Virus record (IMG/VR): IMGVR_UViG_3300042544_003430
DNA: 64,000 nucleotides
Reading direction: 5' to 3' (one strand)
Origin: a virus
Taxonomy: Duplodnaviria; Heunggongvirae; Uroviricota; Caudoviricetes
Made by a program: the position numbers and the translations under genes. Positions 1 to 64,000 of the stretch are shown piece after piece (positions within the stretch are counted from its first letter, which is position 1; every line of letters starts with the position of its first letter). The notes under the pieces are model-generated. The model saw nothing but the letters and a program-made list of their open reading frames with translations, did not search any database and was not told where the DNA came from.

Positions 1-48
1 TAGAGAAGATAGAAGGCAGAAACATTTACCTAAAGACAAGAGTTTAAC

Positions 49-282
49 ATGAGCAATAAAAAGCAAACCGCAGTAGACTTCCTGGTCGAACAGCTGCTAA
101 AGAAAAGTGATATCCAGTACATCAATGGTTTTGAAGCTTTAGTCGAACAAGCCAAAGCAATGGAGGAAAATCAGCACCAAATAACTTTTGATATGGGCTA
201 CGAAGAGCATATTGTTGAAACCTGGGGAGAAGAAGACCCTAAAGGATTTAAAGACTATTTTACCGAGACCTATAAGAGCTAA
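49..282 (+). CDS. hypothetical protein (77 aa)
   Basis: ORF with ATG start and A-rich leader; no recognisable domain. Confidence 0.4.
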   Translation: MSNKKQTAVDFLVEQLLKKSDIQYINGFEALVEQAKAMEENQHQITFDMGYEEHIVETWGEEDPKGFKDYFTETYKS

Positions 283-283
283 C

Positions 284-292
284 CCGTATATT
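284..292 (+). promoter_or_regulatory. conserved upstream motif A (CCGTATATT) 6 nt before ATG of 298
   Basis: One of about 15 copies of gACCGTATATT(c/t)(a/t)AT found just upstream of start codons in this window. Confidence 0.5.
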
Positions 293-297
293 CTAAT

Positions 298-615
298 ATG
301 AACAAAGAATTTGTCCCTTACGAAGAAGCATTAGCCTTAAAAGAATTAGGGTTTGATGAACCTTGTTTTGGTTATTATGAACCTAATAAAGAGTTTGAGT
401 ACATAAATTGGGAAACATTCAAAGATTTTCCATATCTTGCAAAAAATAGTGAATGGCAAGATTTATGTGGAGCACCACTCTACCAACAAGCATTCAGATG
501 GTTATACCAAAAATTAGATATTGAAAAGGGGGTAATGCCTTTAGATATTGAAGCTCAACAAATGTTACTAAAAGAATTAATACTAAAAGAATTAATTCAA
601 ACTCTAAAGAAGTAA
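298..615 (+). CDS. hypothetical protein (105 aa)
   Basis: ORF directly downstream of motif A. Confidence 0.45.
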   Translation: MNKEFVPYEEALALKELGFDEPCFGYYEPNKEFEYINWETFKDFPYLAKNSEWQDLCGAPLYQQAFRWLYQKLDIEKGVMPLDIEAQQMLLKELILKELIQTLKK

Positions 616-627
616 CTTCATAATCGA

Positions 628-636
628 CCGTATATT
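628..636 (+). promoter_or_regulatory. motif A (gaCCGTATATTctaat) upstream of 642
   Basis: Same 15-nt sequence as upstream of 298 and 6954. Confidence 0.5.
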
Positions 637-641
637 CTAAT

Positions 642-956
642 ATGAACAACCAAACACCAACTCAAGACACTTACATGGGAAGATCAGTTACCAAGAGAGT
701 AACCATCCCAGCCCAGGAAGGCGACTTCCAAACCTACCGCATGGCGGAGGACATCCTCGAAGGCCAAGGTCATCGCATCGGCAGCATGTGTTCACCTGAG
801 CCAACCGGCTTTGCTCCAGCAGAGGAGTTCGAGTACATCGCAAAGATGAGAAACATCTCTCCATCTGAGAGACAACTACTTCACGGGGTCATAGCCAGAA
901 AAGGCGGGGACTTCAGAAACGGCGACCTTGAAATTATTTACTTCCAAACCAAATAA
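642..956 (+). CDS. hypothetical protein (104 aa)
   Basis: ORF downstream of motif A. Confidence 0.45.
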   Translation: MNNQTPTQDTYMGRSVTKRVTIPAQEGDFQTYRMAEDILEGQGHRIGSMCSPEPTGFAPAEEFEYIAKMRNISPSERQLLHGVIARKGGDFRNGDLEIIYFQTK

Positions 957-965
957 TTTAAGACC

Positions 966-1223
966 ATGAGCAACTCAATTTTAAAAGTCATCTTAGGGGT
1001 AACCATCTTCTTCTTCATCTTAGTCGTCTTCACAGCCTGCGAAAAGCAAGCTCAATCCTCAACCATCAAAGGCCACAACATCGAAGTCGAATTCCTCTTC
1101 GAGCAAGACTCAGTCAAGGTCTACAGATTCTATGATGGTTCATACCACTACTTCACCACCAGAGGCGAGACCATGAGCACAAAGACTACAGGCAAAACCT
1201 CCCACCAGGAGAACATCAAATAA
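966..1223 (+). CDS. small membrane protein (N-terminal TM helix)
   Basis: Hydrophobic stretch ILKVILGVTIFFFILVVFTA near the N-terminus. Confidence 0.4.
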   Translation: MSNSILKVILGVTIFFFILVVFTACEKQAQSSTIKGHNIEVEFLFEQDSVKVYRFYDGSYHYFTTRGETMSTKTTGKTSHQENIK

Positions 1224-1616
1224 AGACATTGTGTGTGTTGTTAAACTTAGGTCCCTCCGGGGACCTTTGTTGTGGAGTAGGGGCTAGTAAAAGGACCCCT
1301 CCAGGGTCTGTGTGTAATAGAGAGGGCCCTCCAGGGAGTGGAGGGGGACCTAATTAGGGGTCCTATTAGGGGGTTAAGGGCCCCTTATATAAGGGGTACC
1401 TTGGAGGGGGTCCTGTAACGCTGAGGGGACCCCTACAGGGGAGATTCAAGGGGGGGCCTCACGTAGGGGGTCTGTTGGTGGCAGGTCCAGACGCTCAGCG
1501 AAGTCCAATTGGATTTCCAGGTAGTCCACTTGGGATTCTTCATAGCTTTCCTAGTCTTTCCTGGTCTTTCCTGGTTCTCCACCCTAATCTCCTTCCACAG
1601 TAGAATATATAGGCAC
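1224..1616. repeat. GC-rich island with clustered GGNCC/GGGNCCC palindromes and hairpins
   Basis: Contains aGGTCCCtccgGGGACCt and CCCCTTATATAAGGGG (perfect palindrome) plus many GGGACC, GGTCCC and GGGCCC copies in an otherwise AT-rich genome. Intergenic, upstream of a family gene. Confidence 0.5.
1603..1613 (+). promoter_or_regulatory. motif B (GAATATATAGG) 4 nt upstream of ATG 1617
   Basis: TATA-like GGATATATA(A/G)G motif immediately before several start codons. Confidence 0.4.
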
Positions 1617-2417
1617 ATGAAGCACATCCTAGCCTTTCCCCTATTTGAATCCGTGTCCTTGACTCAAGACCAGAAAGTCTTTCTGGAAATGTGTATGGAG
1701 AACACCAATCTCAATTCCAAGTTTGTCCAAGACCCTGCAACAGGCAAGGTGACAACTCTGGGCAAATTCGATGCCCAGTACTATTACGAATCAAGACCAA
1801 ACTCCGATAAGCAGAAGATCAGGGATCTGTTTAACTCCATTCCCTTTGGAGTAGCAGAAGGGAACTTCTCAGTCAGAGGGATGTACTTGGACGCTATGGT
1901 CAATTTCCCATCTTCAGTAGAAGGAACTTTGTCCCTCAGCAGGAACTCCCTGCTAACCTTGGAGGGAATACCTAAGATGATCTATAAGGATTTGAGTCTT
2001 GAAGACAATCACCTCATCTCTCTAGAAGGCATGGAAGAGACAGAAGTTAGAGGAACCATCTGGTTTGCAGACAACTGGATCAGAGGTCTCTGGTTGAGAG
2101 AAGATCTGACCAGAGCCAAAGCCATTGGCACTTGGGTTCCAATCTATCTGGACATCCTCTCAGGAGAGACCTCGTTCAGTGGGATTCCAAATCCCAACGA
2201 GCAGGAAGAGGCAAAGGCATTCATCATGGAGAAGAAGACGACAAAGGCTCAGATGGAAGAAGCCATCAGGGTGGCACCAGCAGAGATGACTGTGGCTCTC
2301 AGCAGAAAGCGGACTATGCCTCAGGAGATGCAAGATCTACTTCCGACACTGAATGTTCCTGAAGGATTCTGGGATGCTCCTGATCTCATGGGGGATCTGG
2401 AGGGAGTAGGACTGTAG
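1617..2417 (+). CDS. MKH/VGL family protein with leucine-rich-repeat-like segment, C-terminal DLEGVGL
   Basis: Start moved to in-frame ATG at 1617 (MKHILAFPLFES), which matches the paralog N-termini. Repeats of the form LxxLEGxP. C-terminus is ...MGDLEGVGL. Confidence 0.55.
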   Translation: MKHILAFPLFESVSLTQDQKVFLEMCMENTNLNSKFVQDPATGKVTTLGKFDAQYYYESRPNSDKQKIRDLFNSIPFGVAEGNFSVRGMYLDAMVNFPSSVEGTLSLSRNSLLTLEGIPKMIYKDLSLEDNHLISLEGMEETEVRGTIWFADNWIRGLWLREDLTRAKAIGTWVPIYLDILSGETSFSGIPNPNEQEEAKAFIMEKKTTKAQMEEAIRVAPAEMTVALSRKRTMPQEMQDLLPTLNVPEGFWDAPDLMGDLEGVGL

Positions 2418-2436
2418 ATGTTTCCGTACCAGTGAG

Positions 2437-2446
2437 GGATATATAA
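2437..2446 (+). promoter_or_regulatory. motif B (GGATATATAA) upstream of 2465
   Basis: gggatatataaacc 18 nt before ATG. Confidence 0.4.
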
Positions 2447-2464
2447 ACCAAAATTTAACACCCA

Positions 2465-3076
2465 ATGGCAACACTAAAAGAATTCTTAACTATGAGAGAG
2501 AACATGGAAATCCAAGCAATTGAGGTTCCTGGTCTTGAACTGCCTGCTCAGACTTCCGAGCCTGTAGTAGTAGGATCAGGAGTGCCTAAACCAAAGACTC
2601 TGTCATCAGAGATCATCTCGGCTTTAGAAGCAAGACTCAAAGATGAATACACAGCTCACTACACATACCGTAACGCAGCCAACTGGTGCAAGAACATGAA
2701 CTATAAGGCAGCAGCAGCCTACTTCGAAGGCGAAGCAGCAGAGGAGTTAGAACACGCAGCTGGACTTCAGGATTACATGACCCAGTGGAACTGTTTACCA
2801 CAGATCCCACCTGTAACTGTGCCTAACGAGTTTACCTCTCTTGTGCATATCATAGGACATGCCTACACTATCGAGTATGATCTGCTTCAGAAGTACTCTG
2901 CACTTCAAAGGGCCTTTGATGCTGCTCATCCTGCTACATTCAATTTCATTCAGAAGTATGTAGACATTCAGAATGAGTCTGTTGCTAGCTACTCTGATCT
3001 CCTAAATGCTCTTGAGCTCATTAACATTGATTCCAAGCTAGACATTCTAATCTTCGAAGGAAGATATTTCGGATAA
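2465..3076 (+). CDS. ferritin-like diiron protein
   Basis: YTYRNAANWC...AAYFEGEAAEELEHAAGL and ATFNFIQKYVDIQNES match non-heme ferritin helix B/C signatures (WC...A.EE.EHA..L and ATFNFLQWYV.EQ.EE). Confidence 0.65.
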   Translation: MATLKEFLTMRENMEIQAIEVPGLELPAQTSEPVVVGSGVPKPKTLSSEIISALEARLKDEYTAHYTYRNAANWCKNMNYKAAAAYFEGEAAEELEHAAGLQDYMTQWNCLPQIPPVTVPNEFTSLVHIIGHAYTIEYDLLQKYSALQRAFDAAHPATFNFIQKYVDIQNESVASYSDLLNALELINIDSKLDILIFEGRYFG

Positions 3077-3098
3077 TCTTATAACACAAACACAACAC

Positions 3099-3134
3099 GA
3101 AGGTGTCTCTACTAGGGGCACCTTCTTTGTGTGT
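3099..3134 (+). terminator. intrinsic terminator-like hairpin plus T-run
   Basis: GAAGGTG-tctctactagggg-CACCTTC followed by tttgtgtgt, just after the 2465-3076 stop. Confidence 0.45.
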
Positions 3135-3288
3135 CCTAGTCTTATATGTAGAATGGATTGGGGTGCCGCCGGGAGGGGATGTAAACCCAAAATTTGGGCC
3201 TGAGCTTGGGAGGCCCTAGGGGGATCGGGAGCAAAACTCAGGGGCAGGGCCCAGCGCGCTTTAAAGCACATGATTGACATTGCCTGCA
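3135..3288. repeat. second GC-rich island upstream of a family gene
   Basis: Local G/C runs (ggggtgccgccgggagggg, gggccctaggggg, gggcagggcccagcgcgc), unlike the flanking AT-rich sequence. Confidence 0.4.
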
Positions 3289-3300
3289 GGGATATATAAG
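3289..3300 (+). promoter_or_regulatory. motif B (GGGATATATAAG) 3 nt upstream of ATG 3304
   Basis: Same motif as upstream of 4145, 5041 and 34171. Confidence 0.45.
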
Positions 3301-3303
3301 CGA

Positions 3304-4131
3304 ATGAAGCACTTGCAGACATATAGCATCTTTGAATCCAAGACGGTACTGACTGAAGACCAGGAGACGTTCTTGTCTCTCTTCGTCGAACCTCTTGAGA
3401 ATTCGAAGGGGATGCCTGGGACTTGGTCCGTCAACCCAAAAACCGGCTTGGTTGACGTCAATGGAAACTTTGAGTGCCCACAAAGGGGATTGAAGGACTT
3501 TAAGGGAATCTCCTTTGGCCATGTGAGTGGAGCCTTTGACTGCGATCGAAACGAACTTGTCAGCTTGAAGGGTGCACCTCAGTTGGTGAGAGATTTCTCC
3601 TGCGATCGAAATGACCTTGTCAGTCTCGAGGGAGCACCTCAGTTTGTCAGGGGAGGCTTCTACTGCAACACCAATAGGCTGAAGAACTTAAAAGGTGGCC
3701 CGGTAGAAGTGGGAGGGGATTTCTCCTGCGTTGGCAATGACCTCAAGACCTTGGAGGGAAGTCCAAGAACGGTGGGAGGGGATTTCTACTGCTATTCAAA
3801 TTCAACTTCTCTTATCTCTTTAGCAGGGGCTCCAGAAACAATCGGTGGGACTTTTCACTGCGACTGGTTTGAACTTTCCAACTGGGGGGTTCCTGGCCTG
3901 CTGGAGACCATCAAGAAGGTCAACCCCAAAGCTCAGAAGATGATTTTGGACCTCCTGACTCCTGAGAAAATACAGCAGACGATTGACAGAGAGCCTGAGA
4001 AGATGGCTGTTGAATTAAAGGGGGTTTGGAAGACCCTGAAGGCGGATCCAAAATATGCAGGGCTAAAATTTCCAGAAGGAATCCAAGGGGATGCAGAGAT
4101 GCTGTCAGACCTGGACGACGTTGGTCTTTAA
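3304..4131 (+). CDS. MKH/VGL family protein with about 7 BspA-like leucine-rich repeats, C-terminal DLDDVGL
   Basis: Start set at the MKHLQTYSIFES ATG. Clear 22-aa tandem repeats of the form FxCxxNxLxSLEGAPxxVxGD. Ends ...LSDLDDVGL. Confidence 0.6.
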   Translation: MKHLQTYSIFESKTVLTEDQETFLSLFVEPLENSKGMPGTWSVNPKTGLVDVNGNFECPQRGLKDFKGISFGHVSGAFDCDRNELVSLKGAPQLVRDFSCDRNDLVSLEGAPQFVRGGFYCNTNRLKNLKGGPVEVGGDFSCVGNDLKTLEGSPRTVGGDFYCYSNSTSLISLAGAPETIGGTFHCDWFELSNWGVPGLLETIKKVNPKAQKMILDLLTPEKIQQTIDREPEKMAVELKGVWKTLKADPKYAGLKFPEGIQGDAEMLSDLDDVGL

Positions 4132-4142
4132 GGATATATAAG
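4132..4142 (+). promoter_or_regulatory. motif B (GGATATATAAG) upstream of 4145
   Basis: aaggatatataagacATG. Confidence 0.45.
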
Positions 4143-4144
4143 AC

Positions 4145-5029
4145 ATGAAGCACCTACAAACTTATCGTCGATTTGAATCTCAGCATGCCCTGAATGAAGG
4201 GGATGAATATCGCAAGATGAACATGGACTACCTCTTGAACAAATTTACTCGAGTTCCAAACAACGGGAAGTTGTACAACCCTTCGGAGGAAGACTTTGCA
4301 GATCTGCCTTGGTATCAAGCCTTGAAGGGGGCATTTCCAGATTTCAAACTGGAGAGGGTCAGAAAGAAAGGGAATGGCTACTCTTGGTTCTTCCCTGGGC
4401 CAAAACCCAAACCTCAGGCTTTCTACGAGGTTTTCAGAGAAGGTGACAGAGACTCCCCCTCTGAAGAGCCGGCCAAGATTGTATTCAACAACGATTTAAT
4501 GACTTCATCTCAGACGTTCACAATTTTACTCAACGATAAAGAGTCTTGGAATGAGCTCTTTAAGCTGCTCTATTTTGCCCAGTTTGAAGGAAAAATATCA
4601 GGACCTACTTGGAGGGGATTAAAACACATTATGGAACTCTTCTCTTCGGATTTGGAGTCTTTTTACAAGACCGGAAATCTGGGAATAGTTGGAGTGAAAA
4701 AGGATTGCAACCCTTATGGAGGACACTACGAGTCCTCAGTTGATTTTCTGAAGAACCTTCCTTATGGCATCTTTGATGATCTGAAGGCTGGATTTGTCAA
4801 GAAGATGAAAGAAGATCCTGCGGAGATTCAGTATGCAATTTCTCAGTGTCAACTTCCGAAAGGAACAGCAGAGACCGTATTTGGCACAGCTAGACTCTAC
4901 CCAGAAAATGAGGTGCTGAACTTCTACAATCTGATGAAGCAAGAAGGTTATGTTCCACCGGCCGGATTTGACGAAGAAACTGGGGAAATTTCAGATATAC
5001 ACAAATCTCTAGGGGACATCGGTCTGTAG
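4145..5029 (+). CDS. MKH/VGL family protein (C-terminal ...LGDIGL)
   Basis: N-terminus MKHLQTYRRFES, C-terminus SLGDIGL, paralogous to neighbours. Confidence 0.5.
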   Translation: MKHLQTYRRFESQHALNEGDEYRKMNMDYLLNKFTRVPNNGKLYNPSEEDFADLPWYQALKGAFPDFKLERVRKKGNGYSWFFPGPKPKPQAFYEVFREGDRDSPSEEPAKIVFNNDLMTSSQTFTILLNDKESWNELFKLLYFAQFEGKISGPTWRGLKHIMELFSSDLESFYKTGNLGIVGVKKDCNPYGGHYESSVDFLKNLPYGIFDDLKAGFVKKMKEDPAEIQYAISQCQLPKGTAETVFGTARLYPENEVLNFYNLMKQEGYVPPAGFDEETGEISDIHKSLGDIGL

Positions 5030-5038
5030 CATATAAGG
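5029..5038 (+). promoter_or_regulatory. motif B variant (GCATATAAGG) upstream of 5041
   Basis: agcatataaggacATG. Confidence 0.35.
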
Positions 5039-5040
5039 AC

Positions 5041-5619
5041 ATGAAGCACATAAAACTATTTGAAGACTACTCAGACGAAGATTTAGCAGGACTAATGTCC
5101 GATCTAGATGGGGTTGGTCTTATGAATAAAGTAATTGTTAGCTTCGGGGAAAAAATTCCAATTCCTCAAGAGGTGACCCATCCATCTTGGTGGGCAGAGC
5201 CTTGGGGGAAATTTGCCATCGTGGAGATTTACACTCCAGAGAAAGGTCCAAAGGCAGAACAACTGGCTTTCGAAAAAATTAAAAAGGGAGACTTCACTCA
5301 AGATTTATCGAAATTAGATACTGATGCTTACAAGAACAGAATTTCCAACATTCTGAAGTTTTTTAGTTCGGAGAGAATTCAGAAGGAAGCTCAAGAATCT
5401 CGGGACGTGGTGGAATTCAAAACTCGAATTCACGAAAAGTCGGGACAGATCCTATTTAACGAATGGGAAGGTATAGTCGAGAAATATCTCGAAGGAAAAT
5501 CTGAAGATTATGCGAAAGAATTTTTCAACACGCTTTGGAAATCCACCCCCAAATCAGCCAAGCAAGAGATTGCCGGATCCACAGCAATAAAAGTTTTGCA
5601 AACCGAAGTAAATAAATGA
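5041..5619 (+). CDS. MKH/VGL family protein (N-terminal MKHIKLFEDYSDE + DLDGVGL)
   Basis: First 40 nt identical to the next gene. DLDGVGL motif at residues 21-27. Confidence 0.5.
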   Translation: MKHIKLFEDYSDEDLAGLMSDLDGVGLMNKVIVSFGEKIPIPQEVTHPSWWAEPWGKFAIVEIYTPEKGPKAEQLAFEKIKKGDFTQDLSKLDTDAYKNRISNILKFFSSERIQKEAQESRDVVEFKTRIHEKSGQILFNEWEGIVEKYLEGKSEDYAKEFFNTLWKSTPKSAKQEIAGSTAIKVLQTEVNK

Positions 5620-6188
5620 AGCACATAAAACTATTTGAAGACTACTCAGACGAAGAAATCAAGTCCCTCATGGGGGACCTTGCCGAGGTTGGTCTGGGAA
5701 AGAAATGGAGGGTTGTTGGATCAATATCCACAGTTACCCCAGAAGTCAACTACTATAGAAACTGGGAAGAACAAGTCCATGAGGTTTTCATTGTGGAAGT
5801 TGCTGCAGATTCAGAGAAGACGGCATATTTAGAGGCCTTTGAAAAACTTAAATCTGGAGACTTCACTCAGAAACTTTCAGATGAAATGGAAAAATGGAAT
5901 AACGTTCTGAATAAAATTCCAGAGGTGGGAAAAATTCTTTCCAAAGACAACATCATCAAAGCTGCTAATGGAAAGGCAAATCAGCAGCCAATGGAGAGGA
6001 AGGACATTACAGGAAATCCAATCTATGACGGAAAAATTAGATGGGTCATGACTGTTGATCTTGTGGGTCCGACTGAAGAGGCAATTCTAAATAAGATAAA
6101 GTCCATGACAGGAGGTGTTGTTAGCCCAGAGATGGAGGAATTTGTTAACGAAAATGTGGGTTGGAACTTAAGAGCAGAAGAAATATGA
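5616..6188 (+). CDS. MKH/VGL family protein, tandem paralog of 5041
   Basis: ATGA start/stop overlap. MKHIKLFEDYSDEEIKSLMGDLAEVGL. Shared FEK(I/L)K(K/S)GDFTQ block. Confidence 0.5.
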   Translation: MKHIKLFEDYSDEEIKSLMGDLAEVGLGKKWRVVGSISTVTPEVNYYRNWEEQVHEVFIVEVAADSEKTAYLEAFEKLKSGDFTQKLSDEMEKWNNVLNKIPEVGKILSKDNIIKAANGKANQQPMERKDITGNPIYDGKIRWVMTVDLVGPTEEAILNKIKSMTGGVVSPEMEEFVNENVGWNLRAEEI

Positions 6189-6258
6189 GACGCTTAAAGT
6201 CATATAAAATATTCGAGGCTAATAAGCCTACAAGTCTATAACAATCGAAATTTATTTA

Positions 6259-6267
6259 CCGTATCTT
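6259..6267 (+). promoter_or_regulatory. motif A variant (CCGTATCTT) upstream of 6281
   Basis: accgtatctttctataacataatATG. Confidence 0.3.
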
Positions 6268-6280
6268 TCTATAACATAAT

Positions 6281-6940
6281 ATGGAAGATCAAGAATTGTG
6301 GGATCTCATGGGAGACCTTGAAGACGTTGGGCTTGGAGATAGTATCACCAAGGCTTATTCGATTACGGGATTTTATGAAGATGGGGAAGAGCATCTCGAC
6401 AACGACATTTTGACTGCTAATATCTTGAATGCTTTTATTGAAGTCAATGAATCAGATGGGGCTGATTTATTTCTTGACAAACTAGACGAGCCAAAATCTC
6501 CTCATATGGACCCTTTAGTTTCCTCCTGGTTTGGTGACAACTACCTTATAATCAAAGGAAACTTCACCAGGGTTAGATCAGTCGAAGAAAGGCTAAGAAA
6601 AGAGTTTGTAATCGAAAAAGAGGTTGAGCTTAAAGACTATAAAAAATTAGAGCTTAGTGGAAGTTCCGGATCTTACGGTGCGACTGGAATTTCAGGAACT
6701 CCTGGAATTTCAGGAACGACTGGATATGCTGGAACTACCACGGTTGTATATTCTTCCCCAGGATTGAGCGGGTCTTGGTCCACCTCAGGAGTAACGGTTT
6801 CTGTCTCAACTCCAAAGATGATCCAAACTTCTGTCAAGATCGAAATGCCGATCAGGGAGCTAAAAGATCCACCAGAAGATGAGGTTGAGACCTACGGACA
6901 TCCTCTTTGGGAAAAGATTAAAGGTAAACTAGGATTCTAA
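6281..6940 (+). CDS. VGL-motif family protein with Gly/Ser/Thr-rich low-complexity segment
   Basis: MEDQELWDLMGDLEDVGL N-terminus. SGSSGSYGATGISGTPGISGTTGYAGTTT tract encoded by short DNA repeats. Confidence 0.45.
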   Translation: MEDQELWDLMGDLEDVGLGDSITKAYSITGFYEDGEEHLDNDILTANILNAFIEVNESDGADLFLDKLDEPKSPHMDPLVSSWFGDNYLIIKGNFTRVRSVEERLRKEFVIEKEVELKDYKKLELSGSSGSYGATGISGTPGISGTTGYAGTTTVVYSSPGLSGSWSTSGVTVSVSTPKMIQTSVKIEMPIRELKDPPEDEVETYGHPLWEKIKGKLGF

Positions 6941-6941
6941 A

Positions 6942-6950
6942 CCGTATATT
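6942..6950 (+). promoter_or_regulatory. motif A upstream of 6954
   Basis: aaCCGTATATTctaatgaatATG. Confidence 0.5.
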
Positions 6951-6953
6951 CTA

Positions 6954-7481
6954 ATGAATATGACAACTCAAGAATTTATAAAATTTTGCAAACATCAACA
7001 CGATGTAGAATGCAACCAAAAGTATGGAAAGATCCATCCTTATTCCTTTCACCTTGATCTAGTAGCTACCCAAGCTAAAAAGTTCGAAGAACTCCTAGGT
7101 GATTTTGATCTAGACCTAGATAAAACAATTATGGCATCATGCTACGGTCACGATCTGATCGAAGATGCCAGAGTTACCTACAACGATATCAAAGAAATGG
7201 TGGGAGAGAAGATCGCAGATATTATCTACTGTTGCACCGAAGAGAAAGGTAAAAACAGAGATCAAAGACACAGTGAGAAGTATTTTGCCGAACTGAAAGA
7301 AAACGAACTTGCAATCTTCGTTAAACTTTGCGACATCACTGCCAATGTTAAATATTCTCTTTTAACAGACTCTGGAATGTTTAAAAAATACAGAAAAGAA
7401 TTTCCTAAAGTTAAAGAACATCTTTACGTAGAGAAATTCAAACCCCTGTTTGACCACCTAGAATCAATCCTTTCAATCTAA
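6954..7481 (+). CDS. HD-domain phosphohydrolase-like protein
   Basis: H..H.D / FHLDLV / YGHDLIED residues spaced as in an HD metal-binding site. 175 aa. Confidence 0.45.
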   Translation: MNMTTQEFIKFCKHQHDVECNQKYGKIHPYSFHLDLVATQAKKFEELLGDFDLDLDKTIMASCYGHDLIEDARVTYNDIKEMVGEKIADIIYCCTEEKGKNRDQRHSEKYFAELKENELAIFVKLCDITANVKYSLLTDSGMFKKYRKEFPKVKEHLYVEKFKPLFDHLESILSI

Positions 7482-7485
7482 TCAT

Positions 7486-7857
7486 ATGAACCAAGAATTT
7501 TTATGGCTATTTATTCTGTTGATCCACTTCTTAGGAGACTTTGGACTTCAGACTCACGATCAAGCAACTAATAAATCCTCTAGTGACAAATGGCTATTTT
7601 ACCACGTTGGAGTTTACTCTATCATCTGGTTCCTTGCAACCTGGATTTGGTTCGGAGCTGCAGATAAAGCATTTGCTTTTGCCATCACAACTTTCGTCTT
7701 TCACTTTCTAACAGACTTTGCAACCTCTAGGATAGGTAAGCCTTTCTGGGAGAACAAGGACTTTCACAATGGATTTGTAGTGGTTGGATTCGATCAAATT
7801 CTACACTACATTCAGCTTTATTTAACTTTTTCCCTTATTTCATCTCAAATGATCTAA
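7486..7857 (+). CDS. integral membrane protein
   Basis: Multiple hydrophobic helices (FLWLFILLIHFLG, VGVYSIIWFLATWIWFG, FAFAITTFVFHFL). Confidence 0.4.
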   Translation: MNQEFLWLFILLIHFLGDFGLQTHDQATNKSSSDKWLFYHVGVYSIIWFLATWIWFGAADKAFAFAITTFVFHFLTDFATSRIGKPFWENKDFHNGFVVVGFDQILHYIQLYLTFSLISSQMI

Positions 7858-7863
7858 CTCTGA

Positions 7864-7872
7864 CCGTATATT
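7864..7872 (+). promoter_or_regulatory. motif A upstream of 7900
   Basis: tgaCCGTATATTcaataaaataac. Confidence 0.5.
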
Positions 7873-7899
7873 CAATAAAATAACAATTAAAAAAATCAA

Positions 7900-8457
7900 A
7901 TGGAAACTAAAAAAATCATCAAGTATGCAGTAATGGGCATCATCGGACTTTTTGTATTTGGTATCTTTACCAGCATCATTTCAACCTCAAACCAAGAGGT
8001 GGATTTGAGAAACAGATTCAAACAAAAGATGGACGAGAGAACAGCATTCTACGACAAAATGTGGAAAACTATTTCCCAGAAATCTCAAGTTGCTCTTCGA
8101 AATGACAGCTCATTTGCAAACAACGTGAATGCAATCATGGCAGGAAGAAAGGACGCACAAGGGCTATTTATGAAATGGGTTCAGGAATCAAATCCGAATG
8201 CGAACTATGAAACCGTATCCTCTTTGTATGCCGATCTAAGCCGAACTATTGAAGGCCAGAGAGATGGATTCTTCATGGAAGAAAAAATGATCCAGTCGAT
8301 AGTGCTAGAACATGATAACATCATGGGTAAATTTCCTTCAGGGGTTATTCTTTCAACCTTCATGGGCAGAACTAAGCTAGTCTACAAACCTATAACTTCA
8401 GATGTTACCGACGAGGTCATCAAGACAGGTAAAGACAACAACACGAAAGTGTTCTAA
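7900..8457 (+). CDS. membrane-anchored hypothetical protein
   Basis: N-terminal TM helix YAVMGIIGLFVFGIFTSIIS. Confidence 0.4.
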   Translation: METKKIIKYAVMGIIGLFVFGIFTSIISTSNQEVDLRNRFKQKMDERTAFYDKMWKTISQKSQVALRNDSSFANNVNAIMAGRKDAQGLFMKWVQESNPNANYETVSSLYADLSRTIEGQRDGFFMEEKMIQSIVLEHDNIMGKFPSGVILSTFMGRTKLVYKPITSDVTDEVIKTGKDNNTKVF

Positions 8458-8482
8458 TTCAAGCAAAATTAAAAAAACAGAT

Positions 8483-9310
8483 ATGAAAAAACTATTAGTC
8501 GTTTTAATGGCACTATTCACAGTCTTAACAGCAAGTGCCAAGTGTGATTTTTCTAAAGTTAAAGTTCAACAATGGAATCAAGGAGTCTATTATAAATGGT
8601 ACACTTCAGGATGGGAAGTAGATTCTTGTAAATCGATGACCTTTCTTCTATTTGATTACCAAACCCAAAAAACCGATACACTATTTAGCTTCAGGGGTAT
8701 TGTTGAAATTGCCTTTAATGCACCAGGTTCTTATAAACTTTACATTAAGCTATCTGACAGATGCAATAAATGTGATACCGCGATTTATCGAATTGTAGAA
8801 ATTCAAAGATGGTACCCTAAAGCAATGTATACTGATAAGTTTATTACCTGTGATAGCTTAGTCGGCGAAATGGGAATTATATCTAACATTAAAGACACCT
8901 GCTACAGCTATTATTACACCATATATAGTGGAAATGAGTTAGACGAATTGACTAAGAATGATTGGGGAGCTATGAAAGATCGAGATTTGATCGATTATTA
9001 TTCTTTTTCACTTGATGACATTCGATATTCTTCTTCCAATTCTAGAAGGATTAATTATAAATTCCCCAACGAAGGAAGATTTTTGATGGTAACCCAGTAC
9101 TATAATAAATGTAATAACCAAGATACTTTCTTTCTAAGAAGATATAATATTGACTGCAGTACAACAGGGATTACATCCATCACTAAACAGGAACCTAAAC
9201 TAATAGGTATGTTTGATGTCTTGGGAAGACCGGTTACGTACGTTCGAGAAAATGAACTTGTAATCTACCTCTACAGTGACGGTACATACAAAAAAATAAT
9301 TAGGAACTAA
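8483..9310 (+). CDS. secreted Cys-rich protein
   Basis: Start chosen at the internal ATG giving the signal peptide MKKLLVVLMALFTVLTASA. Several Cys pairs. Confidence 0.45.
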   Translation: MKKLLVVLMALFTVLTASAKCDFSKVKVQQWNQGVYYKWYTSGWEVDSCKSMTFLLFDYQTQKTDTLFSFRGIVEIAFNAPGSYKLYIKLSDRCNKCDTAIYRIVEIQRWYPKAMYTDKFITCDSLVGEMGIISNIKDTCYSYYYTIYSGNELDELTKNDWGAMKDRDLIDYYSFSLDDIRYSSSNSRRINYKFPNEGRFLMVTQYYNKCNNQDTFFLRRYNIDCSTTGITSITKQEPKLIGMFDVLGRPVTYVRENELVIYLYSDGTYKKIIRN

Positions 9311-9327
9311 ATTTAAATTTAAACTTT

Positions 9328-9358
9328 AAAGGTCGCTAAATTTTAGCGACCTTTTTTG
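9328..9358 (+). terminator. rho-independent terminator
   Basis: AAAGGTCGCTA-aatttt-TAGCGACCTTT followed by a T-run, directly after the 9310 stop. Confidence 0.6.
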
Positions 9359-9375
9359 TGTTTATTATTTACTGA

Positions 9376-9384
9376 CCGTATATT
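9376..9384 (+). promoter_or_regulatory. motif A upstream of 9407
   Basis: ctgaCCGTATATTtactaaataataaatc. Confidence 0.5.
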
Positions 9385-9406
9385 TACTAAATAATAAATC
9401 AAAAAT

Positions 9407-10615
9407 ATGTTAATCTGGCTTTGTCTACTAATTCCTCTCATTGGAGCAATCGTTCTTCTTAAATGGTACAAACACACCCTAGTCTGGTGGGAAGTTCTAG
9501 TCCCTCTAGTTTCCTGCTTCTTCTTTATCCTAATCTTCAAATTCACAGTTGAAAAGATTCAAACCAGCGACACCGAGTATAAAGGTGCTCTCATAGTTGA
9601 AGCTAGATACTACGAGTACTGGGAAACTTATGTTAGAAAAACCTGTTATAGAACTCATAAAGTAGGGAAGACAACTATTACAACTTCCTATGATTGTTCT
9701 TATTGCGATCACAATCCGGAACACTGGACGATGATAAATTCTTTGGGACAAGAATTCTCTATTACCAAGGAACACTACGAAAAATTAAGAAAGCTCTGGA
9801 ATTCTACCCCTCAATTTTTAGAATTGAACCGTAGTATAAACCACAGCTTCTTTGGATGCGGTAAGGATGGAGATGCATACGTAATCAAATGGAATTTAAA
9901 TCCTTTGACCTCCAGATCTACCACGGAATCAAACACCTACGACAATAGGGTTCAAGCTGCACATTCTGCTTTTGATTTCTTAGAAGTATCTGAGGAAGAT
10001 GTAAAAAGATATAAACTATTCGAATATCCAGAAATTAAAGGTTACACCCAAGAGAATGTATTAGGTCTAGATTCTATGCCCTATATTCCAAAAAGTAAAA
10101 TTGACACTTTCAAAATTTTAGCTCATTATTTGAATGGAAAGCTAGGTCCAGAAAAACACGCCAGAATTTATTTCCTCTTCTTTGAGGCTAAAGATCAGCT
10201 AACAGCATCCATGCAAGAGGCTTACTGGGACGGAGGTAATGATAACGAATTGGTTATCTGCATAGGAATAGATCCGAAGACTCAGAACCTAAACTGGGTA
10301 AAACCCTTCTCCTGGACTCCTAATCGACAAGTGATACCGGAAATCCGAGAGGAGATTATGGAAGTAGGTAAATTTGATCCGGTAGCAATTTCTAACCGAG
10401 TGGAGGGTGTGGTTAGATCCAAATACAAAAGAAAAGACTTTAGAGAATTCTCTTATCTGACAGTAGATCCTCCAGCTTGGTCTATCTGGGTTACCGCAAT
10501 TCTTACCGCAATTATTACCTTCTTATTATCCAGATGGGCGGCAATCAACGATATAGGTAACGATGGAGATATGTCAGGAGACTTTTTTAGCAGAAAGAGA
10601 ACTTACAGATGGTAA
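9407..10615 (+). CDS. membrane protein (N- and C-terminal TM segments)
   Basis: MLIWLCLLIPLIGAIVLL and VPLVSCFFFILIF at the N-terminus, WSIWVTAILTAIITFLL at the C-terminus. Confidence 0.45.
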   Translation: MLIWLCLLIPLIGAIVLLKWYKHTLVWWEVLVPLVSCFFFILIFKFTVEKIQTSDTEYKGALIVEARYYEYWETYVRKTCYRTHKVGKTTITTSYDCSYCDHNPEHWTMINSLGQEFSITKEHYEKLRKLWNSTPQFLELNRSINHSFFGCGKDGDAYVIKWNLNPLTSRSTTESNTYDNRVQAAHSAFDFLEVSEEDVKRYKLFEYPEIKGYTQENVLGLDSMPYIPKSKIDTFKILAHYLNGKLGPEKHARIYFLFFEAKDQLTASMQEAYWDGGNDNELVICIGIDPKTQNLNWVKPFSWTPNRQVIPEIREEIMEVGKFDPVAISNRVEGVVRSKYKRKDFREFSYLTVDPPAWSIWVTAILTAIITFLLSRWAAINDIGNDGDMSGDFFSRKRTYRW

Positions 10616-10632
10616 TTAGACTATAATAAGAA

Positions 10633-11223
10633 ATGGCAACAATAAAAGATAAGTGGCACTGGAAATTACAAAGATGGGTTAAACACGATTTACCCTATCT
10701 GCATCTAGAATTTGCAAGGGGAATTAAAAACCTATGGAGATGGTTTCCTGTCATTTGGAAAGACAGAGATTGGGACGATCACTACATCTTTGAAATCCTG
10801 AAGACCAAGTTGAAGAACCAAGCAGAGTACATCGGAACTAGAAACATTCACACTAGAGCAAAGAGAGATTCTGAGATAATGCTTCTTTGTGCTAGATTGA
10901 CGGAAAAGGTTCAGGAAGAATTTTATTCAATGGAATACATGGACTACCACGAGTCAAGATACAATTGGATCGACTCTGAAGATTTTCCAGATTCCAAACA
11001 ATTAGAAATAGAGGAAATTTCTGAGAACTATGACGAGTATCTTGCAAAACACAAATTGGCAGTAAAAAGAGTTATCTCTGATCCTAAGCATCAAATTTTC
11101 AAATTGACAGAGGATGACTATAAACAAAGACTAGCGATGAACGTCTCCCATTATAATCACAAAAGAGCAAGAAAAATTCTTTTCGAATTAATGGAAAGAA
11201 ATATTGAGGGCTGGTGGGATTGA
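10633..11223 (+). CDS. hypothetical protein (Trp-rich, 196 aa)
   Basis: ORF only. Confidence 0.4.
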   Translation: MATIKDKWHWKLQRWVKHDLPYLHLEFARGIKNLWRWFPVIWKDRDWDDHYIFEILKTKLKNQAEYIGTRNIHTRAKRDSEIMLLCARLTEKVQEEFYSMEYMDYHESRYNWIDSEDFPDSKQLEIEEISENYDEYLAKHKLAVKRVISDPKHQIFKLTEDDYKQRLAMNVSHYNHKRARKILFELMERNIEGWWD

Positions 11224-11643
11224 GCAGATTTCGTACCCTATATATGATATATAAATTGAATAATATTTACATATCAAGCCAAGAAAAAAACATCTACTCA
11301 TTATATTTAAAAAACAACCTGCACAATTACTAAAAAATTTTATATTGGGATTCTTTCTACATCTATTTTGGATGATGGATATTTAGGATCTGGAGTAAAA
11401 TTAACCAGATCTGTTAAGAAATATGGAAAATACAATCACATTAAAGAAATTCTAGAATACTTGAGTGATAGAGAGTCTTTATTATAATAAAAGAATTATT
11501 AGTAAACGAAGATCTAATAAATGATCCATTTTGTATGAATTTAATAGTAGGAGGAAATTTTTCGGGGCTCAATTATCGTAAAGAACACACCGAAAAAACT
11601 AAAAATAAAATTTCTTCTAAATAAAGGGAAAATAGAAAAAATT

Positions 11644-14600
11644 ATGGCTCAAAAGTATTTGAGCAAAGCTTTGGCTTTCGCTTTAACCTTGTTTGCAACA
11701 CAAGGAAATCTTCATGCAGCATGCGGGAATCTCACACCGAGTTTCAGTAATGCATCCAACAAAACCTGTGGTATACCTCAGGTAATTACACTTACCAATA
11801 CTTCCACTGGAAACAGTCGAAATGTAGCCACCTACAAGTGGTATGTGGGTACCACACTGCTGAGCACACAAGTTGGCAAATCCACCCAAAAATACACCAT
11901 CAACACTGCAGGTAGCTATACCTTCAAGTTGGTGGCGATAGATACGGGTAAGGTGGGCTGTAAAGACAGCACAAGCACTACCATTACCATTTCGGCATCT
12001 GTTCCGAGAATTTTGGATGGCAATAGAGTAAATACCTATTCTCCCATTTGGGAAAATTGTATAAGTTCATTGGGGGTTCCTGACACCTTTGGTATAAATA
12101 TCAAACCTCAGGATTCATTGCGAAATTACACCATAGTTTGGGGGGATGGCACCGGTAATTCTACTGGCACTTTACTGCTTAGCAGCCAATCCCTCTACCA
12201 TAAGTATAATTCACTAGGACAATTTACTTTATTAATCATCGGAACAAAGGGAAGTTGCACTGATACCCTTCGAGGTGTGGTGTCGAATGAAAGAAATCCT
12301 GTGGCTGGAATTGTGGGTCCACCAACAGGAACCAATGCAGGTTGTGTGCCCATTCGCATGCGTTTTATCAATAACTCTTCCTTAAGCTCACCTAGCACCA
12401 CTTTTACCTGGGATTTTGGCAATGGCGAAACCATAGTAAGGGGATTCAATACCCACAAAGACACTTTATTTTATACCTATAAGCGCTTTTTGTGTAATGG
12501 CATCGTGAAACTTACTCAAACCAATAATTGTGGTTCGAGTTTTGCCACCTGGAACCCAATCATGGCTTCCTCTAAGGATACTGCCATTATTGCGCCGACC
12601 AATCCGACCAACTGCGATCTTGCTGTACCTTTTACGTTTAACAATACCTCTCAAAATCGTTTTTGTAGCACGCCAAACAATAAGAAATACCTCTGGGTTT
12701 GGGGCGACGGAACCAATTCTGGTTGGAGTACTTCTTCTGCTTCGCAGTCTAAAACCTACAGCAAGCGCGGTGTGTACCAGGTCTTGCTGATTGATTCAAA
12801 TGGCTGCGGTAAAGATACTGCAAGGTATACCTTGCGTATCGATAGCATGCCTACCATTTCTGCAGGCCCAGCGTCGGCTGCAGGATGCTCACCTTTGGTG
12901 GTAAACTTCAGAGACAACAGCATAAATGCAACTTCTAGAAATTGGGATTTTGGATATGCAACACCAACAAGCAGTGCGCAAAACCCAACCCATACCTATC
13001 AAACAGGTGGTACATATAGAGCAGTGCTGACAGTAGCCAACAATTGTGGATCATTAAAAGATACTGTCCTTATTACTGTCAAACAAAAAGTAAAGGCAAA
13101 CTTCAATACACCGCTTACTGGCTGTGCTCCATTAACACAGAAATGGACCAATACATCTGTCAAAGGATTGGCAGGAACCCCTACATATTTCTGGGATTTT
13201 GGGGACGGAACAACTTCTACCCAGGTGAATCCTCCAGATAAAACTTACTCTACGTTAGGGACATATACCATTACACTCATTGCTACAGACTCATGCGGTA
13301 AGGATACCATTAAAAAGACGTTTACCGTCCGTGGTAAGCCCTCTGCTACAATTACTTTGTTATCTTCAAGCCGGTGTGTGGGCAGCACTTTAGATATTCG
13401 CTTTGTAACCTCACCCGTAAATACAGCTTCAGTTATCTGGGGTGATGGAACCAATGGCAGCAGTTATTTCGGATTGGGTGGTTCAGTTGACCGCACGGTT
13501 TCCAGAAAATACGACAGTCTGCGCACCTACAGATTTGGGGTAGTTATGGTGGATCCAAGCGGTTGCCGAGACACCAATTACCTAAACATTGCAATGGATC
13601 CAAGGCCTACGATGAACTATACCTACACCACAACCAATGGTTGTGGTCCTTTGGATGTTACATTTACCAATACCAGTGCGCACAATGGAGGGGGTAACAT
13701 CAACCAAATGAAGTTCTTATGGAACTTTAGTAATGGTATATTGGCTTACAGCAAAGATACTGCAGCTAGGTTCTTGCCGTTTAAAACAAGAGACTCTATT
13801 TATCCCGTTAAATTAATTGGAACAAACGCCTTTGGCTGCAGAGATTCCATTACCAAAACGGTTCGAGTTTATCCAAAACCATTGAGTAAATTTAGTATTA
13901 GTGAAAAGGATGGTTGTGCACCTTTGGATATTACTACTACGAACAATTCTACTCCATATGACACGGGTTCTATAAACATAATGAAGTTTATATGGGACTT
14001 TGGCAACGGCAGGAAAGCGTTTGGTAAAGATACTGCTGCTCGATTCTTAGCCAGTAAAACAAAAGATACTGTGTATACTGTTAGTCTGATATCTATTTCT
14101 GAACATGGTTGCCGAGATACCAGTTCAACCACAGTGCGTATTTATCCAAAACCTAAAGCCTTATTTACCAGAAGTAAAACTGAAGGTTGCAAACCACTCG
14201 GGGTTACCTATGTCAACCAAAGTGTACCCTACGATACCGGCAATATATCAATAATGAGTTTTGCTTGGGATTTAGGAAATAGAATTACCTCATTCGCTAC
14301 AGAACCTGTGGGTATCTATAATGATGCGATAAACAAAGATACTACTTATAAGGTACGTTTGATTGCCACTAGTGAGCACGGATGCAAGGATACTGCAAAT
14401 TCCACTGTACTGTTACATCCGAATCCGGTGATTAAATTTGATATGAGCCGCACCAATGGCTGCGGTCCATTGCCTGTGAGCTTCTCGAACAAGAGCATCA
14501 ACGGCGATGCATTTACTTGGGAGTTTGGCGTATATGGAACTGATACCGCAAAGAGTCCTAGTAAGGTATTCTATGGCCGCGATATTTTTGACTCAGTAGT

Positions 14601-16737
14601 AGTGGTGAAGCTTAGCGCGATGAGCAAATTTGGCTGCTTGAGTGATACGCTAAAAGACGAAGTGACGGTTTTTGGATTACCTATTGCCAACTATCTAGTT
14701 TCAACAGATACCTTCTGTTTCCCTGACCTGACGCAGTTTTTGAACCAAAGTTTGGCTTCCTACAACTACACTTGGGATTTGGGCGATGGCACTGTAACAG
14801 GAACTACAAACCCCAAACATTTCTTCAAGAAAAGCTCAAGTCCATTTAGTGATACTACCTATTTCATCAAACTTGTTGCTACAAGCCCTTACGGATGTAA
14901 GGACACCGCAAACGGCAGTATGACCGTATTGCCTTACCCTATTCCAAAATTCAGTGTTGACAATCCTGCGGGTTGTGCGTCACACACAGTGAAGTTCAAC
15001 AACCAGTCGGTAAACGTGTTGAATTACCTGTGGGTATTTGGAGATGGATATACATCAACCGATGTGAACCCTACCCATACCTTTATAAATACCGGTGCGA
15101 ATGATACGGCGTATCAGGTTGTTCTTTATACCTACTCTTTGGATTGTGTAGACTCTACTAGTATTTGGATACCAGTTTACAAGCCCTCGTATTCATTCTT
15201 CAGAACGGACCGGGTAAATCCATGTGATGCTGGATATTTTAAATTCCAGAGCTTTGGCGAAAATGCGCCAATTGTGAAGTACAATTTTGGTGATGGTAGC
15301 ACATCAACTTTTCCCAACCTAACGCATTTATTCCCAACCTCACCTTACACCGATACAAGCTTCATCGTTACACTATACACCACAAGCAATCGCGGTTGCA
15401 CAGACAGCTTTAAACGCACAGTTACGCTCCCACAGCGACTTTCTATCGGAATGAAAGACACCAGTTATGCGCTATGTGCTCCGACGGTAATTCAGTTTAC
15501 AAACTACACAAGGGGTGCACGCACATATATTTGGGACTTTGGAGATAATGGAGGAAGTTCTCAGAAGAACCCAATTTATGAATACCAAAAACCGGGCTTA
15601 TACGCATATAAGTTGTTTGCCTTTGACGCAAATGGGTGTATTGACAGTCAGGTTTCAAACGGCACTGTTCGTGTGGATGTGAGTCCTAAAGCGGATTTTG
15701 ACTTTAGTCCTGGTAAAGGCCGCATGCCAAATGACAACCGTATTTTCTTTACTGACAAGAGCCGCAGTGTGATACCACTGACCTATTTCTGGGATTTCTC
15801 GGATCCAGCGGGTATACCTGCAACGAGTACGATTCAAAATGCAACCCACGATTTTAGCGACTCTGGAGACTATAAAATCTGTTTGACGGTAGATAATGGG
15901 GGTTGTAAGAATATATTTTGCAATTTTGTACGCATCGATCCGGCATTTCCAACCCCAGATTTCTCGGTGGGTGGGGATTCGGGTTGCCCACCTCTTACCG
16001 TGCAGTTTACCAACCTTTCTGTGAACTCTGACCGCTATATATGGTTCTTTGGTGACGGTGAAAGAAGCGAGGACAAAGACCCAGTCCATACCTATAAGTA
16101 CAGCGGATATTACGACGTGATTTTGATCGCAAAAGGTCCAGGGGGTGAGGGTAAAACGGAGAAGAAGCAGTTCATAAAAGTATTGAATGCACCATTCACG
16201 TATTTCAATCTCACGCCCTCTATATTGTACCTTCCTGATGCCAAATTCACAACTCGAAACCTGACTACTGGAGCTGTAGGATATCAGTGGAATGTGTACA
16301 ACAGCAGCACTAGAAATCGAGTTGGGAATAGCCTTTTGGTGAATCCCTATTTCCAAGTAAACGATACGGGGCATTATGATGTGGAATTGATTTCAGTAAG
16401 CAGTCAGGTCTGTTATGATACCCTATTGTTGCCCAAGCCCATCTACGTGAATCCACGTGGCATATTGCATGTACCGGATGCCTTCACACCTACCAATGAT
16501 GAACGCAACGATGTGTTTAAACCAAGCGCGATAAACGTGCAAAAGGATTTCTATCTCTTCCAGATCTATAACAGATGGGGTGAAATCGTATTCGAAACCA
16601 AAGACCCCGATGAGGGTTGGGACGGCCGTAAAAAGGGCAAAATATGCCAAAGTGGAGTCTATGTATATAAAATCAATGCAAGACTCTTCAGCGGGGATGA
16701 TATTTCAGCGGATGGTGTGGTTCACTTGATTCGATAG
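11644..16737 (+). CDS. giant secreted PKD-repeat protein with Bacteroidota type-IX secretion (gliding-motility) C-terminal domain
   Basis: Signal peptide. Many repeats of the form W(D/V)FGDG..S....P.H.Y...G.Y.V.L (PKD-like). C-terminus VPDAFTPTNDERNDVFKP...YNRWGEIVF...DPDEGWDGRKKG...GVYVYKI resembles the T9SS type-B CTD. Confidence 0.7.
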   Translation: MAQKYLSKALAFALTLFATQGNLHAACGNLTPSFSNASNKTCGIPQVITLTNTSTGNSRNVATYKWYVGTTLLSTQVGKSTQKYTINTAGSYTFKLVAIDTGKVGCKDSTSTTITISASVPRILDGNRVNTYSPIWENCISSLGVPDTFGINIKPQDSLRNYTIVWGDGTGNSTGTLLLSSQSLYHKYNSLGQFTLLIIGTKGSCTDTLRGVVSNERNPVAGIVGPPTGTNAGCVPIRMRFINNSSLSSPSTTFTWDFGNGETIVRGFNTHKDTLFYTYKRFLCNGIVKLTQTNNCGSSFATWNPIMASSKDTAIIAPTNPTNCDLAVPFTFNNTSQNRFCSTPNNKKYLWVWGDGTNSGWSTSSASQSKTYSKRGVYQVLLIDSNGCGKDTARYTLRIDSMPTISAGPASAAGCSPLVVNFRDNSINATSRNWDFGYATPTSSAQNPTHTYQTGGTYRAVLTVANNCGSLKDTVLITVKQKVKANFNTPLTGCAPLTQKWTNTSVKGLAGTPTYFWDFGDGTTSTQVNPPDKTYSTLGTYTITLIATDSCGKDTIKKTFTVRGKPSATITLLSSSRCVGSTLDIRFVTSPVNTASVIWGDGTNGSSYFGLGGSVDRTVSRKYDSLRTYRFGVVMVDPSGCRDTNYLNIAMDPRPTMNYTYTTTNGCGPLDVTFTNTSAHNGGGNINQMKFLWNFSNGILAYSKDTAARFLPFKTRDSIYPVKLIGTNAFGCRDSITKTVRVYPKPLSKFSISEKDGCAPLDITTTNNSTPYDTGSINIMKFIWDFGNGRKAFGKDTAARFLASKTKDTVYTVSLISISEHGCRDTSSTTVRIYPKPKALFTRSKTEGCKPLGVTYVNQSVPYDTGNISIMSFAWDLGNRITSFATEPVGIYNDAINKDTTYKVRLIATSEHGCKDTANSTVLLHPNPVIKFDMSRTNGCGPLPVSFSNKSINGDAFTWEFGVYGTDTAKSPSKVFYGRDIFDSVVVVKLSAMSKFGCLSDTLKDEVTVFGLPIANYLVSTDTFCFPDLTQFLNQSLASYNYTWDLGDGTVTGTTNPKHFFKKSSSPFSDTTYFIKLVATSPYGCKDTANGSMTVLPYPIPKFSVDNPAGCASHTVKFNNQSVNVLNYLWVFGDGYTSTDVNPTHTFINTGANDTAYQVVLYTYSLDCVDSTSIWIPVYKPSYSFFRTDRVNPCDAGYFKFQSFGENAPIVKYNFGDGSTSTFPNLTHLFPTSPYTDTSFIVTLYTTSNRGCTDSFKRTVTLPQRLSIGMKDTSYALCAPTVIQFTNYTRGARTYIWDFGDNGGSSQKNPIYEYQKPGLYAYKLFAFDANGCIDSQVSNGTVRVDVSPKADFDFSPGKGRMPNDNRIFFTDKSRSVIPLTYFWDFSDPAGIPATSTIQNATHDFSDSGDYKICLTVDNGGCKNIFCNFVRIDPAFPTPDFSVGGDSGCPPLTVQFTNLSVNSDRYIWFFGDGERSEDKDPVHTYKYSGYYDVILIAKGPGGEGKTEKKQFIKVLNAPFTYFNLTPSILYLPDAKFTTRNLTTGAVGYQWNVYNSSTRNRVGNSLLVNPYFQVNDTGHYDVELISVSSQVCYDTLLLPKPIYVNPRGILHVPDAFTPTNDERNDVFKPSAINVQKDFYLFQIYNRWGEIVFETKDPDEGWDGRKKGKICQSGVYVYKINARLFSGDDISADGVVHLIR

Positions 16738-16788
16738 ACTATCTGTGTAACAAGATGGCATAATGAAAATTGTAATAATAAAAATTGA

Positions 16789-16797
16789 CCGTATATT
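16789..16797 (+). promoter_or_regulatory. motif A upstream of 16804
   Basis: ttgaCCGTATATTtataaaATG. Confidence 0.5.
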
Positions 16798-16803
16798 TAT
16801 AAA

Positions 16804-17154
16804 ATGGCAATAAAATACAAAGAGTTTAAAAAGAAATTACAAAACGAACCCCTAACCGAAGAGGAATTAACCATTATTCAGGAGACAGAAGATTATATTG
16901 ACTCTGAAATTCTAAACCAATTTCCGAAGAGCAATTACGGAGAGGTTCTAATTGATTTGACTTATCCGTCTTTTACCTACTCTCATCAAAGAGGTTCTTT
17001 GATGGACTCAAATTCATATAGAAGATCCTTGATGAGATCCGAATTAGAAAAAAGATACAAATCAGCCGGATGGAAGATAGAGGTTAAATTCGACGATGGA
17101 CTGGATGGACCTAATATGTCCGGTCCAGATTATTGGATATTAAAAGGAAAGTAG
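16804..17154 (+). CDS. hypothetical protein (116 aa)
   Basis: ORF downstream of motif A. Confidence 0.4.
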   Translation: MAIKYKEFKKKLQNEPLTEEELTIIQETEDYIDSEILNQFPKSNYGEVLIDLTYPSFTYSHQRGSLMDSNSYRRSLMRSELEKRYKSAGWKIEVKFDDGLDGPNMSGPDYWILKGK

Positions 17155-17156
17155 GA

Positions 17157-17165
17157 CCGTATATT
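17157..17165 (+). promoter_or_regulatory. motif A upstream of 17181
   Basis: ggaCCGTATATTtataaaaataacaatATG. Its position argues that the Prs-like gene starts at 17181, not 17133. Confidence 0.5.
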
Positions 17166-17180
17166 TATAAAAATAACAAT

Positions 17181-18083
17181 ATGTTACAATTAAATTTAGC
17201 AGACTCAGATAAGTCACAGATCAAATTTAAACCATCTGCATTTCCAGACGGCCAGCAATCAATCACTTTAGCTCTGTCCACAATCTCAGATCTAGAAATA
17301 TCTTGCACAATCAAGTCCAGATTAAATTCTTTCAGGGATTTAGAACTCATAGTCTGCGCAGCAGCTGCATTGAGAGAAGCTGGAATGGAAAGAATTCACC
17401 TTTATATTCCATACTGTCTAGGCGGAAGATCTGACATCAAATTTGAAGAAGGTGGCTTAAACTACATCAAGAGTGTAATTGCACCTATCATCAATTTACA
17501 AAAATTTACTTCTGTTACCGTCATGGATGCTCACTCGATAGCTCTAGAAAATTGCATTGATAATTTGAAAAAGCTAGACAATTCTTATCTTGCAAAATGG
17601 GCAATCAAGGATCTATCTTCAGAAGGAGGAGATTTCAAATTGGTCTCTCCTGATGCTGGAGCACTAAAGAAAATATTCTCAACAGCTAAATCTATCGGAT
17701 ATAAAGGAGAAATAATAGTTGCTGAAAAAGTTAGAGATTTATCTACCGGAAAAATTATTCACACCAAGGTACCTATAAACGTTTATGATGCAGATAAAGA
17801 TTTTATCATTATAGATGATATCTGTGACGGTGGGAGAACATTCATAGAAATCGCCAAGGCTATAGAAGAAATGAGATCTTTAAGTTCAGTGGTTCATCCA
17901 GATAAGCACGGAAAAAATTACCTTATCGTAACTCACGGCATCTTCAGCGCAGGATTTGAAGAACTTAGTAAATATTTTGATAGAATTTATACCACCAATT
18001 CTATCTCCGAAATAAACGAGTCTGAAAATTACAAAGGTGCTGAATTTGATAAACAATTTGTTAAACAACTAAACGTATTCTAA
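17181..18083 (+). CDS. ribose-phosphate pyrophosphokinase (PRPP synthetase) family protein
   Basis: PRPP-binding loop IIIDDICDGGRTF, overall Prs-like layout. Start trimmed to the ATG after motif A. Confidence 0.6.
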   Translation: MLQLNLADSDKSQIKFKPSAFPDGQQSITLALSTISDLEISCTIKSRLNSFRDLELIVCAAAALREAGMERIHLYIPYCLGGRSDIKFEEGGLNYIKSVIAPIINLQKFTSVTVMDAHSIALENCIDNLKKLDNSYLAKWAIKDLSSEGGDFKLVSPDAGALKKIFSTAKSIGYKGEIIVAEKVRDLSTGKIIHTKVPINVYDADKDFIIIDDICDGGRTFIEIAKAIEEMRSLSSVVHPDKHGKNYLIVTHGIFSAGFEELSKYFDRIYTTNSISEINESENYKGAEFDKQFVKQLNVF

Positions 18084-18084
18084 A

Positions 18085-18558
18085 ATGAAAGAAACACTAG
18101 AATTGAGAATGTATGGATTAGTTCCATATAACTTAAGCCCCATCCAGCAAGGGATCCAATTTGGACACGCAGTTGTTGAGTATGGGTTAACCCATTTCGG
18201 AGAAAAAAATTACCGGGATTGGGCTAACAATCATAAGACCTTTATCATTCTCAATGGAGGGACTACTAATAATTCCATAGATAAAGAAACAGGAAATCCA
18301 AAAGGAACTTTAAATCAGCATGCGGTAAACCTTAGAGATATGGGGATTCCTTTTTGCACCTTTTATGAGCCTGACTTAGGGGATCAATTAACAGCAGTAG
18401 TTTTTCTAGTAGACGAACATGTCTTCAACAGAGAAAAATATCCGGATCCAAGAGATCCATTTAATCAGGATTGGGCTTGGTCTGAGCATCTTAGCACAGA
18501 AGAACTTTCTAGAGTTTTGCAAATGAGAGACTTTTTAAAACAATTTAGATTAGCATAA
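18085..18558 (+). CDS. PTH2-family (peptidyl-tRNA hydrolase 2-like) protein
   Basis: Q.GIQFGHAVVEYG ... W...K.FIIL ... GIPF..F.EPDLG..TAVVF follows the PTH2 pattern and resembles the 30204 gene. Confidence 0.4.
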   Translation: MKETLELRMYGLVPYNLSPIQQGIQFGHAVVEYGLTHFGEKNYRDWANNHKTFIILNGGTTNNSIDKETGNPKGTLNQHAVNLRDMGIPFCTFYEPDLGDQLTAVVFLVDEHVFNREKYPDPRDPFNQDWAWSEHLSTEELSRVLQMRDFLKQFRLA

Positions 18559-19079
18559 TGGAATCATACTCAGAAATAGAAGGAGATTTAATCTCATTAG
18601 CAAAGCAAGGTAAATTTGAAGTTATCACCCATGGATGTAATTGCAGATCCCAAATGGGAGCAGGGATTGCACCACAAATGGCAAAAGCATTTGGATGCGA
18701 TAAATTCGAAATGGAAACTTGGGGTCCAACTATCGAAAAATTAGGCTGCATAGATTATGAAACTGTAGTTCTAGGAGAAAATGCAATCTGGAGTCTTCTG
18801 GATGCTAAAAATAACCGAAACGAACCTGAATTGGCCGTTGTTAATTCTTACACCCAAAACTACTACGGAAAGAATCACTCAGATGGGGTTTCCAAACCTT
18901 TAGACTACGAGGCTTTAACCCTTTGCATGAGGAAGATCAATTCTACCTTTAGAGGCAAACACATAGGAATGCCAAAAATAGGAGCAGGATTAGCTGGAGG
19001 AGATTGGAACAGAATAAAAAAAATCATACAGACCGAATTAAAAGACTGTAAAGTAACTATAGTAATATACAACAAATAA
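18558..19079 (+). CDS. macro domain protein, Poa1p-like (ADP-ribose-1''-phosphate phosphatase family)
   Basis: ITHGCNCRSQMGAGIAPQMAKAF matches the Poa1p-type motif HSCNC..WGGGIAYQ. Confidence 0.55.
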   Translation: MESYSEIEGDLISLAKQGKFEVITHGCNCRSQMGAGIAPQMAKAFGCDKFEMETWGPTIEKLGCIDYETVVLGENAIWSLLDAKNNRNEPELAVVNSYTQNYYGKNHSDGVSKPLDYEALTLCMRKINSTFRGKHIGMPKIGAGLAGGDWNRIKKIIQTELKDCKVTIVIYNK

Positions 19080-19099
19080 ATTAAATAAAATAAAATATC

Positions 19100-19459
19100 A
19101 TGGACAATCAAATTGATGAAATGACCGGAACCTTGGAAGAAATGAAAGGTGCATTCGTAGGCTCTTTAGTGCGTAACAACAAAAAGATCCGCGAAGACAG
19201 AGCAATCGCAATCGCAGAAGCTGCTCAAATGCTCTACAAAAGAAAAGTTGAGGACACAGAATTAGCTATTAAACAGCTAAAAAGAGAAAGAGAATCTATG
19301 TTAGACCTTAGTCCAACAACAGCAGATTCTTTGGTAATGGCTTCAGATTTTGACGCAGAAGCTTTCATCCAAAAGGATGTAGAGATCGGTCTCAAAATTA
19401 GAAATTTAGAGATCACTCTAGAAATTGCAAGAACTCGTTACAACCACTTATTTGAATAA
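19100..19459 (+). CDS. hypothetical coiled-coil protein
   Basis: Heptad-rich 119-aa ORF. Confidence 0.35.
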   Translation: MDNQIDEMTGTLEEMKGAFVGSLVRNNKKIREDRAIAIAEAAQMLYKRKVEDTELAIKQLKRERESMLDLSPTTADSLVMASDFDAEAFIQKDVEIGLKIRNLEITLEIARTRYNHLFE

Positions 19460-19464
19460 TCCGT

Positions 19465-20346
19465 ATGGGAAATTCAAGTTATTCTACCTATAATAGATCC
19501 ATCAGATCCGAATCTTTTGGCTATCATAGCAAATCAAGAAACGAGATCTTTACCCAAAGTAAAGAGGGTAAAGCTCACGAGCAAATGAGACCTAAAGGAA
19601 TCGTCTACAGAGAATGTAGAGATTCCGAGGCTCACCCGAATGCTACCCCGATTCAGCTTTATTTGGACGTTACCGGAAGCATGGGACATATTCCCCACGA
19701 AATGATTAAAGACGGTTTACCAACTTTAATGGGGAATCTAATTCAAAGAGGTGTAGAGGATGCTTCCCTTATGTTTGGAGCTATCGGTGACCACGAATGT
19801 GACAAATCACCTCTCCAAGTTGGACAGTTTGAATCTGGTGACGAAGAATTGGACATGTGGCTTACCAGAACCTGGCTCGAAGGCGGAGGTGGTGGAAACG
19901 GCGGAGAAAGCTATCCATTAGCTTGGTATTTCGCAGGAAATCACGTTGCAACAGATGCTTGGGAGAAGAGAAACCAAAAAGGATTCGTATTCACTATCGG
20001 TGATGAGCCTTTCCTTAATTCTCTACCAATGTCTGCAGTAAAGGAAATCATGGGGGATTCAGCATCAGGCCAATCTACTTGGGATGCTACAGTTCTTCTA
20101 GAACAAGCTCAAAAGACAAATCACGTTTTCCATATCTTCTTAGAACATGGTTACAGAAAAGTTGATTCGGCTTGGAAAGAATTAATGGGAGATCACCTTA
20201 TAGTTGCAAAAGACTATAAAGATATCCCGAAAATTATCTCAGAAACAATTTTAACTATTCAAGGGGAAAGAAAACCTTCTGAGAATGCGACCGTATATTC
20301 TAGTAATACTACAGATGAAAAAGACTCTGTAGATATTATCCTATAA
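19465..20346 (+). CDS. von Willebrand factor A (vWA) domain protein
   Basis: MIDAS-like LYLDVTGSMG motif. Confidence 0.5.
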   Translation: MGNSSYSTYNRSIRSESFGYHSKSRNEIFTQSKEGKAHEQMRPKGIVYRECRDSEAHPNATPIQLYLDVTGSMGHIPHEMIKDGLPTLMGNLIQRGVEDASLMFGAIGDHECDKSPLQVGQFESGDEELDMWLTRTWLEGGGGGNGGESYPLAWYFAGNHVATDAWEKRNQKGFVFTIGDEPFLNSLPMSAVKEIMGDSASGQSTWDATVLLEQAQKTNHVFHIFLEHGYRKVDSAWKELMGDHLIVAKDYKDIPKIISETILTIQGERKPSENATVYSSNTTDEKDSVDIIL

Positions 20347-21404
20347 TGAATACGAGCAAAATAGTAATTGGACTAAACTACGGAGACGAAGGAAAGGGGT
20401 TAACCACCTCTTTCCTCTGTTCCCAATCTAAAAATCCCATCGTTGTTAGATTCAACGGGGGTCACCAAGCAGGTCACACAGTATCCTTCAAAGGAAAAAG
20501 ACATGTGTTTTCTAGCTTTGGATCAGGAACACTTCAAAAAGTTCCAACGTACTGGAGCAAATATTGCACATTCTCTCCGACAGCATTTCTAAATGAATTA
20601 AAATTTCTACTGGATAAATCTTTAAAATTCCCAGGATTTTATCTTGATCCTTTATGTCCAATCACAACACCTTACGATTTATACAGCAACCGAAAAGATT
20701 CCCAGAATGTGAGTCATGGAACAGTCGGGGTAGGATTTGGATCAACTCTTAAAAGACACGAAAACTTTTATAAGCTTTATGCACAGGATATGTTCTATCC
20801 AGAAGTCTTCAAAGCAAAATTAGAAAACATTGCTAAGTATTACGGAATGGAGGATCTCGAAATCGATAACTTTTTAGAAGACGTAACAATTGTAACTACT
20901 ATAGTTCAATTGACAAATGAAAAAGTTCTTTTAAATTATTCAGATGCTATATTTGAAGGGGCTCAAGGGGTTCTTTTAGATATGGATTTTGGATTTTTTC
21001 CAAACGTTACCAGATCTAATACAACATCTAAAAATGCACTGGAAATTTCTCCTCTGCATTCAAACGAAATCTACTACATCACAAGATCTTATTTAACTAG
21101 ACACGGAGCTGGATTTCTTCCAGGAGAAAAAGAACTTCCCCTAATTAATAATGAATTGGAGACAAACGTCTCTCATGAATACCAAGGAAATTTTAGAACA
21201 GCAGATTTAGATTTGGATCTTCTAAACTATTCTTTAAAATGTGACTCTCATTTTTCTGAGGGTCAAACCAAAAATCTAGTAATTACCTGCATGGATCAAT
21301 ATCCAATAGATGTAGAAAAATTGCTAGAAAAATTAGAAATTAAATTCAATAAAGTGTTCGTCTCTTACGGGGATTCACTTGATAAAATACAACAATTAAA
21401 ATGA
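20346..21404 (+). CDS. adenylosuccinate synthetase family protein, short form (PurA/PurZ-like)
   Basis: GDEGKGL, GGHQAGHT, FEGAQGVLLDMDFGFFPNVTRSNTT and LTRHGAGFLPGE match PurA P-loop and switch motifs. Only 352 aa. Confidence 0.75.
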   Translation: MNTSKIVIGLNYGDEGKGLTTSFLCSQSKNPIVVRFNGGHQAGHTVSFKGKRHVFSSFGSGTLQKVPTYWSKYCTFSPTAFLNELKFLLDKSLKFPGFYLDPLCPITTPYDLYSNRKDSQNVSHGTVGVGFGSTLKRHENFYKLYAQDMFYPEVFKAKLENIAKYYGMEDLEIDNFLEDVTIVTTIVQLTNEKVLLNYSDAIFEGAQGVLLDMDFGFFPNVTRSNTTSKNALEISPLHSNEIYYITRSYLTRHGAGFLPGEKELPLINNELETNVSHEYQGNFRTADLDLDLLNYSLKCDSHFSEGQTKNLVITCMDQYPIDVEKLLEKLEIKFNKVFVSYGDSLDKIQQLK

Positions 21405-21874
21405 AAATAACAGAAAAATATGTCTTCTTTTGGAACGGGATTTATTCTCAGTGGCACAAAGCAAAAATGACAATCGACGGTGTTGAGTATAGCTCTTGTG
21501 AGCAATATATGATGCATCAAAAAGCTATCGTCTTCAGCGACTTTTATATTGCATCTCAGATACTTCTGACAGAGAATCCGAAAGAGCAAAAAGCACTCGG
21601 AAGACAAATTCAAGGGTTTGATAAAAACATTTGGGATTCGGTTTGCTTGAGCATAGTCTATAAAGGAAATCTAGCTAAATTTTCTCAAAATGAGGATCTA
21701 AAATCAGATCTTCTTTCCACCGAGAATAGAATCCTGGTAGAAGCTTCACCCTTGGATCAAATTTGGGGAATTGGAATGGCAGAGGATCATCCAAATATAG
21801 AATCTCCAGAACACTGGAGGGGACTGAACTTGCTTGGATGGGCGTTAAACTTAGTAAAAAAAGAATTAAATTAA
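21401..21874 (+). CDS. NADAR / YbiA (DUF1768) domain protein
   Basis: FFWNG.YSQWH...EYSSCEQYMMHQKA...ALGRQIQGFD...W...VYKGNLAKFSQN..L...LL.T....LVEASPLDQIWGIG is the YbiA/NADAR signature. Confidence 0.75.
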   Translation: MKITEKYVFFWNGIYSQWHKAKMTIDGVEYSSCEQYMMHQKAIVFSDFYIASQILLTENPKEQKALGRQIQGFDKNIWDSVCLSIVYKGNLAKFSQNEDLKSDLLSTENRILVEASPLDQIWGIGMAEDHPNIESPEHWRGLNLLGWALNLVKKELN

Positions 21875-22114
21875 ATGAAAAGTACAGAATTTGCATATTG
21901 GTTACAAGGGTTCTTCGAACTTAGCGAAACTAACACCTTGTCGGAAAGACAGGTCGAAACTATTAAAAATCATTTGAAGCTGGTTTTCTATCATGAGATA
22001 GATCCTTCCTATTCTACAGATCCTGTAGTACAGGAAACCATGCAAAAAATTCACGACGGAGAACCTCAAAAGAGAACTCCGAGAAATTCTAACCCAAGAA
22101 CTATAAAATGTTAA
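21875..22114 (+). CDS. small hypothetical protein, tandem paralog A
   Basis: Shares the YWLQGFFEL...Q...IK..L...F pattern with the next ORF. Confidence 0.35.
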   Translation: MKSTEFAYWLQGFFELSETNTLSERQVETIKNHLKLVFYHEIDPSYSTDPVVQETMQKIHDGEPQKRTPRNSNPRTIKC

Positions 22115-22377
22115 CCATGGAAGAAACAAGAAATTTTGTTATCTGGCTTGATGGATTTCTAGAAGCTTGCGGGCCAACTCCAACTAAGGAGCAGGTCGAA
22201 AAAATAAAATCCAGGCTGAATGGAATTTTTGAGCATGTTGCAGAAATCCCAGCTAAGGAGAACGAAAAACCGTCTCTAGAGGAATTAGGACAAGAACATG
22301 GATTTAATGTATATCCCGGATTTCCTGGATCAGGATTTCCTTTTAGAGATGAAGGTGGTGGTTTATTAAGATGCTAA
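22108..22377 (+). CDS. small hypothetical protein, tandem paralog B
   Basis: VIWLDGFLEAC...EQVEKIKSRLNGIF. Confidence 0.35.
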   Translation: MLTMEETRNFVIWLDGFLEACGPTPTKEQVEKIKSRLNGIFEHVAEIPAKENEKPSLEELGQEHGFNVYPGFPGSGFPFRDEGGGLLRC

Positions 22378-22722
22378 ATGAGTAGAGTAATTTATATAGC
22401 TTCTCCTTATTCTAATCCCGACCCTGATGTTACCGAGGAGAACTTTAAAAAAGTCTCGAGGCTTGCGGCTAAGCTTTGCTCAGAGGGTCAGGTTGCAATT
22501 TCCCCTATTACTTATGGTCACACGCTGGTTGGATTTAAACCAATGCCAATTGACTGGCCATTCTGGGAGAATTTTTGTCTTTCCATTCTCCAGGCTTGTG
22601 ACGAAATCATAGTTTATAAAATGGAAGGTTGGGATAGATCGAGAGGTGTTGCAGAAGAGGTCGAATTTGCCAGAAGAAAAGGAATCCAGATCACGTATAT
22701 GGAATATGATCCTTCTATCTAA
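22378..22722 (+). CDS. nucleoside 2-deoxyribosyltransferase-like (DUF4406/Rcl-fold) protein
   Basis: VIYIASPYS N-terminal motif typical of the family. Confidence 0.4.
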   Translation: MSRVIYIASPYSNPDPDVTEENFKKVSRLAAKLCSEGQVAISPITYGHTLVGFKPMPIDWPFWENFCLSILQACDEIIVYKMEGWDRSRGVAEEVEFARRKGIQITYMEYDPSI

Positions 22723-22731
22723 CCGTATATT
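22723..22731 (+). promoter_or_regulatory. motif A upstream of 22748
   Basis: taaCCGTATATTtaaataaaatacctttATG. Confidence 0.5.
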
Positions 22732-22747
22732 TAAATAAAATACCTTT

Positions 22748-23191
22748 ATGGAATTAAGAGAATATTTCGAAACAAATCCGGACTCTATCCCTTATCTAGA
22801 AAGACTAGAAAGTGAATGGGAACAGTATGGAAAGATAATCATCGGATGTGATTATGACGACACAATTTCCCCATGGAAGATGGAGAATTTTAATCCAGAA
22901 AGGGTTCTAGAAGTTCTAAAGGTTGCTAGAGAAACCGGAGCTTACATCGTAATCTTTACTTCTTGTGACAAAGCAAGATATCCAGAAATCGAAGACTATT
23001 GTAAAAGCATTGGCCTCACAATCGACTCGATCAATAAAAATCCAATCGACTTACCTTACGGTAAAAAAGGTAAAATCTATGCCAACATTTTCCTGGATGA
23101 CAGAGGTGGAATGAATGAATCCCTAAACATTCTAGAAATGGCAACGTATAGAATTAGAGGAAAAAGAAGAGTTTTAGGAATCAACGTATAA
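22748..23191 (+). CDS. HAD-superfamily hydrolase-like protein
   Basis: IIIGCDYDDTIS (DxDxT motif I). Confidence 0.4.
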   Translation: MELREYFETNPDSIPYLERLESEWEQYGKIIIGCDYDDTISPWKMENFNPERVLEVLKVARETGAYIVIFTSCDKARYPEIEDYCKSIGLTIDSINKNPIDLPYGKKGKIYANIFLDDRGGMNESLNILEMATYRIRGKRRVLGINV

Positions 23192-23199
23192 TTAAGAAA

Positions 23200-23364
23200 A
23201 TGAAAATGAACCCAAAAGAAAAAGAATTGGAAAATATCCAATCCCAACAAAACCCTTCAAAAGAGGTTAATCCAACCGAGTCTGTAATAATAAAACAGAT
23301 CGAGGATGATTTTGAATATCAAGAATATTATTCAGAAAATTCTCCTAATTTCGACGTAGATTAA
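23200..23364 (+). CDS. small acidic ORF (54 aa), not in the ORF track
   Basis: ATG at 23200 and TAA at 23362 in a 210-bp gap. Protein-like composition. Confidence 0.25.
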   Translation: MKMNPKEKELENIQSQQNPSKEVNPTESVIIKQIEDDFEYQEYYSENSPNFDVD

Positions 23365-23373
23365 TCAGGAGGA

Positions 23374-23382
23374 CCGTATATT
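23374..23382 (+). promoter_or_regulatory. motif A upstream of 23402
   Basis: ggaCCGTATATTcaataaaataataaatattATG. Confidence 0.5.
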
Positions 23383-23401
23383 CAATAAAATAATAAATAT
23401 T

Positions 23402-24931
23402 ATGTTTAAATGTAATTCACTATTCTACACAGACGGCTACAAAATTGGCCACAAAAGAATGCTAGCACCAGGAACAACTCGTTTATACGGAACCTGGATT
23501 CCACGAAGTATTAAACACGCTCCAAAAGGAGTTAAAAAAATCGTATCGTTTGGCCAGCAACTAGCTGTTAAATGGTTACACGATGAATTCGAAGAAAATT
23601 TCTTCAAGCTTCCTTTAGAAGAAGCAATGGAATTCGGAAATGATATGGCAATGTATCTCGGCCTCGAGTATGATGCTTCTCATTTCGAAGCTCTCCACAA
23701 ATTAGGTTACTTGCCTATCAAAGTTAAATCTTTACCAGAAGGTATCGAAACTCTTCCAAATGTTCCACACATGACCTTCATTAATACCGTGGATGGATTT
23801 GCTTGGTTAACCCTTTATTTGGAAACCATCATCTCTTCATTAGCTTGGAAGCCTTCAACATCAGCTACAATCGCTTTACAGTACAAAAGAAACCTGATCG
23901 AATGGGTAAGAAAAACAGACCCTAAAAACATCTGGTTAGTTCCTTTCCTAGCTCACGACTTCTCGGCTAGAGGTTTGTCTCCTTGGGACATGTTAGCAAG
24001 CGGTTTAGGACACGCTACATCATTCAGAGGTTCAGACACAATAGTTTGTATCCCAGCAGCTCGATACTTCTACAACGAGCCTAAAAACGAGGTCTGCATC
24101 AATTCTGTAAACGCTTCAGAACACTCAGTATCTACCACCAAAATTTTCACAGTCGGCGAACAACAAATGATAGCAGACTGGTTAAGAGAATTCGACAAAG
24201 GTATCCTTTCAATCGTTTCAGACACATTCGATTTATGGACACTAATCACCAAATATTTACCTGCCAACAAAGAGGCTATCATGGCCAGAGACGGTAAATT
24301 GGTTATCAGACCTGACTCAGGAGACCCAGTAGATATTATTTGCGGATTAGAAAATAAAGTTCTTGAGGAAGGAGTGGGATATAAAGAAGAATACAAAGAA
24401 AGCCCAGAATACAAAGGAGTTATCGAATTACTTTGGGACATCTTCGGAGGTACAATCAACGAAGAAGGTTACAAAGTACTTGATCCTCACATCGGAGCAA
24501 TCTACGGGGACTCTATTACCTTGGACAGACAAATCCAAATCTACGAAAGATTAGCAGCTAAAGGATTTGCAACTACCAATATCGTTTTAGGTATCGGTTC
24601 TTACACCTACCAAATGAACACCAGAGACACCTTAGGCTTCGCAGCTAAAGGAGCATGGTTCGAAGTAGAAGAAAACGGTACTAAAGTAGGCTACGACATC
24701 TACAAAGATCCTATCACAGACGATGGAACTAAGAAATCCTTAAAAGGACTTATTAGAGTCGATGAAGTTTCAGTAACTTCCGAGGAAACTGGAATTACTT
24801 ATACTAAGTATGAAGTAAAAACCCAATGTACCCCAGAACAAGAAGAAGGAGGCATCTTACAAACCATCTACGAAAATGGTAAATTCTACAATCAAACTAC
24901 ATTAACTGAAGTTAGATCAAAATTAAACTAA
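23402..24931 (+). CDS. nicotinamide phosphoribosyltransferase (NAMPT/NadV) family protein
   Basis: FYTDGYKIGHKRM, SFRGSDT and VIRPDSGDP match NAMPT signature regions. 509 aa. Confidence 0.85.
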   Translation: MFKCNSLFYTDGYKIGHKRMLAPGTTRLYGTWIPRSIKHAPKGVKKIVSFGQQLAVKWLHDEFEENFFKLPLEEAMEFGNDMAMYLGLEYDASHFEALHKLGYLPIKVKSLPEGIETLPNVPHMTFINTVDGFAWLTLYLETIISSLAWKPSTSATIALQYKRNLIEWVRKTDPKNIWLVPFLAHDFSARGLSPWDMLASGLGHATSFRGSDTIVCIPAARYFYNEPKNEVCINSVNASEHSVSTTKIFTVGEQQMIADWLREFDKGILSIVSDTFDLWTLITKYLPANKEAIMARDGKLVIRPDSGDPVDIICGLENKVLEEGVGYKEEYKESPEYKGVIELLWDIFGGTINEEGYKVLDPHIGAIYGDSITLDRQIQIYERLAAKGFATTNIVLGIGSYTYQMNTRDTLGFAAKGAWFEVEENGTKVGYDIYKDPITDDGTKKSLKGLIRVDEVSVTSEETGITYTKYEVKTQCTPEQEEGGILQTIYENGKFYNQTTLTEVRSKLN

Positions 24932-24942
24932 AAAAATCGGTA

Positions 24943-24965
24943 TCACCGGGGGGTTTCCCCGGTGA
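24943..24965 (+). terminator. GC hairpin (TCACCGGGG-ggttt-CCCCGGTGA) after NAMPT
   Basis: Perfect 9-bp inverted repeat with no T-run. Abuts the next motif A copy (CCGTATATC, 24966-24974). Confidence 0.35.
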
Positions 24966-25006
24966 CCGTATATCACCAAGAACAATTAATCAATAAAAAA
25001 TAAAAA

Positions 25007-26929
25007 ATGACAATCCAATTAGCTTTAAGCTACGCATGGGTATTAATCCCGCTCCTAGCAATTGTGTTTTACAAATTCACATTGCGAGTATTCTTCGGTA
25101 TGATCATCATCCCGGAAGACAAAATCGGTCTAGTTACAAAGAAATTCGTTCTCTTTGGTTCTAATAGATCTCTACCAGACGGTAAAATTATCGCACTTAA
25201 TGGAGAAGCAGGTTTCCAAGCAGATCCATTAGCTCCTGGTTTGTATTGGTTCTACTGGGTATGGCAGTATTCTGTCGATGAAGCTTCATTAACCGTTATC
25301 CCACAAGGAAAAATTGGTCTATTATCAGCTAAAGACGGTAATCCACTTCCAACCGGTTCGATTTTAGCCCGTCACGTAGAATGTGATAATTATCAGGATA
25401 CCAGATCTTTCTTAACACAAGGTGGACAAAGAGGTAAACAGGTAGGTTATCTTAACAACGGTGTATATCGTATTAACACTTTCTTATTTGACATCTCAGT
25501 TACTGAAATCACTTATATCGAAGATGGAATGGTAGGTGTAGTAACAGCTTTAGATGGTATTCCACTAGGTCCAGGTAGCATTGCAGGTAACCAAATCGAA
25601 GGTCACAACAACTTCCAGGACTTTGATAAATTCTTAGGAGCCGGCGGTCAAAGGGGTTTACAGACTCAAGTTATCCAGGCAGGTTCTTACTCACTTAACC
25701 CTTGGGCAGTAGAGATTGAGAAAAAAGAAATGACTCAAATTCCTATCGGTCACGTTGGGGTAGTAATCTCATTCGTTGGAGAAGAAGGAGTAGACACAAG
25801 TGGAGAGACCTTCAAACATGGTAATATCGTTAAGAAGGGTCAAAGAGGGGTATGGGCAACACCATTAGATCCAGGTAAATACGCAATCAACCCTTACACT
25901 CAAAAAATCGAGATCGTACCAACCACTAACTTGGTTCTTAACTGGGCAAATGCTCGTAACGAATCTCACAATCTGGACAAGAACTTAAGTACAATTACAG
26001 TTCGTTCCAAAGACGGTTTTCCATTCAATATCGATGTATCTCAGATCATCCACATACCAGCAAATGAAGCACCCAAGGTAATCGCAAGATTTGGATCAAT
26101 GGCTAACCTAGTATCTCAGGTTCTAGAACCAACGATCGGTAACTACTTCCGTAACTCTGCACAAGACTCAGATGTTATTGCTTTCTTGGCAACTCGTCAG
26201 CAACGTCAAAATGCGGCCAAAGACAATATTTCTAAAGTATTGGATGAATACAACGTTCATGCAGTAGATACACTAATTGGGGATATCGTTCCCCCTGAAT
26301 CTCTAATGAAAACCCTAACCGATCGTAAGATTGCACAGGAAGAAGAGATAACATTCGAAACTCAACGTAAAGCCCAAGACCAACGTAAGACTTTACAGTC
26401 AGCTAAAGCTCTAGCAGATATGCAAGGAGAGATGGTAAAAGCACAACAGTCAGTTGAAATTGCACAACGTGAAGCAGAAGCAGCAGTTAAGAAATCTGAA
26501 GGATCTGCTAAAGCGTTAGAATTAACCGCTGGTGGTAACGCTAAAGCTCTAGAATTAAAAGCTAATGCAGAAGCTAAAGCTAAGAAAGTAATGGCAGAAG
26601 CAGAAGCCCAACAAATCAAATTGACCGGTGAAGCTCAAGCTTTATCTATCGAGGCAATTGGTAAATCAACAGCCGAGTCTTACAGATTACAAGTAGAAGC
26701 AATGGGAGGCGACAACTTTGCTAACTTCAAAATCACTGAAGCAATCGGAGAAAACAAAATCAAAATTATCCCTGAATTCCTAATCGTAGGAGGTAACGGA
26801 GAAGCTAACCCAATGTCAGGACTATTAGGCCTTGAATTACTTAAAAAGTTCCAAGGTAAAGACCAAGACAATTCGGTTAAAACGATCGAGGTTAAATCAG
26901 AGGTTAAAGAAGAACCTAAAAAGAAATAA
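25007..26929 (+). CDS. SPFH/band-7 (flotillin-like) membrane protein
   Basis: N-terminal TM helix and a long Ala/Glu/Lys-rich coiled-coil tail, as in flotillins. Confidence 0.45.
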   Translation: MTIQLALSYAWVLIPLLAIVFYKFTLRVFFGMIIIPEDKIGLVTKKFVLFGSNRSLPDGKIIALNGEAGFQADPLAPGLYWFYWVWQYSVDEASLTVIPQGKIGLLSAKDGNPLPTGSILARHVECDNYQDTRSFLTQGGQRGKQVGYLNNGVYRINTFLFDISVTEITYIEDGMVGVVTALDGIPLGPGSIAGNQIEGHNNFQDFDKFLGAGGQRGLQTQVIQAGSYSLNPWAVEIEKKEMTQIPIGHVGVVISFVGEEGVDTSGETFKHGNIVKKGQRGVWATPLDPGKYAINPYTQKIEIVPTTNLVLNWANARNESHNLDKNLSTITVRSKDGFPFNIDVSQIIHIPANEAPKVIARFGSMANLVSQVLEPTIGNYFRNSAQDSDVIAFLATRQQRQNAAKDNISKVLDEYNVHAVDTLIGDIVPPESLMKTLTDRKIAQEEEITFETQRKAQDQRKTLQSAKALADMQGEMVKAQQSVEIAQREAEAAVKKSEGSAKALELTAGGNAKALELKANAEAKAKKVMAEAEAQQIKLTGEAQALSIEAIGKSTAESYRLQVEAMGGDNFANFKITEAIGENKIKIIPEFLIVGGNGEANPMSGLLGLELLKKFQGKDQDNSVKTIEVKSEVKEEPKKK

Positions 26930-26948
26930 CCAAAGCTAACTAATAAAA

Positions 26949-26976
26949 ATCCCAGTAGCAATGCTGGGATTTTTTG
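26949..26976 (+). terminator. rho-independent terminator
   Basis: ATCCCAG-tagcaatg-CTGGGAT followed by TTTTTTG. Confidence 0.5.
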
Positions 26977-27033
26977 TTGTGAAACATAGGAGGTAAGACA
27001 ATCTATAATACTTAAACATTATAAATAAACATT

Positions 27034-27513
27034 ATGGCAAAAGTAATCAAACCAACAGACTCAGATCAAGAAGTAGAATTTTATCCGGCAGTATTTTTAG
27101 CAGGATCCATCGAAATGGGAAAAGCTGAAGACTGGCAAAAAACAGTTGAGAAAGAATTAGAAAAATTAGACGTTACAATTTTTAATCCTAGAAGAGATGA
27201 CTGGGATAGCTCATGGACTCAAGAGCAATCTAATCCACAATTTAATCATCAGGTTAATTGGGAGTTGAACAAATTGGAAAGATGTGATGCCATCTTCATG
27301 TACTTCTCTCCAGAAACACAATCTCCAATATCTCTACTAGAACTAGGAAGATATTCCACATACGGAAAAATGATTGTTTGTTGTCCTAAAGGATTCTGGA
27401 GAAAAGGAAACGTAGATATCCTTTGCACCAGAGAAAATATTCCAGTATTTGAGGATCTACAATCTGCTATCGGGGCTTTGAAAACTAGAATCAACCAACA
27501 AATAATAGATTAA
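27034..27513 (+). CDS. Rcl/DNPH1-like 2'-deoxynucleoside 5'-phosphate N-hydrolase / nucleoside 2-deoxyribosyltransferase family protein
   Basis: VFLAGSIEMG and LLELGRYS motifs typical of the family. Confidence 0.55.
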   Translation: MAKVIKPTDSDQEVEFYPAVFLAGSIEMGKAEDWQKTVEKELEKLDVTIFNPRRDDWDSSWTQEQSNPQFNHQVNWELNKLERCDAIFMYFSPETQSPISLLELGRYSTYGKMIVCCPKGFWRKGNVDILCTRENIPVFEDLQSAIGALKTRINQQIID

Positions 27514-27556
27514 TAGAATTAAATAATCCTCCTTTGTAAGATCTATTCATTATCGA

Positions 27557-27565
27557 CCGTATATT
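27557..27565 (+). promoter_or_regulatory. motif A upstream of 27583
   Basis: tcgaCCGTATATTtaataaacaagaaataaATG. Confidence 0.5.
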
Positions 27566-27582
27566 TAATAAACAAGAAATAA

Positions 27583-28032
27583 ATGGCAGTAATCGGAATT
27601 AATTACGAGGGGGGAAATTACCACGACGAGGAAGACAATTTAGTTGAAGATGAGATTATTTACGAATTTGTTTATCTTCACACCTCGGAAAAAGAAATGA
27701 TTTTTAACAGTGGAAATTTTCCCAAGGACTGGTATGATGCTAAGAAAGCTTTCATAACTTTACAGGAAGAAAATCCAAATGACCCTAATTATTTTCATTT
27801 ATCTGGATCCTCTACATGCGATCATTTTATCATGGATGGTGCAAAATTTGACTCGGCTTACCTGCACGTGGAGGGAGAAACCCCCGTTCTAAAATACTGT
27901 ATTCCGTATGAGCATCCACCTTCAATCGAGACGATGGTCGAAAACAGATCAATTTATGAAGGAGGTTGGGAATTCTTTGTTCCAGAAGGAACTAAACCAA
28001 CCTGGGAAGAATTAAAAGAATCATTTAAATAA
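27583..28032 (+). CDS. hypothetical protein (149 aa)
   Basis: ORF downstream of motif A. Confidence 0.4.
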   Translation: MAVIGINYEGGNYHDEEDNLVEDEIIYEFVYLHTSEKEMIFNSGNFPKDWYDAKKAFITLQEENPNDPNYFHLSGSSTCDHFIMDGAKFDSAYLHVEGETPVLKYCIPYEHPPSIETMVENRSIYEGGWEFFVPEGTKPTWEELKESFK

Positions 28033-28041
28033 AAAATCAGC

Positions 28042-28773
28042 ATGTTTAAATTTTATGAAGTTGGAGGAAAAATAAGAGACGAAATTTTAGAATTATCTTC
28101 TAAAGATGTTGATTATGTAGCAGTTCCGAAAGAAGAATTACTAGATACAGTTGAGAAGGCAGAAGATATGTTCAGCATGTTAGAATCTTTTCTAAGAGTA
28201 GAAAAATTTGAGATCTTCTTGGTAACCCCAGACTGTTTTACAATTAGAGCAAAATTCCCAGCAGGACACAAATACTCAGGGGTTGCAGACTTTGTAATGG
28301 CCAGAAAGGAAATTGGTTATATTCCAGGAACTAGAACCCCAATTGTTAAGCCGGGAACCCTATTTGACGATCTTCAGAGAAGAGATTTTACCCTAAACGC
28401 TTTAGCAAAAGACGAGGACGGAACCATAATCGATTTCTTTGGAGGAATAGAGGATCTAAAGAAAAACCGTTTAAAAACTCCACTAGACTGCAAAATAACT
28501 TTTGATGACGATCCGCTTAGAATTCTTAGGGCCATCAGATTTTGTATAACTAAAGGGTTTTGGATTGGACCCTATATGGACGGGGTAATTCAGGATTACG
28601 ACTACGAAGGAAAAATGGGGGTAGTTTCTATGGAGAGAATAAGAGAAGAATTGTTCAAATGTTTCAAACACGATACATTAAAAACCCTCAAAACACTTCA
28701 CGAATACCCAGCCCTAAGAAACTACATTTTTGAAAAAAATACACTTTGGTTAAAACCCACAATGGAGCAATAA
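28042..28773 (+). CDS. tRNA nucleotidyltransferase (CCA-adding)/poly(A) polymerase head-domain protein, minimal form
   Basis: YEVGGKIRDEILE...KDVDYVAV (Pol-beta NTase head) and the hallmark RRDFTLNAL motif. Only 243 aa. Confidence 0.65.
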   Translation: MFKFYEVGGKIRDEILELSSKDVDYVAVPKEELLDTVEKAEDMFSMLESFLRVEKFEIFLVTPDCFTIRAKFPAGHKYSGVADFVMARKEIGYIPGTRTPIVKPGTLFDDLQRRDFTLNALAKDEDGTIIDFFGGIEDLKKNRLKTPLDCKITFDDDPLRILRAIRFCITKGFWIGPYMDGVIQDYDYEGKMGVVSMERIREELFKCFKHDTLKTLKTLHEYPALRNYIFEKNTLWLKPTMEQ

Positions 28774-28778
28774 AATAT

Positions 28779-29465
28779 ATGATTTACGTATCAATAGACA
28801 TCGAAACTACAGGACTAAATCCTGAAACTTGCCAAATCCTTTCTATAGGAGCAGTTATAGAGGACACTCAAAAACAATTGGCTTTCGAGGAAATTCCGAA
28901 ATTCCATTGCGCAATACTGAAAAATGAAAGGGATATAATCTCCGGTGAGATTTATGCTTTGAATATGAATAGGGATTTGATAGAAAGCATCACCTACTAT
29001 TCTACAGCTAAAGATCAAGATGAAAAGAATGATCTAGTTCATTTTACAGGAATGCAGTTTGTTAGAGAAGAAGATATTGCAGAACATTTTTTCCAATTCC
29101 TTTATCGGAACGGATTCAAGCCAAACGAGTCTGATCTACCCCTGAATAAAAAAATTAAAATAATAAATGGAATATCTTATCCTGTTTTGGATTCTTCTGT
29201 AAAGCCAATCACCATAAATGTAGCTGGGAAAAATTTCTCTGGATTTGATAGAAAATTTCTAGATTTACTTCCTAGATGGAAGCAACTAATCAGAACAAGA
29301 AGTAGAGTTATAGATCCAGGTGTATTGTTTGTAGACTGGGAAAATGATGACGCAGTTCCTTCTTTAGATTCCTGCAAAAAAAGAGCACTAATAGAAGGAG
29401 TGGTTACCCATAATGCTTTAGAGGATGCTTGGGATGTTATTCAAGTCTTAAGAACAAAATACTAA
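28779..29465 (+). CDS. DEDDh 3'-5' exonuclease (DnaQ/RNase T-like)
   Basis: Exo I motif IDIETTGL and Exo III motif HNALEDA. Start set at MIYVSIDIE, immediately after the upstream stop. Confidence 0.6.
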   Translation: MIYVSIDIETTGLNPETCQILSIGAVIEDTQKQLAFEEIPKFHCAILKNERDIISGEIYALNMNRDLIESITYYSTAKDQDEKNDLVHFTGMQFVREEDIAEHFFQFLYRNGFKPNESDLPLNKKIKIINGISYPVLDSSVKPITINVAGKNFSGFDRKFLDLLPRWKQLIRTRSRVIDPGVLFVDWENDDAVPSLDSCKKRALIEGVVTHNALEDAWDVIQVLRTKY

Positions 29466-30049
29466 TGAAAATAATCTATTTAGACATAGACGGAGTTCTT
29501 AATTGTGAAAAAGCATACCGAGATGGATTTTGCAAATATCAAGAATGGCCAGATACCAAAAGGGAGGATGGTAAAAATTACCACCAGACTTTTTATCCCC
29601 CGGCTAAGGACCTTCTAAATAAGCTTATTCTAGAAACAGGTGCTAAGGTTGTTGTCTCTTCTACCTGGAGACATTCGGGTTTAGAATTTATTAAAAACGT
29701 TTGGACTCAAGAGAAAATGGAAGGAGAAATCATAGGGATAACCCCTTCCTTTAGAGGAGACATTGAAGGGTATACAATTCCTAGAGGATGTGAGATTGAA
29801 TATCACCTTGAAAAAGAATTAGGATTTCATCACATCAATTGGGACAAAGACACTCAGCAAGAATATATTGACAAATCTAACGTCGATAATTACATTATCA
29901 TAGACGACGATTCAGATATGTTGTACACGCAAAGAAATCATTTTGTTCATGTCTTACCTTCTCCTAGGAACAAAGAGGGATTTAACGAAAAATATTTTGA
30001 AGAAGCACTAAAAAAATTATCAAAAACAGTTATAGATTTGAACTACTGA
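29465..30049 (+). CDS. HAD-family phosphatase (polynucleotide 3'-phosphatase PNK3P-like)
   Basis: IIYLDIDGVL (DxDGV motif I) and KVVVSSTW (motif II-like). TAATG overlap with the upstream gene. Confidence 0.45.
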   Translation: MKIIYLDIDGVLNCEKAYRDGFCKYQEWPDTKREDGKNYHQTFYPPAKDLLNKLILETGAKVVVSSTWRHSGLEFIKNVWTQEKMEGEIIGITPSFRGDIEGYTIPRGCEIEYHLEKELGFHHINWDKDTQQEYIDKSNVDNYIIIDDDSDMLYTQRNHFVHVLPSPRNKEGFNEKYFEEALKKLSKTVIDLNY

Positions 30050-30058
30050 CCGTATATT
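30050..30058 (+). promoter_or_regulatory. motif A 21 nt upstream of the tRNA-like gene
   Basis: ctgaCCGTATATTtaaatgtaac, the same motif that precedes protein genes. Confidence 0.5.
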
Positions 30059-30078
30059 TAAATGTAACAAAAACAAAT

Positions 30079-30162
30079 GCTCTGAGAAATTAATTTGACA
30101 TTGGTAGTCAAGCCAGCTTCTAAACCTGGTTTTTAGGGGTTCGATACCTCTTCAGAGCACCA
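30079..30162 (+). tRNA. noncanonical tRNA-like gene, putative amber suppressor (anticodon CUA), with encoded CCA
   Basis: Perfect 7-bp acceptor stem (GCTCTGA/TCAGAGC), discriminator A plus CCA. T-arm AGGGG-TTCGATA-CCTCT. D-arm TGAC-ATTGGTA-GTCA. Anticodon stem GCCAG/CTGGT with loop cttCTAaac (U33-CUA-A37 if a C.C closing pair is allowed). Irregular: 10 nt instead of 2 between acceptor and D stems. Confidence 0.45.
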
Positions 30163-30203
30163 AAGATGAAACTTTTAAAACAAAAAGATATATAATAAAC
30201 AAT

Positions 30204-30566
30204 ATGAAATAGATTAACAAATTTCAAGAAACAAAACTGGTAACTATTACCAGATCCGATATCCATCCAGGATATCAAATTCCTCAAACTGCTCACTCTA
30301 TCGCAGATTTTGCATACGAGCATCCGGAAGCATTTAAAGAATGGAAAGAGACATCAAACTCTGTCATCTGCTTATCCGTACCATCAGAGGAAAAACTACT
30401 CGACCTTTATTCAAAATTATCAGGACAAACTCCGACGACCAAGTTCTTCGAGCCTGACATCAACCAATGGACTTCTATCTGTTTATACGGAAGCCCCGAG
30501 GTTAGGAAAAAACTTTCACATTTACCATTAGCACTTAAAAAAATCGAAGACTATGTTATAGATTAA
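30204..30566 (+). CDS. PTH2-family peptidyl-tRNA hydrolase with in-frame amber (TAG) at codon 3
   Basis: ATG AAA TAG ATT AAC..., then a 117-codon open frame KLVTITRSDIHPGYQIPQTAHSIADF...FKEWKETSNSVICLSVPSEEKLL...FFEPDINQWTSICLYGSP. This matches PTH2 ([25 protein letters not shown]...QWEY...KVVVKA...[21 protein letters not shown]). No other ATG in frame. Confidence 0.55.
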
Positions 30567-30585
30567 TAACAAGAAAGAACTACTT

Positions 30586-31137
30586 GTGGCCATGAAATCT
30601 TGTCCACAAACAGAAACCCAATCTGTTCTAGATCACGGATTTTCTGTTAAGAATTACCTATTCGATCTTCTGGATCATTTAGAAAAAGGAACCCCTTTGA
30701 AGTTCGAATGGAAACTTCCAGAATGGATCTACGAGGAGAAAGAATTTATTCTTAAGACCTTACCCTCAAGACAAACTTTAAAGATATACACGGTGTTTCA
30801 CGACTGTGGTAAGCCTCAGTGTTTAACCATCGACGAGGAGGGCAAAAGACACTTCCCTAATCACGCAGAGGCTTCGTACAATACTTTCATCAATCTCTTT
30901 GATGATAATGCAGCAGCGGACTTAATACGCAGAGATATGGACATTCATTTACTTAAGTCCGAAGGTGTATCTGACTTCTGTAAAAATCCCAATGCAATAG
31001 CATCTTTAATTACTGGACTTGCAGAGATTCACTCTAACGCTGAAATGTTTGGAGGGATCGAGAGCACTAGCTTTAAGATTAAGTGGAAGTGCATCTCCAA
31101 GAGAGGAAAACAAATTATTCAAACCATAAAAAAATAA
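30586..31137 (+). CDS. possible HD-domain phosphohydrolase
   Basis: LDHGF...TVFHDCGKP...NHAE residues resemble an HD motif arrangement. Confidence 0.3.
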   Translation: MAMKSCPQTETQSVLDHGFSVKNYLFDLLDHLEKGTPLKFEWKLPEWIYEEKEFILKTLPSRQTLKIYTVFHDCGKPQCLTIDEEGKRHFPNHAEASYNTFINLFDDNAAADLIRRDMDIHLLKSEGVSDFCKNPNAIASLITGLAEIHSNAEMFGGIESTSFKIKWKCISKRGKQIIQTIKK

Positions 31138-31141
31138 AAAA

Positions 31142-31771
31142 ATGACAACAAAAGAATTTATCAAAATGCTCCAAGATGCAGATCCTACAGGGGAATCACA
31201 CATCAGAATGGAAGGAGGGATCCCGATGTACGCAGAAAGAAAACCAGGTTACTGGGATGGACCTTACAGTTACTTCGACGAGGAGGGAAACTGGGTGTAT
31301 AGCACAGGGGCATCTAAAGTAGACATCTACTGCGTAGACAGATATGACTATGTGTCTGATATGTTCAGCACTTATAATATTCCTACTTGGGAAGAAGTCC
31401 TTTCTAAGTTTAAATTTAGCCTGGGGTATTCTATTGAATCTCAAAGAAAAGAAAGAGAAGAGGGTAGTCTGAAGGATGCCAAAGAATCTTATGAACACTC
31501 GGTTGAGATGCATCAAAGATTTAGAAAAGAAGGAGAAGAACTGGCATTATCTAGATCGGAAAAGGGATGGACTTGGTTTCAGAATAAGTTGGTAGACGAC
31601 ACTTCTCTTAGACCAAACATGCACCACTACTATACCTGGATAGCTCTGGACGAGAATGGAAAGGATCAGGGATCTAATCTTCATAACGTCGAAGCAGTTT
31701 ATAAGTCAGGTCTATTTGAAAAACACGACAATGGAGTCAAAAAAGGCTATTACCAATGGATAAAAAAATAA
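31142..31771 (+). CDS. hypothetical protein (209 aa)
   Basis: ORF only. Confidence 0.4.
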   Translation: MTTKEFIKMLQDADPTGESHIRMEGGIPMYAERKPGYWDGPYSYFDEEGNWVYSTGASKVDIYCVDRYDYVSDMFSTYNIPTWEEVLSKFKFSLGYSIESQRKEREEGSLKDAKESYEHSVEMHQRFRKEGEELALSRSEKGWTWFQNKLVDDTSLRPNMHHYYTWIALDENGKDQGSNLHNVEAVYKSGLFEKHDNGVKKGYYQWIKK

Positions 31772-31798
31772 CAATAAAAAAAATAACAATAAAAAATC

Positions 31799-32128
31799 AT
31801 GAAAACAATCGAACAAAAAAGAGAAGATGCTATAAAGTATCTAAGACAAACTTCAAAACACTTATTTATGGATAAGAAAGAAACCCTAGTAAGAGTAGTT
31901 GAAATCGGACCAGAGGAATTTGAAAGAGTTACCTTGACTAAAGAGGGAAAAGAAGACAAGAGAAAAATTGGACTCGAACATTTCTTTAAGTACTATCCAA
32001 ATGATCCAAAGAACATTTGCAAAGTAAACCTATTTCCAAAGGATCACGGACTAAAATCAGTCAAGATGAAGCTGCTAAAAAAATACCAGCAGATGGAAAC
32101 AATTCCAGATGCTGACCGTATAATTTAA
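31799..32128 (+). CDS. hypothetical protein (109 aa)
   Basis: Preceded by tandem aaaaaaataacaataaaaaa repeats. Confidence 0.4.
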   Translation: MKTIEQKREDAIKYLRQTSKHLFMDKKETLVRVVEIGPEEFERVTLTKEGKEDKRKIGLEHFFKYYPNDPKNICKVNLFPKDHGLKSVKMKLLKKYQQMETIPDADRII

Positions 32129-32144
32129 TAAGAAAAAAAACTTA

Positions 32145-33086
32145 ATGGCAAAAAAATCAGATAGCGTTTACCAAAACGAAATTACCCCAACAGAAATTCT
32201 AACCACAAGATCAGCCATTCCGGCAGACTATCACACGGATGATTTCACAGAAAATTTTCTAGGAGAAATCTTTGATCTAAAGAGTGGAAAGTACTACAGT
32301 CAGAATGCTAGATCTAGATACTACCCAAAGCAAGAGGACAAGCATCTTTGTCCAGGTCACTGGCAAGGCTACAGATGGGCAATTCAGAATTTGACTGAAC
32401 CTGGAGATTGGGTTTTTGATCCAACTTGCGGAACTGGAACCACTCTAGTTGAGGCTTATAATCACGGTAGAAATTCAGCAGGAGTTGAATTAGAATTTCC
32501 TAAAATCGCTAGGGCAAACATAGATCACCAAAGAGCTAGAACAGATGTATCTGCAAATCTAATGCAAGGTGATGCTAGAGAAACTGCTAAGAATTTGGAT
32601 TCATTGGGAATTAAAAAAGGTCAACTAAGTCTGGTTATTAACGGAACACCATATCCAAAAATCAGTGGTAAATCTTCGGATGCTCCGGAAAGAAAGAAAC
32701 TTGTTAAGAAAGTAGAAGGTGAGGAAGAAGCTCCAGAAATGGTTGATAACACTTTTGATTATCAAAATCCTAACAACATCGGTTTAACAAAAGGAACTGA
32801 ATATTGGGGATTGGTTAATTCGATGTATACCCAAGCCATTGAGTATTTAAAACCAGGTGGATATTTCGTTATCTTAATTAAGGACATGATTCAGAACAAG
32901 AAGCCATACCTTTTAAGCAGCATGATTGCCAACGAAGTTCTAGAGAACAATCCTGATGTTGAATACCACGGTTTGTATCTTCACAGACACATTCCAGAAA
33001 CAATGTTTATGAGAACTTACCCTAAAATGTATCCGGGTGTTCCAGTTCCTTCTTACCAAGCAGGAATAGTTCTAAGAAAAAAATAA
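32145..33086 (+). CDS. SAM-dependent DNA (N6-adenine/N4-cytosine) methyltransferase-like protein
   Basis: VFDPTCGTGTTLVEAYNHGRNSAGVELE matches the DPF.GSGTT...G.E motif of the N-4/N-6 DNA methylase family. Confidence 0.5.
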   Translation: MAKKSDSVYQNEITPTEILTTRSAIPADYHTDDFTENFLGEIFDLKSGKYYSQNARSRYYPKQEDKHLCPGHWQGYRWAIQNLTEPGDWVFDPTCGTGTTLVEAYNHGRNSAGVELEFPKIARANIDHQRARTDVSANLMQGDARETAKNLDSLGIKKGQLSLVINGTPYPKISGKSSDAPERKKLVKKVEGEEEAPEMVDNTFDYQNPNNIGLTKGTEYWGLVNSMYTQAIEYLKPGGYFVILIKDMIQNKKPYLLSSMIANEVLENNPDVEYHGLYLHRHIPETMFMRTYPKMYPGVPVPSYQAGIVLRKK

Positions 33087-33107
33087 TTTAAAACTAAAAC
33101 TATGAAG

Positions 33108-33136
33108 CTCTAGATTTTCGGATCTAGAGTTTTTTT
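33108..33136 (+). terminator. rho-independent terminator
   Basis: CTCTAGAT-tttcgg-ATCTAGAG followed by TTTTTTTG. Confidence 0.55.
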
Positions 33137-33172
33137 GTGAAATATAAATTCGGATTTAATCTATAACGGGTA

Positions 33173-34132
33173 GTGAAAATTACCGAGCACATTAAGAAAG
33201 GAAAAGAGAATAAAAAGACCCTGTTCTCTTTTGAAATACTTCCCCCTGTAAAAGGACAAGATATAAATTCAATCTACAATGCAATAGATGGACTTTTGGA
33301 ATTTAACCCATCATTTATAGATGTTACTTATCATAGGGAAGAATATGCTTTCAGAAAGAATCCCGATGGATCTCTAGTTAAATATTCAACCAAGAAGAGA
33401 CCAGGAACAGTTGCTATCTGCTCGGCAATCCAAAACAAATACAATATAGATTCTGTTCCACATTTGATCTGTGGGGGATTTACTAAAGAGGAAACTGAAA
33501 ATGCCCTTATAGATTTAAATTTTTTAGGAATTGATAATATTCTAGCTCTCCGTGGGGATTCTATTAAAGGGGAATCTTCTTACTTGGCAAATCCAGAAGG
33601 AAATAAAAATTCAGTCGAGCTAATGTCTCAGATAAGGGATCTCAATGGAGGAAAATATCTCCTCGATGGATTTGAAGGGGACAAGTCCGATTTCTGCTAC
33701 GGCGGAGCTTGCTACCCGGAAAAATATTCAGAATCTCCAAATATGGAATTTGATATAGAATGGATGAAGAAAAAAGTGGAATTAGGGTCAGAATACTTCG
33801 TTACTCAGATGTTCTTCGATAATAAAGTCTACTGGAAATTTGTTCAAAAGTGCAGAGAGAATGGAATAGACGTTCCAATTATCCCAGGAATAAAACCAAT
33901 CACAGCACAGAGTCAAATTTGGGGTTTACCCAAGATCTTTGGAATTCATCTTCCTTACGAGTTATCAAATGATCTAAGAAAAACCGGAACTAATTCCGAA
34001 GCTGCTGAGATTGGAATCAAATGGGCTGTTGAGCAGTGCAAAGATCTAATTAGAGGGGGAGCTCCAGTTCTTCATTTCTACACGATGTCAAAATCCAAAT
34101 CAACTGCAGCTATCTGCAAGAAGATTTTCTAA
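33173..34132 (+). CDS. metF: 5,10-methylenetetrahydrofolate reductase (MetF-like)
   Basis: FSFEILPP, FIDVTY, PHLICGG, ILALRGD, FFVTQMFFD, IIPGIKPI and VLHFYTMSKS follow the MetF motif order. Confidence 0.75.
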   Translation: MKITEHIKKGKENKKTLFSFEILPPVKGQDINSIYNAIDGLLEFNPSFIDVTYHREEYAFRKNPDGSLVKYSTKKRPGTVAICSAIQNKYNIDSVPHLICGGFTKEETENALIDLNFLGIDNILALRGDSIKGESSYLANPEGNKNSVELMSQIRDLNGGKYLLDGFEGDKSDFCYGGACYPEKYSESPNMEFDIEWMKKKVELGSEYFVTQMFFDNKVYWKFVQKCRENGIDVPIIPGIKPITAQSQIWGLPKIFGIHLPYELSNDLRKTGTNSEAAEIGIKWAVEQCKDLIRGGAPVLHFYTMSKSKSTAAICKKIF

Positions 34133-34138
34133 TTCGTT

Positions 34139-34149
34139 GGATATATAGG
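34139..34149 (+). promoter_or_regulatory. motif B (GGATATATAGG) upstream of 34171
   Basis: gttggatatataggggat. Confidence 0.4.
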
Positions 34150-34170
34150 GGATAAAAATTACTCCCTTAA

Positions 34171-35283
34171 ATGGCTAAAACGTTATTACCCTTTGCTCTC
34201 TATGAAGAGCTTGAAAAGATAGAATCTTTAAATCCAGATGAAATGAGAAATTTCTTGTCTTCTCTTCAGAAGTATTGTGAATCTACAGGAAAAGATTTTA
34301 CTAAAGTTTGTACTGACATTGGACTTGAAGCTCCTTCCTGGGCAGGAAAATTGACCCACAAACAGAATGTATTACTAAACTCCCTTATCTCAAGGGATTA
34401 TTACAGTGAAGAAGATGAAGGAACCTCTTGGTCAATAAATCCCGAAACCGAAAGACTTGATGTAATTGGGAAATTTAAAATATCATCTTACAATAAAGAG
34501 AAATGGGGGGAATTAATAGAAATGGGGATAAAAATTGGTAAGGTAAAAGGTTATTTCGACGTTTCCGATTGTGGCATTGATTCATCAGAGGGATTCCCTA
34601 CTGAAGTAACTGGGGATTTTAATATCAGTGGTAATAAATTAACCAATCTAGTTGGATGTCCCGTAAAAGTAGGGGGTAAATACAAATGTGATAGAAATAA
34701 ATTAACCTCTTTAGAAGGAGCACCAGAACTATCAGACAATTTTGATTGCAGCGACAATAGTGGTCTAAGAAACTTAAAAGGAGGACCTAAGGAAGTAACC
34801 TCTATTTATTATGCTAATAGATGTAATCTGGATTCTCTAGAAGGGTTTCCTAGTATAATAAGTCCTTCTATATCCATTTATGTAGACAGTAATAATCTTT
34901 ATACACTAGAGGGTATTCCTCTAAGCCCTGCAATTTCTCCTTATAGAATCAGATGCAACAAGAACCCATTAAAAAGTTCAGTTTTAACAAATGCTTACAA
35001 AGAAGCAGCTAGAACTGGAAGCTGGGCAGTTGGATATCTAAGTATGTTTACCGATCCTGAATTCATCAAAACCGGAAAAGCTCCAAAGGATCCAATTAGA
35101 GAAAAATTATCTCCTGCGAATTTAAAGAAAGAAATTGAAACCAACGGGGAAGCTTTTGTAGTTGGTCTTAAATCAATCTGGAAGGATTTCAGGGTTCAAA
35201 AAATTCTAAAAGGAATTGAAATCCCAGAGGACACCAAAGCAGACGCAGAATTGCTAGCAGATTTAGATGACGTTGGACTTTAA
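34171..35283 (+). CDS. MKH/VGL family protein with BspA-like leucine-rich repeats, C-terminal DLDDVGL
   Basis: Repeats GDFNISGNKLTNLVGCPVKVGG / KYKCDRNKLTSLEGAPELSDN... Ends LLADLDDVGL. Confidence 0.55.
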   Translation: MAKTLLPFALYEELEKIESLNPDEMRNFLSSLQKYCESTGKDFTKVCTDIGLEAPSWAGKLTHKQNVLLNSLISRDYYSEEDEGTSWSINPETERLDVIGKFKISSYNKEKWGELIEMGIKIGKVKGYFDVSDCGIDSSEGFPTEVTGDFNISGNKLTNLVGCPVKVGGKYKCDRNKLTSLEGAPELSDNFDCSDNSGLRNLKGGPKEVTSIYYANRCNLDSLEGFPSIISPSISIYVDSNNLYTLEGIPLSPAISPYRIRCNKNPLKSSVLTNAYKEAARTGSWAVGYLSMFTDPEFIKTGKAPKDPIREKLSPANLKKEIETNGEAFVVGLKSIWKDFRVQKILKGIEIPEDTKADAELLADLDDVGL

Positions 35284-35290
35284 TTAATAA

Positions 35291-35821
35291 ATGAAGTATC
35301 TAGAACTATTCGAAGCATTTAATCCCTCCGGGGATAAATTGGGATTTGGAAAACAAATTCAATCCCATATACAACAATTAGTTGGGAAGAATTTCGGAAC
35401 CCCTTATGTGGTTACTTCAGCAGAGGTAACAAGAGCTGAAAGTGAAGGGTTTGCAGATCAAAGCGGACAAGGGGATTTAGTTCTAACTTTCAAAAAAGAA
35501 TCTCCGGATGAGCTGGACGAACTTATTTCTGATTTAACCTCTGTAGGATTATCAGAAGAAAGGAAGATAGAATTTGGGTGGGACGTTATTGCTACGATGG
35601 AAACAGAATCTTCTCCAGACGGAGACCCTCTTTGGGATTTAACCTATAACATCTATACAGACTCCCCCGTAGTTTTTCTACAGTTCCCTGAAATATTCAG
35701 GGGTGAAGTAAAACACCTCTACGACATGTCTTATGGAGTTGGCAGCGTAATCAAAGGGTTAATAGAGAAAACAATAAATCGTTTAGTATACGAATCTAAA
35801 ATGGGTAATAAGAACAAGTAA
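35291..35821 (+). CDS. MKH/VGL family protein (internal DLTSVGL)
   Basis: N-terminus MKYLELFEAFNPS. LISDLTSVGL motif. Confidence 0.45.
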   Translation: MKYLELFEAFNPSGDKLGFGKQIQSHIQQLVGKNFGTPYVVTSAEVTRAESEGFADQSGQGDLVLTFKKESPDELDELISDLTSVGLSEERKIEFGWDVIATMETESSPDGDPLWDLTYNIYTDSPVVFLQFPEIFRGEVKHLYDMSYGVGSVIKGLIEKTINRLVYESKMGNKNK

Positions 35822-35826
35822 TACCT

Positions 35827-36162
35827 ATGAATCAAACAGTAAACCTACTTAAGACCGGATCCGAATATATTTTAGCTCTTCCGAGAGGGAAAAGACTAGA
35901 AAAAGGAGATTTTGCAATAGGGGTGTCCAACTCTTATTCAAAGGTTTCTTCTGTTAAAGAAGGGGATTATTTTGATGCTAGAATTTACTATCTTGAAGAT
36001 GGTAGCTGTCTAGTAAACCCAATTAAAATTGTGGGATTTGAATCCGATATAGATCCAGAGGTTCTAACAAAAATAAAGGAACTTAAAGAAGTTCCTTTGT
36101 ATATCGAGATCGTAGAAAACCAGATCGTTCGTGAATCTGGTAAGATTAAAGTTATTTATTAA
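35827..36162 (+). CDS. hypothetical protein (111 aa)
   Basis: ORF only. Confidence 0.35.
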   Translation: MNQTVNLLKTGSEYILALPRGKRLEKGDFAIGVSNSYSKVSSVKEGDYFDARIYYLEDGSCLVNPIKIVGFESDIDPEVLTKIKELKEVPLYIEIVENQIVRESGKIKVIY

Positions 36163-37121
36163 ACAAAGTTTCCTTTGCTGTCCATCGGAACGTGAATGTA
36201 TTTACCAAATGGAGGTACGTTGAAATTCTTTCCTTTTTCGCAAATAAACCAGAAAACTCTCTTTACGTAATTGTTAATTCCATAGGAGGATTTATCAGGA
36301 TATTCGGCAAATGAATCTGTCAAGTAAATTACTACAGATGGATTAATTTTCTGCTTCTGAATCCAAGCAAACGGTGGAATAAATCCTTTAGCATTACCTC
36401 CAGTAGAAGCAATCTTTCCAAAGTCTGGTTTACCACCTTTTTTAACAATATCAATAGAATCTATATCGTCTGAACAGTAGATGATATAGGTTGTGTCTAT
36501 ATCCATCTTTGTGGAAAGATAAAGAACTTCAGAGATAAAGGTTTTGATTTGTTCCTTAGAAATAGATCCCGAGGTATCTACAGGAAGAACTAAAGTTCTA
36601 AGAGTATCTTTACCTGCTCTCTTTCTTCCGTATAAAATATCACCAGATCCTAAAAATCTTCTATTTGGTAGTGTTTCTTCCCATTTATTCAAGGCACTAT
36701 CCATGAACTTTTTAAGTTCTTTTTTCCAGTCAATCTTTGGCTTGGTTGTTCTTAAATCTATCAATAGTCTTCTTCCTTTTTCAGAAAGAGATGCTCCTGC
36801 AGAAGACATAGCTGCTCTTGTTGCATTTTCCCACATCGCGGAAACTTTTGATTTGCTTCCGCCCGATCCCATAGCTTGCTTAGAGGTATAGGACTTGGTA
36901 GATGTTTTGGGTCCCTGTGATGGATTTCTCTCGTAACCTGGACCTGTTTTTGCATTTGGATCTAATTTAGGGGTTTCCACGTCTTCAGGAGCTTTTTCTA
37001 ATTCCTGTGGTGAACTTGTTCCTTCTTTTTTATCCCCAGCTTGAGGTTTCTGTTGCCCTGGTTCTACAGTGTCAACATCTACTATAACGAATTCTCCTTT
37101 TTTAACTTGCATTTTATTCAA
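36159..37121 (-). CDS. vWA-like domain protein (DUF2201-type partner of the metallopeptidase)
   Basis: LVLPVDTSGSIS MIDAS motif. Overlaps the upstream metallopeptidase gene. Confidence 0.5.
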   Translation of the reverse strand: MNKMQVKKGEFVIVDVDTVEPGQQKPQAGDKKEGTSSPQELEKAPEDVETPKLDPNAKTGPGYERNPSQGPKTSTKSYTSKQAMGSGGSKSKVSAMWENATRAAMSSAGASLSEKGRRLLIDLRTTKPKIDWKKELKKFMDSALNKWEETLPNRRFLGSGDILYGRKRAGKDTLRTLVLPVDTSGSISKEQIKTFISEVLYLSTKMDIDTTYIIYCSDDIDSIDIVKKGGKPDFGKIASTGGNAKGFIPPFAWIQKQKINPSVVIYLTDSFAEYPDKSSYGINNYVKRVFWFICEKGKNFNVPPFGKYIHVPMDSKGNFV

Positions 37122-38139
37122 CTATTATATCTCCGTTAGGAAGAACACTTTTTACTACCCCTATTTTACCTGCGTTGGGACCTACCGTAATTCTAACTCT
37201 TTTACCAACTATGCTCTGCTCTCCTTCTCCTGGTTTGTCTCCTTCTCCTGGTTTGTCTCCCGGTTTTCCCTTCCCCTCTTCTTCACCTGGCATATCCCCT
37301 GGTTTATCTCCTGGCATATCCCCTGGTTTATCTCCTGGCATATCCCCCGGTTTATCTCCTGGTTTATCTCCTCCTTCTCCCATTTCTTTTTCTTCTTCTG
37401 CCTGATCGTCTCTAACGTCCTGAACTACAGAATTTTCTGAATCCGGTTCTGATAAATCTTCATCAGAATCAATAACGTGGGTTCCAGATTCCTCGGATTC
37501 ACCAGAATCCTCAGTTGCTTTTTTCTGCTGTTCTCTGTCTTCTTTTAGAAGATCGTAAATATCTTCAGCTCTCATACCGACATATTTCTCTTCGAACAAT
37601 CCCATTCTGCTTCCATCTGGTTGTTTTGGCCACTCGAATTGTCCAGGAACTACTTCTTCATTTAAGATTGGATTGATTGCGTAATCTGCTGCATAGTTCC
37701 AAAGTAAAGGATTTCTATTTCCTCTTCTGGTCATGTGATCACCTACACAATGTAGAATCTCGTGGCATAAAACAAATCTGATAGCTGCGTCCGATTGGCT
37801 TAAAACGAAATCCGGATGATATTGAATGTTTAGACCGTTAGTACACATAGTTGTGTATCTTGGATCAGAACTTCCGTAGATGTTTAATTTTGCTAGTAGC
37901 TGAGCGAAGAATCCTTTCTTAGAATTGATCCATAAAAGATTTCTATTTACTTTTACTCTTGCTTGATTTTCTTTATCAGCATCTCCCTCAAAAAGTTCGT
38001 AACTGTTTTTCTCGACCACATATTGGCCAAATTTTTCAATTACTTTAATTCCTTTAGTAGAATTTCTGTTTGATTCTAGGGTAACATGAAACTTAGCAAA
38101 CGAGTCTATGATATCGGTATGTATTTTCTTAAATTCCAT
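37114..38139 (-). CDS. putative zinc metallopeptidase (HExxH) with C-terminal GDKPG/GDMPG collagen-like repeats
   Basis: LCHEILHCVGDHM motif. Tail GDKPGDKPGDMPGDKPGDMPGDKPGDMPGEEEGKGKPGDKPGEGDKPGEG. Confidence 0.5.
   Translation of the reverse strand: MEFKKIHTDIIDSFAKFHVTLESNRNSTKGIKVIEKFGQYVVEKNSYELFEGDADKENQARVKVNRNLLWINSKKGFFAQLLAKLNIYGSSDPRYTTMCTNGLNIQYHPDFVLSQSDAAIRFVLCHEILHCVGDHMTRRGNRNPLLWNYAADYAINPILNEEVVPGQFEWPKQPDGSRMGLFEEKYVGMRAEDIYDLLKEDREQQKKATEDSGESEESGTHVIDSDEDLSEPDSENSVVQDVRDDQAEEEKEMGEGGDKPGDKPGDMPGDKPGDMPGDKPGDMPGEEEGKGKPGDKPGEGDKPGEGEQSIVGKRVRITVGPNAGKIGVVKSVLPNGDIIVE
37222..37375. repeat. tandem DNA repeats (18-nt and 24-nt units) encoding the GDKPG/GDMPG tract
   Basis: ctccttctcctggtttgt x2, then cctggcatatcccctggtttatct x3, then shorter units. 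Confidence 0.6.
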
Positions 38140-38149
38140 TAGCTAGAAA

Positions 38150-39703
38150 TTATACTAAACCTTTATCTTTCATTCCACCTTTTACCATCATTGCTGCTTC
38201 AATTCTAAGCTTTCCTTCCGGTGTATCTTTAATTTTTAGTGTTTCTTCGTTTACTCCAAATTCAGGATATTTTTCTTTGATTCTAGCATAAACCCATGAT
38301 AGGATTTCAAGATTGCTTAAACCTTGGTAGTATTTCATGATATTGAATAGATCCTGATCTGTTGCTTTTCCTCCTGACATTTCTTCAGCTTTTCTTAAAG
38401 CCATTTCAAATACTCCATAAGCTACTGAAGAGAAATCTGCTCCTTTTGAAAGTGGTTTAGCTTTTTCTGGATTCTTAACAATATCTTCCAAATCTCTATC
38501 TGAAATTCTTCTAATAACATCAAGATAAGCTTTTAATTTACCTGCCGCTGATGGACCGATAGCATCTGAGTAGATGTTGTAGATCGTATCTGTTGGTAGG
38601 TCTCTCCAATTTGTAGCTCCCTCGTCTTCCATTTCATCCTTAAGAGATGCTGCTGCATCTGTCCAAGATCTAGGGGTTGGGAATTTAAGAGTTGCTTTTT
38701 CTGTATCTAAGTAGTGGAATAATTCTGGATTTCTTTCTACGAATCCAACAATTTCTGGTTCGAAATCCCCTGGTTTTGATTTAGCCCATTTAGACCAAGA
38801 TTCAACGTCAGGAACAAAGTTAACGATATTGAATCTGTCTGCCATAGCAAAGTCAAATTCTGCAACTTCTCCAGATCCGCTAACGTCTTCTGGTCTGTTA
38901 CCAGCTGCTACGATAACCCATTTATCAGGTAATTGATAAGTTCCAACTCTACCCATTTGAACGAACTGCATGATAGCATTCAAAATATATTTGTTTGCTC
39001 TGTTCATCTCGTCCATGAATATAAATCCACCTTTACCTTCTGGTCCATTGTCCGTAGGTAAAACGATAGGAGGATTTGATCTTGTTATTCCTTTACCTGC
39101 AGAAATTAATCTTCCTTCTTCTCCATATTTAGGTTCTTCAATATCAACAACTTTAGGTATTCCTAAAAAGTCTTCCGGTGACATAAATTGCAAGTCTAAG
39201 TTAAGCATAGGAACTCCGGCTGCTTGAGCTGCTTGACCAACGATTTGGGTTTTTCCTATACCTGGAGCTCCGTAGATGAAGATAGGTTTTGCTCTACCTC
39301 CTCTTTGTTTAGATCTGTAAAGTTTACCTAACATGCTCTTAAGTTCAGTAGCGTCCACGTTTCTAACTGTTTGATCTTCTCCTGTATATTCCAGAGGAAC
39401 TTGAGCTTCATCTAGGTCAGATATTAAAGACTCATTGACAGGATTCATCTTTGCAAATTCTGTTCCTTTATATAGATTATTAATCTGAGAAACTATATTT
39501 CCGTTTGCTGGGTCAAAATAAGTAACTGAAGGTGTTCCTTTTTTTGGACCTGCAGGAATCATTTTGATAATACCATCTTTGATAGCCTTTGCGATTCTAG
39601 CTATCCATCCACCGGCTTTAGAGAGAAAATCTCCAAATCTTGATTCGTTTGTTGTGCTTCTGTTGTTTACATAATCATCGAAGCTAAATACTCTTTTTCC
39701 CAT
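38150..39703 (-). CDS. MoxR-like AAA+ ATPase
   Basis: Walker A IFIYGAPGIGKTQ and Walker B FIFMDEMNRA. Sits in a gene triad with the vWA and metallopeptidase genes. Confidence 0.6.
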   Translation of the reverse strand: MGKRVFSFDDYVNNRSTTNESRFGDFLSKAGGWIARIAKAIKDGIIKMIPAGPKKGTPSVTYFDPANGNIVSQINNLYKGTEFAKMNPVNESLISDLDEAQVPLEYTGEDQTVRNVDATELKSMLGKLYRSKQRGGRAKPIFIYGAPGIGKTQIVGQAAQAAGVPMLNLDLQFMSPEDFLGIPKVVDIEEPKYGEEGRLISAGKGITRSNPPIVLPTDNGPEGKGGFIFMDEMNRANKYILNAIMQFVQMGRVGTYQLPDKWVIVAAGNRPEDVSGSGEVAEFDFAMADRFNIVNFVPDVESWSKWAKSKPGDFEPEIVGFVERNPELFHYLDTEKATLKFPTPRSWTDAAASLKDEMEDEGATNWRDLPTDTIYNIYSDAIGPSAAGKLKAYLDVIRRISDRDLEDIVKNPEKAKPLSKGADFSSVAYGVFEMALRKAEEMSGGKATDQDLFNIMKYYQGLSNLEILSWVYARIKEKYPEFGVNEETLKIKDTPEGKLRIEAAMMVKGGMKDKGLV

Positions 39704-39736
39704 TTTGGTTTTATTGATTTTTTAATTTTTAATTTG

Positions 39737-39748
39737 GGATATATATCA
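39737..39748 (+). promoter_or_regulatory. motif B variant (GGGATATATATC) upstream of 39766
   Basis: Divergent region between minus and plus blocks. Confidence 0.35.
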
Positions 39749-39765
39749 ACAAACAAAAACGAATT

Positions 39766-40158
39766 ATGAAAAACATTAAATTTTTTGAGGACTTTAATTC
39801 CGAAGTTCCATCCCAAGAAATCCACGAAGGACACGGAGAAATGCAGAACTACATGTTCTTTCAAAATCTTCACACGCTTAAAAATGCAATTGAAGAATTG
39901 ATTGAATTAGATCCTGTTAAAGTCGATGGTATTCTTGCAGACGGTCACGGATGGGCTTTAGATCACATTGCTACATCAGTAGATGACGTTGAGGAGGTTT
40001 ATCACTTCTTATCTAACTCTATTGAAATGGGACATGAAGGGGAAGAACACGGGGAAGACCACGAAGAAGGTCACGAAGAAATGGGGATGGAAATCCAAGT
40101 TTCACCAGACGAGGTAGAAGTTGAAACTGAAGACGAAGACGAAGAAGACGAAGACTAA
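39766..40158 (+). CDS. acidic His/Glu-rich protein
   Basis: N-terminus MKNIKFFEDFNSE. Tail HEGEEHGEDHEEGHEEMG...ETEDEDEEDED. Confidence 0.4.
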   Translation: MKNIKFFEDFNSEVPSQEIHEGHGEMQNYMFFQNLHTLKNAIEELIELDPVKVDGILADGHGWALDHIATSVDDVEEVYHFLSNSIEMGHEGEEHGEDHEEGHEEMGMEIQVSPDEVEVETEDEDEEDED

Positions 40159-40164
40159 TTAAAA

Positions 40165-41049
40165 ATGCCAGATCAGCCAAGCATACTAGGGGATGGAAAC
40201 ATCCAAGTTAAATATGGTCCTGAGATGGAAAATATTTACCCCTTTCTTACCACATTATCTGGTGAGAAAAGGGTTCTCTTTATTACCACTAGCAATCGTG
40301 GTGAATACATTTCAAGCAAGGGAGAAAAACCAAAATCGACTAGACTCGCAGAGCACTTAGCAGATCTTCTAAAAGAAAAAGGAGTAGAGGTAGTAACAAT
40401 GGATGCTGCCAAACTTAAAATCTACAATTGTCTTGGATGTGTTAGTGAGCTGAAGGGGAATATGTGTGGATCTCCTAAATCTAAATTAAAGGATCCTGAA
40501 AAAAATCCCCATGGTCATTTGAAATGCTGGGCCTCTCTGGATCATAAAGACGACGAATTATGGAAAATAGCAAATGAATTGTATAACTCTGATGCTGTTA
40601 TATTCTTTGCTTCCAACAGATGGGGAAATCCAAATGCAATTTATCAAAAATTAATCGAAAGACTTGACTGGATAGAAAGCTCTTATACAACATATAATGG
40701 CCAAAATACAGTTAAAAATAAAAAAGCAGGAATGGTTCTGCTAGGCCAAAATTGGAGAGTTCAAGAATCTTTAGAGGTTCAGTATCACGTTTTGAATTTC
40801 TTCGGATTTGAAACACCCGAAGAACTATTTATGGGATGGCAATTCACTAGAGATACAGACGACGAAGAACAAAGATCGTACCAGGAATCTTCAAGTTCTT
40901 TTGAACAATCTTGGGGGATGGAAATTCCAAACAAAGAAGAAACCATTAAAAAAGAAGGTGGTTTGGTTAAAGAATCCACCGAGAGTAAATTTACTAACGT
41001 CAAGGTTTCAGACTTTAGCAGTTTTATATCTAAATTAAACTGGAAATAA
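40165..41049 (+). CDS. flavodoxin-like fold / NAD(P)H-dependent FMN reductase-like protein
   Basis: KRVLFITTSNRGEYISS ... DAVIFFASNRWGNPNAIYQKLIERLDW resembles the NADPH_FMN_red/Flavodoxin_2 pattern. Confidence 0.4.
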   Translation: MPDQPSILGDGNIQVKYGPEMENIYPFLTTLSGEKRVLFITTSNRGEYISSKGEKPKSTRLAEHLADLLKEKGVEVVTMDAAKLKIYNCLGCVSELKGNMCGSPKSKLKDPEKNPHGHLKCWASLDHKDDELWKIANELYNSDAVIFFASNRWGNPNAIYQKLIERLDWIESSYTTYNGQNTVKNKKAGMVLLGQNWRVQESLEVQYHVLNFFGFETPEELFMGWQFTRDTDDEEQRSYQESSSSFEQSWGMEIPNKEETIKKEGGLVKESTESKFTNVKVSDFSSFISKLNWK

Positions 41050-41250
41050 ATGATCAGAAAAGATACTCATATCTTTAAGGTCAAAGTCGACGGAAGTGAG
41101 GATCCTCACATCATCAAAGACATTTATATTACTGAACCTGGGCATATTCTAGTTTCAGTTTACAACGAAAAAAAGAAGGTGTGTACTAATTACACCGTGT
41201 CTAAAATTCAGGAAGTTCTTCCTGACAAAATCAAAATTATTAAGAATTAA
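41050..41250 (+). CDS. small hypothetical protein (66 aa)
   Basis: ORF only. Confidence 0.3.
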   Translation: MIRKDTHIFKVKVDGSEDPHIIKDIYITEPGHILVSVYNEKKKVCTNYTVSKIQEVLPDKIKIIKN

Positions 41251-42005
41251 AGATCTGGTAAACCACCAATCTTTTTAGCTCTATTCTTATAGAGAGTGTA
41301 GATTTCTTGTTTCTTGTTAGCAGGAACAATTCCTTTAGCTATTCTATCATTTAAGAATTTGATGATCATTTCTTGAAAAGGTCTTTTTCTAGTTTTTGCC
41401 TCTGCATAGATTCCATGTAGATTAGCATCAACCTCATCTTTTAGTTTATAGTACTTATAATAGTTTTCTGGATTTGATTGGATTTTAATCCTCTGAGCAT
41501 AATTTCTCTTCATTGCCTTAGCAGGAATAGTATTCCATCCTCTCTGGGTTAAATGCTCTATCTCATGTCTGATTAAATTTCTCAACTCTGGTGCAAGTTC
41601 TACATAACATTGAGGTTCAGTAGCAGGATTTACAGTAAGTTCAATATAGAGAATTGCTGGGTCCTCGTCTGCATTACCGTCCAGAATAAAAGATTCGGTG
41701 TATGTAGGAGCTTCGTCCCTTACGATAACCAATTTAACAAAGACGTCAAGATTTGTACCCGGATCTAAATAGTTTCCAACGTCCAAGAATTGCATGTCGT
41801 CTATTAGAGTTTCAAAACTTGGAACATCGTCTTTTTCGGTGTACCTAATTTTTACTCCTTCATATTCACCATTTGGTGTATTACTATCTTTTATGAGTTT
41901 CATAGCATCGGCTGAAATTTGACCAACTAATCTGTCATACTTTCCTTCGAAAAGAAAACCCTCAGATTCGGAAATAAAATCAGCAAAAGACTTAGTGAAA
42001 CTCAT
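41247..42005 (-). CDS. hypothetical protein with HExxH motif
   Basis: IRHEIEHLTQRG. Confidence 0.35.
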   Translation of the reverse strand: MSFTKSFADFISESEGFLFEGKYDRLVGQISADAMKLIKDSNTPNGEYEGVKIRYTEKDDVPSFETLIDDMQFLDVGNYLDPGTNLDVFVKLVIVRDEAPTYTESFILDGNADEDPAILYIELTVNPATEPQCYVELAPELRNLIRHEIEHLTQRGWNTIPAKAMKRNYAQRIKIQSNPENYYKYYKLKDEVDANLHGIYAEAKTRKRPFQEMIIKFLNDRIAKGIVPANKKQEIYTLYKNRAKKIGGLPDL

Positions 42006-42417
42006 CCAATTTTTTAATTTTAAAAATTAAAGATTCCATGGCTCCCGGATATTTTCCGTTGTCGCTAGATCTCTCTGGATATTCGGTTAAATAAGGATCT
42101 TCTAATTTCACTTTCTTACCTTTATGATTAGAAACGGTTTTATCCTCGTAGTAAAGAAGATCTAAATCCATTAGGGATCCAAGCATTTTATCAACTTCAA
42201 AATCTTCTTCTTCTAAACCGGTTAGATTTATAAACATTTCTATGGCATATTTCGGATCTATCCAACCCATCCCAGAAGTAACTATATCAATGATATTATC
42301 TGTAGCGGATTTAGGATCCATAGATTCGTTCAAAAACTCACCATATTCTTTAATATTGATTCCCATTTTTATAAAAGTTTTTTTGCTTCTTCGAAATCTT
42401 CTGCAGTTAAATTCCAT
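41992..42417 (-). CDS. hypothetical protein (141 aa)
   Basis: ORF overlapping its neighbours on the minus strand. Confidence 0.35.
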   Translation of the reverse strand: MEFNCRRFRRSKKTFIKMGINIKEYGEFLNESMDPKSATDNIIDIVTSGMGWIDPKYAIEMFINLTGLEEEDFEVDKMLGSLMDLDLLYYEDKTVSNHKGKKVKLEDPYLTEYPERSSDNGKYPGAMESLIFKIKKLDEFH

Positions 42418-43115
42418 CCAGCTATTTTTTCTTTGATGAATTTCTTAGCTTCTGGATATGTTGCGTCAGTGTTATCTTTTAAATATGCTAACAATTTTTC
42501 TCTAATCGCCGGATGAATTCCTTCAGATTCTAAAATTTCTTCCGGAAACTCAAATTCTAAGCTTTCGGTTGTCAATTTAATTTCTGATAAAATCTTTTTC
42601 AATTCCTCCTGGACTTTTATTTTATCTCTTCTAGATGCTCCTCCTTGACCGATGAAAACATTAAATTCTTCGATCATATCATCGGTTAATTCCTCATCCA
42701 GTTCAACTAATGGTTTTTCTGAATTTTCCCAATCGTCTGTTCCAAATCCTATTTCCATCACCGGAACGTCGTTAGCAGCAGCTTCTATTCCCATTGAATC
42801 TGGATCTTGGTATTCTTGAGCATCTTCGTCCCAAATCTTGTAATTTTCCTCGAACTCCGGAGAGGTTGAATCAAAATAGAAAATGTAGTTTTTACCTGTT
42901 TTTTGATCTTTTAATGTTGCAAACTCAAGAAAATCTGTAGATGTTAATTTTAAGTTGTGCTTGGAGGGATTGATTCCTCTAAGATCCTCAACTTCTCTAT
43001 AATCATCTTCTCTGTACCCGGGAGGGAGGTTTCCGGATGGAGAGGTAGTTACACCAAATAAGTCTGCCTCGTTATTTTTTAGATGAAATTCATCGAAAGA
43101 TAAAATTTTTGCCAT
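42369..43115 (-). CDS. acidic hypothetical protein (248 aa)
   Basis: ORF. A motif B copy lies on the minus strand at 43132-43144, upstream of its start. Confidence 0.4.
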   Translation of the reverse strand: MAKILSFDEFHLKNNEADLFGVTTSPSGNLPPGYREDDYREVEDLRGINPSKHNLKLTSTDFLEFATLKDQKTGKNYIFYFDSTSPEFEENYKIWDEDAQEYQDPDSMGIEAAANDVPVMEIGFGTDDWENSEKPLVELDEELTDDMIEEFNVFIGQGGASRRDKIKVQEELKKILSEIKLTTESLEFEFPEEILESEGIHPAIREKLLAYLKDNTDATYPEAKKFIKEKIAGWNLTAEDFEEAKKLL

Positions 43116-43283
43116 TGATTTAAATTAATTTGTTTATATATCCCAGTCACATCAAAATCTTTTGTTTGAAATATTTCAATTATTTTTTAATTTTAAGAAA
43201 CTTTTCTATAAAAACCATCTAAAAGAATTACTTATATTCCCTGGAGAAGTATCTATTATTATCTAGGAGCCGCCGTTAAGGTC

Positions 43284-43317
43284 TCAACAAAAAACCCAAA
43301 CTCGAAAGTCTGGGTTT
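43284..43317 (-). terminator. minus-strand intrinsic terminator
   Basis: On the minus strand: AAACCCA-gactttcgag-TGGGTTT followed by TTTTGTT, downstream of the 43336-43941 gene. Confidence 0.4.
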
Positions 43318-43335
43318 ACATAAGGTCTATTCTTC

Positions 43336-43941
43336 TTATTTTAAACTTAGAAGGTATTTAGTTTGATCTATCAGACTCAAAATTTCCTGAATTATATTAA
43401 AGATTTCCGGATCTTTATTTTCATCGAATGCAGAGATACATTCTTCTCTGTAACAAACATCTAAATGAGCTATGAATCTAGGAAGTCCGTCTGGGGATTC
43501 TGGAGAATCGTAGTTATCTAATTTTAATGTTCTTTCCGAATCATTAAAAACGGGTCTACCATATTTTCCCATGATTGATTCTATCAAAGTATCTGAGATT
43601 TCAATAAACTCTTCAAAGAAATTATCTAAAGCTTTGTGCTCGGAATATGAATTGGTCTGCCAATGCAAAAGTTTTGCTTGAGTCATATTTTGAAGAACCC
43701 TACTTGCAACCTGGCTTGTTTTAGAGCTAGGGGTTTGGGTCTTATCTGGAGCTGCACTAGGAGTTTTGGGAATACTAATAGGTTTTAGAGGGATAATTTC
43801 CGCATCAGTCTCTACCTCCGGACCTTTGGGTTGTTCTGGGTTATATTTTCTTTTACCTGCAGGTTCTATAATTTCACCAAAGGCACTTAGATTTAATACG
43901 TTGTCCGCCATATATTTTTTTTCTTTTTTGTTATATATCAA
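43336..43941 (-). CDS. hypothetical protein (201 aa)
   Basis: ORF. A minus-strand motif B-like sequence (TGATATATAAC) lies at 43930-43944. Confidence 0.4.
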   Translation of the reverse strand: MIYNKKEKKYMADNVLNLSAFGEIIEPAGKRKYNPEQPKGPEVETDAEIIPLKPISIPKTPSAAPDKTQTPSSKTSQVASRVLQNMTQAKLLHWQTNSYSEHKALDNFFEEFIEISDTLIESIMGKYGRPVFNDSERTLKLDNYDSPESPDGLPRFIAHLDVCYREECISAFDENKDPEIFNIIQEILSLIDQTKYLLSLK

Positions 43942-43967
43942 GTACGACCGAAATTTTTTTAAAAATG

Positions 43968-43976
43968 CCGTATATT
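43968..43976 (+). promoter_or_regulatory. motif A upstream of 43985
   Basis: atgCCGTATATTaaatagaaATG. Confidence 0.45.
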
Positions 43977-43984
43977 AAATAGAA

Positions 43985-44452
43985 ATGGAACAGATGTTTG
44001 ACGAATGGAGAAGTCTAGGTGATCGTAAGAAAATTGATCCTATGAAACACCTAGCAGAATGGACTTTAGTAAATCCTGACTACAAGATTTACATTGGTTG
44101 TGACTCAAGTAATATGGGTGACAAGACCACGTATGCTACCGTAATTGTTCTACACAAGGAGAATAAAGGTGGACACGTTATCTACAGCAGAAAGTCGGAG
44201 CCCAGAATTAAATCCAGATATGAGAGATTATGGAAAGAAGTTGAACTCAGTGTTTCTGCTGCTCATCTGTTAGAAATGTGGGGATTCGGAAAACCGGACT
44301 TCATTGATATTGATTTAAACCCAGATCCTAGATACCAATCTAATACTTTACTAGCTTCTGCAGTTGGTATGGTGGAATCACTTGGAATCAAGGCTAGATG
44401 GAAATCTAAATCACCTTGGGCAATTTCTATTGCTGACTCAATTTGCAGATAG
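43985..44452 (+). CDS. hypothetical protein, possibly RNase H-like fold
   Basis: YKIYIGCDSS...TTYATVIVLH pattern resembles YkuK/DUF458-like proteins. Weak. Confidence 0.3.
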   Translation: MEQMFDEWRSLGDRKKIDPMKHLAEWTLVNPDYKIYIGCDSSNMGDKTTYATVIVLHKENKGGHVIYSRKSEPRIKSRYERLWKEVELSVSAAHLLEMWGFGKPDFIDIDLNPDPRYQSNTLLASAVGMVESLGIKARWKSKSPWAISIADSICR

Positions 44453-44484
44453 GGGAATATATAGTTTAAATCCATTAAAAAACT

Positions 44485-44745
44485 ATGGAATTAAACAAAC
44501 CAGATCTTGATTTTTCCAATCCGCAAGAAGTCTTTAATACTACAGATAGAATAATCACAAATATAAAATCTCTAGAAAAGGAATTAGAAGCTATCCAATC
44601 TGCTTGTCCTCATCCAGACTACACGGTTAAAAATTTTAACATCCATGGAAATAATAATTTTTCTGTGAAGAAAGTTTGTGATCTGTGTCAAGCAGATATT
44701 GGATACCCAACCCAAGAGGAAGTAAATTCCTGGATTAGATCCTAA
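44485..44745 (+). CDS. small protein with possible zinc ribbon (CPHP...C.LC)
   Basis: Preceded by motif B-like GGAATATATAG. Confidence 0.3.
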   Translation: MELNKPDLDFSNPQEVFNTTDRIITNIKSLEKELEAIQSACPHPDYTVKNFNIHGNNNFSVKKVCDLCQADIGYPTQEEVNSWIRS

Positions 44746-44794
44746 TAAAATGAATCATTATGGATCATCTGATCTATAATAAAGAAATATAATT

Positions 44795-46924
44795 ATGACT
44801 GAAAACAATATAATTGGAGAGAACTTATTGGGAGATATCTTATACACTCCTCCTAAAATTTCAATGGGACCTATCGATGACGATGATATTGATGATGTTC
44901 CAAGCTACAAATCTAATCCAACCTCTTCAACCACTCCTGCCCTAGATTCTTTTAGCAGGGATTTAACAGCTCTAGCTGCAAAGGGAGAACTTGATCCAAT
45001 TGTAGGAAGAGATTCTGAGATCGAAAGAGTTTCTCAAATTCTAGGTCGTAGGAAAAAGAACAATCCAGTTCTAATAGGGGAACCCGGGGTTGGTAAATCA
45101 GCAATTGCCGAAGGACTAGCACTTAGAATTTTCCAAAGAAAGGTTTCTAGAAATCTACTAAATAAGAGAGTAGTTAGTTTGGATATGGGTCTAATTGTTG
45201 CCGGAACTAAATACAGGGGTCAGTTTGAAGAGAGAATGAAGTCCATTATGGATGAGCTAAGAAAAAATCCAGATGTAATTATTTTCATCGATGAATTGCA
45301 CACTCTAGTTGGTGCCGGTGGTTCATCAGGATCTTTGGATGCTTCTAACATGGTAAAACCTGCACTAGCAAGAGGGGAATTTCAATGTGTTGGAGCAACA
45401 ACTCTAAATGAATATAGACAGTATATCGAGAAAGACGGAGCACTAGAAAGAAGATTTCAAAAAGTTATCATTGAAGCTCCAACTGCAGACGAGACAATTA
45501 TAATTCTAAACAATATCAAGGCTAAGTACGAGGATCATCATAATGTTCAATACACTGACGATGCTATCATCAATTGTGTTAAGTTAACAGAAAGATACAT
45601 TACCGACAGAAACTTCCCAGACAAAGCTCTAGATGCTTTAGACGAAGCGGGTAGCAGATCTCAATTAACCCAAGTTAAGGTTCCTGATGCATTGGTTAAT
45701 TTAGAGAAGAATCTAGAGAAAACTACAGAGGAGAAAAAGAAGTGTGTTACCAAACAGGACTATGAAGGAGCTGCCAAATATAGAGATCTGGAAAGAAAGA
45801 TTAAAGCTGGCATCGAATCGGAAACTAAAGCCTGGGAGCAAAAGCTAAAAGAGAAGAAGAAAATCGTAGACGGTGAAAAAGTTGCTGAAGTAGTTTCTTT
45901 GATGACTGGGATTCCTCTACAAAAGATCAGTCAGGACGAAAACGAAAGACTTGCTAAAATGGCTGAAGCTTTAAGAGATAGAGTTATTGGACAAAATGAA
46001 GCAGTTGAAAAAATATCAAAGGCAATTTTAAGAAATAGAATCGGTTTAAAAGACCCAAATCGTCCAATCGGATCATTTGTTTTTCTAGGACCTACCGGAG
46101 TTGGTAAAACCCAATTGGCTAAGGAATTGGCTAAAATGGTATTCGGTGATGCCGATGCAATGATTAGAGTTGATATGTCCGAGTACATGGAGAAATTCAA
46201 TTCAACCAAATTGATTGGAGCTCCTCCAGGATATGTTGGACACGAAGATGGTGGTCAATTAACAGAGAAAGTTAGAAGAAAGCCATATTCAGTAGTTCTA
46301 TTTGACGAGATTGAAAAGGCCCATCCGGATATTTTCAACTCTCTATTACAAATTCTAGACGAGGGTATGATTACCGATGGATTAGGAAGAAAGATTAATT
46401 TTAAAAATTGTTTAATCATCTTGACTTCTAACGTTGGTCAAAGAAAGGCTGCCGAATTTGGAGGAGGTGTAGGATTCAAATCTTTAGATAAGAGCAATGT
46501 GGAAAAAGAATCAAAGATCACGATCAGAAAAGAATTGGAAAAAACTTTCTCTCCGGAATTTCTAAACAGAATAGATGAAATTATAAACTTTAATTCTCTA
46601 ACTCAAGATGATCTAATTAAGATTATAGACGTTGAAATTAAAAAGATGACTCCGAGATTTGAAGATCTAGGGTTTAAATTAGTCATCTCTAAGGATCTAA
46701 AAGAAAAGATAGCAGAAAGAGGATATGACCCCAAATTTGGAGCAAGACCTCTGAAAAGACTTCTTCAAAAATATATCGAAGACACTATTGCAGAGCTCTT
46801 TATCCAAAAGAAAGTTGAATCAGGTTCTAAGATTACTCTATCCCTAGATTCTTCCAAAGATGCTGAGATCGAACCCCCAGTAAAGGTAAGAATCACAAAT
46901 CCAAAAAAGGGCTCAGAAGAGTAA
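44795..46924 (+). CDS. ClpC/ClpA-like double-AAA+ chaperone ATPase lacking Clp_N repeats
   Basis: D1 IGRDSEIERV...LIGEPGVGKSAIAEGLA. UVR-like KQDYEGAAKYRDLERK. D2 FLGPTGVGKTQLAKELA. C-terminal ClpB_D2-small-like region. Confidence 0.8.
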   Translation: MTENNIIGENLLGDILYTPPKISMGPIDDDDIDDVPSYKSNPTSSTTPALDSFSRDLTALAAKGELDPIVGRDSEIERVSQILGRRKKNNPVLIGEPGVGKSAIAEGLALRIFQRKVSRNLLNKRVVSLDMGLIVAGTKYRGQFEERMKSIMDELRKNPDVIIFIDELHTLVGAGGSSGSLDASNMVKPALARGEFQCVGATTLNEYRQYIEKDGALERRFQKVIIEAPTADETIIILNNIKAKYEDHHNVQYTDDAIINCVKLTERYITDRNFPDKALDALDEAGSRSQLTQVKVPDALVNLEKNLEKTTEEKKKCVTKQDYEGAAKYRDLERKIKAGIESETKAWEQKLKEKKKIVDGEKVAEVVSLMTGIPLQKISQDENERLAKMAEALRDRVIGQNEAVEKISKAILRNRIGLKDPNRPIGSFVFLGPTGVGKTQLAKELAKMVFGDADAMIRVDMSEYMEKFNSTKLIGAPPGYVGHEDGGQLTEKVRRKPYSVVLFDEIEKAHPDIFNSLLQILDEGMITDGLGRKINFKNCLIILTSNVGQRKAAEFGGGVGFKSLDKSNVEKESKITIRKELEKTFSPEFLNRIDEIINFNSLTQDDLIKIIDVEIKKMTPRFEDLGFKLVISKDLKEKIAERGYDPKFGARPLKRLLQKYIEDTIAELFIQKKVESGSKITLSLDSSKDAEIEPPVKVRITNPKKGSEE

Positions 46925-46934
46925 TATATAGAGC

Positions 46935-47129
46935 ATGATTTTTATAGATTTAAAGAAGGAGAAATCTCTGGATTCAGCTTTAAAGAAGCTAAAAAATAAA
47001 TTTTCTGAACGTAAGACAAAAGACGAACTTAACGAGAGAAGAGAATTCACCAAACCATCTGTGAGAAGAAGAAATCAAATAAGAGACGCAAAGTATAGGC
47101 AATCTATCCGTACGTCCGAGATAAATTAA
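46935..47129 (+). CDS. rpsU: ribosomal protein bS21 homolog
   Basis: KSLDSALKKLKNKFSERKTKDELNERREFTKPSVRRRNQ resembles the bS21 pattern (E.ALRRFKR...K.G...E.R.R.EF.KPS..RK). Preceded by motif B-like TAATATATAGAG. Confidence 0.55.
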   Translation: MIFIDLKKEKSLDSALKKLKNKFSERKTKDELNERREFTKPSVRRRNQIRDAKYRQSIRTSEIN

Positions 47130-47131
47130 AT

Positions 47132-47998
47132 TTGAAAAATATAATTCTATATGAGGAATTTTCCGACGGATTGAACCGTTTGAGATCGATTTTCGAATCT
47201 CTAGAATCAAATCCTATTGCTAACATAGAGGTTTATAACCGAAATATGGAAGCATCCTATCCGGATAAATTATTCTTTTTAGATATTATAAATCCGGATG
47301 TTATCGTAGATTTTGGGTGTGCAGACGGAACGATCCTTTCCAAGATGAAGGAGAAAAATCCAGATGTTAAATTGATAGGATACGATCTTAGTAAAGCTAT
47401 GCTTGCTAAAGCAAGAGCTAAACTAGGACCAGACGTTTTATTAACCGATTCTTGGAGTGAGGTTCAATCTGAATTGGAATCTTATGATAAACCAGCTCTT
47501 GTATTATCTTCGGTAATTCACGAAGTTTATTCTTATTCTCATCCTAAAGAAGTTAAAAAATTCTGGGAGGATAGAGTATTTGGTGGAGACTTTAAATGGA
47601 TAGTAATCAGAGACATGATTCCTTCTGTTGAAATGAGTAGAAAAGAAGCATCCGAATTCCAGGACGATGTTGACAAAGTTAAATCTGCGGCAGATCCAAA
47701 ATACTTAAAGTCTTACGAAGAAAAGTGGGATGATATTGGAAGCAGCTATAAATTCTTAGCTCACTTTTTACTAAAATATAAATTCACAGATAACTGGACT
47801 AGAGAAGTAGCAGAAAACTATCTTCCTCTTTCTCTTGAAACTCTATACAAGAAAATACCTCCGGGATATGAAATTATTTTTGAAGATAATTTTGTTCTTC
47901 CCTATCTAAAAAAAGAAGTCAAAAAGGACTTCGATGTAGACATTAAGCACACTACACATGCTAAAATGATTATAGAAAATAAAAATTTTGAAAAATGA
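47132..47998 (+). CDS. class I SAM-dependent methyltransferase
   Basis: VIVDFGCADGTILSKM motif I. N-terminus MKNIILYEEFSDG matches the family-type N-terminal peptide. Confidence 0.5.
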   Translation: MKNIILYEEFSDGLNRLRSIFESLESNPIANIEVYNRNMEASYPDKLFFLDIINPDVIVDFGCADGTILSKMKEKNPDVKLIGYDLSKAMLAKARAKLGPDVLLTDSWSEVQSELESYDKPALVLSSVIHEVYSYSHPKEVKKFWEDRVFGGDFKWIVIRDMIPSVEMSRKEASEFQDDVDKVKSAADPKYLKSYEEKWDDIGSSYKFLAHFLLKYKFTDNWTREVAENYLPLSLETLYKKIPPGYEIIFEDNFVLPYLKKEVKKDFDVDIKHTTHAKMIIENKNFEK

Positions 47999-48294
47999 AA
48001 AATCTAGCACTCTATGAATCTTTCACCGAATCTTTAAACGAATCAAGAACAAGAAAGAATCTAATGCACGAACTTCTTAACATTCCAGAAGATAAAAAAA
48101 TCTCTGACATTTATAAGAGCGGTAAGAAATTAGCAGAAGAATTGGTTGCAGCAATCAAGAAGAGCAACATAGTTCCAGAAAAAGAGGTTCAGAAAAAAGC
48201 TACCTCGATGCTAGCCTTTGTTGGTAACTGGCCTAATGATCCTAAGAATTCCGTTTTTGATGTTGCTCTGAGACACGTCAAATCTCTCTTTTAA
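47995..48294 (+). CDS. hypothetical protein (99 aa)
   Basis: N-terminus MKNLALYESFTES. ATGA overlap with the upstream gene. Confidence 0.35.
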   Translation: MKNLALYESFTESLNESRTRKNLMHELLNIPEDKKISDIYKSGKKLAEELVAAIKKSNIVPEKEVQKKATSMLAFVGNWPNDPKNSVFDVALRHVKSLF

Positions 48295-48329
48295 GAAACT
48301 TATCTTTCTTTTCCTGGTATAAATCAAAT

Positions 48330-49085
48330 ATGATCAAAGATTCAGACATAGTTTTTGTTACCCCTTCTTTATCCACTAAATGGATAAATTATCAACAGAG
48401 TATATTAAAATCAAATTTTCCTGAAAGTTCCTTCATTGTCGTCGACGGAAGAGGGGGATGGCCAAAGTCCTGGTTTCTTTGGATAAATGAGGTTAAGAAA
48501 ACAAATCAAAAATGGTATATCCATATCGATGAAGATTGCTTCATCGAAAATAAATCTGAAGTAATTAAACTCCTTGAAAAAATGGAAATGGAAGATATTG
48601 GGATTTCTGCTATTTCTGAAGCATATTGTCATTTCAGAGGAAACAATCCAGTAGCTTTCAACTCTTTCTTTTTGGCTGGTAGGGTTGAAGATTTGCAGCA
48701 TGTCAATTTAGATATTAAAAATATCGATTTCAAATACGATGGACAAAATTGGAAGAATTCTTTAGGAATTCATTTTAAGAAAGAATATTTGGATGATTTC
48801 ATATATCCTCACGATAAAATCTGGCCTCATGATAATATAGAATCTGAATGCGAACCTTTTTATCTTTTCTGCTGGCTGATGAAGGAGAACAAAATAAAAA
48901 TTCATTATCTTTACCCTTACTTTGATTCCAGATTTAAGTCAACCAATCCAAGGATTGAGAAAGATTCTCCTGACATAGCAATTCACATGTGGTACACTAG
49001 ATTGTGCGACAGTCCTATGGACGTACACGGTCTTCCTAATAATGAAAGATATCGTAGATTGGAAGATTACCTTAATTCTAAATAA
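48330..49085 (+). CDS. hypothetical protein at the start of the glycosylation cluster
   Basis: ORF with no firm domain. Confidence 0.35.
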   Translation: MIKDSDIVFVTPSLSTKWINYQQSILKSNFPESSFIVVDGRGGWPKSWFLWINEVKKTNQKWYIHIDEDCFIENKSEVIKLLEKMEMEDIGISAISEAYCHFRGNNPVAFNSFFLAGRVEDLQHVNLDIKNIDFKYDGQNWKNSLGIHFKKEYLDDFIYPHDKIWPHDNIESECEPFYLFCWLMKENKIKIHYLYPYFDSRFKSTNPRIEKDSPDIAIHMWYTRLCDSPMDVHGLPNNERYRRLEDYLNSK

Positions 49086-49122
49086 ATTCTAAATAAATTT
49101 GGATCTTTGATACATATTTTAT

Positions 49123-49344
49123 ATGCCAAAGAAAAAAATTAAGGAGGGGGAACTTTCTAGAAGAGAGCAAATGCTCATGAAAGAAAATGCTATCATCAAA
49201 GGAAAATTAGGATTTGCCCTTGGTGTATTGGAAACTGTTCAAATCTTAACTAGAAACGTAAGTCCTGAAATACTAGAGAAAAATCTGGAGCATCTGAGAT
49301 TGACAATCCCGAGATCTCTAGAGGACCTTAGATCTGGTCTTTAA
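49123..49344 (+). CDS. small hypothetical protein (73 aa)
   Basis: ORF only. Confidence 0.3.
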   Translation: MPKKKIKEGELSRREQMLMKENAIIKGKLGFALGVLETVQILTRNVSPEILEKNLEHLRLTIPRSLEDLRSGL

Positions 49345-49898
49345 TCAACTTTAATCAGTTTAATTGTAGCACCTTTATATCCCTCTGCTTCTTTAGCAAG
49401 AGTTAAATTTTCTTGGCTATCATCAAAGAAAGTCAAATGCTTAAATCCTAAATCAATTAAATCTTTTATTGCTTCCTTTTTTCTATCTGCAATGGTTCCT
49501 TTATAACCATACTGAGGATCACTTATAGCAATTACAAGTTGTGGATGTATGTCAATCCCATTTTCTAAAAAGAAGTCCCTCACGAGCTTGCTAGAGCTTC
49601 TAGCAGTCACAATAGCAACAGGGATTCCTCTCTTATAGTAGCTTTTGAGCTTGTTAAATATCTCATGGATAAATCTTCCCTGTCTTAGAATTTCAGGGTT
49701 TAGAAAATCCCCAAAATCCAGAACGTGCTTAGATGGTTTAGATTCGAATGTGTTGAATTCCTGAGGGGTTAAGGACTTGATAATTTTCCCGGTTTTTCTG
49801 TCTACAATTTTTATCTTTGCATCAGTTCTGACAATAGTATCATCTAAATCAAAAATAACTAATCTGTTACCGGTATCTATTCCTTTAATTTCTATCAC
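49341..49898 (-). CDS. HAD-superfamily phosphatase
   Basis: LVIFDLDDTIVRT (motif I) and VAIVTARS (motif II). Confidence 0.5.
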   Translation of the reverse strand: MIEIKGIDTGNRLVIFDLDDTIVRTDAKIKIVDRKTGKIIKSLTPQEFNTFESKPSKHVLDFGDFLNPEILRQGRFIHEIFNKLKSYYKRGIPVAIVTARSSSKLVRDFFLENGIDIHPQLVIAISDPQYGYKGTIADRKKEAIKDLIDLGFKHLTFFDDSQENLTLAKEAEGYKGATIKLIKVD

Positions 49899-49926
49899 TC
49901 TTTGGGATAATTTCCCTTATATATTT

Positions 49927-50595
49927 TTAAATTTTAACTTTTACGATTCTAGTTTTATCTGAGATCTTCCTTTCTTCTAAGATTTCATATTTTAGAGTTG
50001 TTAATCCATCCGAATTTATTTTTTCCATCGCATTTTTTTGCCCTTCAGGGGAGCTAAATGAGAAATATTTTTTAAGATTCTCGTCATATAAATCTTTGAC
50101 AATATTTCTTTCGTGAGCTAACGATCTATATCTTCCATTTTTCCTAGATGTTGGGATCCCATTTAAAATGCATCTCAACATAACGTCGTCATCCTCTGCT
50201 CCCCACCCCCAGTAATCGTTAGAATATCCATTTGCCTTGATAAAGGAATGCTTATCGAAAATGGTAACCCCTCCGAAATACTTATGGTAAGGGAGTTTGT
50301 ATCCAAATTGCTCCGCTTCAGCTGCTAAATGGGTTGGATTCGGGGTATAAGTATAATCCGATGTTATTGGTAACATATCAACGTCATGGAAACAATAGTA
50401 ATCTGCAGAAGGTGATTCAAGTGCTCCGACGTTTAATAATTTTCCTCTGTTGAAAGGTTTATCGTCCTGTTCAACAATTACAATCTCGTAATCCAAATCC
50501 CTTAAGAATTCTGAATTCTCCATATGGGGAACAAATTTTTTTAAATGTTCTTCTCTGTCCCTATATGGAACTATGATAGATAATTTTTTAGACAT
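49927..50595 (-). CDS. GT7-family beta-1,4-galactosyltransferase-like glycosyltransferase (eukaryote-type)
   Basis: LSIIVPYRDREEHL, FNRGKLLNVG, CFHDVDMLP, YFGGV, NGYSNDYWGWGAEDDD and DGLTTLKY align along the B4GALT catalytic domain. Confidence 0.8.
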   Translation of the reverse strand: MSKKLSIIVPYRDREEHLKKFVPHMENSEFLRDLDYEIVIVEQDDKPFNRGKLLNVGALESPSADYYCFHDVDMLPITSDYTYTPNPTHLAAEAEQFGYKLPYHKYFGGVTIFDKHSFIKANGYSNDYWGWGAEDDDVMLRCILNGIPTSRKNGRYRSLAHERNIVKDLYDENLKKYFSFSSPEGQKNAMEKINSDGLTTLKYEILEERKISDKTRIVKVKI

Positions 50596-50672
50596 CAGAT
50601 ATTTTAGTTCATACTTTTGTTAAAGTTTCCGAAACATTATTCTTCTTCCCCGGTATAATTTTAAATTATTCT

Positions 50673-51521
50673 ATGATTTATTTTAGAAGCATCGGCTACA
50701 TGGGAAGGCTTGGAAATCAGATGTTCCAGCTTGCTTCAACAGTAGGAATAGCAAAAGAAAGAGGATTTGGTGCCGGAATTCCTATTGAGAATTGCACCAG
50801 AAAAATTGGAAGCGGACCAATTGACGTTAAAACCGGATTACAGACGAATGTTAAGTGCGATCTTTTAGATTGTTTCAATATCCCGTCAAAATATTTAATT
50901 CCGTTCAGTGAGGTAAAACCTCAGTACATTTACTACGAGGGGGATTTTAAATTCAATCCTCAGGTTCTATCTTTGGAACCATATACAGATTTATCTGGAT
51001 ACTTTCAAACCGAGGAATATTTTAAAAAATATAGGGAAGAAATTCTAGAAATCTTTACTTTTAAAAAAGAAGATGAAGAAGAAGCAAGAAATTTTCTATT
51101 AGAGAAGGTTCATTCTCTATCATCAAATAAGAATGTAATTTCTATTCACGTAAGAAGGGGGGATTATACGCTATATCCAAACCATCATCCGGTTTGTTCC
51201 GATGACTATTATAAATCTGCAATTGAAAAATTCGATCTAAAAAATTCTGTGTTTCTAGTTTTTTCTGACGATATCGAATGGTGCAAGAAAAAATTTGAAG
51301 GAGACAGTTTTATATTTTCAGAAACTAACAATCCATATGTGGATCTTGCAATTATGACAATGTGTGACCATCACATTATTGCAAACTCTTCTTTTAGCTG
51401 GTGGGGTGCCTGGTTAAATAGATCTAAGGACAAGAGAGTTATAGCTCCTTCCAGATGGTTTGGTCCTTCTTTACCTAAAGACACGAGTGACATATATTGC
51501 GAGGGATGGGAAATAATATGA
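50673..51521 (+). CDS. GT11-family alpha-1,2-fucosyltransferase-like protein
   Basis: GRLGNQMFQLAS, ISIHVRRGDY and HIIANSSFSWWGAWL motifs. Confidence 0.75.
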   Translation: MIYFRSIGYMGRLGNQMFQLASTVGIAKERGFGAGIPIENCTRKIGSGPIDVKTGLQTNVKCDLLDCFNIPSKYLIPFSEVKPQYIYYEGDFKFNPQVLSLEPYTDLSGYFQTEEYFKKYREEILEIFTFKKEDEEEARNFLLEKVHSLSSNKNVISIHVRRGDYTLYPNHHPVCSDDYYKSAIEKFDLKNSVFLVFSDDIEWCKKKFEGDSFIFSETNNPYVDLAIMTMCDHHIIANSSFSWWGAWLNRSKDKRVIAPSRWFGPSLPKDTSDIYCEGWEII

Positions 51522-52276
51522 GCAACAACTTCTTTTCCATAACGATAAACACCTTTAATCACGAGAATTGGATAGAGGGATGTCTATACAGCTGTTTAAA
51601 CCAGGATTATGATAACTTTGAAGTTATCGTTATAGACGACATTTCAACCGATAAGACTTTTGAGATATGCTCCAGGATACAAAAAGAATTTCCAGGAAAA
51701 TTAAGAGCTATAAGAAATGAGAATAAAATATTCTCGCAGGTCCGAAATATTCTAGAGCTCACTCTTCTTTCTAAGGAAAATTCTATAGTGGTTTCTGTCG
51801 ATGGGGATGATTGTTTAAAAAACAACCAGGTTCTAAAAAAACTAAATGAGGTCTATAATTCCGGAGAAGTCTGGATGACCTATGGAAGATATGAAGAATA
51901 TCCTTATAACGACGTTTCTGGAAGTTATTATGCTTACCCAGATCATATAATACAAGGAAATTTATTTAGGGAATACAGATGGATGGCTTCTCATCTAAGA
52001 ACTTATAGAAGAGAATTGTTTTTGAAAATCAAGGAAGAGGACTTTAAATTACCCGATGGTGAATGGCTTGACGTAACAGGGGATCAGGCATTTATGCTTC
52101 CAATGTTGGAGATGTCAAAAGAGAGAAGCAGATTTATTCCTGATATTCTTTATGTTTATAACGTAGCTAATCCCACAAGGGACGGAGCAACTAAAGTTCA
52201 TAGACAAGAAGAGGTAGCAAGATACATTAGATCAAAAGAAAAATACACCAGATTAGAAACATTAAATGAAAGATAA
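51518..52276 (+). CDS. GT2-family glycosyltransferase
   Basis: FSITINTFNHENWIEGCLYSCLNQDYDNFEVIVIDDISTD. Start set at the ATGA overlap. Confidence 0.6.
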   Translation: MSNNFFSITINTFNHENWIEGCLYSCLNQDYDNFEVIVIDDISTDKTFEICSRIQKEFPGKLRAIRNENKIFSQVRNILELTLLSKENSIVVSVDGDDCLKNNQVLKKLNEVYNSGEVWMTYGRYEEYPYNDVSGSYYAYPDHIIQGNLFREYRWMASHLRTYRRELFLKIKEEDFKLPDGEWLDVTGDQAFMLPMLEMSKERSRFIPDILYVYNVANPTRDGATKVHRQEEVARYIRSKEKYTRLETLNER

Positions 52277-52961
52277 ATTTTTTATGGCTATTCTTTCTCA
52301 TAAGGGAAGTAAGCACAGGGATGAACAAAAAAAACATCTCCTAGAAACAAACAACGGTGATATTATATTCTATTATTTTATAGGAGATTTAAATCTAGAC
52401 TCGGAATATAAAGTAGACGAAGAGAACAAAATAGTCTATCTAAAAGTTCCTGATAACTACGAATCTCTTCCCTTAAAAACACAAGCAGCTGTTTCTTTTG
52501 TGAATGAAAATTATTCCGACTCGATTAAAGGAATGATAAAAACAGACGATGATATAGAACTGGATATCGAAAAGATTTATTCTTGCCTTTCTATTCACGG
52601 AGATAAAGATTATTTTGGAATAGTTACACAGATAACTAACCCTGAAAACGTATCGACCTGGCACATGGGAAAATGTGAATCCGCAGAGATGAATAGAACC
52701 CCAGTAAGAGTTCCTCTTTGTACCTATTGTGGTGGTGGAGGATATTACTTAAGTAAAGAATCTATCTCTAAAATTTCCCAATCAAAGGAAAAATATTCCA
52801 CCATGGTATTTGAAGACGCAGCTACCGGATACGTTTTAAATTCATTTGGAATCTATCCAACGTTTATTCACATGGGACAGAATGGATTCGATTGGCCTAA
52901 TATGGTACCTCCTTCTCCTCCAGAATCTAAGGTTCAAGTCAATCCAATGTTAATAAGATAA
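52266..52961 (+). CDS. possible GT31-like (fringe/galactosyltransferase-like) protein
   Basis: DDDIELD and YCGGGGYYLSKESI resemble GT31 motifs. Weak. Confidence 0.3.
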   Translation: MKDKFFMAILSHKGSKHRDEQKKHLLETNNGDIIFYYFIGDLNLDSEYKVDEENKIVYLKVPDNYESLPLKTQAAVSFVNENYSDSIKGMIKTDDDIELDIEKIYSCLSIHGDKDYFGIVTQITNPENVSTWHMGKCESAEMNRTPVRVPLCTYCGGGGYYLSKESISKISQSKEKYSTMVFEDAATGYVLNSFGIYPTFIHMGQNGFDWPNMVPPSPPESKVQVNPMLIR

Positions 52962-52962
52962 G

Positions 52963-53646
52963 ATGATATCAATTTGTATACCTTGTTACGAGATGCACGG
53001 GAGAGGAAAGGATTTTCTAGACTTTAATTTGGAAAAAATTAAAGAACAGACCTATCAAGACTTTGAAGTTGTAATTTCAGACCACAGCCAAAACGAGGAG
53101 ATTAAATCTGTATGCGAGAAATATTCATCATTGGGTATGGATGTTAAATATTTTAAAAACGAAAATAATAGGGGGAATTCCTCTAGTAATATTAATAATG
53201 CAATTTCTAATTCTACTGGTGAAATAATTAAAATTATTTTCCAGGACGATTTTCTATATCACATTAATTCTCTAAAAGAAATAAGAGATTCTTTTTCTTC
53301 TAATGATATAGACTGGCTGGTAACAGCTTCTTGTCACACTACAGATGGAATTAACTTCGAGAGATTTTATTATCCAAGATATACAGAAGACATTATGACG
53401 GGGAATAATTTAATAAGCTCTCCGAGTGTTTTAAGTTTTAAAAATACCGGAGATGTTTGGTTTGACTCAAATTTAATCTGGCTAATGGACTGCGATATGT
53501 ACAAAAGACTCTATATGAGATATGGGGATCCTTTCTATTTAAATCGAATTAATGTTGTTAACAGAACTTGGGAAGGTCAGTATAATAATCACATCCCTTG
53601 GGAAAGAAAAAAATGGGAAATAGAATACGGGAGACATAAATACTAA
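52963..53646 (+). CDS. GT2-family glycosyltransferase
   Basis: ISICIPCYEMHG...YQDFEVVISDHSQNE. Confidence 0.55.
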   Translation: MISICIPCYEMHGRGKDFLDFNLEKIKEQTYQDFEVVISDHSQNEEIKSVCEKYSSLGMDVKYFKNENNRGNSSSNINNAISNSTGEIIKIIFQDDFLYHINSLKEIRDSFSSNDIDWLVTASCHTTDGINFERFYYPRYTEDIMTGNNLISSPSVLSFKNTGDVWFDSNLIWLMDCDMYKRLYMRYGDPFYLNRINVVNRTWEGQYNNHIPWERKKWEIEYGRHKY

Positions 53647-53662
53647 TAATATATAAAATAAA

Positions 53663-54226
53663 ATGAATAATTTAGAACAAATTTACCTTAATAAATGCGC
53701 TACTGCATTAGACATCAACGAGCATTTACCTACTTTAAGGAGATACACAGAAGAATGCGACGTTGTTATCGAAATGGGGGTTAGAAGCATAGTTTCAACC
53801 TGGGCTTTTTTACTAGGGCAGCCAAAAAAATTAATCTCTGTGGACATCGTTCATCCTAAAACTTATATCAATCATGACCCGTCTGGATGCAATTTAGATT
53901 TGGTTTATGAAATTGCAGAAGAGAGAGAAATTGAATTTGAATTTATAGAGTCAGATACCTTAAAAATGGATCCCATTGAATGTGATTTTTTATTCATCGA
54001 TACCCTTCATGATTACGATCAACTAAAGGAAGAATTAAGAATCCATTCGCCTTCTGTTAAAAAATACATAGGCCTTCACGATACAGAAACTTTTGCAATC
54101 AAAGGAGAAACCCCAGGAAAAGAAGGAATCTGGAGAGCAGTGGAGGAATTCCTATCTGAAGGAGAATGGAGAATTGGAGAAAGGTTTACAAACAATAACG
54201 GACTTACTATTCTATCTAGGATTTAA
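53663..54226 (+). CDS. possible class I SAM-dependent (O-)methyltransferase
   Basis: VIEMGVRSIVST and LFIDTLHDYD resemble motif I and post-I of TylF/CmcI-like methyltransferases. Weak. Confidence 0.3.
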   Translation: MNNLEQIYLNKCATALDINEHLPTLRRYTEECDVVIEMGVRSIVSTWAFLLGQPKKLISVDIVHPKTYINHDPSGCNLDLVYEIAEEREIEFEFIESDTLKMDPIECDFLFIDTLHDYDQLKEELRIHSPSVKKYIGLHDTETFAIKGETPGKEGIWRAVEEFLSEGEWRIGERFTNNNGLTILSRI

Positions 54227-54248
54227 TGAACAACCCCCGAAATAAGAT

Positions 54249-54914
54249 ATGCTTAAACTAGAAAACGTAACTCTCATAGCTTTAACAAGCGTTAGAATCC
54301 CTCAGACAATAAAAGCTCTGGAATATAGTTGCAGGGGAATCCAATTTGGAGATGTTAAATTAGCTTCCGATATAAAACCAGAAAATTTACCTGCTTTCAT
54401 AAAACATGAGTATACCGAAAGAAGTTCAAATATTGATGAGTGGAATTATAATATAATTTATAATCTATCCAAACATATAGAAACAGATTATGCAATTCTC
54501 ATTCACGATGATGGTTTTATAGTAAATCCGGAATCTTGGAGGAATGAATTTTTAGAATATGATTACATAGGAGCTCCTTGGGCTTTACCTTCAGATGATT
54601 ATTCGTACCGTGATATAAATGGAGAAATCGTTCGCCAGGGAAATAGTGTTTCTCTAAGAAGTAAAAAATTAATAGATATTCCAAATAAATTAAATCTGGA
54701 ATGGAAGTCTTTCTATGGATTTACAAATGAAGACGGATTTATATGTGCGCATTATAGGCATAGGTATATAGAAGAAGGATGTAAATTTGCAGACATTGAT
54801 GTTGCCAAATACTTCTCACACGAAACAATGATACCAGAAATAGAAGGAATAAAACCATTTGCATTTCATAGACACTTTGGTACCAATTCGATTTACCCTA
54901 ATTATGGAAGATAA
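54249..54914 (+). CDS. hypothetical protein (glycosylation cluster)
   Basis: ORF only. Confidence 0.3.
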   Translation: MLKLENVTLIALTSVRIPQTIKALEYSCRGIQFGDVKLASDIKPENLPAFIKHEYTERSSNIDEWNYNIIYNLSKHIETDYAILIHDDGFIVNPESWRNEFLEYDYIGAPWALPSDDYSYRDINGEIVRQGNSVSLRSKKLIDIPNKLNLEWKSFYGFTNEDGFICAHYRHRYIEEGCKFADIDVAKYFSHETMIPEIEGIKPFAFHRHFGTNSIYPNYGR

Positions 54915-55593
54915 AGAATTGGTGATATCCGCTTATGATAAACCAATCGATTGGTTGTCGTTAATTGATGATAATGTTAAAAAAACAATTTATCGAAAGG
55001 GAAATGCACTCCCATTGTCTAGTGGTGAAATTTTAATTGAACCAAATATTGGCAGATGCGTACATAGTTTTTTCAATCATATTAAAAATAATTATTACAA
55101 TTTATCCGATTATACATTTTTTGCTCAGGATTACCCATTTGATCATTGGGAAGATTTAATCTATGTTGTTAATGGTAATATTGAAACCTTTATAAATCGT
55201 TCAGCATTGAATATTGGTGGGTATTATGGATATCACTTTAATACTATTAAGGTTCCCTCAGAAAGAGGGGGGGTAATGCACACGATGCATCCGTCACAGC
55301 ATCACGGGAAAGGTAATGTAATCTCCTGTTATAGCAACGGGATGCCTCATGACCACAATCCAAATATCAACGTTGATGTGTACTGGGATTTATTATTTGA
55401 TGAACCCAGGCCAAATATGTATGAATTCATACCAGGGGGTCATTTCGGAATATCCAAAGAACATGTTCATTTAAGATCCCTTGATTTTTATATAAAAGTG
55501 ACTTCTTTATTGGAAGAAAACGAAACAGCCCCGTGGTTAATTGAAAGACTTGAATGCTACATATTTAATTCAAAATACAAGACAAAATTATGA
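54904..55593 (+). CDS. hypothetical protein (glycosylation cluster)
   Basis: Start set at the internal ATG (MEDKELV) to limit overlap. Confidence 0.3.
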   Translation: MEDKELVISAYDKPIDWLSLIDDNVKKTIYRKGNALPLSSGEILIEPNIGRCVHSFFNHIKNNYYNLSDYTFFAQDYPFDHWEDLIYVVNGNIETFINRSALNIGGYYGYHFNTIKVPSERGGVMHTMHPSQHHGKGNVISCYSNGMPHDHNPNINVDVYWDLLFDEPRPNMYEFIPGGHFGISKEHVHLRSLDFYIKVTSLLEENETAPWLIERLECYIFNSKYKTKL

Positions 55594-56450
55594 GTAAAGT
55601 ACAAATAATTTCTATTTTTGATAAACATGAAGATTTTATTAAATTACAATATGAGAGTATTGTAAATCACGTTGAAGGAGATTATGAATACATTATTTTT
55701 AATAATGCTTCTGATGAATTGCAAGCAATTCAAAATAAAAAAATGTGTGAAGAATTAGATATCAAATGTATTAGAATTCAAGTTAACTACAACTTAGACC
55801 CATCAAATATTGCTGGGGCTGCTCTTAACGAAGCTTTTAGTTATTTTTCAGAAGAATCAGTTTTTAAAATTGATTCTGATATGTTTTTTATTTCAAATAT
55901 TAACCTGACTGAACTTTTTGAATCTTCAGACCTGATATACATACCAAATTATGTTCTGGGCTTGGAAATCATGTGGAGTGGTGTTTTTGGGATAAATATG
56001 AAAAAAATTGATATCTCATTAAATTTTAAGCCAAGCGTTATACCACAAACAGACACGTTTGACCAGTCATCATTATTGACAAAAAATAACAAATATATTA
56101 AAAAAATATTTAAACTATATTCTATTCAAAATATAACGGATAATGTTGTTATTTCTTCTTTAAATAATGATTGTGGAATCTATATAAAGGACAATGAAAT
56201 AATATTCAACGAAAAGCCAGAATATTATTCAGATAAAGAAACCTTGGTAAATTTAAATGATAAAATTTTGGGGATTTTAAATATTATGAAATTATATGAA
56301 TTTCCAGTACCATACAATGTAGATATGATTGAAATTAACGGGGTTAATTTCATGTTTCATTTTAAATCCTCTAATTGGTGTCCCTGGTATACAGACCAAT
56401 ATGTTACACTAAAAAAAGACTCCTTAATAAAATACTTAAAAAATAATTAA
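55590..56450 (+). CDS. hypothetical protein (glycosylation cluster)
   Basis: ATGA overlap. Very AT-rich. Confidence 0.3.
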   Translation: MSKVQIISIFDKHEDFIKLQYESIVNHVEGDYEYIIFNNASDELQAIQNKKMCEELDIKCIRIQVNYNLDPSNIAGAALNEAFSYFSEESVFKIDSDMFFISNINLTELFESSDLIYIPNYVLGLEIMWSGVFGINMKKIDISLNFKPSVIPQTDTFDQSSLLTKNNKYIKKIFKLYSIQNITDNVVISSLNNDCGIYIKDNEIIFNEKPEYYSDKETLVNLNDKILGILNIMKLYEFPVPYNVDMIEINGVNFMFHFKSSNWCPWYTDQYVTLKKDSLIKYLKNN

Positions 56451-57266
56451 ATGAAGAAAAAAATAGCATTGGTGACAATGGCAAAAGATGAAGACTTGTA
56501 TATTCAAGAGTGGATCGATTATCATTTGAAATTAGGATTTGATAGTATATTCATCTATCAAAACAATTGGAGATTTAATAGTGAAGACTTGGATGAAAGA
56601 GTTCATCTTTTAGAGTGGGATATAGATTCCCCAGGTGATATGGATAACACCCCATGGTTATCAAATAGAATTGCTATGGCTTACACTCATTTTGGAAAAA
56701 CATATCACGATCAATTTGAATGGGCTGCTTTTATTGATGTCGACGGGTTTCTGGTATTGAAGCAAACGAACGATGTCAAAGAGTTTATTGCTAAATTTGA
56801 CAACGTTCCCCAAAGACAAGTTGTAATCAATCTAGCACAATTTGGTGATAATGGTCATACCGAGTTTGATCCGAACAACGCAAGTGTATTGGAAAGATTT
56901 ACTAAAAGATGGGGTAAACCTTATACTCACACCTACTATCATGTTGGACCAATATGCAAATTACACGAAAACTTTGATAAGCATGGGGTTCATATGGTAC
57001 ACGATGAAGAATGGATTGATGTAGATGGTGTAGTAGGCATAGGTACTTCAACTATTTTGAATTGCTCAAGAAAGGTATCATACGATACAGCACAACTAAA
57101 CCACTATTATACAAAGACTCTACCAGAATGGCTTAATAAATGTAATAGAACTCGTCCAGAGGGTGATCAGTATAGGAGTACGATTGAAGGTTTTTTTGAA
57201 CACAACCACAACGATGTAGAAGACTTTCATGCTTTAAACTTTTTTAGAAATCAACAAACTTTGTAG
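56451..57266 (+). CDS. GT92/DUF23-like glycosyltransferase
   Basis: KIALVTMAKDEDLYIQEWIDYHLKLGFDSIFIYQNN resembles the GT92 N-terminal signature. Confidence 0.4.
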   Translation: MKKKIALVTMAKDEDLYIQEWIDYHLKLGFDSIFIYQNNWRFNSEDLDERVHLLEWDIDSPGDMDNTPWLSNRIAMAYTHFGKTYHDQFEWAAFIDVDGFLVLKQTNDVKEFIAKFDNVPQRQVVINLAQFGDNGHTEFDPNNASVLERFTKRWGKPYTHTYYHVGPICKLHENFDKHGVHMVHDEEWIDVDGVVGIGTSTILNCSRKVSYDTAQLNHYYTKTLPEWLNKCNRTRPEGDQYRSTIEGFFEHNHNDVEDFHALNFFRNQQTL

Positions 57267-57269
57267 ATT

Positions 57270-58010
57270 ATGGATATTATAAATACAAATTTGAATGTGC
57301 AAAAGATTAGTGATCCGTATGATATATGGATTATTGATAATTTTTTAAAAGAACATACTTTGAAAGGTATTAAAGATGCATGGCCATCTTATGAAAATGA
57401 TGCTTGGTATGTTGGACACCCTGAAATAGACGGTAAAAAGAATATATTAGAACAGGGTATGCTAGGAATTAGTAAAGTAGGGGAAATGCCTGAATTCATT
57501 AGCAATGTTATGAGTTATATCCACACAAAAGAGTTTACAGAAAGGATATCTAACCTTTTAAATTTACAAAACCTATTTCCAGATGAGCATATGAGATGGT
57601 CAGGTATGAGAACAATGCTTCCAAATTCATTCCAATTGATTCATAGTGATGCTAGAAAATCACCTAATTCAGGAATGCGTAAAGAGGTAACTTGTTTATT
57701 GTATCTGAATGAGAACTATAATAAAGAAAATGATGGCGGTTGTTTAGAAGTCTGGTCCGATGATATGTCAACTTGTATGCATGAAATTGAACCTATCTCA
57801 AATAGGTTTGTTGCTTTTTTAAACAGCGATACTTCCTACCATGGTGTACCAACTGTAAAATCAGAAAGAAAGTTAATTACATTCTCTATTTTAGCAAATG
57901 ATAGTTCTACCGATCGATATAAAGCTCTATTCGTTGCAAGACCTACCGATTCTGTTGAAGTTGGAATCGAAGGTGTTAAAAGGTCACAAATAAAAGATAT
58001 TAAAAAATAA
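57270..58010 (+). CDS. 2OG-Fe(II) oxygenase-like protein
   Basis: IHSDAR...LLYLNENYNKENDGGCLEVW...YHGVP resembles the HxD...H facial triad with a prolyl-hydroxylase-like core. Confidence 0.4.
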   Translation: MDIINTNLNVQKISDPYDIWIIDNFLKEHTLKGIKDAWPSYENDAWYVGHPEIDGKKNILEQGMLGISKVGEMPEFISNVMSYIHTKEFTERISNLLNLQNLFPDEHMRWSGMRTMLPNSFQLIHSDARKSPNSGMRKEVTCLLYLNENYNKENDGGCLEVWSDDMSTCMHEIEPISNRFVAFLNSDTSYHGVPTVKSERKLITFSILANDSSTDRYKALFVARPTDSVEVGIEGVKRSQIKDIKK

Positions 58011-58014
58011 AAAT

Positions 58015-59160
58015 ATGGAAGTAAAAAATTATCCTATATTCAAGGTTCATGTCGATGTAGATGGAGCTTTAGAAAATTTAAAAACGGTATTAACTAGTGG
58101 TTTTTTGAATGAAGGTGAGTGCGTAACACAATTTACCGATTTTTTAAATAATTATCTAAACCATAAAAATGTAGTTTTATTAAATAGCTGTACATCAGCA
58201 CTTACGTTAGCATTAAAATTGGCTGGGGTTTCTCCTAATGATGAAGTTATTACGACGTCGATGACGTGTGTTGCTACTGTCACCCCAATATCTAATTTAG
58301 CAGCAAAAGTAGTTTGGTGTGATATTGATTACAAAACAGGAAACATAGACCCGTTGAAGATAGAGTCATTAATCACCAAAAAAACCAAAGCTATTCTGTG
58401 TGTGAATTGGGCTGGTATTCCGTGTGATTTGGAAATGCTACAAGCAATCTGCAAAAAACATGGCATCAAACTTATACAAGATGCAGCACATTCCTTTGGC
58501 GCAAAGTATAATGGAGAGTCCATATGCCACTATGCAGACTATACTTGTTTTAGTTTTCAAGCTATTAAGCATATAACTACCGGGGATGGAGGAGCTTTGA
58601 TCTGCAAATCTGAACAGGATTTTGAAAGGGCTAAAAAATTAAAATGGTTTGGTATTGATAGAGATGCTACTAAAAATGAAAAGGGTGAGTGGAAAGGTCA
58701 GAGATGGGAAGTAAATATATTGGAAGCTGGATATAAGTTTCATATGAATAACGTATCGGCTGCTATTGGATTGTCCCAAATTCCCCATATTGATAACATA
58801 ATACAATCTCACATCGATAATGCAAATATTTATGATAATTTATTTAAAGACAATCCACACATAAAACCTTTAAAAATTAATAAAAATACACAACCGACAT
58901 ATTGGGTATACACTGTAATACTGGATGAAAGTATTAATCGTAATGATGTTTTAGAAAAAATGAACAAACAAGGCATAGCTGCAGGGTTAGTACATATTCC
59001 ATGTGATGGATATCAGTGTTTTGAAGATAGTAAAACAGACCTACCACATACAAAGTATTTTTACGAGCATCAGCTATCTCTTCCGTGTGGGTGGTGGTTA
59101 AATTCAGAAGATATTAATTTCATAACCAATACACTAATTAAAATTCTACACAATGAATAA
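58015..59160 (+). CDS. DegT/DnrJ/EryC1/StrS-family PLP-dependent sugar aminotransferase
   Basis: QDAAHSFGAKY and SFQAIKHITTGDGGA (catalytic Lys) motifs. Confidence 0.7.
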   Translation: MEVKNYPIFKVHVDVDGALENLKTVLTSGFLNEGECVTQFTDFLNNYLNHKNVVLLNSCTSALTLALKLAGVSPNDEVITTSMTCVATVTPISNLAAKVVWCDIDYKTGNIDPLKIESLITKKTKAILCVNWAGIPCDLEMLQAICKKHGIKLIQDAAHSFGAKYNGESICHYADYTCFSFQAIKHITTGDGGALICKSEQDFERAKKLKWFGIDRDATKNEKGEWKGQRWEVNILEAGYKFHMNNVSAAIGLSQIPHIDNIIQSHIDNANIYDNLFKDNPHIKPLKINKNTQPTYWVYTVILDESINRNDVLEKMNKQGIAAGLVHIPCDGYQCFEDSKTDLPHTKYFYEHQLSLPCGWWLNSEDINFITNTLIKILHNE

Positions 59161-60022
59161 CATTCACAGTACTTCATTCATAGATCCATATATTCAGCTC
59201 GGAAAATTTAATCACGTTGGGAAAAATGTACAAATCAAGTACCTTGACGAAAATAACAAGCCATCCGTTGTAATCGGAGATAATAACATTATCAACGATA
59301 ATACAAGAATCTTAATAGGGGAAAATCCACTGAGTATAGGAGATTGGAATGTTTTTCATAACGACATGCTAGTTATGGTTGGTAAAAAGATTGACATTGG
59401 TCATAATTGTTGGTTCGGTCAAAATACAATTTTAGATGGATCCGGAGGACTTTCTATAGCTAACGGGGTTAGAGTTGGAATGTATTCTCAAATATGGACA
59501 CACGTTGCTAGCGGTGAATTAATAGAGGGATGCTTATTGTTTGGAGACAGTAAGACAAACATCGAAGACGATGTTTGGTTAGTTGGAAGCTGTACAGTTT
59601 CTCCAGGGGTTTGTTTAAGAAAAAAATCAGTTTTTTTAATAGGATCCATAGTAACAAAGGACTCGGAAATCGAAAAGGTATACTCAGGAACACCAGCCAC
59701 TATTAATGATAAAATAAAAGCTTGGAAAGAGATCTATCCTGTTGATAAATTAAAAATGCTACTTGAATGGAGTGAGATTTTTTGTATCGGTAAAAAATAC
59801 GAAATTGACAATCAAATCGAATCGGGATACTTTACCGTCAAATCTACCGAAGATAAAGAGATGTTAATTTTTTTTATCAATGGGGGATTTTCGATACCAA
59901 ACGAATATGTTGTCAGTTTATTTAATGTATTGGACAAGACACTTACCAAAAAAAATAGTCTCTTAGAAAGAACATTTTATAAATCTATTTATAATAATAA
60001 AGCTAGATTTCGTATCATATAA
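59153..60022 (+). CDS. hexapeptide-repeat (left-handed beta-helix) acyltransferase
   Basis: Repeated [LIV]G..... hexapeptides, e.g. IGDNNIINDNTRILIGENPLSIGDWNV and IDIGHNCWFGQNTIL. Confidence 0.5.
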   Translation: MNNIHSTSFIDPYIQLGKFNHVGKNVQIKYLDENNKPSVVIGDNNIINDNTRILIGENPLSIGDWNVFHNDMLVMVGKKIDIGHNCWFGQNTILDGSGGLSIANGVRVGMYSQIWTHVASGELIEGCLLFGDSKTNIEDDVWLVGSCTVSPGVCLRKKSVFLIGSIVTKDSEIEKVYSGTPATINDKIKAWKEIYPVDKLKMLLEWSEIFCIGKKYEIDNQIESGYFTVKSTEDKEMLIFFINGGFSIPNEYVVSLFNVLDKTLTKKNSLLERTFYKSIYNNKARFRII

Positions 60023-60034
60023 AAATAAAAAATC

Positions 60035-60994
60035 ATGAAAAATAAAAAAATACTCCTAATAGGAGGAAGCGGAGCTCTTGGAAAAACTCTAATAGGGCTC
60101 TATCAAAACGTGAATCAAATCAAAGTATTGAGTAGGGACGAACACAAACAAGTCAATTTAATATCTTCAGATTGGGTAAACAAAGAAAACGTTAGTTTTA
60201 TGATCGGAGACGTTAAGGATAAAGATTGTATCCTAAACGCTATAGAAGATTATAGACCAGATATAATCATAAACGCAGCTGCGTTGAAGCACGTTCCTGT
60301 GTGTGAAATAAACCCATACGAATCGGTTAACGTGAATATAATTGGGCATCAAAACTTGTTAGAGGCTGTGAGACGTAGTAAGCATACTATAGAGACTTTG
60401 ATTTATGTATCATCTGATAAAGCGTGTAAACCGGTAAACATCTACGGAATGTGTAAAGCAATCTCTGAAAGATTGTATATTGAATTTGCAAAAAAACAAA
60501 CGGATATAAAAGTTTGCTTAGTTCGATATGGAAACGTTTTGGAATCTACAGGTTCTGTTATTCCATACTTTAAGCAGCTATTAAAAGATGGAGTAACAGA
60601 ACTACCCATCACAGATTTACGTATGACAAGATTTTTATTAACACTGGAATCAGCAGCTAAGCTAATAGAATGGGCATACTACAGTCCCATATCACACGGT
60701 AAGATAGCAATACCTAAAGTACAATCATTTAAGATAATAGATATCGCAAATGCTTTAATATCAGAATATCATCCAAATTCAGACATTAAATTGAAAGTTG
60801 TAGGAATACGAAAAGGTGAAAAATTACACGAGGAAATGATATCTTCCGAAGAGTGGTTGCGTACTGAAGATCACGAAAACTATCTTATTACAGATGAAAT
60901 AATTAGAGAAGAGGGGATTTCTTATAATTCCTATGACAGTGTGATGCACGAAGAGAAAGTTCATGATTTCTTAAAGCTTTGCGGTGTGATCTAA
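60035..60994 (+). CDS. UDP-GlcNAc 4,6-dehydratase (PseB/CapD/FlaA1-like)
   Basis: ILLIGGSGALGKTL Rossmann motif and YVSSDKACKPVNIYGMCK catalytic region. Confidence 0.65.
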   Translation: MKNKKILLIGGSGALGKTLIGLYQNVNQIKVLSRDEHKQVNLISSDWVNKENVSFMIGDVKDKDCILNAIEDYRPDIIINAAALKHVPVCEINPYESVNVNIIGHQNLLEAVRRSKHTIETLIYVSSDKACKPVNIYGMCKAISERLYIEFAKKQTDIKVCLVRYGNVLESTGSVIPYFKQLLKDGVTELPITDLRMTRFLLTLESAAKLIEWAYYSPISHGKIAIPKVQSFKIIDIANALISEYHPNSDIKLKVVGIRKGEKLHEEMISSEEWLRTEDHENYLITDEIIREEGISYNSYDSVMHEEKVHDFLKLCGVI

Positions 60995-61066
60995 TAATAT
61001 AATGGGAGTAACAGAAATATACAACGGACAAAGATCAAGTAATTTACTAAGGAAAAATAGGATCTT

Positions 61067-61978
61067 ATGATAACAACAAATTTAACAGGTAACTTAGGAA
61101 ATCACATGTGGCAATATGCTGTATGTAGAGCCATATCCGAAAAACTTGGATATGAATGGGGGATAAATCCTTCTCCCTCGCATGACTATCACAATGGGAT
61201 GAACCAAATGTATTTTATGGATGTGGATTTTGGGAAATTTCCAGAAGGTGAATTTGTAGACTTTCATGAAAAATGGACAACATATAGACACATAGATGAT
61301 GTCAATATCACTTTTTTAGATCCTAGAGTTTATCAGATTCCAGATGGGACTCGAATGATAGGAGATAATGGAGCATTGGGAGGAATTTATCAATGTGAAG
61401 ATTATTTGATAGAAAGGAAGGAAGAGATATTAAAATGGTTCAGCATCAGGAACGAATACAAGAATAAGTTTGATTTGGAGATGGAAAAAATGGGAATTGT
61501 TCTTGATGAAAATACCTGTGTTATAAATTTCAGAGGTGGAGAATATAGGGGCCTTAGTAATGTAATTCTAAGAAGAGAATATTGGAGGGACTCTATAAAT
61601 CATATGCTTTCTCTAAATCCTCAAATGAAATTCGTAATTGTCACAGACGATCCGGGATGCGCTTCCTCGTTTATGCCATTTGACATTCCGACTGTACACG
61701 GAGAGATTGGATTAGATTTTTATACAGTTAATCAATCAAAATGGGTAATTTTATCCAACTCTACTTTTGGATGGTGGGCAGGATGGTTAAACACCAGGGC
61801 AGAAAAAATCATAGCTCCAAAATATTGGGCAAGACACAATGTTAGTGATGGGTACTGGGCAACTGGGGAATCTTATACCAGAGGATTCACATATCTTGAT
61901 AGAGAAGGATCTCTATCTGACTACGAAACTTGTAAAAAAGAAGCTTTAGATTACTATAAATTAAAAAATATTATATGA
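61067..61978 (+). CDS. GT11-family fucosyltransferase-like protein (second copy)
   Basis: GNLGNHMWQYAV, VINFRGGEYRG and ILSNSTFGWWAGWL. Confidence 0.7.
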   Translation: MITTNLTGNLGNHMWQYAVCRAISEKLGYEWGINPSPSHDYHNGMNQMYFMDVDFGKFPEGEFVDFHEKWTTYRHIDDVNITFLDPRVYQIPDGTRMIGDNGALGGIYQCEDYLIERKEEILKWFSIRNEYKNKFDLEMEKMGIVLDENTCVINFRGGEYRGLSNVILRREYWRDSINHMLSLNPQMKFVIVTDDPGCASSFMPFDIPTVHGEIGLDFYTVNQSKWVILSNSTFGWWAGWLNTRAEKIIAPKYWARHNVSDGYWATGESYTRGFTYLDREGSLSDYETCKKEALDYYKLKNII

Positions 61979-62838
61979 GAATTTTTGACGGATTTTGTTT
62001 CTTTAACGAGCTTGACATACTAGAAATTAGATTAAATACCCTGGATCCCCATGTTGATTATTTTATAATAGTAGAATCCTCCGTAACACACACTGGAAAT
62101 CCTAAACCCTATTATTTTGAAGAAAATAAAGAAAGATTCAAAAAATTTCTACCAAAAATCATACATTTGAAAATAGAAGATACCCCTAATAATTTCACTG
62201 ATCTGGGAGAAGATTTATTAGGTTCTGATTTTGATTCTCTAGAAGTTAATAGGATAAGTGGATTTATAAAAAATCAAAGTTGTTTTAATATAAACCACGA
62301 GATTCATTATGGGAGGGATTTTTACCAAAAAGAATGTGTCAGAAGAGGATTTGAGTTCTGCGAAGACGATGATATTATAATTTTTTCAGATTGCGACGAA
62401 ATTCCAAATCCTGAAATTCTAAAATCTTTAAAGACCTTTTATAACCCAGATTTGTTCTATGATTTTTTACAGACTACTTATTATTATTATTTAAATGTTC
62501 TCAAGGAAAAAAACTGGAGAGGATCTTCTATGGGGTCTTTTAAAAGATTAAAGGAATTTTCTCTTAATCAATTAAGGGCTCAGAAAAATCAAGAAATTGA
62601 AAATGGAGGATGGCATTTTAGTTTTATGGGAGGTCCAGAAAAAGTAAGAACTAAGATAACATCCTATTCCGCTCAGGAAATGCTAAATGCAAATGTATTA
62701 CAATCTATAGAGAACAATATAAATAATAATATAGATCCTTTCTTTCGAAGTACTCTTTCGACAGTGTGGATAGATTCATCATACCCTTCATATATTACCG
62801 AAAATCTACCTAAATTTAATCACATGATAAAAAAATAA
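61975..62838 (+). CDS. GT17-family (GnT-III-like) glycosyltransferase
   Basis: RIFDGFCFFNELDILEIRLNTLDPHVDYFIIVESSVTHTGNPKPYYF matches the GT17 N-terminal signature. Confidence 0.65.
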   Translation: MRIFDGFCFFNELDILEIRLNTLDPHVDYFIIVESSVTHTGNPKPYYFEENKERFKKFLPKIIHLKIEDTPNNFTDLGEDLLGSDFDSLEVNRISGFIKNQSCFNINHEIHYGRDFYQKECVRRGFEFCEDDDIIIFSDCDEIPNPEILKSLKTFYNPDLFYDFLQTTYYYYLNVLKEKNWRGSSMGSFKRLKEFSLNQLRAQKNQEIENGGWHFSFMGGPEKVRTKITSYSAQEMLNANVLQSIENNINNNIDPFFRSTLSTVWIDSSYPSYITENLPKFNHMIKK

Positions 62839-62897
62839 TAATTTCCTGAAATTATTCCTGAAATTTTATCTAAGATAATCTATACAAATTCAAAAAA

Positions 62898-64000
62898 ATG
62901 ATAAACCAAGAAAGTATTAAAAGTCTGGTGGGAAATCACGTTTCCCCCTACATATACAACTCCAAAGAGTTCAAGCCCGGAAAAACCCCCATCTATTATT
63001 CAGGTCCATATTGGGACAATAGAGAAGCAGAAGCAGCTATAGACTCTTTGCTTAATGGAAGATGGATAACAGCAGGGGAAAAAGTCTTTTTGTTTGAAAG
63101 AAAGTTCAGCAAAAGATTTAATGTACAGCATTCTCACATGGTAAATTCAGGCAGTTCTGCAAATCTTGTTATGATAACTGCTTTGAAGACTAGATTTGGC
63201 TGGGAAGACGATGACGAAATTATAGTTTCCCCAGTTGGATTTCCAACAACCATTTCTGTTTTGCACCAGAATAGATTAAAACCTGTATTTGTTGATATCG
63301 AATGGGAAACCTTAAATTTTGATGTCAGCAGAATCGAGGAAAAAATCACTCCAAAAACAAAGGGAATTTTCGTTTCTCCTGTTCTGGGTAATCCTCCAGA
63401 CATGGATGAAATTCTAAGAATTGCAGAGAAACATAATCTTAAAATTATAGGCGACAATTGTGATTCTTTAGGAAGTAAGTGGGATGGAAAATACCTAAAT
63501 GAATACTATGTTGCTTTCTCAAATTCTTTCTACCCGGCACACCATATTTCTACTGGAGAAGGTGGAATGATCTGCACAAATGACGAGGAAATTAAAAAGC
63601 TTCTTGTTAGTATTTCATGGTGGGGCAGAGACTGCTATTGTGTTGGATCTGCTAATCTACTTTCTTGTGGGACTTGTGGAAAGAGATTTGACAACTGGTT
63701 AGAATCTTATGACGGAATTGTGGATCACAAATATGTCTTTTCTAATATGGGATACAATCTAAAGCCTTTAGATCTTCAAGGTGCTATAGGACAAGTTCAA
63801 CTTGAGAAGATAGACGAAATAGAAGAAAACAGGAAAAAATCTAAGAGCCGAATAGAAGAAATTTTCATCTCCAATATTAAGGGGATAAAACCGGTTCAAA
63901 CTCATGCAAAATCAGATGTTTGTTGGTTCGGTACCCCGTTTATTTGCGAAGAAGAAGGACTAAAACACAGACTTGTTGATTACTTAGAAGCCAATAAAAT
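62898..64000 (+). CDS. DegT-family PLP enzyme, DdhC/RfbH-like (CDP-4-keto-6-deoxyglucose 3-dehydrase-like), 3'-partial
   Basis: Not in the ORF track because it has no stop in the window. PIYYSGPYWD...W.TAGEKVFLFE..F...HSHMVNSGSSANL matches the RfbH/DdhC N-terminal region. Runs off the window end. Confidence 0.55.
   Translation, partial: MINQESIKSLVGNHVSPYIYNSKEFKPGKTPIYYSGPYWDNREAEAAIDSLLNGRWITAGEKVFLFERKFSKRFNVQHSHMVNSGSSANLVMITALKTRFGWEDDDEIIVSPVGFPTTISVLHQNRLKPVFVDIEWETLNFDVSRIEEKITPKTKGIFVSPVLGNPPDMDEILRIAEKHNLKIIGDNCDSLGSKWDGKYLNEYYVAFSNSFYPAHHISTGEGGMICTNDEEIKKLLVSISWWGRDCYCVGSANLLSCGTCGKRFDNWLESYDGIVDHKYVFSNMGYNLKPLDLQGAIGQVQLEKIDEIEENRKKSKSRIEEIFISNIKGIKPVQTHAKSDVCWFGTPFICEEEGLKHRLVDYLEANK

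Follow-up and report, generated by a model that had tools for sequence, protein, structure and literature searches.

Adenylosuccinate synthetase, PurA (EC 6.3.4.4; E. coli structures PDB 1ADE/1CG0), joins IMP and L-aspartate into adenylosuccinate with the use of GTP. Its paralogue ToyG, from toyocamycin biosynthesis, acts on non-canonical purines and is thought to use aspartate together with a PurB-like lyase partner. Proteins with a vWA domain occur in the TerY-P triad (vWA, Ser/Thr kinase and PP2C) and in MoxR-vWA pairs, as reportedly described by Anantharaman, Iyer & Aravind in 2012 and by Kaur et al. in 2020. Phages encode short PurA homologues as well, the succino-amino-deoxyadenylate synthases PurZ/PurZ0 of Z-DNA phages (phiVC8, S-2L, Gordonia phage Archimedes), which make dSMP from dGMP, aspartate and (d)ATP, and purZ adjoins datZ, mazZ, dpoZ or dutZ, dmtZ, usually within about 3 kb. 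A previous study showed that Asp13 in the P-loop is replaced by Ser in 100% of 147 phage PurZ/PurZ0 sequences (PMC12884076). In PurA, Arg303 binds both aspartate and the 2'-OH of IMP (PMC8342488).

In the stretch of 64,000 nucleotides analysed here (the window), ORF 20346..21404 (+ strand, ATG start) encodes a PurA-superfamily, adenylosuccinate-synthetase-like ligase of a vWA-coupled clade (352 aa; PF00709, PHROG 1211). Translation verified the length and every motif quoted in the earlier note, namely YGDEGKG (residues 12-18), GGHQAGHT (38-45), the FEGAQG...VT.SNTT block (residues 203-227, FEGAQGVLLDMDFGFFPNVTRSNTT) and TRHGAGF (251-257). The assignment to the PurA family, which that note had drawn from these motifs, was borne out by the Pfam profile PF00709 Adenylsucc_synt (142 bits, E 2.3e-41, cutoff 27, profile positions 1-313 of 416) and by E. 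coli PurA, the best solved relative in a PDB sequence search (E about 1e-28). Judged by these scores, the match to the PurA fold is far beyond chance. The family profile aligned with canonical PurA over residues 1-302 (hhalign probability 100%, E 1e-47), and the C-terminal third has no confident alignment to PurA. Metagenome homologues reach 97% and 89% identity, and phmmer retrieved 2,439 representatives of 50%-identity clusters at E<=1e-30, a count that spans more than the vWA-coupled clade. Against GenBank phages, megablast with the gene and with positions 1-25000 of the window gave 0 matches, which means that no sequenced isolate corresponds to this genome.

Three closely spaced genes form a cassette that ends with the PurA-like gene. 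The first is an ORF of 119 aa (19100..19459, + strand), which is coiled-coil-like by eye (charged, heptad-like sequence) and had no Pfam, PHROG or PADLOC match; 5 nt separate its stop from the start of a gene for a vWA/MIDAS-domain partner protein (19465..20346, + strand; 293 aa; PHROG 2971, no Pfam), the stop of which overlaps the start of the PurA-like gene (TAATG). The partner carries the MIDAS-type residues D68-x-T70-G-S72 and D180 together with a GGGGG loop, and modelling bears out a true vWA fold, in which the MIDAS-type motif is invariant. Its N-terminus follows the near-invariant pattern MG-x-[GST]-x-[WYF]-[SD]; of 138 partners, 137 have Gly2, in every case behind the first start codon, with an aromatic side chain at position 6 and Ser or Asp at position 7. 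An AlphaFold model made with an MSA placed this segment, partly helical, against the domain with moderate confidence. In the present analysis, the vWA-coupled PurA-like module was defined as PHROG 1211 plus PHROG 2971, and the window has both the vWA partner directly upstream on the same strand and the clade-specific enzyme residues. No PADLOC model matched the coiled-coil, vWA or PurA-like protein, which leaves the module outside the defence systems listed there, and a scan for sigma-70 promoters and terminators around the cassette remained at chance level.

Alignments show that the residues serving the first half-reaction of PurA are kept and that the aspartate loop is remodelled. With E. 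coli PurA numbering, and among 202 aligned family members, Asp13, Lys16, His41, Thr239 and Arg272 are each present in 201, Arg143 in 200 and Gln224 in 202; the PF00709 domain of the window protein has the P-loop, Asp13, His41, Gln224, Thr239 and Arg143 of canonical PurA. MAFFT and profile-profile alignment agree that the aspartate-binding loop TTGRRRR has become YQG-NFR, and Arg303 and Arg305 are thereby lost: T300 is replaced by Y, T301 by an invariant Q, R303 is deleted and R305 is replaced by F (MAFFT and hhalign). This loop reads Y279-Q280-G281-N-F283-R284 in the window protein and [YH]QGxFR in the family consensus. Further changes run through the 202 members, including N38 to Q (198), T129 to V or C (197), S240 to R (186) and V273 to His (all 202), and the window protein bears the clade-specific Q41 (N38), V127 (T129) and H253 (V273) besides the loop. 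The phosphate-binding corner is altered in the clade, and R284, Gln280, Asn274 and His253 still lie near the former aspartate site, where they might yet bind aspartate. Beyond the confident hhalign region, MAFFT paired the guanine-specificity motif TKLD with TCMD (Asp kept in 197 of 202, Lys replaced by Cys in 183) and STGP with SYGD; since the guanine-specificity motif falls outside that region, the use of GTP is not secure.

Family-level scores and phylogeny set the protein apart from PurA. Its bit scores against the NCBIfam PurA equivalogs were 128 (cutoff 402) for NF002223, 119 (cutoff 395.55) for TIGR00184 and 84 (cutoff 368) for the archaeal short form NF003295. In a neighbour-joining tree, six canonical PurA sequences clustered together (bootstrap 81), and the PurA-like protein grouped with neither canonical PurA nor PurZ/PurZ0; the family split had a bootstrap of 68 in this tree, from which archaeal PurA was left out. 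The earlier note, which had read the gene as a PurZ-type candidate, had named a firm place within PurA with an intact IMP-binding signature as the finding that would speak against it. This stands in part: the residues for IMP and for catalysis are mostly intact, but the protein lies outside canonical PurA and its aspartate loop is changed.

The vWA gene was located directly upstream of the PurA-like gene in 77 of 80 viral and 66 of 80 bacterial loci, the same phage taxa in GenBank also show the coupling, and a 956-aa ORF in MAG locus L110 is a vWA-PurA-like fusion. The gene pair is encoded in over 200 phage records, with carriers such as Mycobacterium Bixzunavirus phages, Rhizobium Kleczkowskaviridae and the Vibrio phiKT1024/Va1 group. 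Roughly 330 phage homologues are not PurZ. Overall, the hosts of the large phages that carry the module span at least four phyla; the module also occurs in many bacterial phyla and is common in bacterial chromosomes. Homologues of the 119-aa ORF were found at the same position in 34 of 80 viral loci, and one belongs to the three-gene set of a Bacteroidota MAG (8769-9128 in L005); they are absent from every tabulated locus with a detected kinase-like gene. Kinase-like genes lie upstream in 54 bacterial and 17 viral loci as well as in Mycobacterium phage Alice (gp246; the PurA-like and vWA proteins there are gp249 and gp247), and in about 36 actinomycete loci the operon begins with a gene for an NrtR-type NUDIX and winged-helix protein; the window has no kinase-like or NrtR-like gene. 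On two Bacteroidota chromosomes, a close relative of 43-44% identity lies behind a PfkB-NDT fusion and lacks a vWA partner, indicating that the partner is not absolutely required. These vWA-less relatives, in Chitinophaga and Pedobacter, are preceded by ORFs of 127/128 aa with the N-terminus MGGGGGRSY...; a motif HMM scored none of these N-termini above 400 shuffled controls, and the idea of an N-terminal resemblance to the vWA partner was therefore dropped. No literature on the vWA-coupled PurA-like clade was found, including the anti-defence literature.

In the window, the cassette is surrounded by an NAD+/ADP-ribose island of Prs-like, Macro, NADAR and NAMPT genes. Upstream on the + strand are a Prs/Adps-like phosphoribosyl-pyrophosphokinase (17133-18083; PHROG 619, E 3.9e-59; weak Pfam Pribosyltran), a hydrolase (18085-18558; PHROG 3668) and a Macro-domain protein (18558-19079; PHROG 335; weak Pfam Macro; DarG-like macro match in PADLOC). 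Downstream on the same strand are a NADAR-domain gene (21401..21874; Pfam NADAR, E 4.7e-50), whose start overlaps the stop of the PurA-like gene (ATGA), and a nicotinamide phosphoribosyltransferase-family gene of the NadV/Namat-like type (23402..24931; Pfam NAPRTase, E 6.8e-31; PHROG 448, E 1.9e-157). The PurA-like gene is none of the NARP1/NARP2 enzymes (Adps + Namat; Nampt + Nmnat) and only neighbours the Prs-like and NAMPT-family genes. The 89%-identical relative (L004) has the same arrangement with NADAR, and in viral loci, at a distance of up to 6 kb from the PurA-like gene, NADAR occurs in 2 of 80, Macro in 2 of 80 and NAMPT in 7 of 80; the NADAR gene is context and not a conserved member of the cassette. 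Rhizobium phage RHph_Y65 has PRTase-like and annotated NMN adenylyltransferase/NUDIX genes upstream, and the link of the module to NAD is recurrent, not obligatory. Three further genes, which the earlier note had listed as two Rcl/DNPH1-like genes and MetF, are a DUF1937/NDT-like gene (22378-22722), a Nuc_deoxyri_tr2 gene (27034-27513) and an MTHFR gene (33173-34132). No tRNA was found in the window, and among the ORFs arrayed at 50-63 kb a search for paralogues gave one weak pair only.

We propose, with moderate confidence, that the PurA-like ORF belongs to a distinct, uncharacterised clade of the PurA superfamily that acts with the upstream vWA/MIDAS protein and belongs with neither PurZ nor the housekeeping PurA enzymes. 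Most likely, it would aminate a 6-oxopurine nucleotide with a non-canonical amine, driven by GTP and dependent on the partner; the substrate and the donors of amine and nucleotide are all inferred from alignments. Because the PurA fold and catalytic residues are kept, the phosphoryl-activation chemistry on a 6-oxopurine nucleotide is probably the same: GTP would place a phosphate on the 6-oxo group of a hypoxanthine-type nucleotide, and this phosphate would then be displaced by some amine that is not aspartate, or by aspartate in a different binding mode. The vWA partner may be an obligatory subunit, whether as regulator, substrate carrier or substrate itself, and in many bacteria and some phages the adjacent kinase-like protein may control it. 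Judging from its gene context, the module would serve the adenine-nucleotide or NAD+/ADP-ribose economy in phage-host conflict and not DNA base replacement. Against this proposal, the loop is divergent in PurZ enzymes too, which nevertheless use aspartate, and R284, Gln280, Asn274 and His253 might still bind it here; the modest bootstrap of the family split, the missing archaeal PurA and the two vWA-less Bacteroidota chromosomes weigh in the same direction.

A possible though rather doubtful alternative is an ordinary, if divergent, short adenylosuccinate synthetase, carried as an auxiliary metabolic gene that raises AMP/ATP, with the vWA protein as a regulator only. The neighbouring Prs-like and NAMPT-like genes, which consume ATP or PRPP, fit this reading, as the extra ATP could feed the ATP-consuming NAD+ rebuilding encoded alongside. 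It also agrees with the label 'adenylosuccinate synthase' in the source databases, with E. coli PurA as the best solved match, with the full-probability hhalign result, and with the conservation of all phosphoryl-transfer residues and most IMP contacts. However, T300, T301, R303 and R305 are lost, T129, N38 and V273 are changed throughout the family, and the protein scores a third or less of every equivalog cutoff. The near-obligate pairing with a MIDAS protein, with one fusion, is to our knowledge without precedent for PurA. Dedicated bacterial operons with kinase and vWA genes, headed by NrtR in actinomycetes, would also be unexpected for a putative duplicate of a housekeeping enzyme.

The enzyme might instead be a counter-defence factor against deaminase immunity of the RADAR/Kongming kind, re-aminating or draining IMP, dIMP or inosine-containing NAD/ADP-ribose derivatives, which we consider unlikely; it is a specific case of the proposed partner-dependent amination. 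In the Kongming system, the signal is reportedly dITP and the effector an NADase. The position of the gene among NAD+-reconstitution and ADP-ribose-processing genes would suit this role, and the extra Arg from S240 together with the lost hydroxyl of T129 could, speculatively, suit a bulkier substrate than a monophosphate. Immune signalling by a base-modified nucleotide, triggered by phage nucleotide kinases, has been outlined in a preprint (bioRxiv 10.1101/2024.12.20.629578). However, the frequency of the module in bacterial chromosomes fits a cellular role at least as well, and this reading gains nothing from PADLOC models or from the anti-defence literature, in neither of which we found the module.

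A more unusual reading, to which we assign a very low probability, is that of a protein-directed ligase, in which the alpha-amine of the partner's N-terminal glycine, exposed after Met removal, would replace aspartate and a purine nucleotide would become C6-N-linked to the partner. The product would be an N6-(protein-glycyl)-adenylate, a new protein nucleotidylation in phage-host conflict that would be kinase-controlled in the bacterial versions. The near-invariant Gly2 with its conserved positions 6 and 7, the loss of the aspartate-recognition residues from the enzyme, and the adjacent or fused genes are all consistent with it, and a glycine, having no side chain, would not need the contacts that PurA makes with the beta-carboxylate of aspartate. 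On the other side, this reading is pure inference; the N-terminal segment is modelled as packed on the domain, relatives without a vWA partner exist, and the N-termini of the small neighbouring ORFs fit the motif no better than shuffled controls. We know of no precedent for such purine-ligation chemistry on proteins.

The PurZ/PurZ0-type reading of the earlier note, by which the enzyme would turn dGMP into the 2-aminoadenine precursor of a phage with Z-DNA, rested on features that are real: the gene encodes, in a phage, a short PurA homologue about as long as PurZ, NDT-fold genes lie nearby as in PurZ0 phages, and relatives share with the PurZ of phiVC8 the label '2-aminooxy adenylosuccinate synthetase' (PHROG 1211, RefSeq). 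However, the window protein keeps Asp in GDEGKG, as do 201 of 202 relatives, whereas phiVC8, S-2L and Archimedes have Ser in the same column; the FGS[TE]xKG P-loop and the ATP-stacking residues of PurZ are absent as well. The NCBIfam PurZ model NF038379 (amino_Aden_PurZ) reached 40.4 bits against a cutoff of 300, over residues 5-61 only. By tblastn, ORF 20346-21404 matched E. coli PurA at E 4e-32 and phiVC8 PurZ at E 4e-4, with no match for S-2L PurZ, and no PurZ structure was among the PDB sequence matches. The search for MazZ, DatZ and DpoZ that the earlier note had called for was extended to PrimPol (S-2L and phiVC8 queries) and returned nothing below E 0.1 in the window (tblastn) and no match within +/-6-8 kb of 160 related loci (phmmer). 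The HD protein at 6954-7481, which the earlier note had suggested could be DatZ-like, resembles RelA/SpoT-type small alarmone hydrolases instead. With these results and its separate place in the tree, a PurZ/PurZ0 identity is already contradicted by the sequence, and we regard the Z-DNA reading as having next to no chance of being correct.

The usual PurZ linkage to datZ (HD_3), mazZ/DUF550 and a PolA-type DpoZ was not found here. RefSeq entries among the more than 200 gene-pair records bear the PurZ product name, and because RefSeq and PHROG share this name with PurZ, these phage records could be mistaken for Z-DNA candidates. With E. coli PurA, the clade shares the fold, the Pfam family, the GDEGKG P-loop, Asp13/Lys16/His41/Gln224/Thr239/Arg143 and the FEGAQG...VT.SNTT block; it differs in being 80 residues shorter, in YQG-NFR for TTGRRRR, in N38 to Q, T129 to V, S240 to R and V273 to His, in falling well under all equivalog cutoffs, and in its near-constant vWA partner. 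ToyG provides a precedent for PurA-fold enzymes that aminate other 6-oxopurine-like nucleotides; lyase or deazapurine genes were not seen near the PurA-like gene. As in the TerY-P and MoxR-vWA systems, a MIDAS-type vWA gene adjoins a gene for a P-loop, NTP-using protein and, in bacteria, also a kinase-like gene; unlike in MoxR-vWA pairs, the NTP-using partner is a PurA-fold ligase and not an AAA+ ATPase, and no PP2C phosphatase was found among the scanned neighbours. Our literature search found no paper on a vWA protein combined with a PurA-fold ligase, nor on the two-gene module of a PurA-fold ligase with a remodelled acceptor site beside a MIDAS protein with an invariant N-terminal glycine. 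That NAD+/ADP-ribose genes recur around this module suggests that the NAD-centred arms race includes a purine-nucleotide step which has so far gone unrecognised, and the Asp/Ser position together with the vWA neighbour cleanly separates the vWA-coupled clade from PurZ.

The PurA-like gene was found exactly where the earlier note had placed it (20346-21404, + strand), opening with ATG and encoding 352 aa in the ORF listing, and its translation carries all the motifs attributed to it (YGDEGKG, GGHQAGHT, FEGAQGVLLDMDFGFFPNVTRSNTT and TRHGAGF). Its assignment to the PurA family was confirmed by Pfam Adenylsucc_synt (E 2.3e-41, 142 bits against a cutoff of 27, profile positions 1-313 of 416), and E. 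coli PurA is its best solved relative by sequence (E ~1e-28). No near-identical DNA to this gene was found among GenBank phages; metagenome proteins 97% and 89% identical to the product were detected, the latter on a 400-kb contig that has the gene order of the window and a T4-type Gp23 capsid gene. A 1697-aa protein (11644-16737, +) combines PKD repeats, eight or more in number, with a CHU_C type-IX-secretion sorting domain at its C-terminus. This points to a Bacteroidota host, and hence to the window being part of a large uncultured Bacteroidota phage. It also suggests that a surface or adhesin protein of the phage uses a T9SS signal borrowed from the host.

We consider it rather unlikely that the window protein is, for all its divergence, an ordinary adenylosuccinate synthetase encoded by an auxiliary metabolic gene. 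Profile-profile comparison relates its family to canonical PurA (hhalign probability 100%, E 1e-47), and Asp13, Lys16, His41, Arg143, Gln224, Thr239 and Arg272 (E. coli numbering, 202 family members) are kept. The earlier note held that a place firmly within PurA, with an intact IMP-binding signature, would speak against its proposal of a PurZ enzyme; most IMP and catalytic residues are retained, the aspartate loop is not, and the protein falls outside canonical PurA. In a rough, bootstrapped NJ tree, with PurZ/PurZ0 as outgroup and archaeal sequences left out, six canonical PurA sequences formed one group (bootstrap 81), and the window protein with its phage and bacterial relatives formed a third (bootstrap 68). 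Family-specific changes are N38 to Q (198/202), T129 to V/C (197/202), R131 to V/M, S240 to R (186/202) and V273 to His (all 202). The aspartate loop, GATTGRRRR in PurA, is replaced by [YH]QGxFR (T300 to Y, T301 to Q, R303 deleted, R305 to F), on which hhalign and MAFFT concur. T300, T301 and R305 have roles in the aspartate loop of the E. coli structures. For R303, contacts with aspartate and with the 2'-OH of IMP are described (PMC8342488). With the bacterial and archaeal-short equivalog models, whose cutoffs are 402, 395 and 368 bits, the window protein reached 128, 119 and 84, and canonical PurA identity was rejected on these scores and on the aspartate loop. GTP specificity (TKLD versus TCMD) is uncertain, since the C-terminal third could not be confidently aligned.

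The PurA-like gene closes a compact trio on one strand, preceded by a coiled-coil-like ORF of 119 aa (19100-19459, +) and a vWA-domain partner of 293 aa (19465-20346, +); the vWA stop and PurA-like start overlap in TAATG, and the PurA-like stop overlaps the following NADAR start in ATGA. Of 80 IMG/VR loci, 77 have the partner directly upstream in the same orientation, and two of the remaining three begin at a contig end; in GTDB genomes it is directly upstream in 66 of 80 loci, including Actinomycetes, Chloroflexota, Myxococcota, Planctomycetota, Verrucomicrobiota and Pseudomonadota. It is also present, always annotated as hypothetical, in 220 GenBank phage records from the taxa with the best PurA-like matches (Mycobacterium Bixzunavirus, Rhizobium RHph phages, Vibrio phiKT1024/Va1), and none of the 4096 clusters of its family at 90% identity is annotated. 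The 138 partners compared vary little or not at all in the MIDAS-type motif D-x-T-G-S, in D109, in G-D180-E and in a GGGGG loop. In a Bdellovibrionales MAG (CAYTAW010000032, locus L110, 6444-9314), both proteins form one 956-aa ORF, which may be an assembly or frameshift artefact; a beta-rich segment inserted in its vWA part recurs in the vWA proteins of loci L127 and L152. The PurA-like enzyme is joined to a MIDAS protein genomically and, in one case, physically. The vWA partner of Mycobacterium phage Alice (gp247, locus L007, 3930-5714) has 594 aa and other cluster C phages give a contiguous match of ~270 aa; similarity ends after '...KGY/CNTPDAPVWMADGSF', and some records bear the label 'HNH endonuclease'. 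The extra length has the look of an intein or homing endonuclease inserted in some of the cluster C phages.

Just 5' of the vWA gene, 54 bacterial loci and 17 viral ones carry a protein-kinase-like gene (Pfam Pkinase, E 1.6e-13 in L127 and 1.7e-9 for Alice gp246); the small coiled-coil ORF, present here and in 34 viral loci, was not matched in any viral locus where a kinase-like gene was detected. An NrtR-type regulator (NUDIX and NrtR_WHD domains) heads the operon in ~36 actinomycete loci. In the window, the cassette sits within an NAD+/ADP-ribose island (17133-24931, +), ordered Prs/Adps-like (PHROG 619), hydrolase (PHROG 3668), Macro, cassette, NADAR, DUF1937 and NAMPT (PHROG 448). The genes may together form an NAD+ reconstitution set of the NARP1 or NARP2 type; the window ORFs scanned yielded no NMN adenylyltransferase. 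NAMPT lies within 6 kb of the PurA-like gene in 7 of 80 viral loci, and in Rhizobium phage RHph_Y65 the module directly follows a PRTase-like gene and another annotated as NMN adenylyltransferase/NUDIX; the NAD link is recurrent rather than obligatory. Close relatives lacking the vWA gene (43-44% identity) were found on two Bacteroidota chromosomes, those of Chitinophaga agrisoli (L091, 3847-9170) and Pedobacter psychrodurus (L143, 6428-9194), where a 127/128-aa ORF and a fusion of a PfkB-kinase C-terminal half with a nucleoside 2-deoxyribosyltransferase-like domain precede the PurA-like gene. The Chitinophaga group adjoins a GmrSD type IV restriction enzyme, and these variants suggest a small pathway acting on nucleosides or nucleotides, in surroundings that resemble a defence island.

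Judged from the aligned residues, the machinery for nucleotide-triphosphate binding and 6-oxopurine nucleotide activation appears intact and the aspartate site does not. The composite reading that we prefer has, in our view, about an even chance of being correct. The first half-reaction, phosphoryl transfer to O6, would be kept, and the amine displacing the phosphate would not be aspartate, or aspartate would be bound differently. The vWA protein would be an obligatory subunit, as regulator, carrier or substrate, and control in bacteria may run through the kinase-like gene and NrtR. The context suggests a role during conflict, probably in adenine-nucleotide or NAD+/ADP-ribose economy and not in DNA base replacement. 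A counter-measure against deaminase-based immunity, which is a sub-case of this composite reading, is considerably less probable. Still more doubtful is that the enzyme modifies the N-terminal glycine of its partner, where Met1-Gly2 is found in 137 of 138 sequences, position 6 is aromatic and position 7 is S/D, the motif always being placed at the first start codon.

The protein failed all four sequence-based PurZ tests, and a PurZ enzyme making Z-DNA, which the earlier note raised as a candidate, can practically be dismissed. Published work offers Asp13 as a clear marker (PMC12884076): 99% of the canonical PurA clade in its tree keep this residue, and all 147 phage PurZ/PurZ0 sequences have Ser instead. 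In our alignments with S-2L and phiVC8 PurZ (from their genomes) and Archimedes PurZ0 (residues 5-292, from the PDB alignment), this column is Ser in the three Z enzymes and Asp in the window protein and 201 of its 202 relatives. The NCBIfam PurZ model gave 40 bits against a cutoff of 300, matching only the N-terminal 57 residues, and no PurZ structure was among the PDB sequence matches. In tblastn against the window, E. coli PurA matched at 4e-32, phiVC8 PurZ at 4e-4 and S-2L PurZ not at all. DatZ, MazZ, DpoZ and PrimPol genes lie within ~3 kb in Z-phages; tblastn found no homologues in the window, and phmmer none in 160 related loci over 6-8 kb to either side of the gene. The supposed DatZ-like HD protein (6954-7481, +, 175 aa; PHROG 990, 'metal-dependent phosphohydrolase') has no similarity to either DatZ and resembles the (p)ppGpp-hydrolase domain of Rel/SpoT and small alarmone hydrolases (Mesh1, Lmo0812; E 1.7e-5 to 4e-5), and is possibly a phage alarmone hydrolase. 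In PHROG 1211 and RefSeq, the product name of phiVC8 PurZ, '2-aminooxy adenylosuccinate synthetase', is also given to the Asp13-retaining vWA-coupled clade (e.g., NC_028986 gp249, NC_070967 gp019). This is likely annotation carry-over; the name is no evidence for Z-DNA and could mislead surveys of Z genomes.

Several other genes accompany the cassette in the window. The MetF assignment was upheld: a full-length methylenetetrahydrofolate reductase (33173-34132, +; MTHFR E 1.2e-65), to our knowledge unusual for a phage, lies next to an N6/N4 DNA methylase-like gene (32145-33086, +). In an RNA-repair-flavoured cluster (28042-30049, +), a PolyA_pol head of the CCA-adding nucleotidyltransferase type is accompanied by an exonuclease resembling RNase_T and by a HAD domain of the HAD_SAK_2 'Swiss Army Knife RNA repair' family; Alice has Pnk 5' of its PurA-like module, whereas in Vibrio phage phiKT1024 the module is followed by genes for an exonuclease and a TROVE protein. 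An SPFH/Band-7 protein of 640 aa (25007-26929, +) is encoded beside the NAMPT gene, also in the related 400-kb contig, and a Lon-like ATP-dependent protease of 709 aa at 44795-46924 (+; PHROG 4871, E 1.9e-239). A second vWA system, unrelated to the cassette, consists of three consecutive genes (36159-39703, -). They encode a MoxR-type AAA_5 ATPase (38150-39703, -), a putative metallopeptidase of the DUF2201_N family that also bears a KOW motif (37114-38139, -), and a vWA-like protein of the DUF2201 family (36159-37121, -).

We found no study of the vWA-coupled PurA-like clade, and in a large survey of phage PurA the non-PurZ homologues serve only as outgroup (PMC12884076). PurA is the enzyme that the window protein would work most like. 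The gene pair recalls modules in which a vWA protein is coupled to an NTPase or a kinase, TerY-P and MoxR-vWA among them, from which it differs in that the NTPase role is taken here by a PurA-fold ligase.

Follow-up and report, generated by a model that had tools for sequence, protein, structure and literature searches.

A non-canonical tRNA(CUA) gene and conserved early in-frame TAG codons suggest an amber-gated enzyme module in jumbo phages of Bacteroidota

Autoregulatory recoding is known from the in-frame UGA of E. coli prfB, which encodes RF2, and from the AUU start codon of infC, which encodes IF3. In phages, suppressor tRNAs have been described in the 'code change modules' of stop-codon-recoded genomes (Borges et al., bioRxiv 10.1101/2021.08.26.457843), and code 15 has been validated (PMC9523058). 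In such phages many TAG codons are scattered over late and lysis genes, TAG is lost as a stop, and the in-frame stops have been proposed to tie certain genes to prior expression of the suppressor. Mukai et al. (2017, PMC5389517) showed that allo-tRNAs of the 8/4 and 9/3 type and phage 8/4 tRNA-Ser and tRNA-His are functional with EF-Tu and on the ribosome. A 12-bp acceptor branch is the length recognised by EF-Tu, natural 8/4 tRNAs translate in E. coli, and tRNAs of these kinds occur in phages, some with nonsense anticodons (PMC5389517). Jumbo phages moreover possess an RNA-repair toolkit including PTH2, CCA-adding enzyme, Swiss-army-knife HAD, Pnk and RNA ligase (Iyer et al. 2021, PMC7824862). 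Finally, in synthetic amber-suppressor circuits (e.g. PMC7969014) an early amber codon and a separate suppressor tRNA form an AND gate against leaky expression.

Here we describe an arrangement of a tRNA(CUA) gene and two genes with an early in-frame TAG, which recurs in dozens of related phages. The phage of the window infects Bacteroidota. Like the code change modules, the arrangement combines a phage tRNA(CUA) with in-frame TAG in low-GC phages of Bacteroidota, and in both cases the in-frame stops may make certain genes dependent on prior suppressor expression. Unlike in the code change modules, there is one TAG, at codon 2-8, in two tRNA-enzyme genes and kept across very distant phages, TAG is otherwise a normal stop, and the tRNA is often of a non-canonical 8/4 type. 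As in prfB and infC, an early recoding signal within the gene would tie a translation-related protein to a related component of translation. However, RF2 itself is sensed in prfB, by way of a +1 frameshift, whereas here we find a plain in-frame amber codon and a separate dedicated tRNA gene. Protein families and kind of phage are those of the jumbo-phage toolkit, as is the proposed restoring of nuclease-damaged tRNAs (PMC7824862). One of two readings in the original prediction for this DNA, namely that the genes repair or replace attacked tRNAs, fits these families; its claim to an undescribed system does not hold, since the gene sets were already known (PMC7824862). The account of that toolkit covers neither the HD partner nor an amber-start PTH2-HD fusion, and in the paper the word 'suppressor' does not occur and in-frame TAG is unmentioned (Iyer et al. 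2021, PMC7824862). With respect to the engineered circuits of the PMC7969014 type, the module would be a natural, evolutionarily conserved counterpart. We found no description in the literature of suppressor-tRNA gating of these early-TAG enzyme genes.

The window, i.e. the whole stretch of 64 kb that was analysed, contains between positions 28042 and 31137 of the + strand all six elements that had been predicted to form a tRNA maintenance island. A class II tRNA nucleotidyltransferase of the CCA-adding type (28042-28773, + strand) carries the RRDFTLNAL motif and matches the PolyA_pol head domain (PF01743, 7.9e-16) and the PHROG tRNA nucleotidyltransferase family phrog_24229 (4.5e-60); at 243 aa it is short and comprises head and neck only, the RNA-binding domain being below cut-off. 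It is followed on the same strand by a DEDDh (RNase T-type) 3'-5' exonuclease with both IDIETTGL and HNALEDA (28779..29465; RNase_T 2.2e-8) and by a HAD_SAK_2 phosphatase, a 'Swiss-army-knife' RNA-repair HAD, with DIDGVL and a DxD motif (29465..30049; profile match 8e-20, 72.1 bits vs a cut-off of 27.5). These three are real genes and local neighbours only: homologues of the CCA-adding enzyme, the DEDDh exonuclease and the HAD phosphatase are absent within ~5 kb of the module in all related loci checked (0/28), and the six elements do not make up a conserved island. By comparison of these loci, the conserved core consists of the tRNA(CUA), PTH2-like and HD-like genes. The latter two are fused in phrog_14850, pT24, L152, L154 and L163 (L numbers denote related loci), which suggests a functional link between their products. 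Directly 3' of the module, in the window and in 7 related loci, lies an ORF of unknown function (31142..31771, + strand, 209 aa) that matches no Pfam or PHROG family. The phage promoter motif predicted before the tRNA was confirmed as a promoter-like element: GACCGTATATT (30048..30058, + strand) ends 21 nt 5' of the tRNA-like gene and recurs through the window, where each of its 13 copies is on the + strand and precedes a gene start by 15-35 nt; 1.4 copies are expected by chance. A second promoter-like element, TGAAAC-N17-TATATAATA (30167..30197, + strand), ends 6 nt 5' of the PTH2-like ATG; it has a single copy in the window, and similar elements precede PTH2 orthologues in L003, L006, L008-L011 and L014.

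The tRNA-like element (30079..30162, + strand) had been predicted as suppressor tRNA-like, with a perfect acceptor stem. It is a cloverleaf with a CUA anticodon and an encoded CCA, backed by covariation in 16 homologues. Standard tools make no call: ARAGORN reports 0 tRNA genes in the 64-kb window, and Rfam tRNA RF00005 gives 16.9 bits on 30079-30162, a local match only, vs a gathering threshold of 29. The fold of the single sequence has z = -2.4. In the alignment of the 16 homologues 93.9% of cells are paired, compared with at most 45% when the partners are slid, and double-sided changes occur at 22/25 pairs. Under a covariance model of the family the window copy reaches 84 bits, ordinary tRNAs at most 41 bits. 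The family shows the four-arm cloverleaf with T loop GTTCGAN, GG in the D loop, discriminator and CCA; the window copy has discriminator A and ends ACCA. Such conservation indicates that the RNA is under structural selection.

The geometry departs from the canonical 7-bp acceptor stem, 5-bp T stem and 2-nt linker at positions 8-9. An 8-bp acceptor stem and a 4-bp T stem give an acceptor branch of 8 + 4 = 12 bp; pair 8:74 is retained in 16/16 with 4 pair types, and the alternative fifth T-stem pair 58:74 is possible in 2/16 only. Acceptor and D stems are separated by 8-9 nt (conserved R-A-R-N-T-T-A-A-T), the variable region has 4-6 nt, and the D arm of the window copy consists of a 5-bp stem with 7 nt in its loop. 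The anticodon loop of the window copy has 7 nt, UUCUAAA, with U33, C34-U35-A36 and A37, and a C.C mismatch in the closing position. A C.C (or C.A) closing mismatch opens it to 9 nt in most members, and a G-C pair closes it in L012 and L141. YUCUAAA is kept in 16/16 sequences and CUA is invariant in an RNA that otherwise evolves fast. From its sequence features the element belongs to an 8/4 non-canonical family and is not a canonical suppressor tRNA. It resembles the allo-tRNAs in splitting a 12-bp acceptor branch 8/4 instead of 7/5. Unlike these, it has the linker described, a loop-closing mismatch, discriminator A73 and anticodon CUA throughout. The allo-tRNA combination of a long variable arm with a tRNA-Sec-like 6-bp D stem and tetraloop is absent from the window tRNA(CUA); within the family a 6-bp D stem with a 4-nt loop occurs in L015 and L016 only. 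With its C.C mismatch and long linker the tRNA is a putative one for translation, and this, like the missing ARAGORN and Rfam calls, counts against gating.

The PTH2-like gene (30204..30566, + strand) reads ATG AAA TAG, then 117 sense codons and TAA, with the amber codon at 30210-30212, as had been predicted. Its product matches Pfam PF01981 just above cut-off (24.0 bits vs 23, E = 4.9e-5, N-terminal two thirds only) and Pth2 2zv3 in a PDB profile search (E = 1.7e-4), and it has the Pth2 fold. The lysine of G-K-G-K in archaeal Pth2 is replaced in the family alignment by G-Y-Q, and H28, D32, E80-P81-D82 and T87 are invariant. The product is a predicted Pth2-fold ester hydrolase. The HD-like gene (30553..31137, + strand) overlaps the 3' end of the PTH2-like gene and reads ATG TTA TAG ATT, with 191 sense codons after the amber codon at 30559-30561. 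This early TAG was overlooked in the original prediction, whose HD-domain candidate corresponds to 30592-31137. The N-terminal extension in frame with the 30553 ATG is conserved at protein level, and in a structure model the stretch from the TAG to the first internal Met is a helix with pLDDT ~96. Pfam HD stays below cut-off on this protein (13.7 bits vs 22, E = 0.078). The predicted HD domain is borne out by an HD fold with invariant H...HD...H...D metal ligands, and the protein is homologous to the HD phosphoesterase domain at the C terminus of class II tRNA nucleotidyltransferase, the CCA-adding enzyme.

We collected starts of both genes from IMG/VR jumbo phages, ENA and Logan contigs, five megaphage genomes and the cultured Tenacibaculum phage pT24. 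A TAG lies 0-6 codons after an in-frame ATG in 31/31 distinct PTH2-like and 14/14 stand-alone HD-like starts and also in four PTH2-HD fusions; it is thus common to all collected relatives. The distance from ATG to TAG is a multiple of 3 in every case. Neighbouring genes have no early in-frame TAG, and in L012 and L015 the PTH2-like and HD-like genes are the only ones with an internal TAG. The search for further TAG-interrupted genes added one, the HD-like gene: these two are the only cases in the 64-kb window of ATG, 0 to 4 codons, TAG and a long ORF. Across ~24 related loci, a single internal stop within the first 12 codons is TAG in 36 genes, TGA in 3 and TAA in 3. The base 3' of the TAG is a purine throughout. 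In E. coli a purine after TAG is reportedly the best-suppressed context, a result attributed to Bossi and to Miller and Albertini, 1983. The next codon is ATT in most sequences and ATA, GTT, GTA or AAA in others. Reinitiation would fail because in many cases this codon cannot serve as a start and the 117-codon PTH2 frame of the window contains no ATG, GTG or TTG; the constant reading frame between ATG and TAG and the modelled N-terminal helix of the HD-like protein also speak against it. In mycobacteriophages Bxz1 and Myrna the TAG stands just 5' of a GTG with a well-spaced Shine-Dalgarno sequence; there the TAG may lie outside the ORF, which we count against gating.

A CUA tRNA lies within ~6 kb of the module in most lineages. 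In the window and ~18 lineages the strand of the module carries, no more than 5 kb away, a tRNA of the non-canonical family or a short variant of it, and L137, pT24, LR756500 and LR756501 have canonical tRNA(CUA) genes 1-2.6 kb away. In L001, L140, L147, L149, L156, L157, L159, L173 and L174 the 5-6 kb fetched contain no CUA tRNA, which counts against a gate. The invariance of CUA and the association with differing types of tRNA(CUA) point to UAG decoding as the selected property.

The early TAG could reflect reassignment of TAG to Gln throughout the genome (code 15), the tRNA being the usual code-change suppressor. Recoded phages with suppressor tRNAs are common among low-GC phages of Bacteroidota hosts, non-canonical suppressor tRNAs have been anticipated in the literature, and public gene callers placed Q at the TAG in PTH2-like and HD-like homologues. 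As structural and lysis genes, which are the ones usually recoded, are missing from the 64-kb window, late genes elsewhere in the genome could be TAG-recoded. Against this, TAG is, as predicted, a real terminator in the window, where at 37% GC ~6 of 82 genes end in TAG and 64 in TAA and the standard code covers 91.5%. The whole genome of pT24 likewise follows the standard code: TAG terminates 33/271 genes, structural genes are intact, and the PTH2-HD fusion has the only convincing N-terminal in-frame TAG. Mid-gene TAGs are absent from ~370 genes of related loci, barring read-through tails and spurious ORFs, and neither the window nor pT24 combines many in-frame TAGs with loss of TAG as terminator. 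Furthermore, one N-terminal TAG position is fixed in 45/45 sequences and CAA or CAG is never substituted, which makes free synonymous use of TAG unlikely. We consider general reassignment quite improbable.

Sequencing error or gene decay, with the tRNA-like element as a degenerate relic, would agree with the missing ARAGORN and Rfam calls and with the pT24 annotation, which truncated the early-TAG gene. This is refuted by conservation across >40 sequences: independently assembled sequences of many samples share the identical TAG with the Sanger-confirmed cultured phage, the ORFs are unbroken apart from it, conserved and folded with high confidence in the models, and the tRNA covaries strongly. 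Its probability is negligible. We also regard it as very unlikely that ATG-NNN-TAG is a start-stop leader after which ribosomes reinitiate the protein at a non-AUG codon such as the following AUU, with the CUA tRNA uninvolved. Such a two-codon leader may be likened to the lambda bar minigenes, and minigenes are linked to peptidyl-tRNA drop-off and Pth; the prevalence of ATT after the TAG, the recurrent string TAGATTAA and the GTG of Bxz1 and Myrna speak for it. It leaves the linkage to CUA tRNAs unexplained, some sequences have GTT, GTA, ATA or AAA in place of ATT (L012, L137, L151, pT24, L176), the 117-codon frame lacks the usual start codons, and TAA never replaces the TAG although most genes end in TAA. 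Alternatively, host tRNAs could read the TAG at a low level that depends on RF1, while the phage RNA is otherwise employed, e.g. as decoy or substrate for the PTH2/HD enzymes or a host nuclease. A purine after an early TAG makes the stop leaky, no CUA tRNA was detected close by in nine lineages, and the unusual shape makes a translational role putative. The strict retention of CUA and its loop in a fast-evolving RNA and the association kept by non-canonical, short and canonical CUA tRNAs alike argue against this reading, which we hold to be unlikely.

Gating by a dedicated phage tRNA(CUA) is supported by the universal early TAG, the absence of a usable downstream start, the linked CUA tRNAs and the standard code of pT24. 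We consider such gating fairly probable. The original prediction had proposed it for PTH2; the comparison strongly supports this and extends it to the HD-like gene. Ribosomes would initiate at ATG 30204 and ATG 30553 and reach UAG at codon 3; should release factor 1 act there, a dipeptide only would result. When the tRNA(CUA) is present, matured and aminoacylated, UAG would be decoded, with Gln as the default guess for the inserted amino acid, and the full enzyme would be made. Both enzymes are thus probably made only when the tRNA(CUA) works, and a dedicated, otherwise dispensable tRNA would set the output of two tRNA 3'-end enzymes. We infer that this tRNA becomes aminoacylated and reads the TAG, and that the gate serves as a timer or as feedback on tRNA status, the purpose we prefer. 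The level of tRNA-end-cleaning enzyme would then follow maturation and charging of a reporter tRNA in the infected cell, and the gate would operate inside the tRNA-repair and counter-defence toolkit of the phage. The logic of such a gate is puzzling, as tRNA damage would close it just when repair enzymes are most needed, and this counts against it.

More tentatively, and as less likely than not, the tRNA(CUA) could be a dedicated 'reporter' tRNA without other coding job in an ancient and widespread circuit, in which the early amber codons of both genes would act as a natural sensor and feedback loop at the level of translation. If so, enzyme synthesis would be tuned to transcription, CCA maturation and charging of a test tRNA; alternatively, the enzymes would deacylate or trim the tRNA(CUA) and hold suppression at a safe level. 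Such a circuit would have stayed hidden so far, since gene callers cut both genes short and the 8/4 tRNA escapes tRNA finders. It would span Bacteroidota jumbo phages, 460-735 kb megaphages and possibly cluster C mycobacteriophages.

The PTH2-like frame (30204-30566, + strand) opens with ATG AAA TAG ATT AAC and then runs for 117 codons, none of which is ATG, GTG or TTG. With 24 bits against a Pfam cut-off of 23 it matches the PTH2 profile, and the amber-interrupted PTH2 gene of the original prediction is thereby retained. The interruption is, however, not limited to PTH2. A pattern search found a second ATG-NNN-TAG-ATT-AA at 30553, where it overlaps the last part of the PTH2-like gene and is read in the frame of the HD-like ORF (30553-31137, +), a weak HD candidate (E 0.078). 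The eleven residues from this TAG to the first internal Met, INNKKELLVAM, are conserved among relatives and the stretch between the two is modelled as a helix (pLDDT ~96), which argues that the HD-like gene has the same amber start as the PTH2-like gene. In the 64-kb window an ATG followed by zero to four codons, TAG and a long ORF occurs in these two genes only. As a DNA motif or mobile-element target TAGATTAA was rejected, since its remaining copies in the window are unrelated.

Relatives were collected from IMG/VR (contigs of 16-508 kb), from ENA and Logan assemblies, from five uncultured megaphage genomes (462-735 kb) and from the cultured jumbo phage Tenacibaculum phage pT24. An in-frame TAG lies zero to six codons past an in-frame ATG in 31/31 distinct PTH2-like starts, and the same early TAG is present in 14/14 distinct stand-alone HD-like starts and in all four PTH2-HD fusions. 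The expectation that homologous phages would carry the early TAG near a CUA tRNA was thus borne out for the TAG in all starts collected and for the tRNA in most lineages. In two related contigs, L012 and L015, internal TAG is confined to the PTH2-like and HD-like genes. Single internal stops within the first 12 codons, counted over about 24 loci, were TAG in 36 cases, TGA in three and TAA in three. The codon following TAG is mostly ATT, also ATA, GTT, GTA or AAA, and a purine stands directly 3' of TAG without exception. Where protein databases give 'Q' at this position, the residue stems from calling with code 15; the DNA there reads TAG.

Concerning the tRNA-like gene with a CUA anticodon predicted at 30079-30162, standard tools gave little: ARAGORN made no tRNA call on the whole 64-kb window, and the Rfam tRNA model matched the element only locally (16.9 bits, threshold 29). 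Folded alone, the sequence gives a cloverleaf whose z-score is modest (-2.4). A relaxed cloverleaf scan revealed CUA-anticodon homologues on the same strand in most loci of PTH2-like relatives, and a consensus was built from an alignment of 16 such genes. It has an acceptor stem of 8 bp and a T stem of 4 bp; acceptor pair 8:74 is present in 16/16 sequences, with four pair types, and a canonical fifth T-stem pair is possible in 2/16. The D loop includes GG, the T loop is normal, the discriminator is A73, and the YUCUAAA loop of the anticodon arm mostly has a C.C or C.A mismatch at its closing position. Acceptor and D stems are separated by 8-9 nt instead of the usual 2, the linker being conserved as R-A-R-N-T-T-A-A-T. 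In this alignment 93.9% of cells are paired and both sides change at 22 of 25 pairs; none of 500 shuffles matched these covariation values, and sliding the partners lowered pairing to <=45%. Since covariation in the 16 homologues validates the fold, the missed ARAGORN and Rfam calls were not counted as refutation, and a covariance model of the family scores 84.3 bits on the window copy (members 69-97 bits, ordinary tRNAs <=41). The element is thus no decayed relic. Linker columns 10-12 also covary with variable-region columns 54-56 (A-U to G-C, 16 sequences), tentatively forming a short extra helix of 3 bp; a 4-bp helix between linker and variable loop, first drawn by eye on four sequences, fits no single register.

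Natural 8/4 tRNAs, some of them phage-borne, are active in translation, and EF-Tu recognises the 12-bp length of the acceptor branch, which the 8+4 split preserves (Mukai et al., PMC5389517). The present family differs from those tRNAs in its long linker and in lacking their long variable arm. An identity as tRNA-Pyl or tRNA-Sec does not fit the normal T loop and D-loop GG, the lack of a long variable arm and the 12-bp acceptor branch. Initiation at UAG by an initiator-like tRNA was rejected: an in-frame ATG is always upstream, the 1-72 pair is a G-C, and three consecutive G-C pairs are missing from the anticodon stem. CCA is encoded in the window gene; most relatives end in ...ACAA, so that CCA would have to be added by an enzyme. 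A BLAST search of the phage collection with the tRNA gave no match, and the pattern CTTCTAAAC-N(10-14)-GGTTCGA failed as a family finder, 112 of its 120 matches being ordinary tRNA-Arg(UCU).

A distance of 33 nt to 3.4 kb separates the non-canonical 8/4 CUA tRNA from the PTH2-like gene, in the window as well as in the lineages of L002, L003, L006, L008-L012, L014-L016, L139, L141, L151 and L160. Shorter CUA tRNA-like genes are found about 230 nt upstream of PTH2-HD fusions (L152, L154, L163), and a canonical tRNA(CUA) is located within 1-2.6 kb in L137, pT24 (annotated 'tRNA-Sup'), LR756500 and LR756501. Differing tRNAs are thus retained beside the same gated genes, with the CUA anticodon as their common feature. 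No CUA tRNA was found within the 5-6 kb fetched around the module of tRNA, PTH2-like and HD-like genes in nine lineages. Odd tRNA-like genes also cluster near the module in relatives (L002 963-1046; L010 2687-2774; L008 1311-1392; L006 2074-2147 and 2386-2472; pT24, L164, 3905-3983 and 4272-4350; L137 900-973). They include calls with misplaced anticodons, one tRNA with an 8-nt anticodon loop (UUAG), and two 'tRNA-Undet' genes of pT24 with an anticodon stem of about 9 bp and a 5-nt loop.

Among cluster C mycobacteriophages, Bxz1 has ATG TAG GTG (L170 1471-1479) and Myrna GTG TAG GTG (L175 ~3971-3979) in frame before a PTH2-like gene annotated as peptidyl-tRNA hydrolase, with a tRNA(CUA) 130-300 nt downstream (L170 2157-2229; L175 4463-4534, labelled tRNA-Ser in the record). 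A Shine-Dalgarno sequence 7 nt before the GTG that follows TAG favours a start after the TAG in these phages.

Several other explanations of the amber codons were weighed. Sequencing errors or pseudogenes are excluded by the conservation of TAG across relatives. The recurrence of TAGATTAA prompted the idea of reinitiation at AUU after a two-codon mini-ORF. Such reinitiation cannot make the protein, because the codon after TAG, which can also be GTT, GTA, ATA or AAA, is often no start codon; the PTH2-like frame of the window moreover has no canonical start throughout, and reinitiation would leave unexplained why the stop is TAG only in genomes overwhelmingly using TAA. Late genes of this phage outside the 64 kb seen may be recoded, but global reassignment of TAG in the style of code 15 is contradicted within the window (37% G+C), where ATG-initiated standard-code ORFs cover 91.5% and about six real genes end at TAG, the three that the original prediction had named confirmed among them. 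Furthermore, a free sense TAG should alternate with CAA or CAG, which the gate TAG never does. The clearest counter-case is pT24, whose complete genome of 234,670 bp is 90% coding in the standard code, structural genes included; TAG terminates 33 of its 271 genes, and a convincing in-frame TAG near the N-terminus is seen solely in the PTH2-HD fusion at 194083. This gene, gp293 (NC_049383.1), is deposited with a start at 194218 (L164 6091), 135 nt past the real start ATG AAA TAG ATA. An internal Met is also the called start in most database members of the HD-like family (1907 hits). The annotation is corrected for gp293 and for thousands of metagenomic HD-like and PTH2-like proteins called in N-terminally truncated form.

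The best-supported reading is that synthesis of the PTH2-like and HD-like proteins would require charged tRNA(CUA). Only where the charged phage tRNA decodes UAG at codon 3 would either enzyme be produced; otherwise translation would end with the release of a di- or tripeptide, the early position of UAG minimising waste. A purine after UAG is known to favour suppression. An active amber suppressor would also join a GT2 glycosyltransferase (56451-57266), which stops at TAG, to a 2OG-Fe(II) oxygenase whose ATG follows one codon on in the same frame (57270-58010). As programmed read-through fusions, TAG-terminated genes were rejected: this is the single in-frame pair (56451-58010) among six, compatible with chance.

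The window has 13 copies of GACCGTATATT (chance expectation 1.4), each on the + strand with 15-35 nt to a gene start, at sites spanning 626-32124 (e.g. 626, 7862, 9374, 16787, 17155, 23372, 27555, 30048, 32114); 21 nt separate the copy at 30048 from the tRNA(CUA) gene. Its TAnnTTT core resembles the Bacteroidota -7 promoter element, and it is probably a promoter class of the phage. The PTH2-like gene is preceded by TGAAAC-N17-TATATAATA (30167-30197), a single copy in the window, kept with a spacing of N(13-19) before orthologues in L003, L006, L008-L011 and L014. As the TATATAATA element ends 4-7 nt before ATG (window, L003 and L006), the PTH2-like mRNA may be leaderless or near-leaderless, and the unlike upstream elements hint at separate transcription classes for the tRNA and the gated genes. 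In some relatives the amber gate is the exact site of mobile elements, which suggests that the start of gated genes is an insertion hotspot. Examples are an HNH homing-endonuclease ORF running from its own ATG..ATG TAG ATT AAG to the TAG of the gate (L163 4011-4988), an endonuclease-like ORF in frame ahead of the HD-like gene (L137 5487-6290) and a duplicated ATGATGTAGATTAAT on both sides of a structured insert of about 90 nt (L001 4841-4990).

Between 28042 and 31137 there are five ORFs on the + strand plus one RNA gene, and the peptide motifs quoted in the original prediction were all found. Upstream of the tRNA lie a short class II tRNA nucleotidyltransferase (28042-28773, +; Pfam PolyA_pol head 7.9e-16, PHROG 'tRNA nucleotidyltransferase' 4.5e-60), a DEDDh/RNase T-type exonuclease (28779-29465, +; 2.2e-8) and a HAD_SAK_2 phosphatase (29465-30049, +; 8e-20). 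These genes are real and thematically related, yet in 28 related loci no homologue of any of them was found up to about 5 kb from the module, and the proposed six-element island does not hold as a unit. The conserved unit is therefore tRNA(CUA), PTH2-like and HD-like gene, often followed by the family of the ORF at 31142-31771. This 209-aa ORF, without Pfam or PHROG match, directly follows the module in seven related loci and may be a further component.

Fusions of PTH2 and HD occur in phrog_14850, in pT24 and in several contigs, which argues that the two proteins work together. In bacterial CCA-adding enzymes the HD domain acts on tRNA ends as a 2',3'-cyclic phosphodiesterase and as a phosphatase. 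Both gated proteins plausibly clean tRNA 3' ends. Such a role is consistent with the RNA-repair sets catalogued earlier in jumbo phages (PMC7824862). The gate could serve as a timer governed by tRNA expression, or as a feedback coupling the amount of tRNA-end-cleaning enzymes to how far a reporter tRNA is matured and charged; negative feedback is a further option, should the enzymes act on tRNA(CUA) itself. A gate that shuts when tRNAs fail is at odds with simple 'repair when damaged' logic.

The 1697-aa protein at 11644-16737 has many PKD repeats and, at its C-terminus, a CHU_C type IX secretion signal; it indicates that the host belongs to the Bacteroidota, through whose secretion system it would be exported. 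Auxiliary genes on both sides of the module (23402-24931, 25007-26929, 27034-27513, 44795-46924) encode a NAPRTase-family (nicotinate/nicotinamide) phosphoribosyltransferase, a 640-aa Band 7/SPFH protein, a nucleoside 2-deoxyribosyltransferase-like protein and a ClpB-type double AAA+ ATPase.

In the literature covered in part (phage stop-codon recoding, jumbo-phage comparative genomics, the pT24 genome announcement, Bxz1 with its suppressor tRNA), neither amber codons in PTH2 or HD genes of phages nor the 8/4 long-linker tRNA(CUA) family were found described; earlier work is possible. In concept the gate is like the suppressor-tRNA-dependent phage expression of Borges et al. and the autoregulatory recoding of prfB, but here it is confined to two genes in otherwise standard-code genomes. 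The 8/4 family with its long acceptor-to-D linker is now defined, and since standard finders miss its members, suppressor tRNAs are likely under-counted in phage surveys. The gate would account for amber suppressor tRNAs in some standard-code phages, and it would tie tRNA-repair and counter-defence enzymes to a putative sensing device that the cultured pair of pT24 and Tenacibaculum makes directly testable. If true, a suppressor tRNA would here exert natural, conserved control over specific genes of an otherwise standard-code virus, which would be a missing intermediate between standard-code phages merely carrying a suppressor tRNA and fully recoded phages.

What the first reader, a model, noticed from the sequence alone, without database searches (positions are those of the whole stretch)
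30079..30162. The tRNA-like gene has an 8-nt insertion between acceptor stem and D-arm
Acceptor (7 bp), D-arm (TGAC/GTCA with an ATTGGTA loop containing GG), anticodon arm, 4-nt variable loop, T-arm (TTCGATA loop), discriminator and CCA are all present. However, 10 nt (GAAATTAATT, which contains the palindrome AATTAATT) separate the acceptor and D stems instead of the canonical 2. The anticodon stem also needs a C31.C39 mismatch to give a 7-nt loop. This could be a degenerate tRNA, a tRNA with a small insertion or intron, or a tRNA-mimic regulatory RNA.
Basis: seen in the sequence. Interest (0 to 1): 0.6.

Follow-up and report, generated by a model that had tools for sequence, protein, structure and literature searches.

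The report
Odd-shaped amber suppressor tRNA gating neighbours
The "tRNA-like gene with an insertion" looks like a working member of a conserved family of unusually shaped phage tRNAs that read the UAG stop codon, and the two genes just downstream, both related to enzymes that act on tRNA ends, each start with a short leader ending in an in-frame UAG that this tRNA would have to decode.

Summary

- **A conserved family.** ARAGORN and Rfam do not call it. About 25 related phage loci carry the same architecture, with strong compensatory covariation.
- **Revised structure.** The first "insert" base pairs with the base 3' of the T stem in 20/20 sequences. This gives an 8-bp acceptor and 4-bp T stem (8/4), an 8-nt connector loop (A-R-N-U-U-A-A-W), a 5-6-bp D stem and a 31/39 mismatch.
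- **Independent support.** A covariance model built without the window scores it 79.6 bits (E about 7e-20), the only strong hit in 64 kb.
- **Amber leaders.** The next two genes start ATG-AAA-TAG-ATT (PTH2-like peptidyl-tRNA hydrolase) and ATG-TTA-TAG-ATT (HD-domain protein resembling the C-terminal part of a tRNA nucleotidyltransferase). All 55 PTH2-like homologue loci examined carry such a leader.
- **Interchangeable partners.** A CUA tRNA lies nearby in most loci: this odd type, or a canonical one in Tenacibaculum phage pT24 and mycobacteriophages Bxz1 and Myrna.

Best reading: a functional noncanonical suppressor tRNA that licenses translation of amber-gated genes. The purpose of the gate is inferred. 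I found no prior description.

The parts
30079..30162 (+). Noncanonical amber-suppressor tRNA gene (anticodon CUA), 84 nt including an encoded CCA
   Evidence: Sequence read. Independent CM R2 scores it 79.6 bits, E 7e-20. Family alignment A4 and covariation. Missed by ARAGORN and below the Rfam threshold.
30079..30086 (+). 5' strand of the 8-bp acceptor stem (GCTCTGAG). It pairs with 30151-30158 (TTCAGAGC). The 8th pair, G30086.U30151, is a wobble.
   Evidence: Pair col8:col77 of A4 is GC10/CG4/AU3/GU3, paired in 20/20 sequences with 7 double changes.
30087..30094 (+). 8-nt connector loop AAATTAAT between the acceptor and D stems (canonical tRNAs have 2 nt). Family consensus A-R-N-U-U-A-A-W.
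   Evidence: Column composition. The second base (R) covaries with a variable-loop pyrimidine: AU7/GC7/other2. This pair was found post hoc and is tentative.
30095..30111 (+). D arm: 5-bp stem TTGAC/GTCAA with 7-nt loop ATTGGTA carrying G18 and G19
   Evidence: All 5 D-stem pairs show compensatory changes; 92.6% of cells are paired.
30112..30130 (+). Anticodon arm: G.U (positions 26:44) plus CCAG/CTGG, a C31.C39 mismatch, and loop UUCUAAA. The anticodon CUA is at 30120-30122, flanked by U33 and A37-A38.
   Evidence: Sequence. Position 31:39 is unpaired in 17/20 family members. TCTAA is invariant.
30136..30150 (+). T arm: 4-bp stem GGGG/CCTC with loop TTCGATA
   Evidence: The T stem is 100% paired over 4 pairs. 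The former 5th pair is unpaired in 18/20 sequences.
30204..30212 (+). Amber leader 1: ATG AAA TAG, followed by ATT AAC
   Evidence: The same leader (start codon, 0-4 codons, TAG, then a purine) is present in all 55 PTH2-like homologue loci examined. There is no ATG, GTG or TTG downstream within this ORF.
30213..30566 (+). PTH2-like (peptidyl-tRNA hydrolase 2 superfamily) ORF of 117 codons, in frame with the leader
   Evidence: Pfam PTH2, 24 bits, E 4.9e-5. The family profile hits archaeal Pth2 structure 2zv3 at E 1.4e-4. phrog_1866.
30553..30561 (+). Amber leader 2: ATG TTA TAG, followed by ATT AAT. It overlaps the end of the PTH2-like gene.
   Evidence: The same leader heads the homologous gene in at least 18 distinct loci. 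Database proteins start MxQI..., where the Q stands for TAG.
30562..31137 (+). HD-domain protein (191 codons after the TAG). Its closest fold is the C-terminal part of a class II tRNA nucleotidyltransferase. It is fused to the PTH2-like domain in some phages.
28042..30049 (+). Upstream context in this phage only: a PolyA_pol-head nucleotidyltransferase (CCA-adding-like, 28042-28773), an RNase T-like exonuclease (28746-29465) and a HAD_SAK_2 phosphatase (29429-30049)
   Evidence: Pfam hits. These are not conserved neighbours in the related loci.

Best explanation
The element is a functional phage-encoded amber-suppressor tRNA with a noncanonical but conserved architecture.

**Architecture.**
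- An 8-bp acceptor stem stacked on a 4-bp T stem (8/4, 12 bp as in normal tRNAs).
- An extra 8-nt connector loop, A-R-N-U-U-A-A-W.
- A 5-6-bp D stem with G18 and G19, and a normal T loop, so the elbow should form.
- An anticodon arm with a 31/39 mismatch presenting U33-CUA-A37A38.

**Proposed mechanism.**
- It is probably transcribed with its neighbours on the + strand, excised and charged by a host synthetase (all inferred; amino acid unknown, Gln or Lys are plausible from general knowledge of amber suppressors).
- It then decodes the UAG that sits 2 codons after the ATG of each of the two downstream genes: the PTH2-like hydrolase and the HD-domain protein related to tRNA nucleotidyltransferases.
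- Without it, translation of these genes ends after a dipeptide. The tRNA therefore acts as a translational licence (an "amber gate") for enzymes whose relatives act on tRNA 3' ends.

**Shown versus inferred.** Shown: the structure, its conservation, the in-frame UAG leaders and their co-occurrence with CUA tRNAs. Inferred: expression, charging, actual read-through and the purpose of the gate. My preferred guess for the purpose is that output of these enzymes is coupled to suppressor activity, as a feedback or timing device.
For: **The tRNA is a real, conserved structure.**
- The revised 8/4 structure has 96.3% of cells paired against 67.5% in shuffles. 19 of 22 pairs show double changes. The covariation score is 0.867 against 0.28 in shuffles and 0.08-0.15 for slid controls.
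- The anticodon loop TCTAA, the G18G19 pair and the T loop are invariant.
- A CM built without the window finds it at 79.6 bits.

**The UAG codons are translated.**
- The window has only two leader-type in-frame TAGs in 64 kb, and both sit immediately downstream of the tRNA.
- All 46 IMG/VR homologue loci carry ATG, 0-4 codons, then TAG in frame. So do L001, L002, L049, L079, pT24 and three huge phages. Bxz1 and Myrna carry ATG TAG GTG and GTG TAG GTG.
- Conserved protein sequence starts right after the TAG. Often there is no alternative start codon.
- The same pattern occurs 78 times with TAG against 17 with TAA and 9 with TGA. The base after TAG is always a purine.

**The tRNA and the leaders go together.**
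- About 25 loci carry this odd tRNA on the same strand, often 25-250 nt upstream of the leader.
- Other loci carry a canonical CUA tRNA instead: L003, L007, L009, L040, L043, pT24, Bxz1, Myrna, LR756500, LR756501 and L079. The shared property is therefore UAG decoding.
- Searching from the tRNA side found 7 true family members. Six lie on contigs with amber-leader genes, including a new contig whose leader heads an unrelated ORF 25 nt downstream.

**The genome uses the standard code.** Stop counts are TAA 65, TGA 10, TAG 8.
Against: - There is no expression, end-mapping, aminoacylation or proteomic evidence.
- An 8-nt connector has no known precedent in a translationally active tRNA. The closest precedent, allo-tRNA-like sequences with an extra loop at this position, could not be aminoacylated by E. 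coli aaRSs in vitro, as the review summarises Mukai et al. 2017 (PMC7609411).
- The 31/39 mismatch weakens the anticodon stem.
- 12 of the 50 metagenomic loci (window, L001-L049) still showed no CUA tRNA. The fetched flanks were only 2.5 kb, and four further loci (L012-14, L019) initially looked empty before L012-14 were shown to carry the tRNA 3.4 kb away.
- In Bxz1 and Myrna the codon after TAG is GTG, so direct initiation there is possible.
- The biological reason for gating these genes is not established. A futile loop or mere genetic linkage cannot be excluded.
Confidence: 0.72

Rival explanations
1. A tRNA mimic that is not used for decoding. It would act as a decoy, ligand or regulator for the neighbouring tRNA-end enzymes, or for host tRNA-targeting defence nucleases. 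The UAG leaders would then work by another route or use a different suppressor.
For: The architecture is noncanonical and standard tRNA detectors do not call it. The neighbours are tRNA-related enzymes. Allo-tRNA-like RNAs with an extra loop at this position could not be aminoacylated by E. coli aaRSs in vitro (PMC7609411).
Against: The anticodon loop U33-CUA-A37A38 is invariant, and it matches the only stop codon used in the leaders. Canonical CUA tRNAs replace it next to the same amber-leader genes in other phages. The elbow nucleotides and the 12-bp acceptor/T branch needed for the ribosome and EF-Tu are kept. 8/4 tRNAs are translationally active in E. coli (PMC5389517).
Confidence: 0.1
2. 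The leaders are tiny upstream ORFs (ATG-x-TAG). They would control the downstream genes by termination and re-initiation at the following ATT or GTG, without any read-through. The suppressor tRNA would serve other targets.
For: ATT and GTG can act as weak or alternative start codons, and in Bxz1 and Myrna the annotated start is the GTG after the TAG. Dipeptide minigenes are a known phenomenon from phage lambda bar (from my own knowledge).
Against: Only TAG is used, although TAA is the dominant stop codon: 78 against 17 and 9, with stop usage. The ATG is always in frame with the long ORF. In several loci the codon after TAG is GTA, AAC or ACT, none of which is a start codon. CUA tRNAs co-localise with the leaders.
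Confidence: 0.08
3. The extra nucleotides are removed after transcription, as a mini-intron or by processing, to give a canonical 7/5 tRNA.
For: Deleting 8 nt would restore a 2-nt connector.
Against: The first inserted base forms a covarying 8th acceptor pair, while the canonical 49:65 pair is absent in 18/20 sequences. The loop is conserved in sequence and length. No bulge-helix-bulge motif was noted on reading the sequence and alignment (not scanned for), and 8 nt is far too short for a group I intron. No bacterial or phage enzyme is known to do this (from my own knowledge).
Confidence: 0.04
4. A decaying tRNA pseudogene with a chance insertion.
For: It falls below the threshold of tRNA detectors.
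Against: The same architecture occurs in about 25 divergent phage loci with compensatory substitutions in all four helices. An identical copy lies in an independent sample whose downstream gene has diverged (L001).
Confidence: 0.02

Closest known systems
(8/4) tRNAs and allo-tRNAs (Mukai et al. 2017, NAR; PMC5389517)
   Same: It has an 8-bp acceptor stem plus a 4-bp T stem giving a 12-bp branch. It has a long D stem, with a tetraloop in several family members. 8/4 tRNAs occur in phages: 8/4 tRNASer and tRNAHis were reported there. Some allo-tRNA-like sequences have an extra loop between the acceptor and D stems.
   Different: There is no long variable arm (5-6 nt here). The anticodon is natively CUA. 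The connector is a conserved 8-nt loop, A-R-N-U-U-A-A-W. There is a 31/39 mismatch. The tRNA is tied to amber-leader genes. The extra-loop allo-tRNA-like sequences come from Acidobacteria and could not be aminoacylated by E. coli aaRSs in vitro.
Suppressor tRNAs of stop-codon-recoded phages such as crAss-like and Lak (Borges et al.; Yutin et al.; Ivanova et al.)
   Same: It is a phage-encoded CUA tRNA in a phage whose host presumably uses the standard code. In-frame UAG is used as a regulatory device. Borges et al. predicted that noncanonical phage suppressor tRNAs escape detection.
   Different: Here the genome is standard-code, with only two in-frame UAGs in 64 kb. The UAGs sit at codon 2-6 of specific genes rather than scattered through late genes. 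The targets are tRNA-related enzymes, not lysis or structural genes.
prfB (RF2) autoregulation through an early in-frame stop codon
   Same: An in-frame stop codon early in an ORF makes expression depend on the competition between termination and an alternative decoding event. The gene product belongs to the same process, translation (from my own knowledge).
   Different: prfB uses a +1 frameshift at UGA and senses RF2 itself. Here a dedicated suppressor tRNA reads UAG in frame, and any feedback is hypothetical.
tRNAPyl
   Same: The anticodon is CUA and the core is noncanonical. ARAGORN labels canonical CUA tRNAs in the related loci as tRNA-Pyl.
   Different: tRNAPyl has a 0-1-nt connector, a small D loop without GG, a 6-bp anticodon stem, a 3-nt variable loop and a T loop lacking the U54-Psi55-C56 sequence (PMC7609411). 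This family has the opposite traits, and no pyl genes were noticed nearby.
Annotated suppressor tRNAs of cultured phages: pT24 tRNA-Sup, Bxz1 gt155 'tRNA-OTHER', and the two XacN1 CUA tRNAs
   Same: These are CUA tRNAs in standard-code phages. In pT24, Bxz1 and Myrna they lie within about 0.1-2.6 kb of a PTH2-like gene with a start-TAG leader.
   Different: Those tRNAs have the canonical 7/5 shape. Their link to amber leaders is not annotated: pT24 BPT24_235 is annotated with a late start, and the XacN1 authors found no targets (PMC5852040).

Membership tests
Canonical elongator tRNA (Rfam RF00005 / ARAGORN model) | Reaches the family score threshold or is called by a tRNA finder | tested here: not met
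   Rfam gives 16.9 bits against a gathering score of 29, and only as a local match to 30093-30152. ARAGORN finds no genes in the window and calls none of the roughly 25 family members.
Canonical elongator tRNA (Rfam RF00005 / ARAGORN model) | 7-bp acceptor and 5-bp T stem with a 2-nt connector (positions 8 and 9) | tested here: not met
   Covariation supports an 8-bp acceptor, a 4-bp T stem and an 8-nt connector.
Canonical elongator tRNA (Rfam RF00005 / ARAGORN model) | Conserved elbow nucleotides: G18G19 in the D loop and T54-Psi55-C56...A58 in the T loop | tested here: met
   GG in the D loop and GTTCGA/TTCRA in the T loop are invariant or nearly so in A2 and A4.
Amber suppressor tRNA | Anticodon CUA at positions 34-36, flanked by U33 and a purine at 37 | tested here: met
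   The loop is UUCUAAA in the window, and TCTAA is invariant in the alignment. The loop has 7 nt only if the 31.39 mismatch is counted as closing it.
Amber suppressor tRNA | In-frame UAG codons that need decoding in the same genome | tested here: met
   UAGs at 30210-12 and 30559-61 head conserved ORFs. The same holds in all homologue loci examined.
Amber suppressor tRNA | Aminoacylated and active on the ribosome | not testable with these tools
   This needs in vivo or in vitro assays.
(8/4) tRNA / allo-tRNA (Mukai 2017) | 12-bp acceptor branch made of an 8-bp acceptor and a 4-bp T stem | tested here: met
   Pair 8:65 is paired in 20/20 sequences (GC10/CG4/AU3/GU3). The canonical 49:65 pair is unpaired in 18/20. 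In the window itself, the 8th pair (G.U) and the alternative A49-U65 pair are both possible.
(8/4) tRNA / allo-tRNA (Mukai 2017) | Long variable arm (the Ser/Sec-like allo-tRNA definition) | tested here: not met
   The variable region is 4-7 nt in all members. It is therefore not an allo-tRNA in the strict sense. It is nearer to the phage 8/4 tRNAHis type, which the paper groups separately from the long-V-arm allo-tRNAs (PMC5389517).
(8/4) tRNA / allo-tRNA (Mukai 2017) | Sec-like D arm: a long stem with a tetraloop | tested here: inconclusive
   The stem is 5-6 bp in all members. A tetraloop is present in some (L002, L028, L044), but the window has a 7-nt loop.
tRNAPyl | 0-1-nt connector, small D loop lacking GG, 6-bp anticodon stem, 3-nt variable loop, T loop lacking the U54-Psi55-C56 sequence | tested here: not met
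   The window has an 8-nt connector, GG in the D loop, a normal TTCGA T loop and a 5-6-nt variable region. Criteria are from PMC7609411.
Genome-wide TAG-recoded phage (genetic code 15) | Many genes interrupted by in-frame TAG, with coding density restored only by recoding | tested here: not met
   The standard code gives a dense gene map. TAG ends 6 plausible genes. Only two leader-type in-frame TAGs are present.
PTH2 peptidyl-tRNA hydrolase (Pfam PF01981), for the downstream ORF | Reaches the Pfam gathering score; homology to solved Pth2 structures | tested here: met
   24.0 bits against a cutoff of 23, which is marginal. The family profile hits 2zv3 at E 1.4e-4. Catalytic activity was not tested.

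The most novel reading that the evidence does not exclude
Phages from mycobacteriophages to flavobacterial and huge phages carry a natural "amber gate". A 2-6-codon leader ending in UAG makes synthesis of enzymes that act on tRNA 3' ends (the PTH2-like hydrolase, the HD/CCA-enzyme-like protein and a few others) conditional on a dedicated suppressor tRNA.

In one large lineage that tRNA has evolved a new fold class: 8/4 with an 8-nt connector loop that re-supplies core contacts. The new fold would make it structurally orthogonal, for example resistant to host tRNA-targeting defences, or recognised specifically by its partner enzymes. Together these would form a feedback sensor of suppressor or tRNA-pool status.
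Probability: 0.35. Interest if true: 0.9.

Novelty: new variant of a known kind. Interest (0 to 1): 0.8.

Why it matters
**A new natural tRNA architecture.** Standard annotation tools do not call it. This supports the suspicion that phage suppressor tRNAs are undercounted.

**A target for orphan suppressor tRNAs.** Suppressor tRNAs in standard-code phages have lacked known targets. The targets here are N-terminal amber leaders, not C-terminal extensions.

**Systematic mis-annotation.**
- Starts are called too late. Examples are pT24 BPT24_235, the truncated database proteins P0001 and P0004, and phrog_14850.
- TAG is silently translated as Q in metagenome protein catalogues.

**A testable regulatory principle.** The conserved link between a suppressor tRNA and enzymes related to peptidyl-tRNA hydrolase and the CCA-adding enzyme suggests a new form of translational control. 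It may bear on tRNA-centred phage-host conflict.

**Experimental and applied value.** Bxz1 and Myrna in M. smegmatis, and pT24, are cultured systems in which it can be tested. A naturally divergent suppressor scaffold is also of interest for genetic code expansion.

Tried and rejected
- **Close relatives.** An exact-match search of the T arm and acceptor in IMG/VR, and a close-relative search with the HAD protein, both found nothing. A DNA search of GenBank phages found only a distant HAD match in Maribacter phages, with no such module.
- **Rfam and promoters.** Rfam gave nothing useful at either the gathering or the E-value threshold. The sigma-70 promoter and terminator scan was uninformative. 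The A-rich, Shine-Dalgarno-less upstream regions suggest a Bacteroidota-type host, but this is inference only.
- **Gln at the UAG position.** I first thought the UAG replaced a conserved Gln, because database homologues read MKQI. The DNA of P0003 has TAG there, so the Q is a translation artefact.
- **Connector pairing with the mRNA.** The connector TAAT is the reverse complement of the ATTA that follows the UAG. I rejected pairing because there is no covariation in loci with TAG-GTA, TAG-AAC or TAG-ATA, and it is geometrically implausible on the ribosome.
- **Quadruplet (UAGA) decoding by a 9-nt loop.** Rejected: the ATG, the TAG and the ORF are in the same triplet frame, and a +1 shift meets a stop within about 10 codons (read from the sequence).
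- **Amber initiator tRNA.** Rejected: G1-C72 is paired, there are no three G-C pairs in the anticodon stem, and an in-frame ATG always precedes the TAG.
- **Bacterial genomes.** Only two short MAG contigs carry the module, so there is no host clue.
- **Other amber-leader ORFs.** Pfam found nothing for the L119 ORF or Bxz1 gp153.
- **Literature.** Six full-text searches found no description of the leader or of this tRNA type. The library is incomplete, so prior work cannot be excluded.
Full report
**1. The observation**

- a perfect 7-bp acceptor, GCTCTGA/TCAGAGC;
- ten intervening bases, GAAATTAATT;
- a D arm (TGAC, loop ATTGGTA, GTCA);
- an anticodon stem CCAG/CTGG with a C.C mismatch next to the loop;
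- a T arm with loop TTCGATA, a discriminator A and an encoded CCA.

That makes this an amber (UAG) suppressor anticodon with U33 and A37-A38.

Standard detectors do not call it. ARAGORN reports no tRNA in the whole window. Rfam reports nothing at gathering thresholds. With permissive settings the tRNA model aligns only the D-to-T part (30093-30152) at 16.9 bits, against a threshold of 29. The strand folds into the cloverleaf with an unpaired 9-nt stretch, with a modest z-score of -2.4.

**2. It belongs to a conserved family with a revised architecture**

The window looks like a phage: 36.9% GC, densely coded in the standard code, with stop counts TAA 65, TGA 10 and TAG 8. It has no close relative in GenBank phages or IMG/VR.

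I therefore used the downstream protein to find related loci. A structural scan and then a covariance model found CUA-anticodon elements with the same odd layout in about 25 loci. An identical copy lies in an independent sample (L001). ARAGORN calls none of these.

On the 20-sequence alignment A4, the four helices are strongly supported by compensatory changes. Two "canonical" pairs fail:
- 31:39 is unpaired in 17/20 sequences (C.C, A.C or C.A);
- 49:65 is unpaired in 18/20.

Instead, the first "insert" base pairs with the base 3' of the T stem in 20/20 sequences (GC 10, CG 4, AU 3, GU 3). Positions 26:44 are pairable in 16/20. The revised structure gives 96.3% paired cells against 67.5% in shuffles. 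Its covariation score is 0.867, against 0.28 in shuffles and 0.08-0.15 in slid controls.

The family is therefore an 8/4 tRNA: an 8-bp acceptor plus a 4-bp T stem, 12 bp in all as in normal tRNAs. It has:
- an 8-nt connector loop whose sequence, not pairing, is conserved (A-R-N-U-U-A-A-W);
- a 5-6-bp D stem;
- a 4-7-nt D loop that keeps GG;
- a normal T loop.

The second connector base (R) covaries with a variable-loop pyrimidine: A-U 7, G-C 7, other 2. This resembles the R15:Y48 Levitt pair of normal tRNAs. It suggests the loop re-supplies core contacts that a shortened D loop no longer provides. I found this pair post hoc among many column pairs, so I treat it as tentative.

A model built from 19 relatives without the window or L001, using the 8/4 structure, scores the window element at 79.6 bits (E about 7e-20). 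It is the only strong hit in 64 kb.

**3. What it is for: amber leaders on the next two genes**

No ordinary ORF is called in the 530 bases downstream of the tRNA. That stretch contains a 117-codon frame with a marginal but real PTH2 (peptidyl-tRNA hydrolase 2) match. The frame has no ATG, GTG or TTG at all. It is preceded in frame by ATG AAA TAG.

Database homologues appeared to have Gln at that position (MKQI...). The DNA of one of them shows TAG there, so the Q is a translation artefact.

All 46 IMG/VR homologue loci have ATG, then 0-4 codons, then TAG, in frame with the conserved protein. So do:
- L002;
- a cultured flavobacterial jumbo phage, Tenacibaculum phage pT24, where the CDS is annotated with a late start;
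- huge phages LR745206, LR756500 and LR756501;
- L079.

At only about 30% protein identity, mycobacteriophages Bxz1 (ATG TAG GTG) and Myrna (GTG TAG GTG) also have it.

The next gene in the window begins the same way: ATG TTA TAG ATT at 30553-61. So do its homologues in at least 18 distinct loci, and many of the 1571 database clusters of that family (MxQI... N-termini). A few other gene families also carry the leader: a zinc-ribbon protein in L005, L041 and L045; an unrelated ORF in L119; and Bxz1 gp153.

The leader pattern occurs 78 times with TAG, against 17 with TAA and 9 with TGA, in the same sequences. The background rate in 1 Mb of unrelated phage loci is 0.41 per 10 kb. The base after TAG is always a purine, usually as ATT. 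From my own knowledge, this context favours amber suppression in bacteria.

**4. The tRNA and the leaders go together**

The odd tRNA lies on the same strand, often 25-250 nt upstream of the first leader. The gap is 41 nt in the window.

In other phages with the same amber-leader genes, the neighbour is a canonical 7/5 CUA tRNA. This holds for L003, L007, L009 (two copies), L040, L043, pT24 (annotated tRNA-Sup), Bxz1 (annotated tRNA-OTHER), Myrna, LR756500, LR756501 and L079. Some loci have further divergent CUA elements. This interchangeability says the shared function is decoding UAG.

I also searched from the tRNA side. A loose pattern scan of IMG/VR plus the independent model found 7 true family members among 118 hits:
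- five lie on contigs already known to carry the amber-leader PTH2-like gene; this resolves three loci that had seemed to lack a tRNA, where it sits 3.4 kb upstream;
- one new contig has an amber leader 25 nt downstream;
- one has none within 1.5 kb.

Only two short MAG contigs in 185,579 bacterial genomes carry the module, so it is a phage feature.

**5. The gated genes**

The PTH2-like family keeps the core motifs of the fold.

The two proteins are fused in several phages, which argues that they work together. From my own knowledge, the HD domain of E. coli CCA-adding enzyme has 2',3'-cyclic phosphodiesterase and phosphatase activity on RNA ends. I therefore infer, but have not shown, that both gated proteins act on tRNA 3' ends.

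In this window only, a CCA-adding-like nucleotidyltransferase head, an RNase T-like exonuclease and a HAD_SAK_2 phosphatase lie just upstream. They are not conserved neighbours. Most family members lack an encoded CCA (ACAA), but the window copy has ACCA.

**6. Mechanism**

Best-supported reading (confidence about 0.7): the RNA is a working suppressor tRNA that reads the UAG two codons into each downstream gene. Without it, each message yields only a dipeptide.

Placing the UAG at the very start has three consequences:
- failed attempts cost little;
- the identity of the inserted residue does not matter;
- the codon becomes a pure gate.

Why these genes are gated is inference. The most economical idea is that output of tRNA-end enzymes is tied to the activity of the suppressor, by analogy with the early in-frame stop that autoregulates RF2. 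This could be feedback on the suppressor itself, a timer, or insurance that the enzymes are made only when the tRNA is present.

The reason for the unusual fold is unknown. Candidates are orthogonality to host tRNA-targeting enzymes, tuned suppression efficiency, and specific recognition by partner proteins.

**7. Rivals**

I considered four rivals: a non-decoding mimic or decoy, uORF termination with re-initiation, removal of the insert, and a pseudogene. The evidence for and against each is listed separately. The exclusive use of TAG, the invariably in-frame ATG, the non-start codons after TAG in several loci, the replacement by canonical CUA tRNAs and the covariation argue against them.

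**8. Comparison with the known**

8/4 tRNAs exist in phages (tRNASer and tRNAHis) and in bacteria (allo-tRNAs). Allo-tRNA-like sequences with an extra loop at the same position have been described. Those have long variable arms and could not be aminoacylated by E. coli aaRSs in vitro (PMC5389517; PMC7609411).

Recoded phages use suppressor tRNAs and in-frame stops to regulate late genes. Their authors anticipated undetectable noncanonical suppressors. The XacN1 study found CUA tRNAs but no targets, because it looked only for C-terminal extensions.

None of my six full-text searches found a description of amber leaders on PTH2/HD genes or of this tRNA type. I therefore class the tRNA as a new variant of a known kind. 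The amber-gate arrangement is the more novel part.

**9. Verdict**

The feature is real, conserved and unusual. What is missing is any experimental evidence of expression, charging or read-through. Cultured phages (pT24, Bxz1, Myrna) make the leader hypothesis directly testable.

Noticed in passing
window 30553-31137: The gene after the PTH2-like ORF also starts with an amber leader (ATG TTA TAG ATT). This leader overlaps the PTH2-like stop codon. Gene callers start the gene at GTG 30586 or ATG 30595, and database homologues are correspondingly truncated or carry a Q for the TAG.
   Followed up: yes
L051 (Tenacibaculum phage pT24, LC168164) 2956-3909; L053 (Bxz1) 1096-1851; L055 (Myrna) 2971-3534: Cultured phages carry the same start-TAG leader on PTH2-like genes next to CUA tRNAs. 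pT24 BPT24_235 is annotated with a late start. Both Bxz1 gp153 and gp154 are preceded by ATG-(x)-TAG-GTG-AC. Myrna's CUA tRNA is annotated as tRNA-Ser.
   Followed up: partly
L003 1890-1939 and 2347-2456; L011 463-548; L012 1765-1854 and 1973-2041; L021 1574-1647 and 1886-1972; L030 2196-2285: A second family of odd tRNA-like elements shares the acceptor AGTCAGG/CCTGACT, a Leu-like D arm and the T arm ACAGGTTCGAATCCTGT. Its anticodon region is scrambled or over-long. ARAGORN gives two of them implausible calls. None occurs in the window.
   Followed up: partly
L029/L047 2218-2286; L031/L032 2193-2261; L039 2188-2273; L045 1239-1306; L017 2350-2435; L026 2350-2439: Further divergent CUA-containing tRNA-like elements lie just upstream of amber-leader PTH2-HD fusion genes. 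Some appear to lack a D arm or to have 6-9-nt anticodon loops. Their structures were not resolved.
   Followed up: partly
window 56451-58010: A GT2 glycosyltransferase ORF ends TAG ATT ATG and is in frame with the following 2OG-Fe(II) oxygenase ORF. With an active suppressor this could yield a 518-aa fusion. The other TAG-terminated genes would gain only 3-16 codons.
   Followed up: partly
window 27034-30049: A cluster of nucleic-acid and tRNA-related genes lies upstream. It comprises a nucleoside 2-deoxyribosyltransferase-like protein, a PolyA_pol-head nucleotidyltransferase lacking the usual C-terminal part, an RNase T-like exonuclease and a HAD_SAK_2 'Swiss Army Knife RNA repair' phosphatase. 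The separately encoded HD-like protein may be the missing C-terminal partner of the nucleotidyltransferase.
   Followed up: partly
L056 (LR756501) 3001-3318: In this 735-kb phage the PTH2-like ORF has a second, internal in-frame TAG (…FAQEFP*IYEQW…), and two CUA tRNAs lie downstream. This may be a lineage with wider TAG recoding.
   Followed up: no
window 47154-47247 (-): A weak match to the family model (15.5 bits, E about 0.07), inside a coding region. It is probably noise.
   Followed up: no
L041/L042/L045 1524-2456; L005 1553-2503: A third amber-leader gene family (ATG TAG ATT/GTT) of about 315 aa has repeated treble-clef zinc-ribbon domains (DUF723, DUF4379, CapR). L041 also has a sub-threshold Colicin_D match.
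   Followed up: partly
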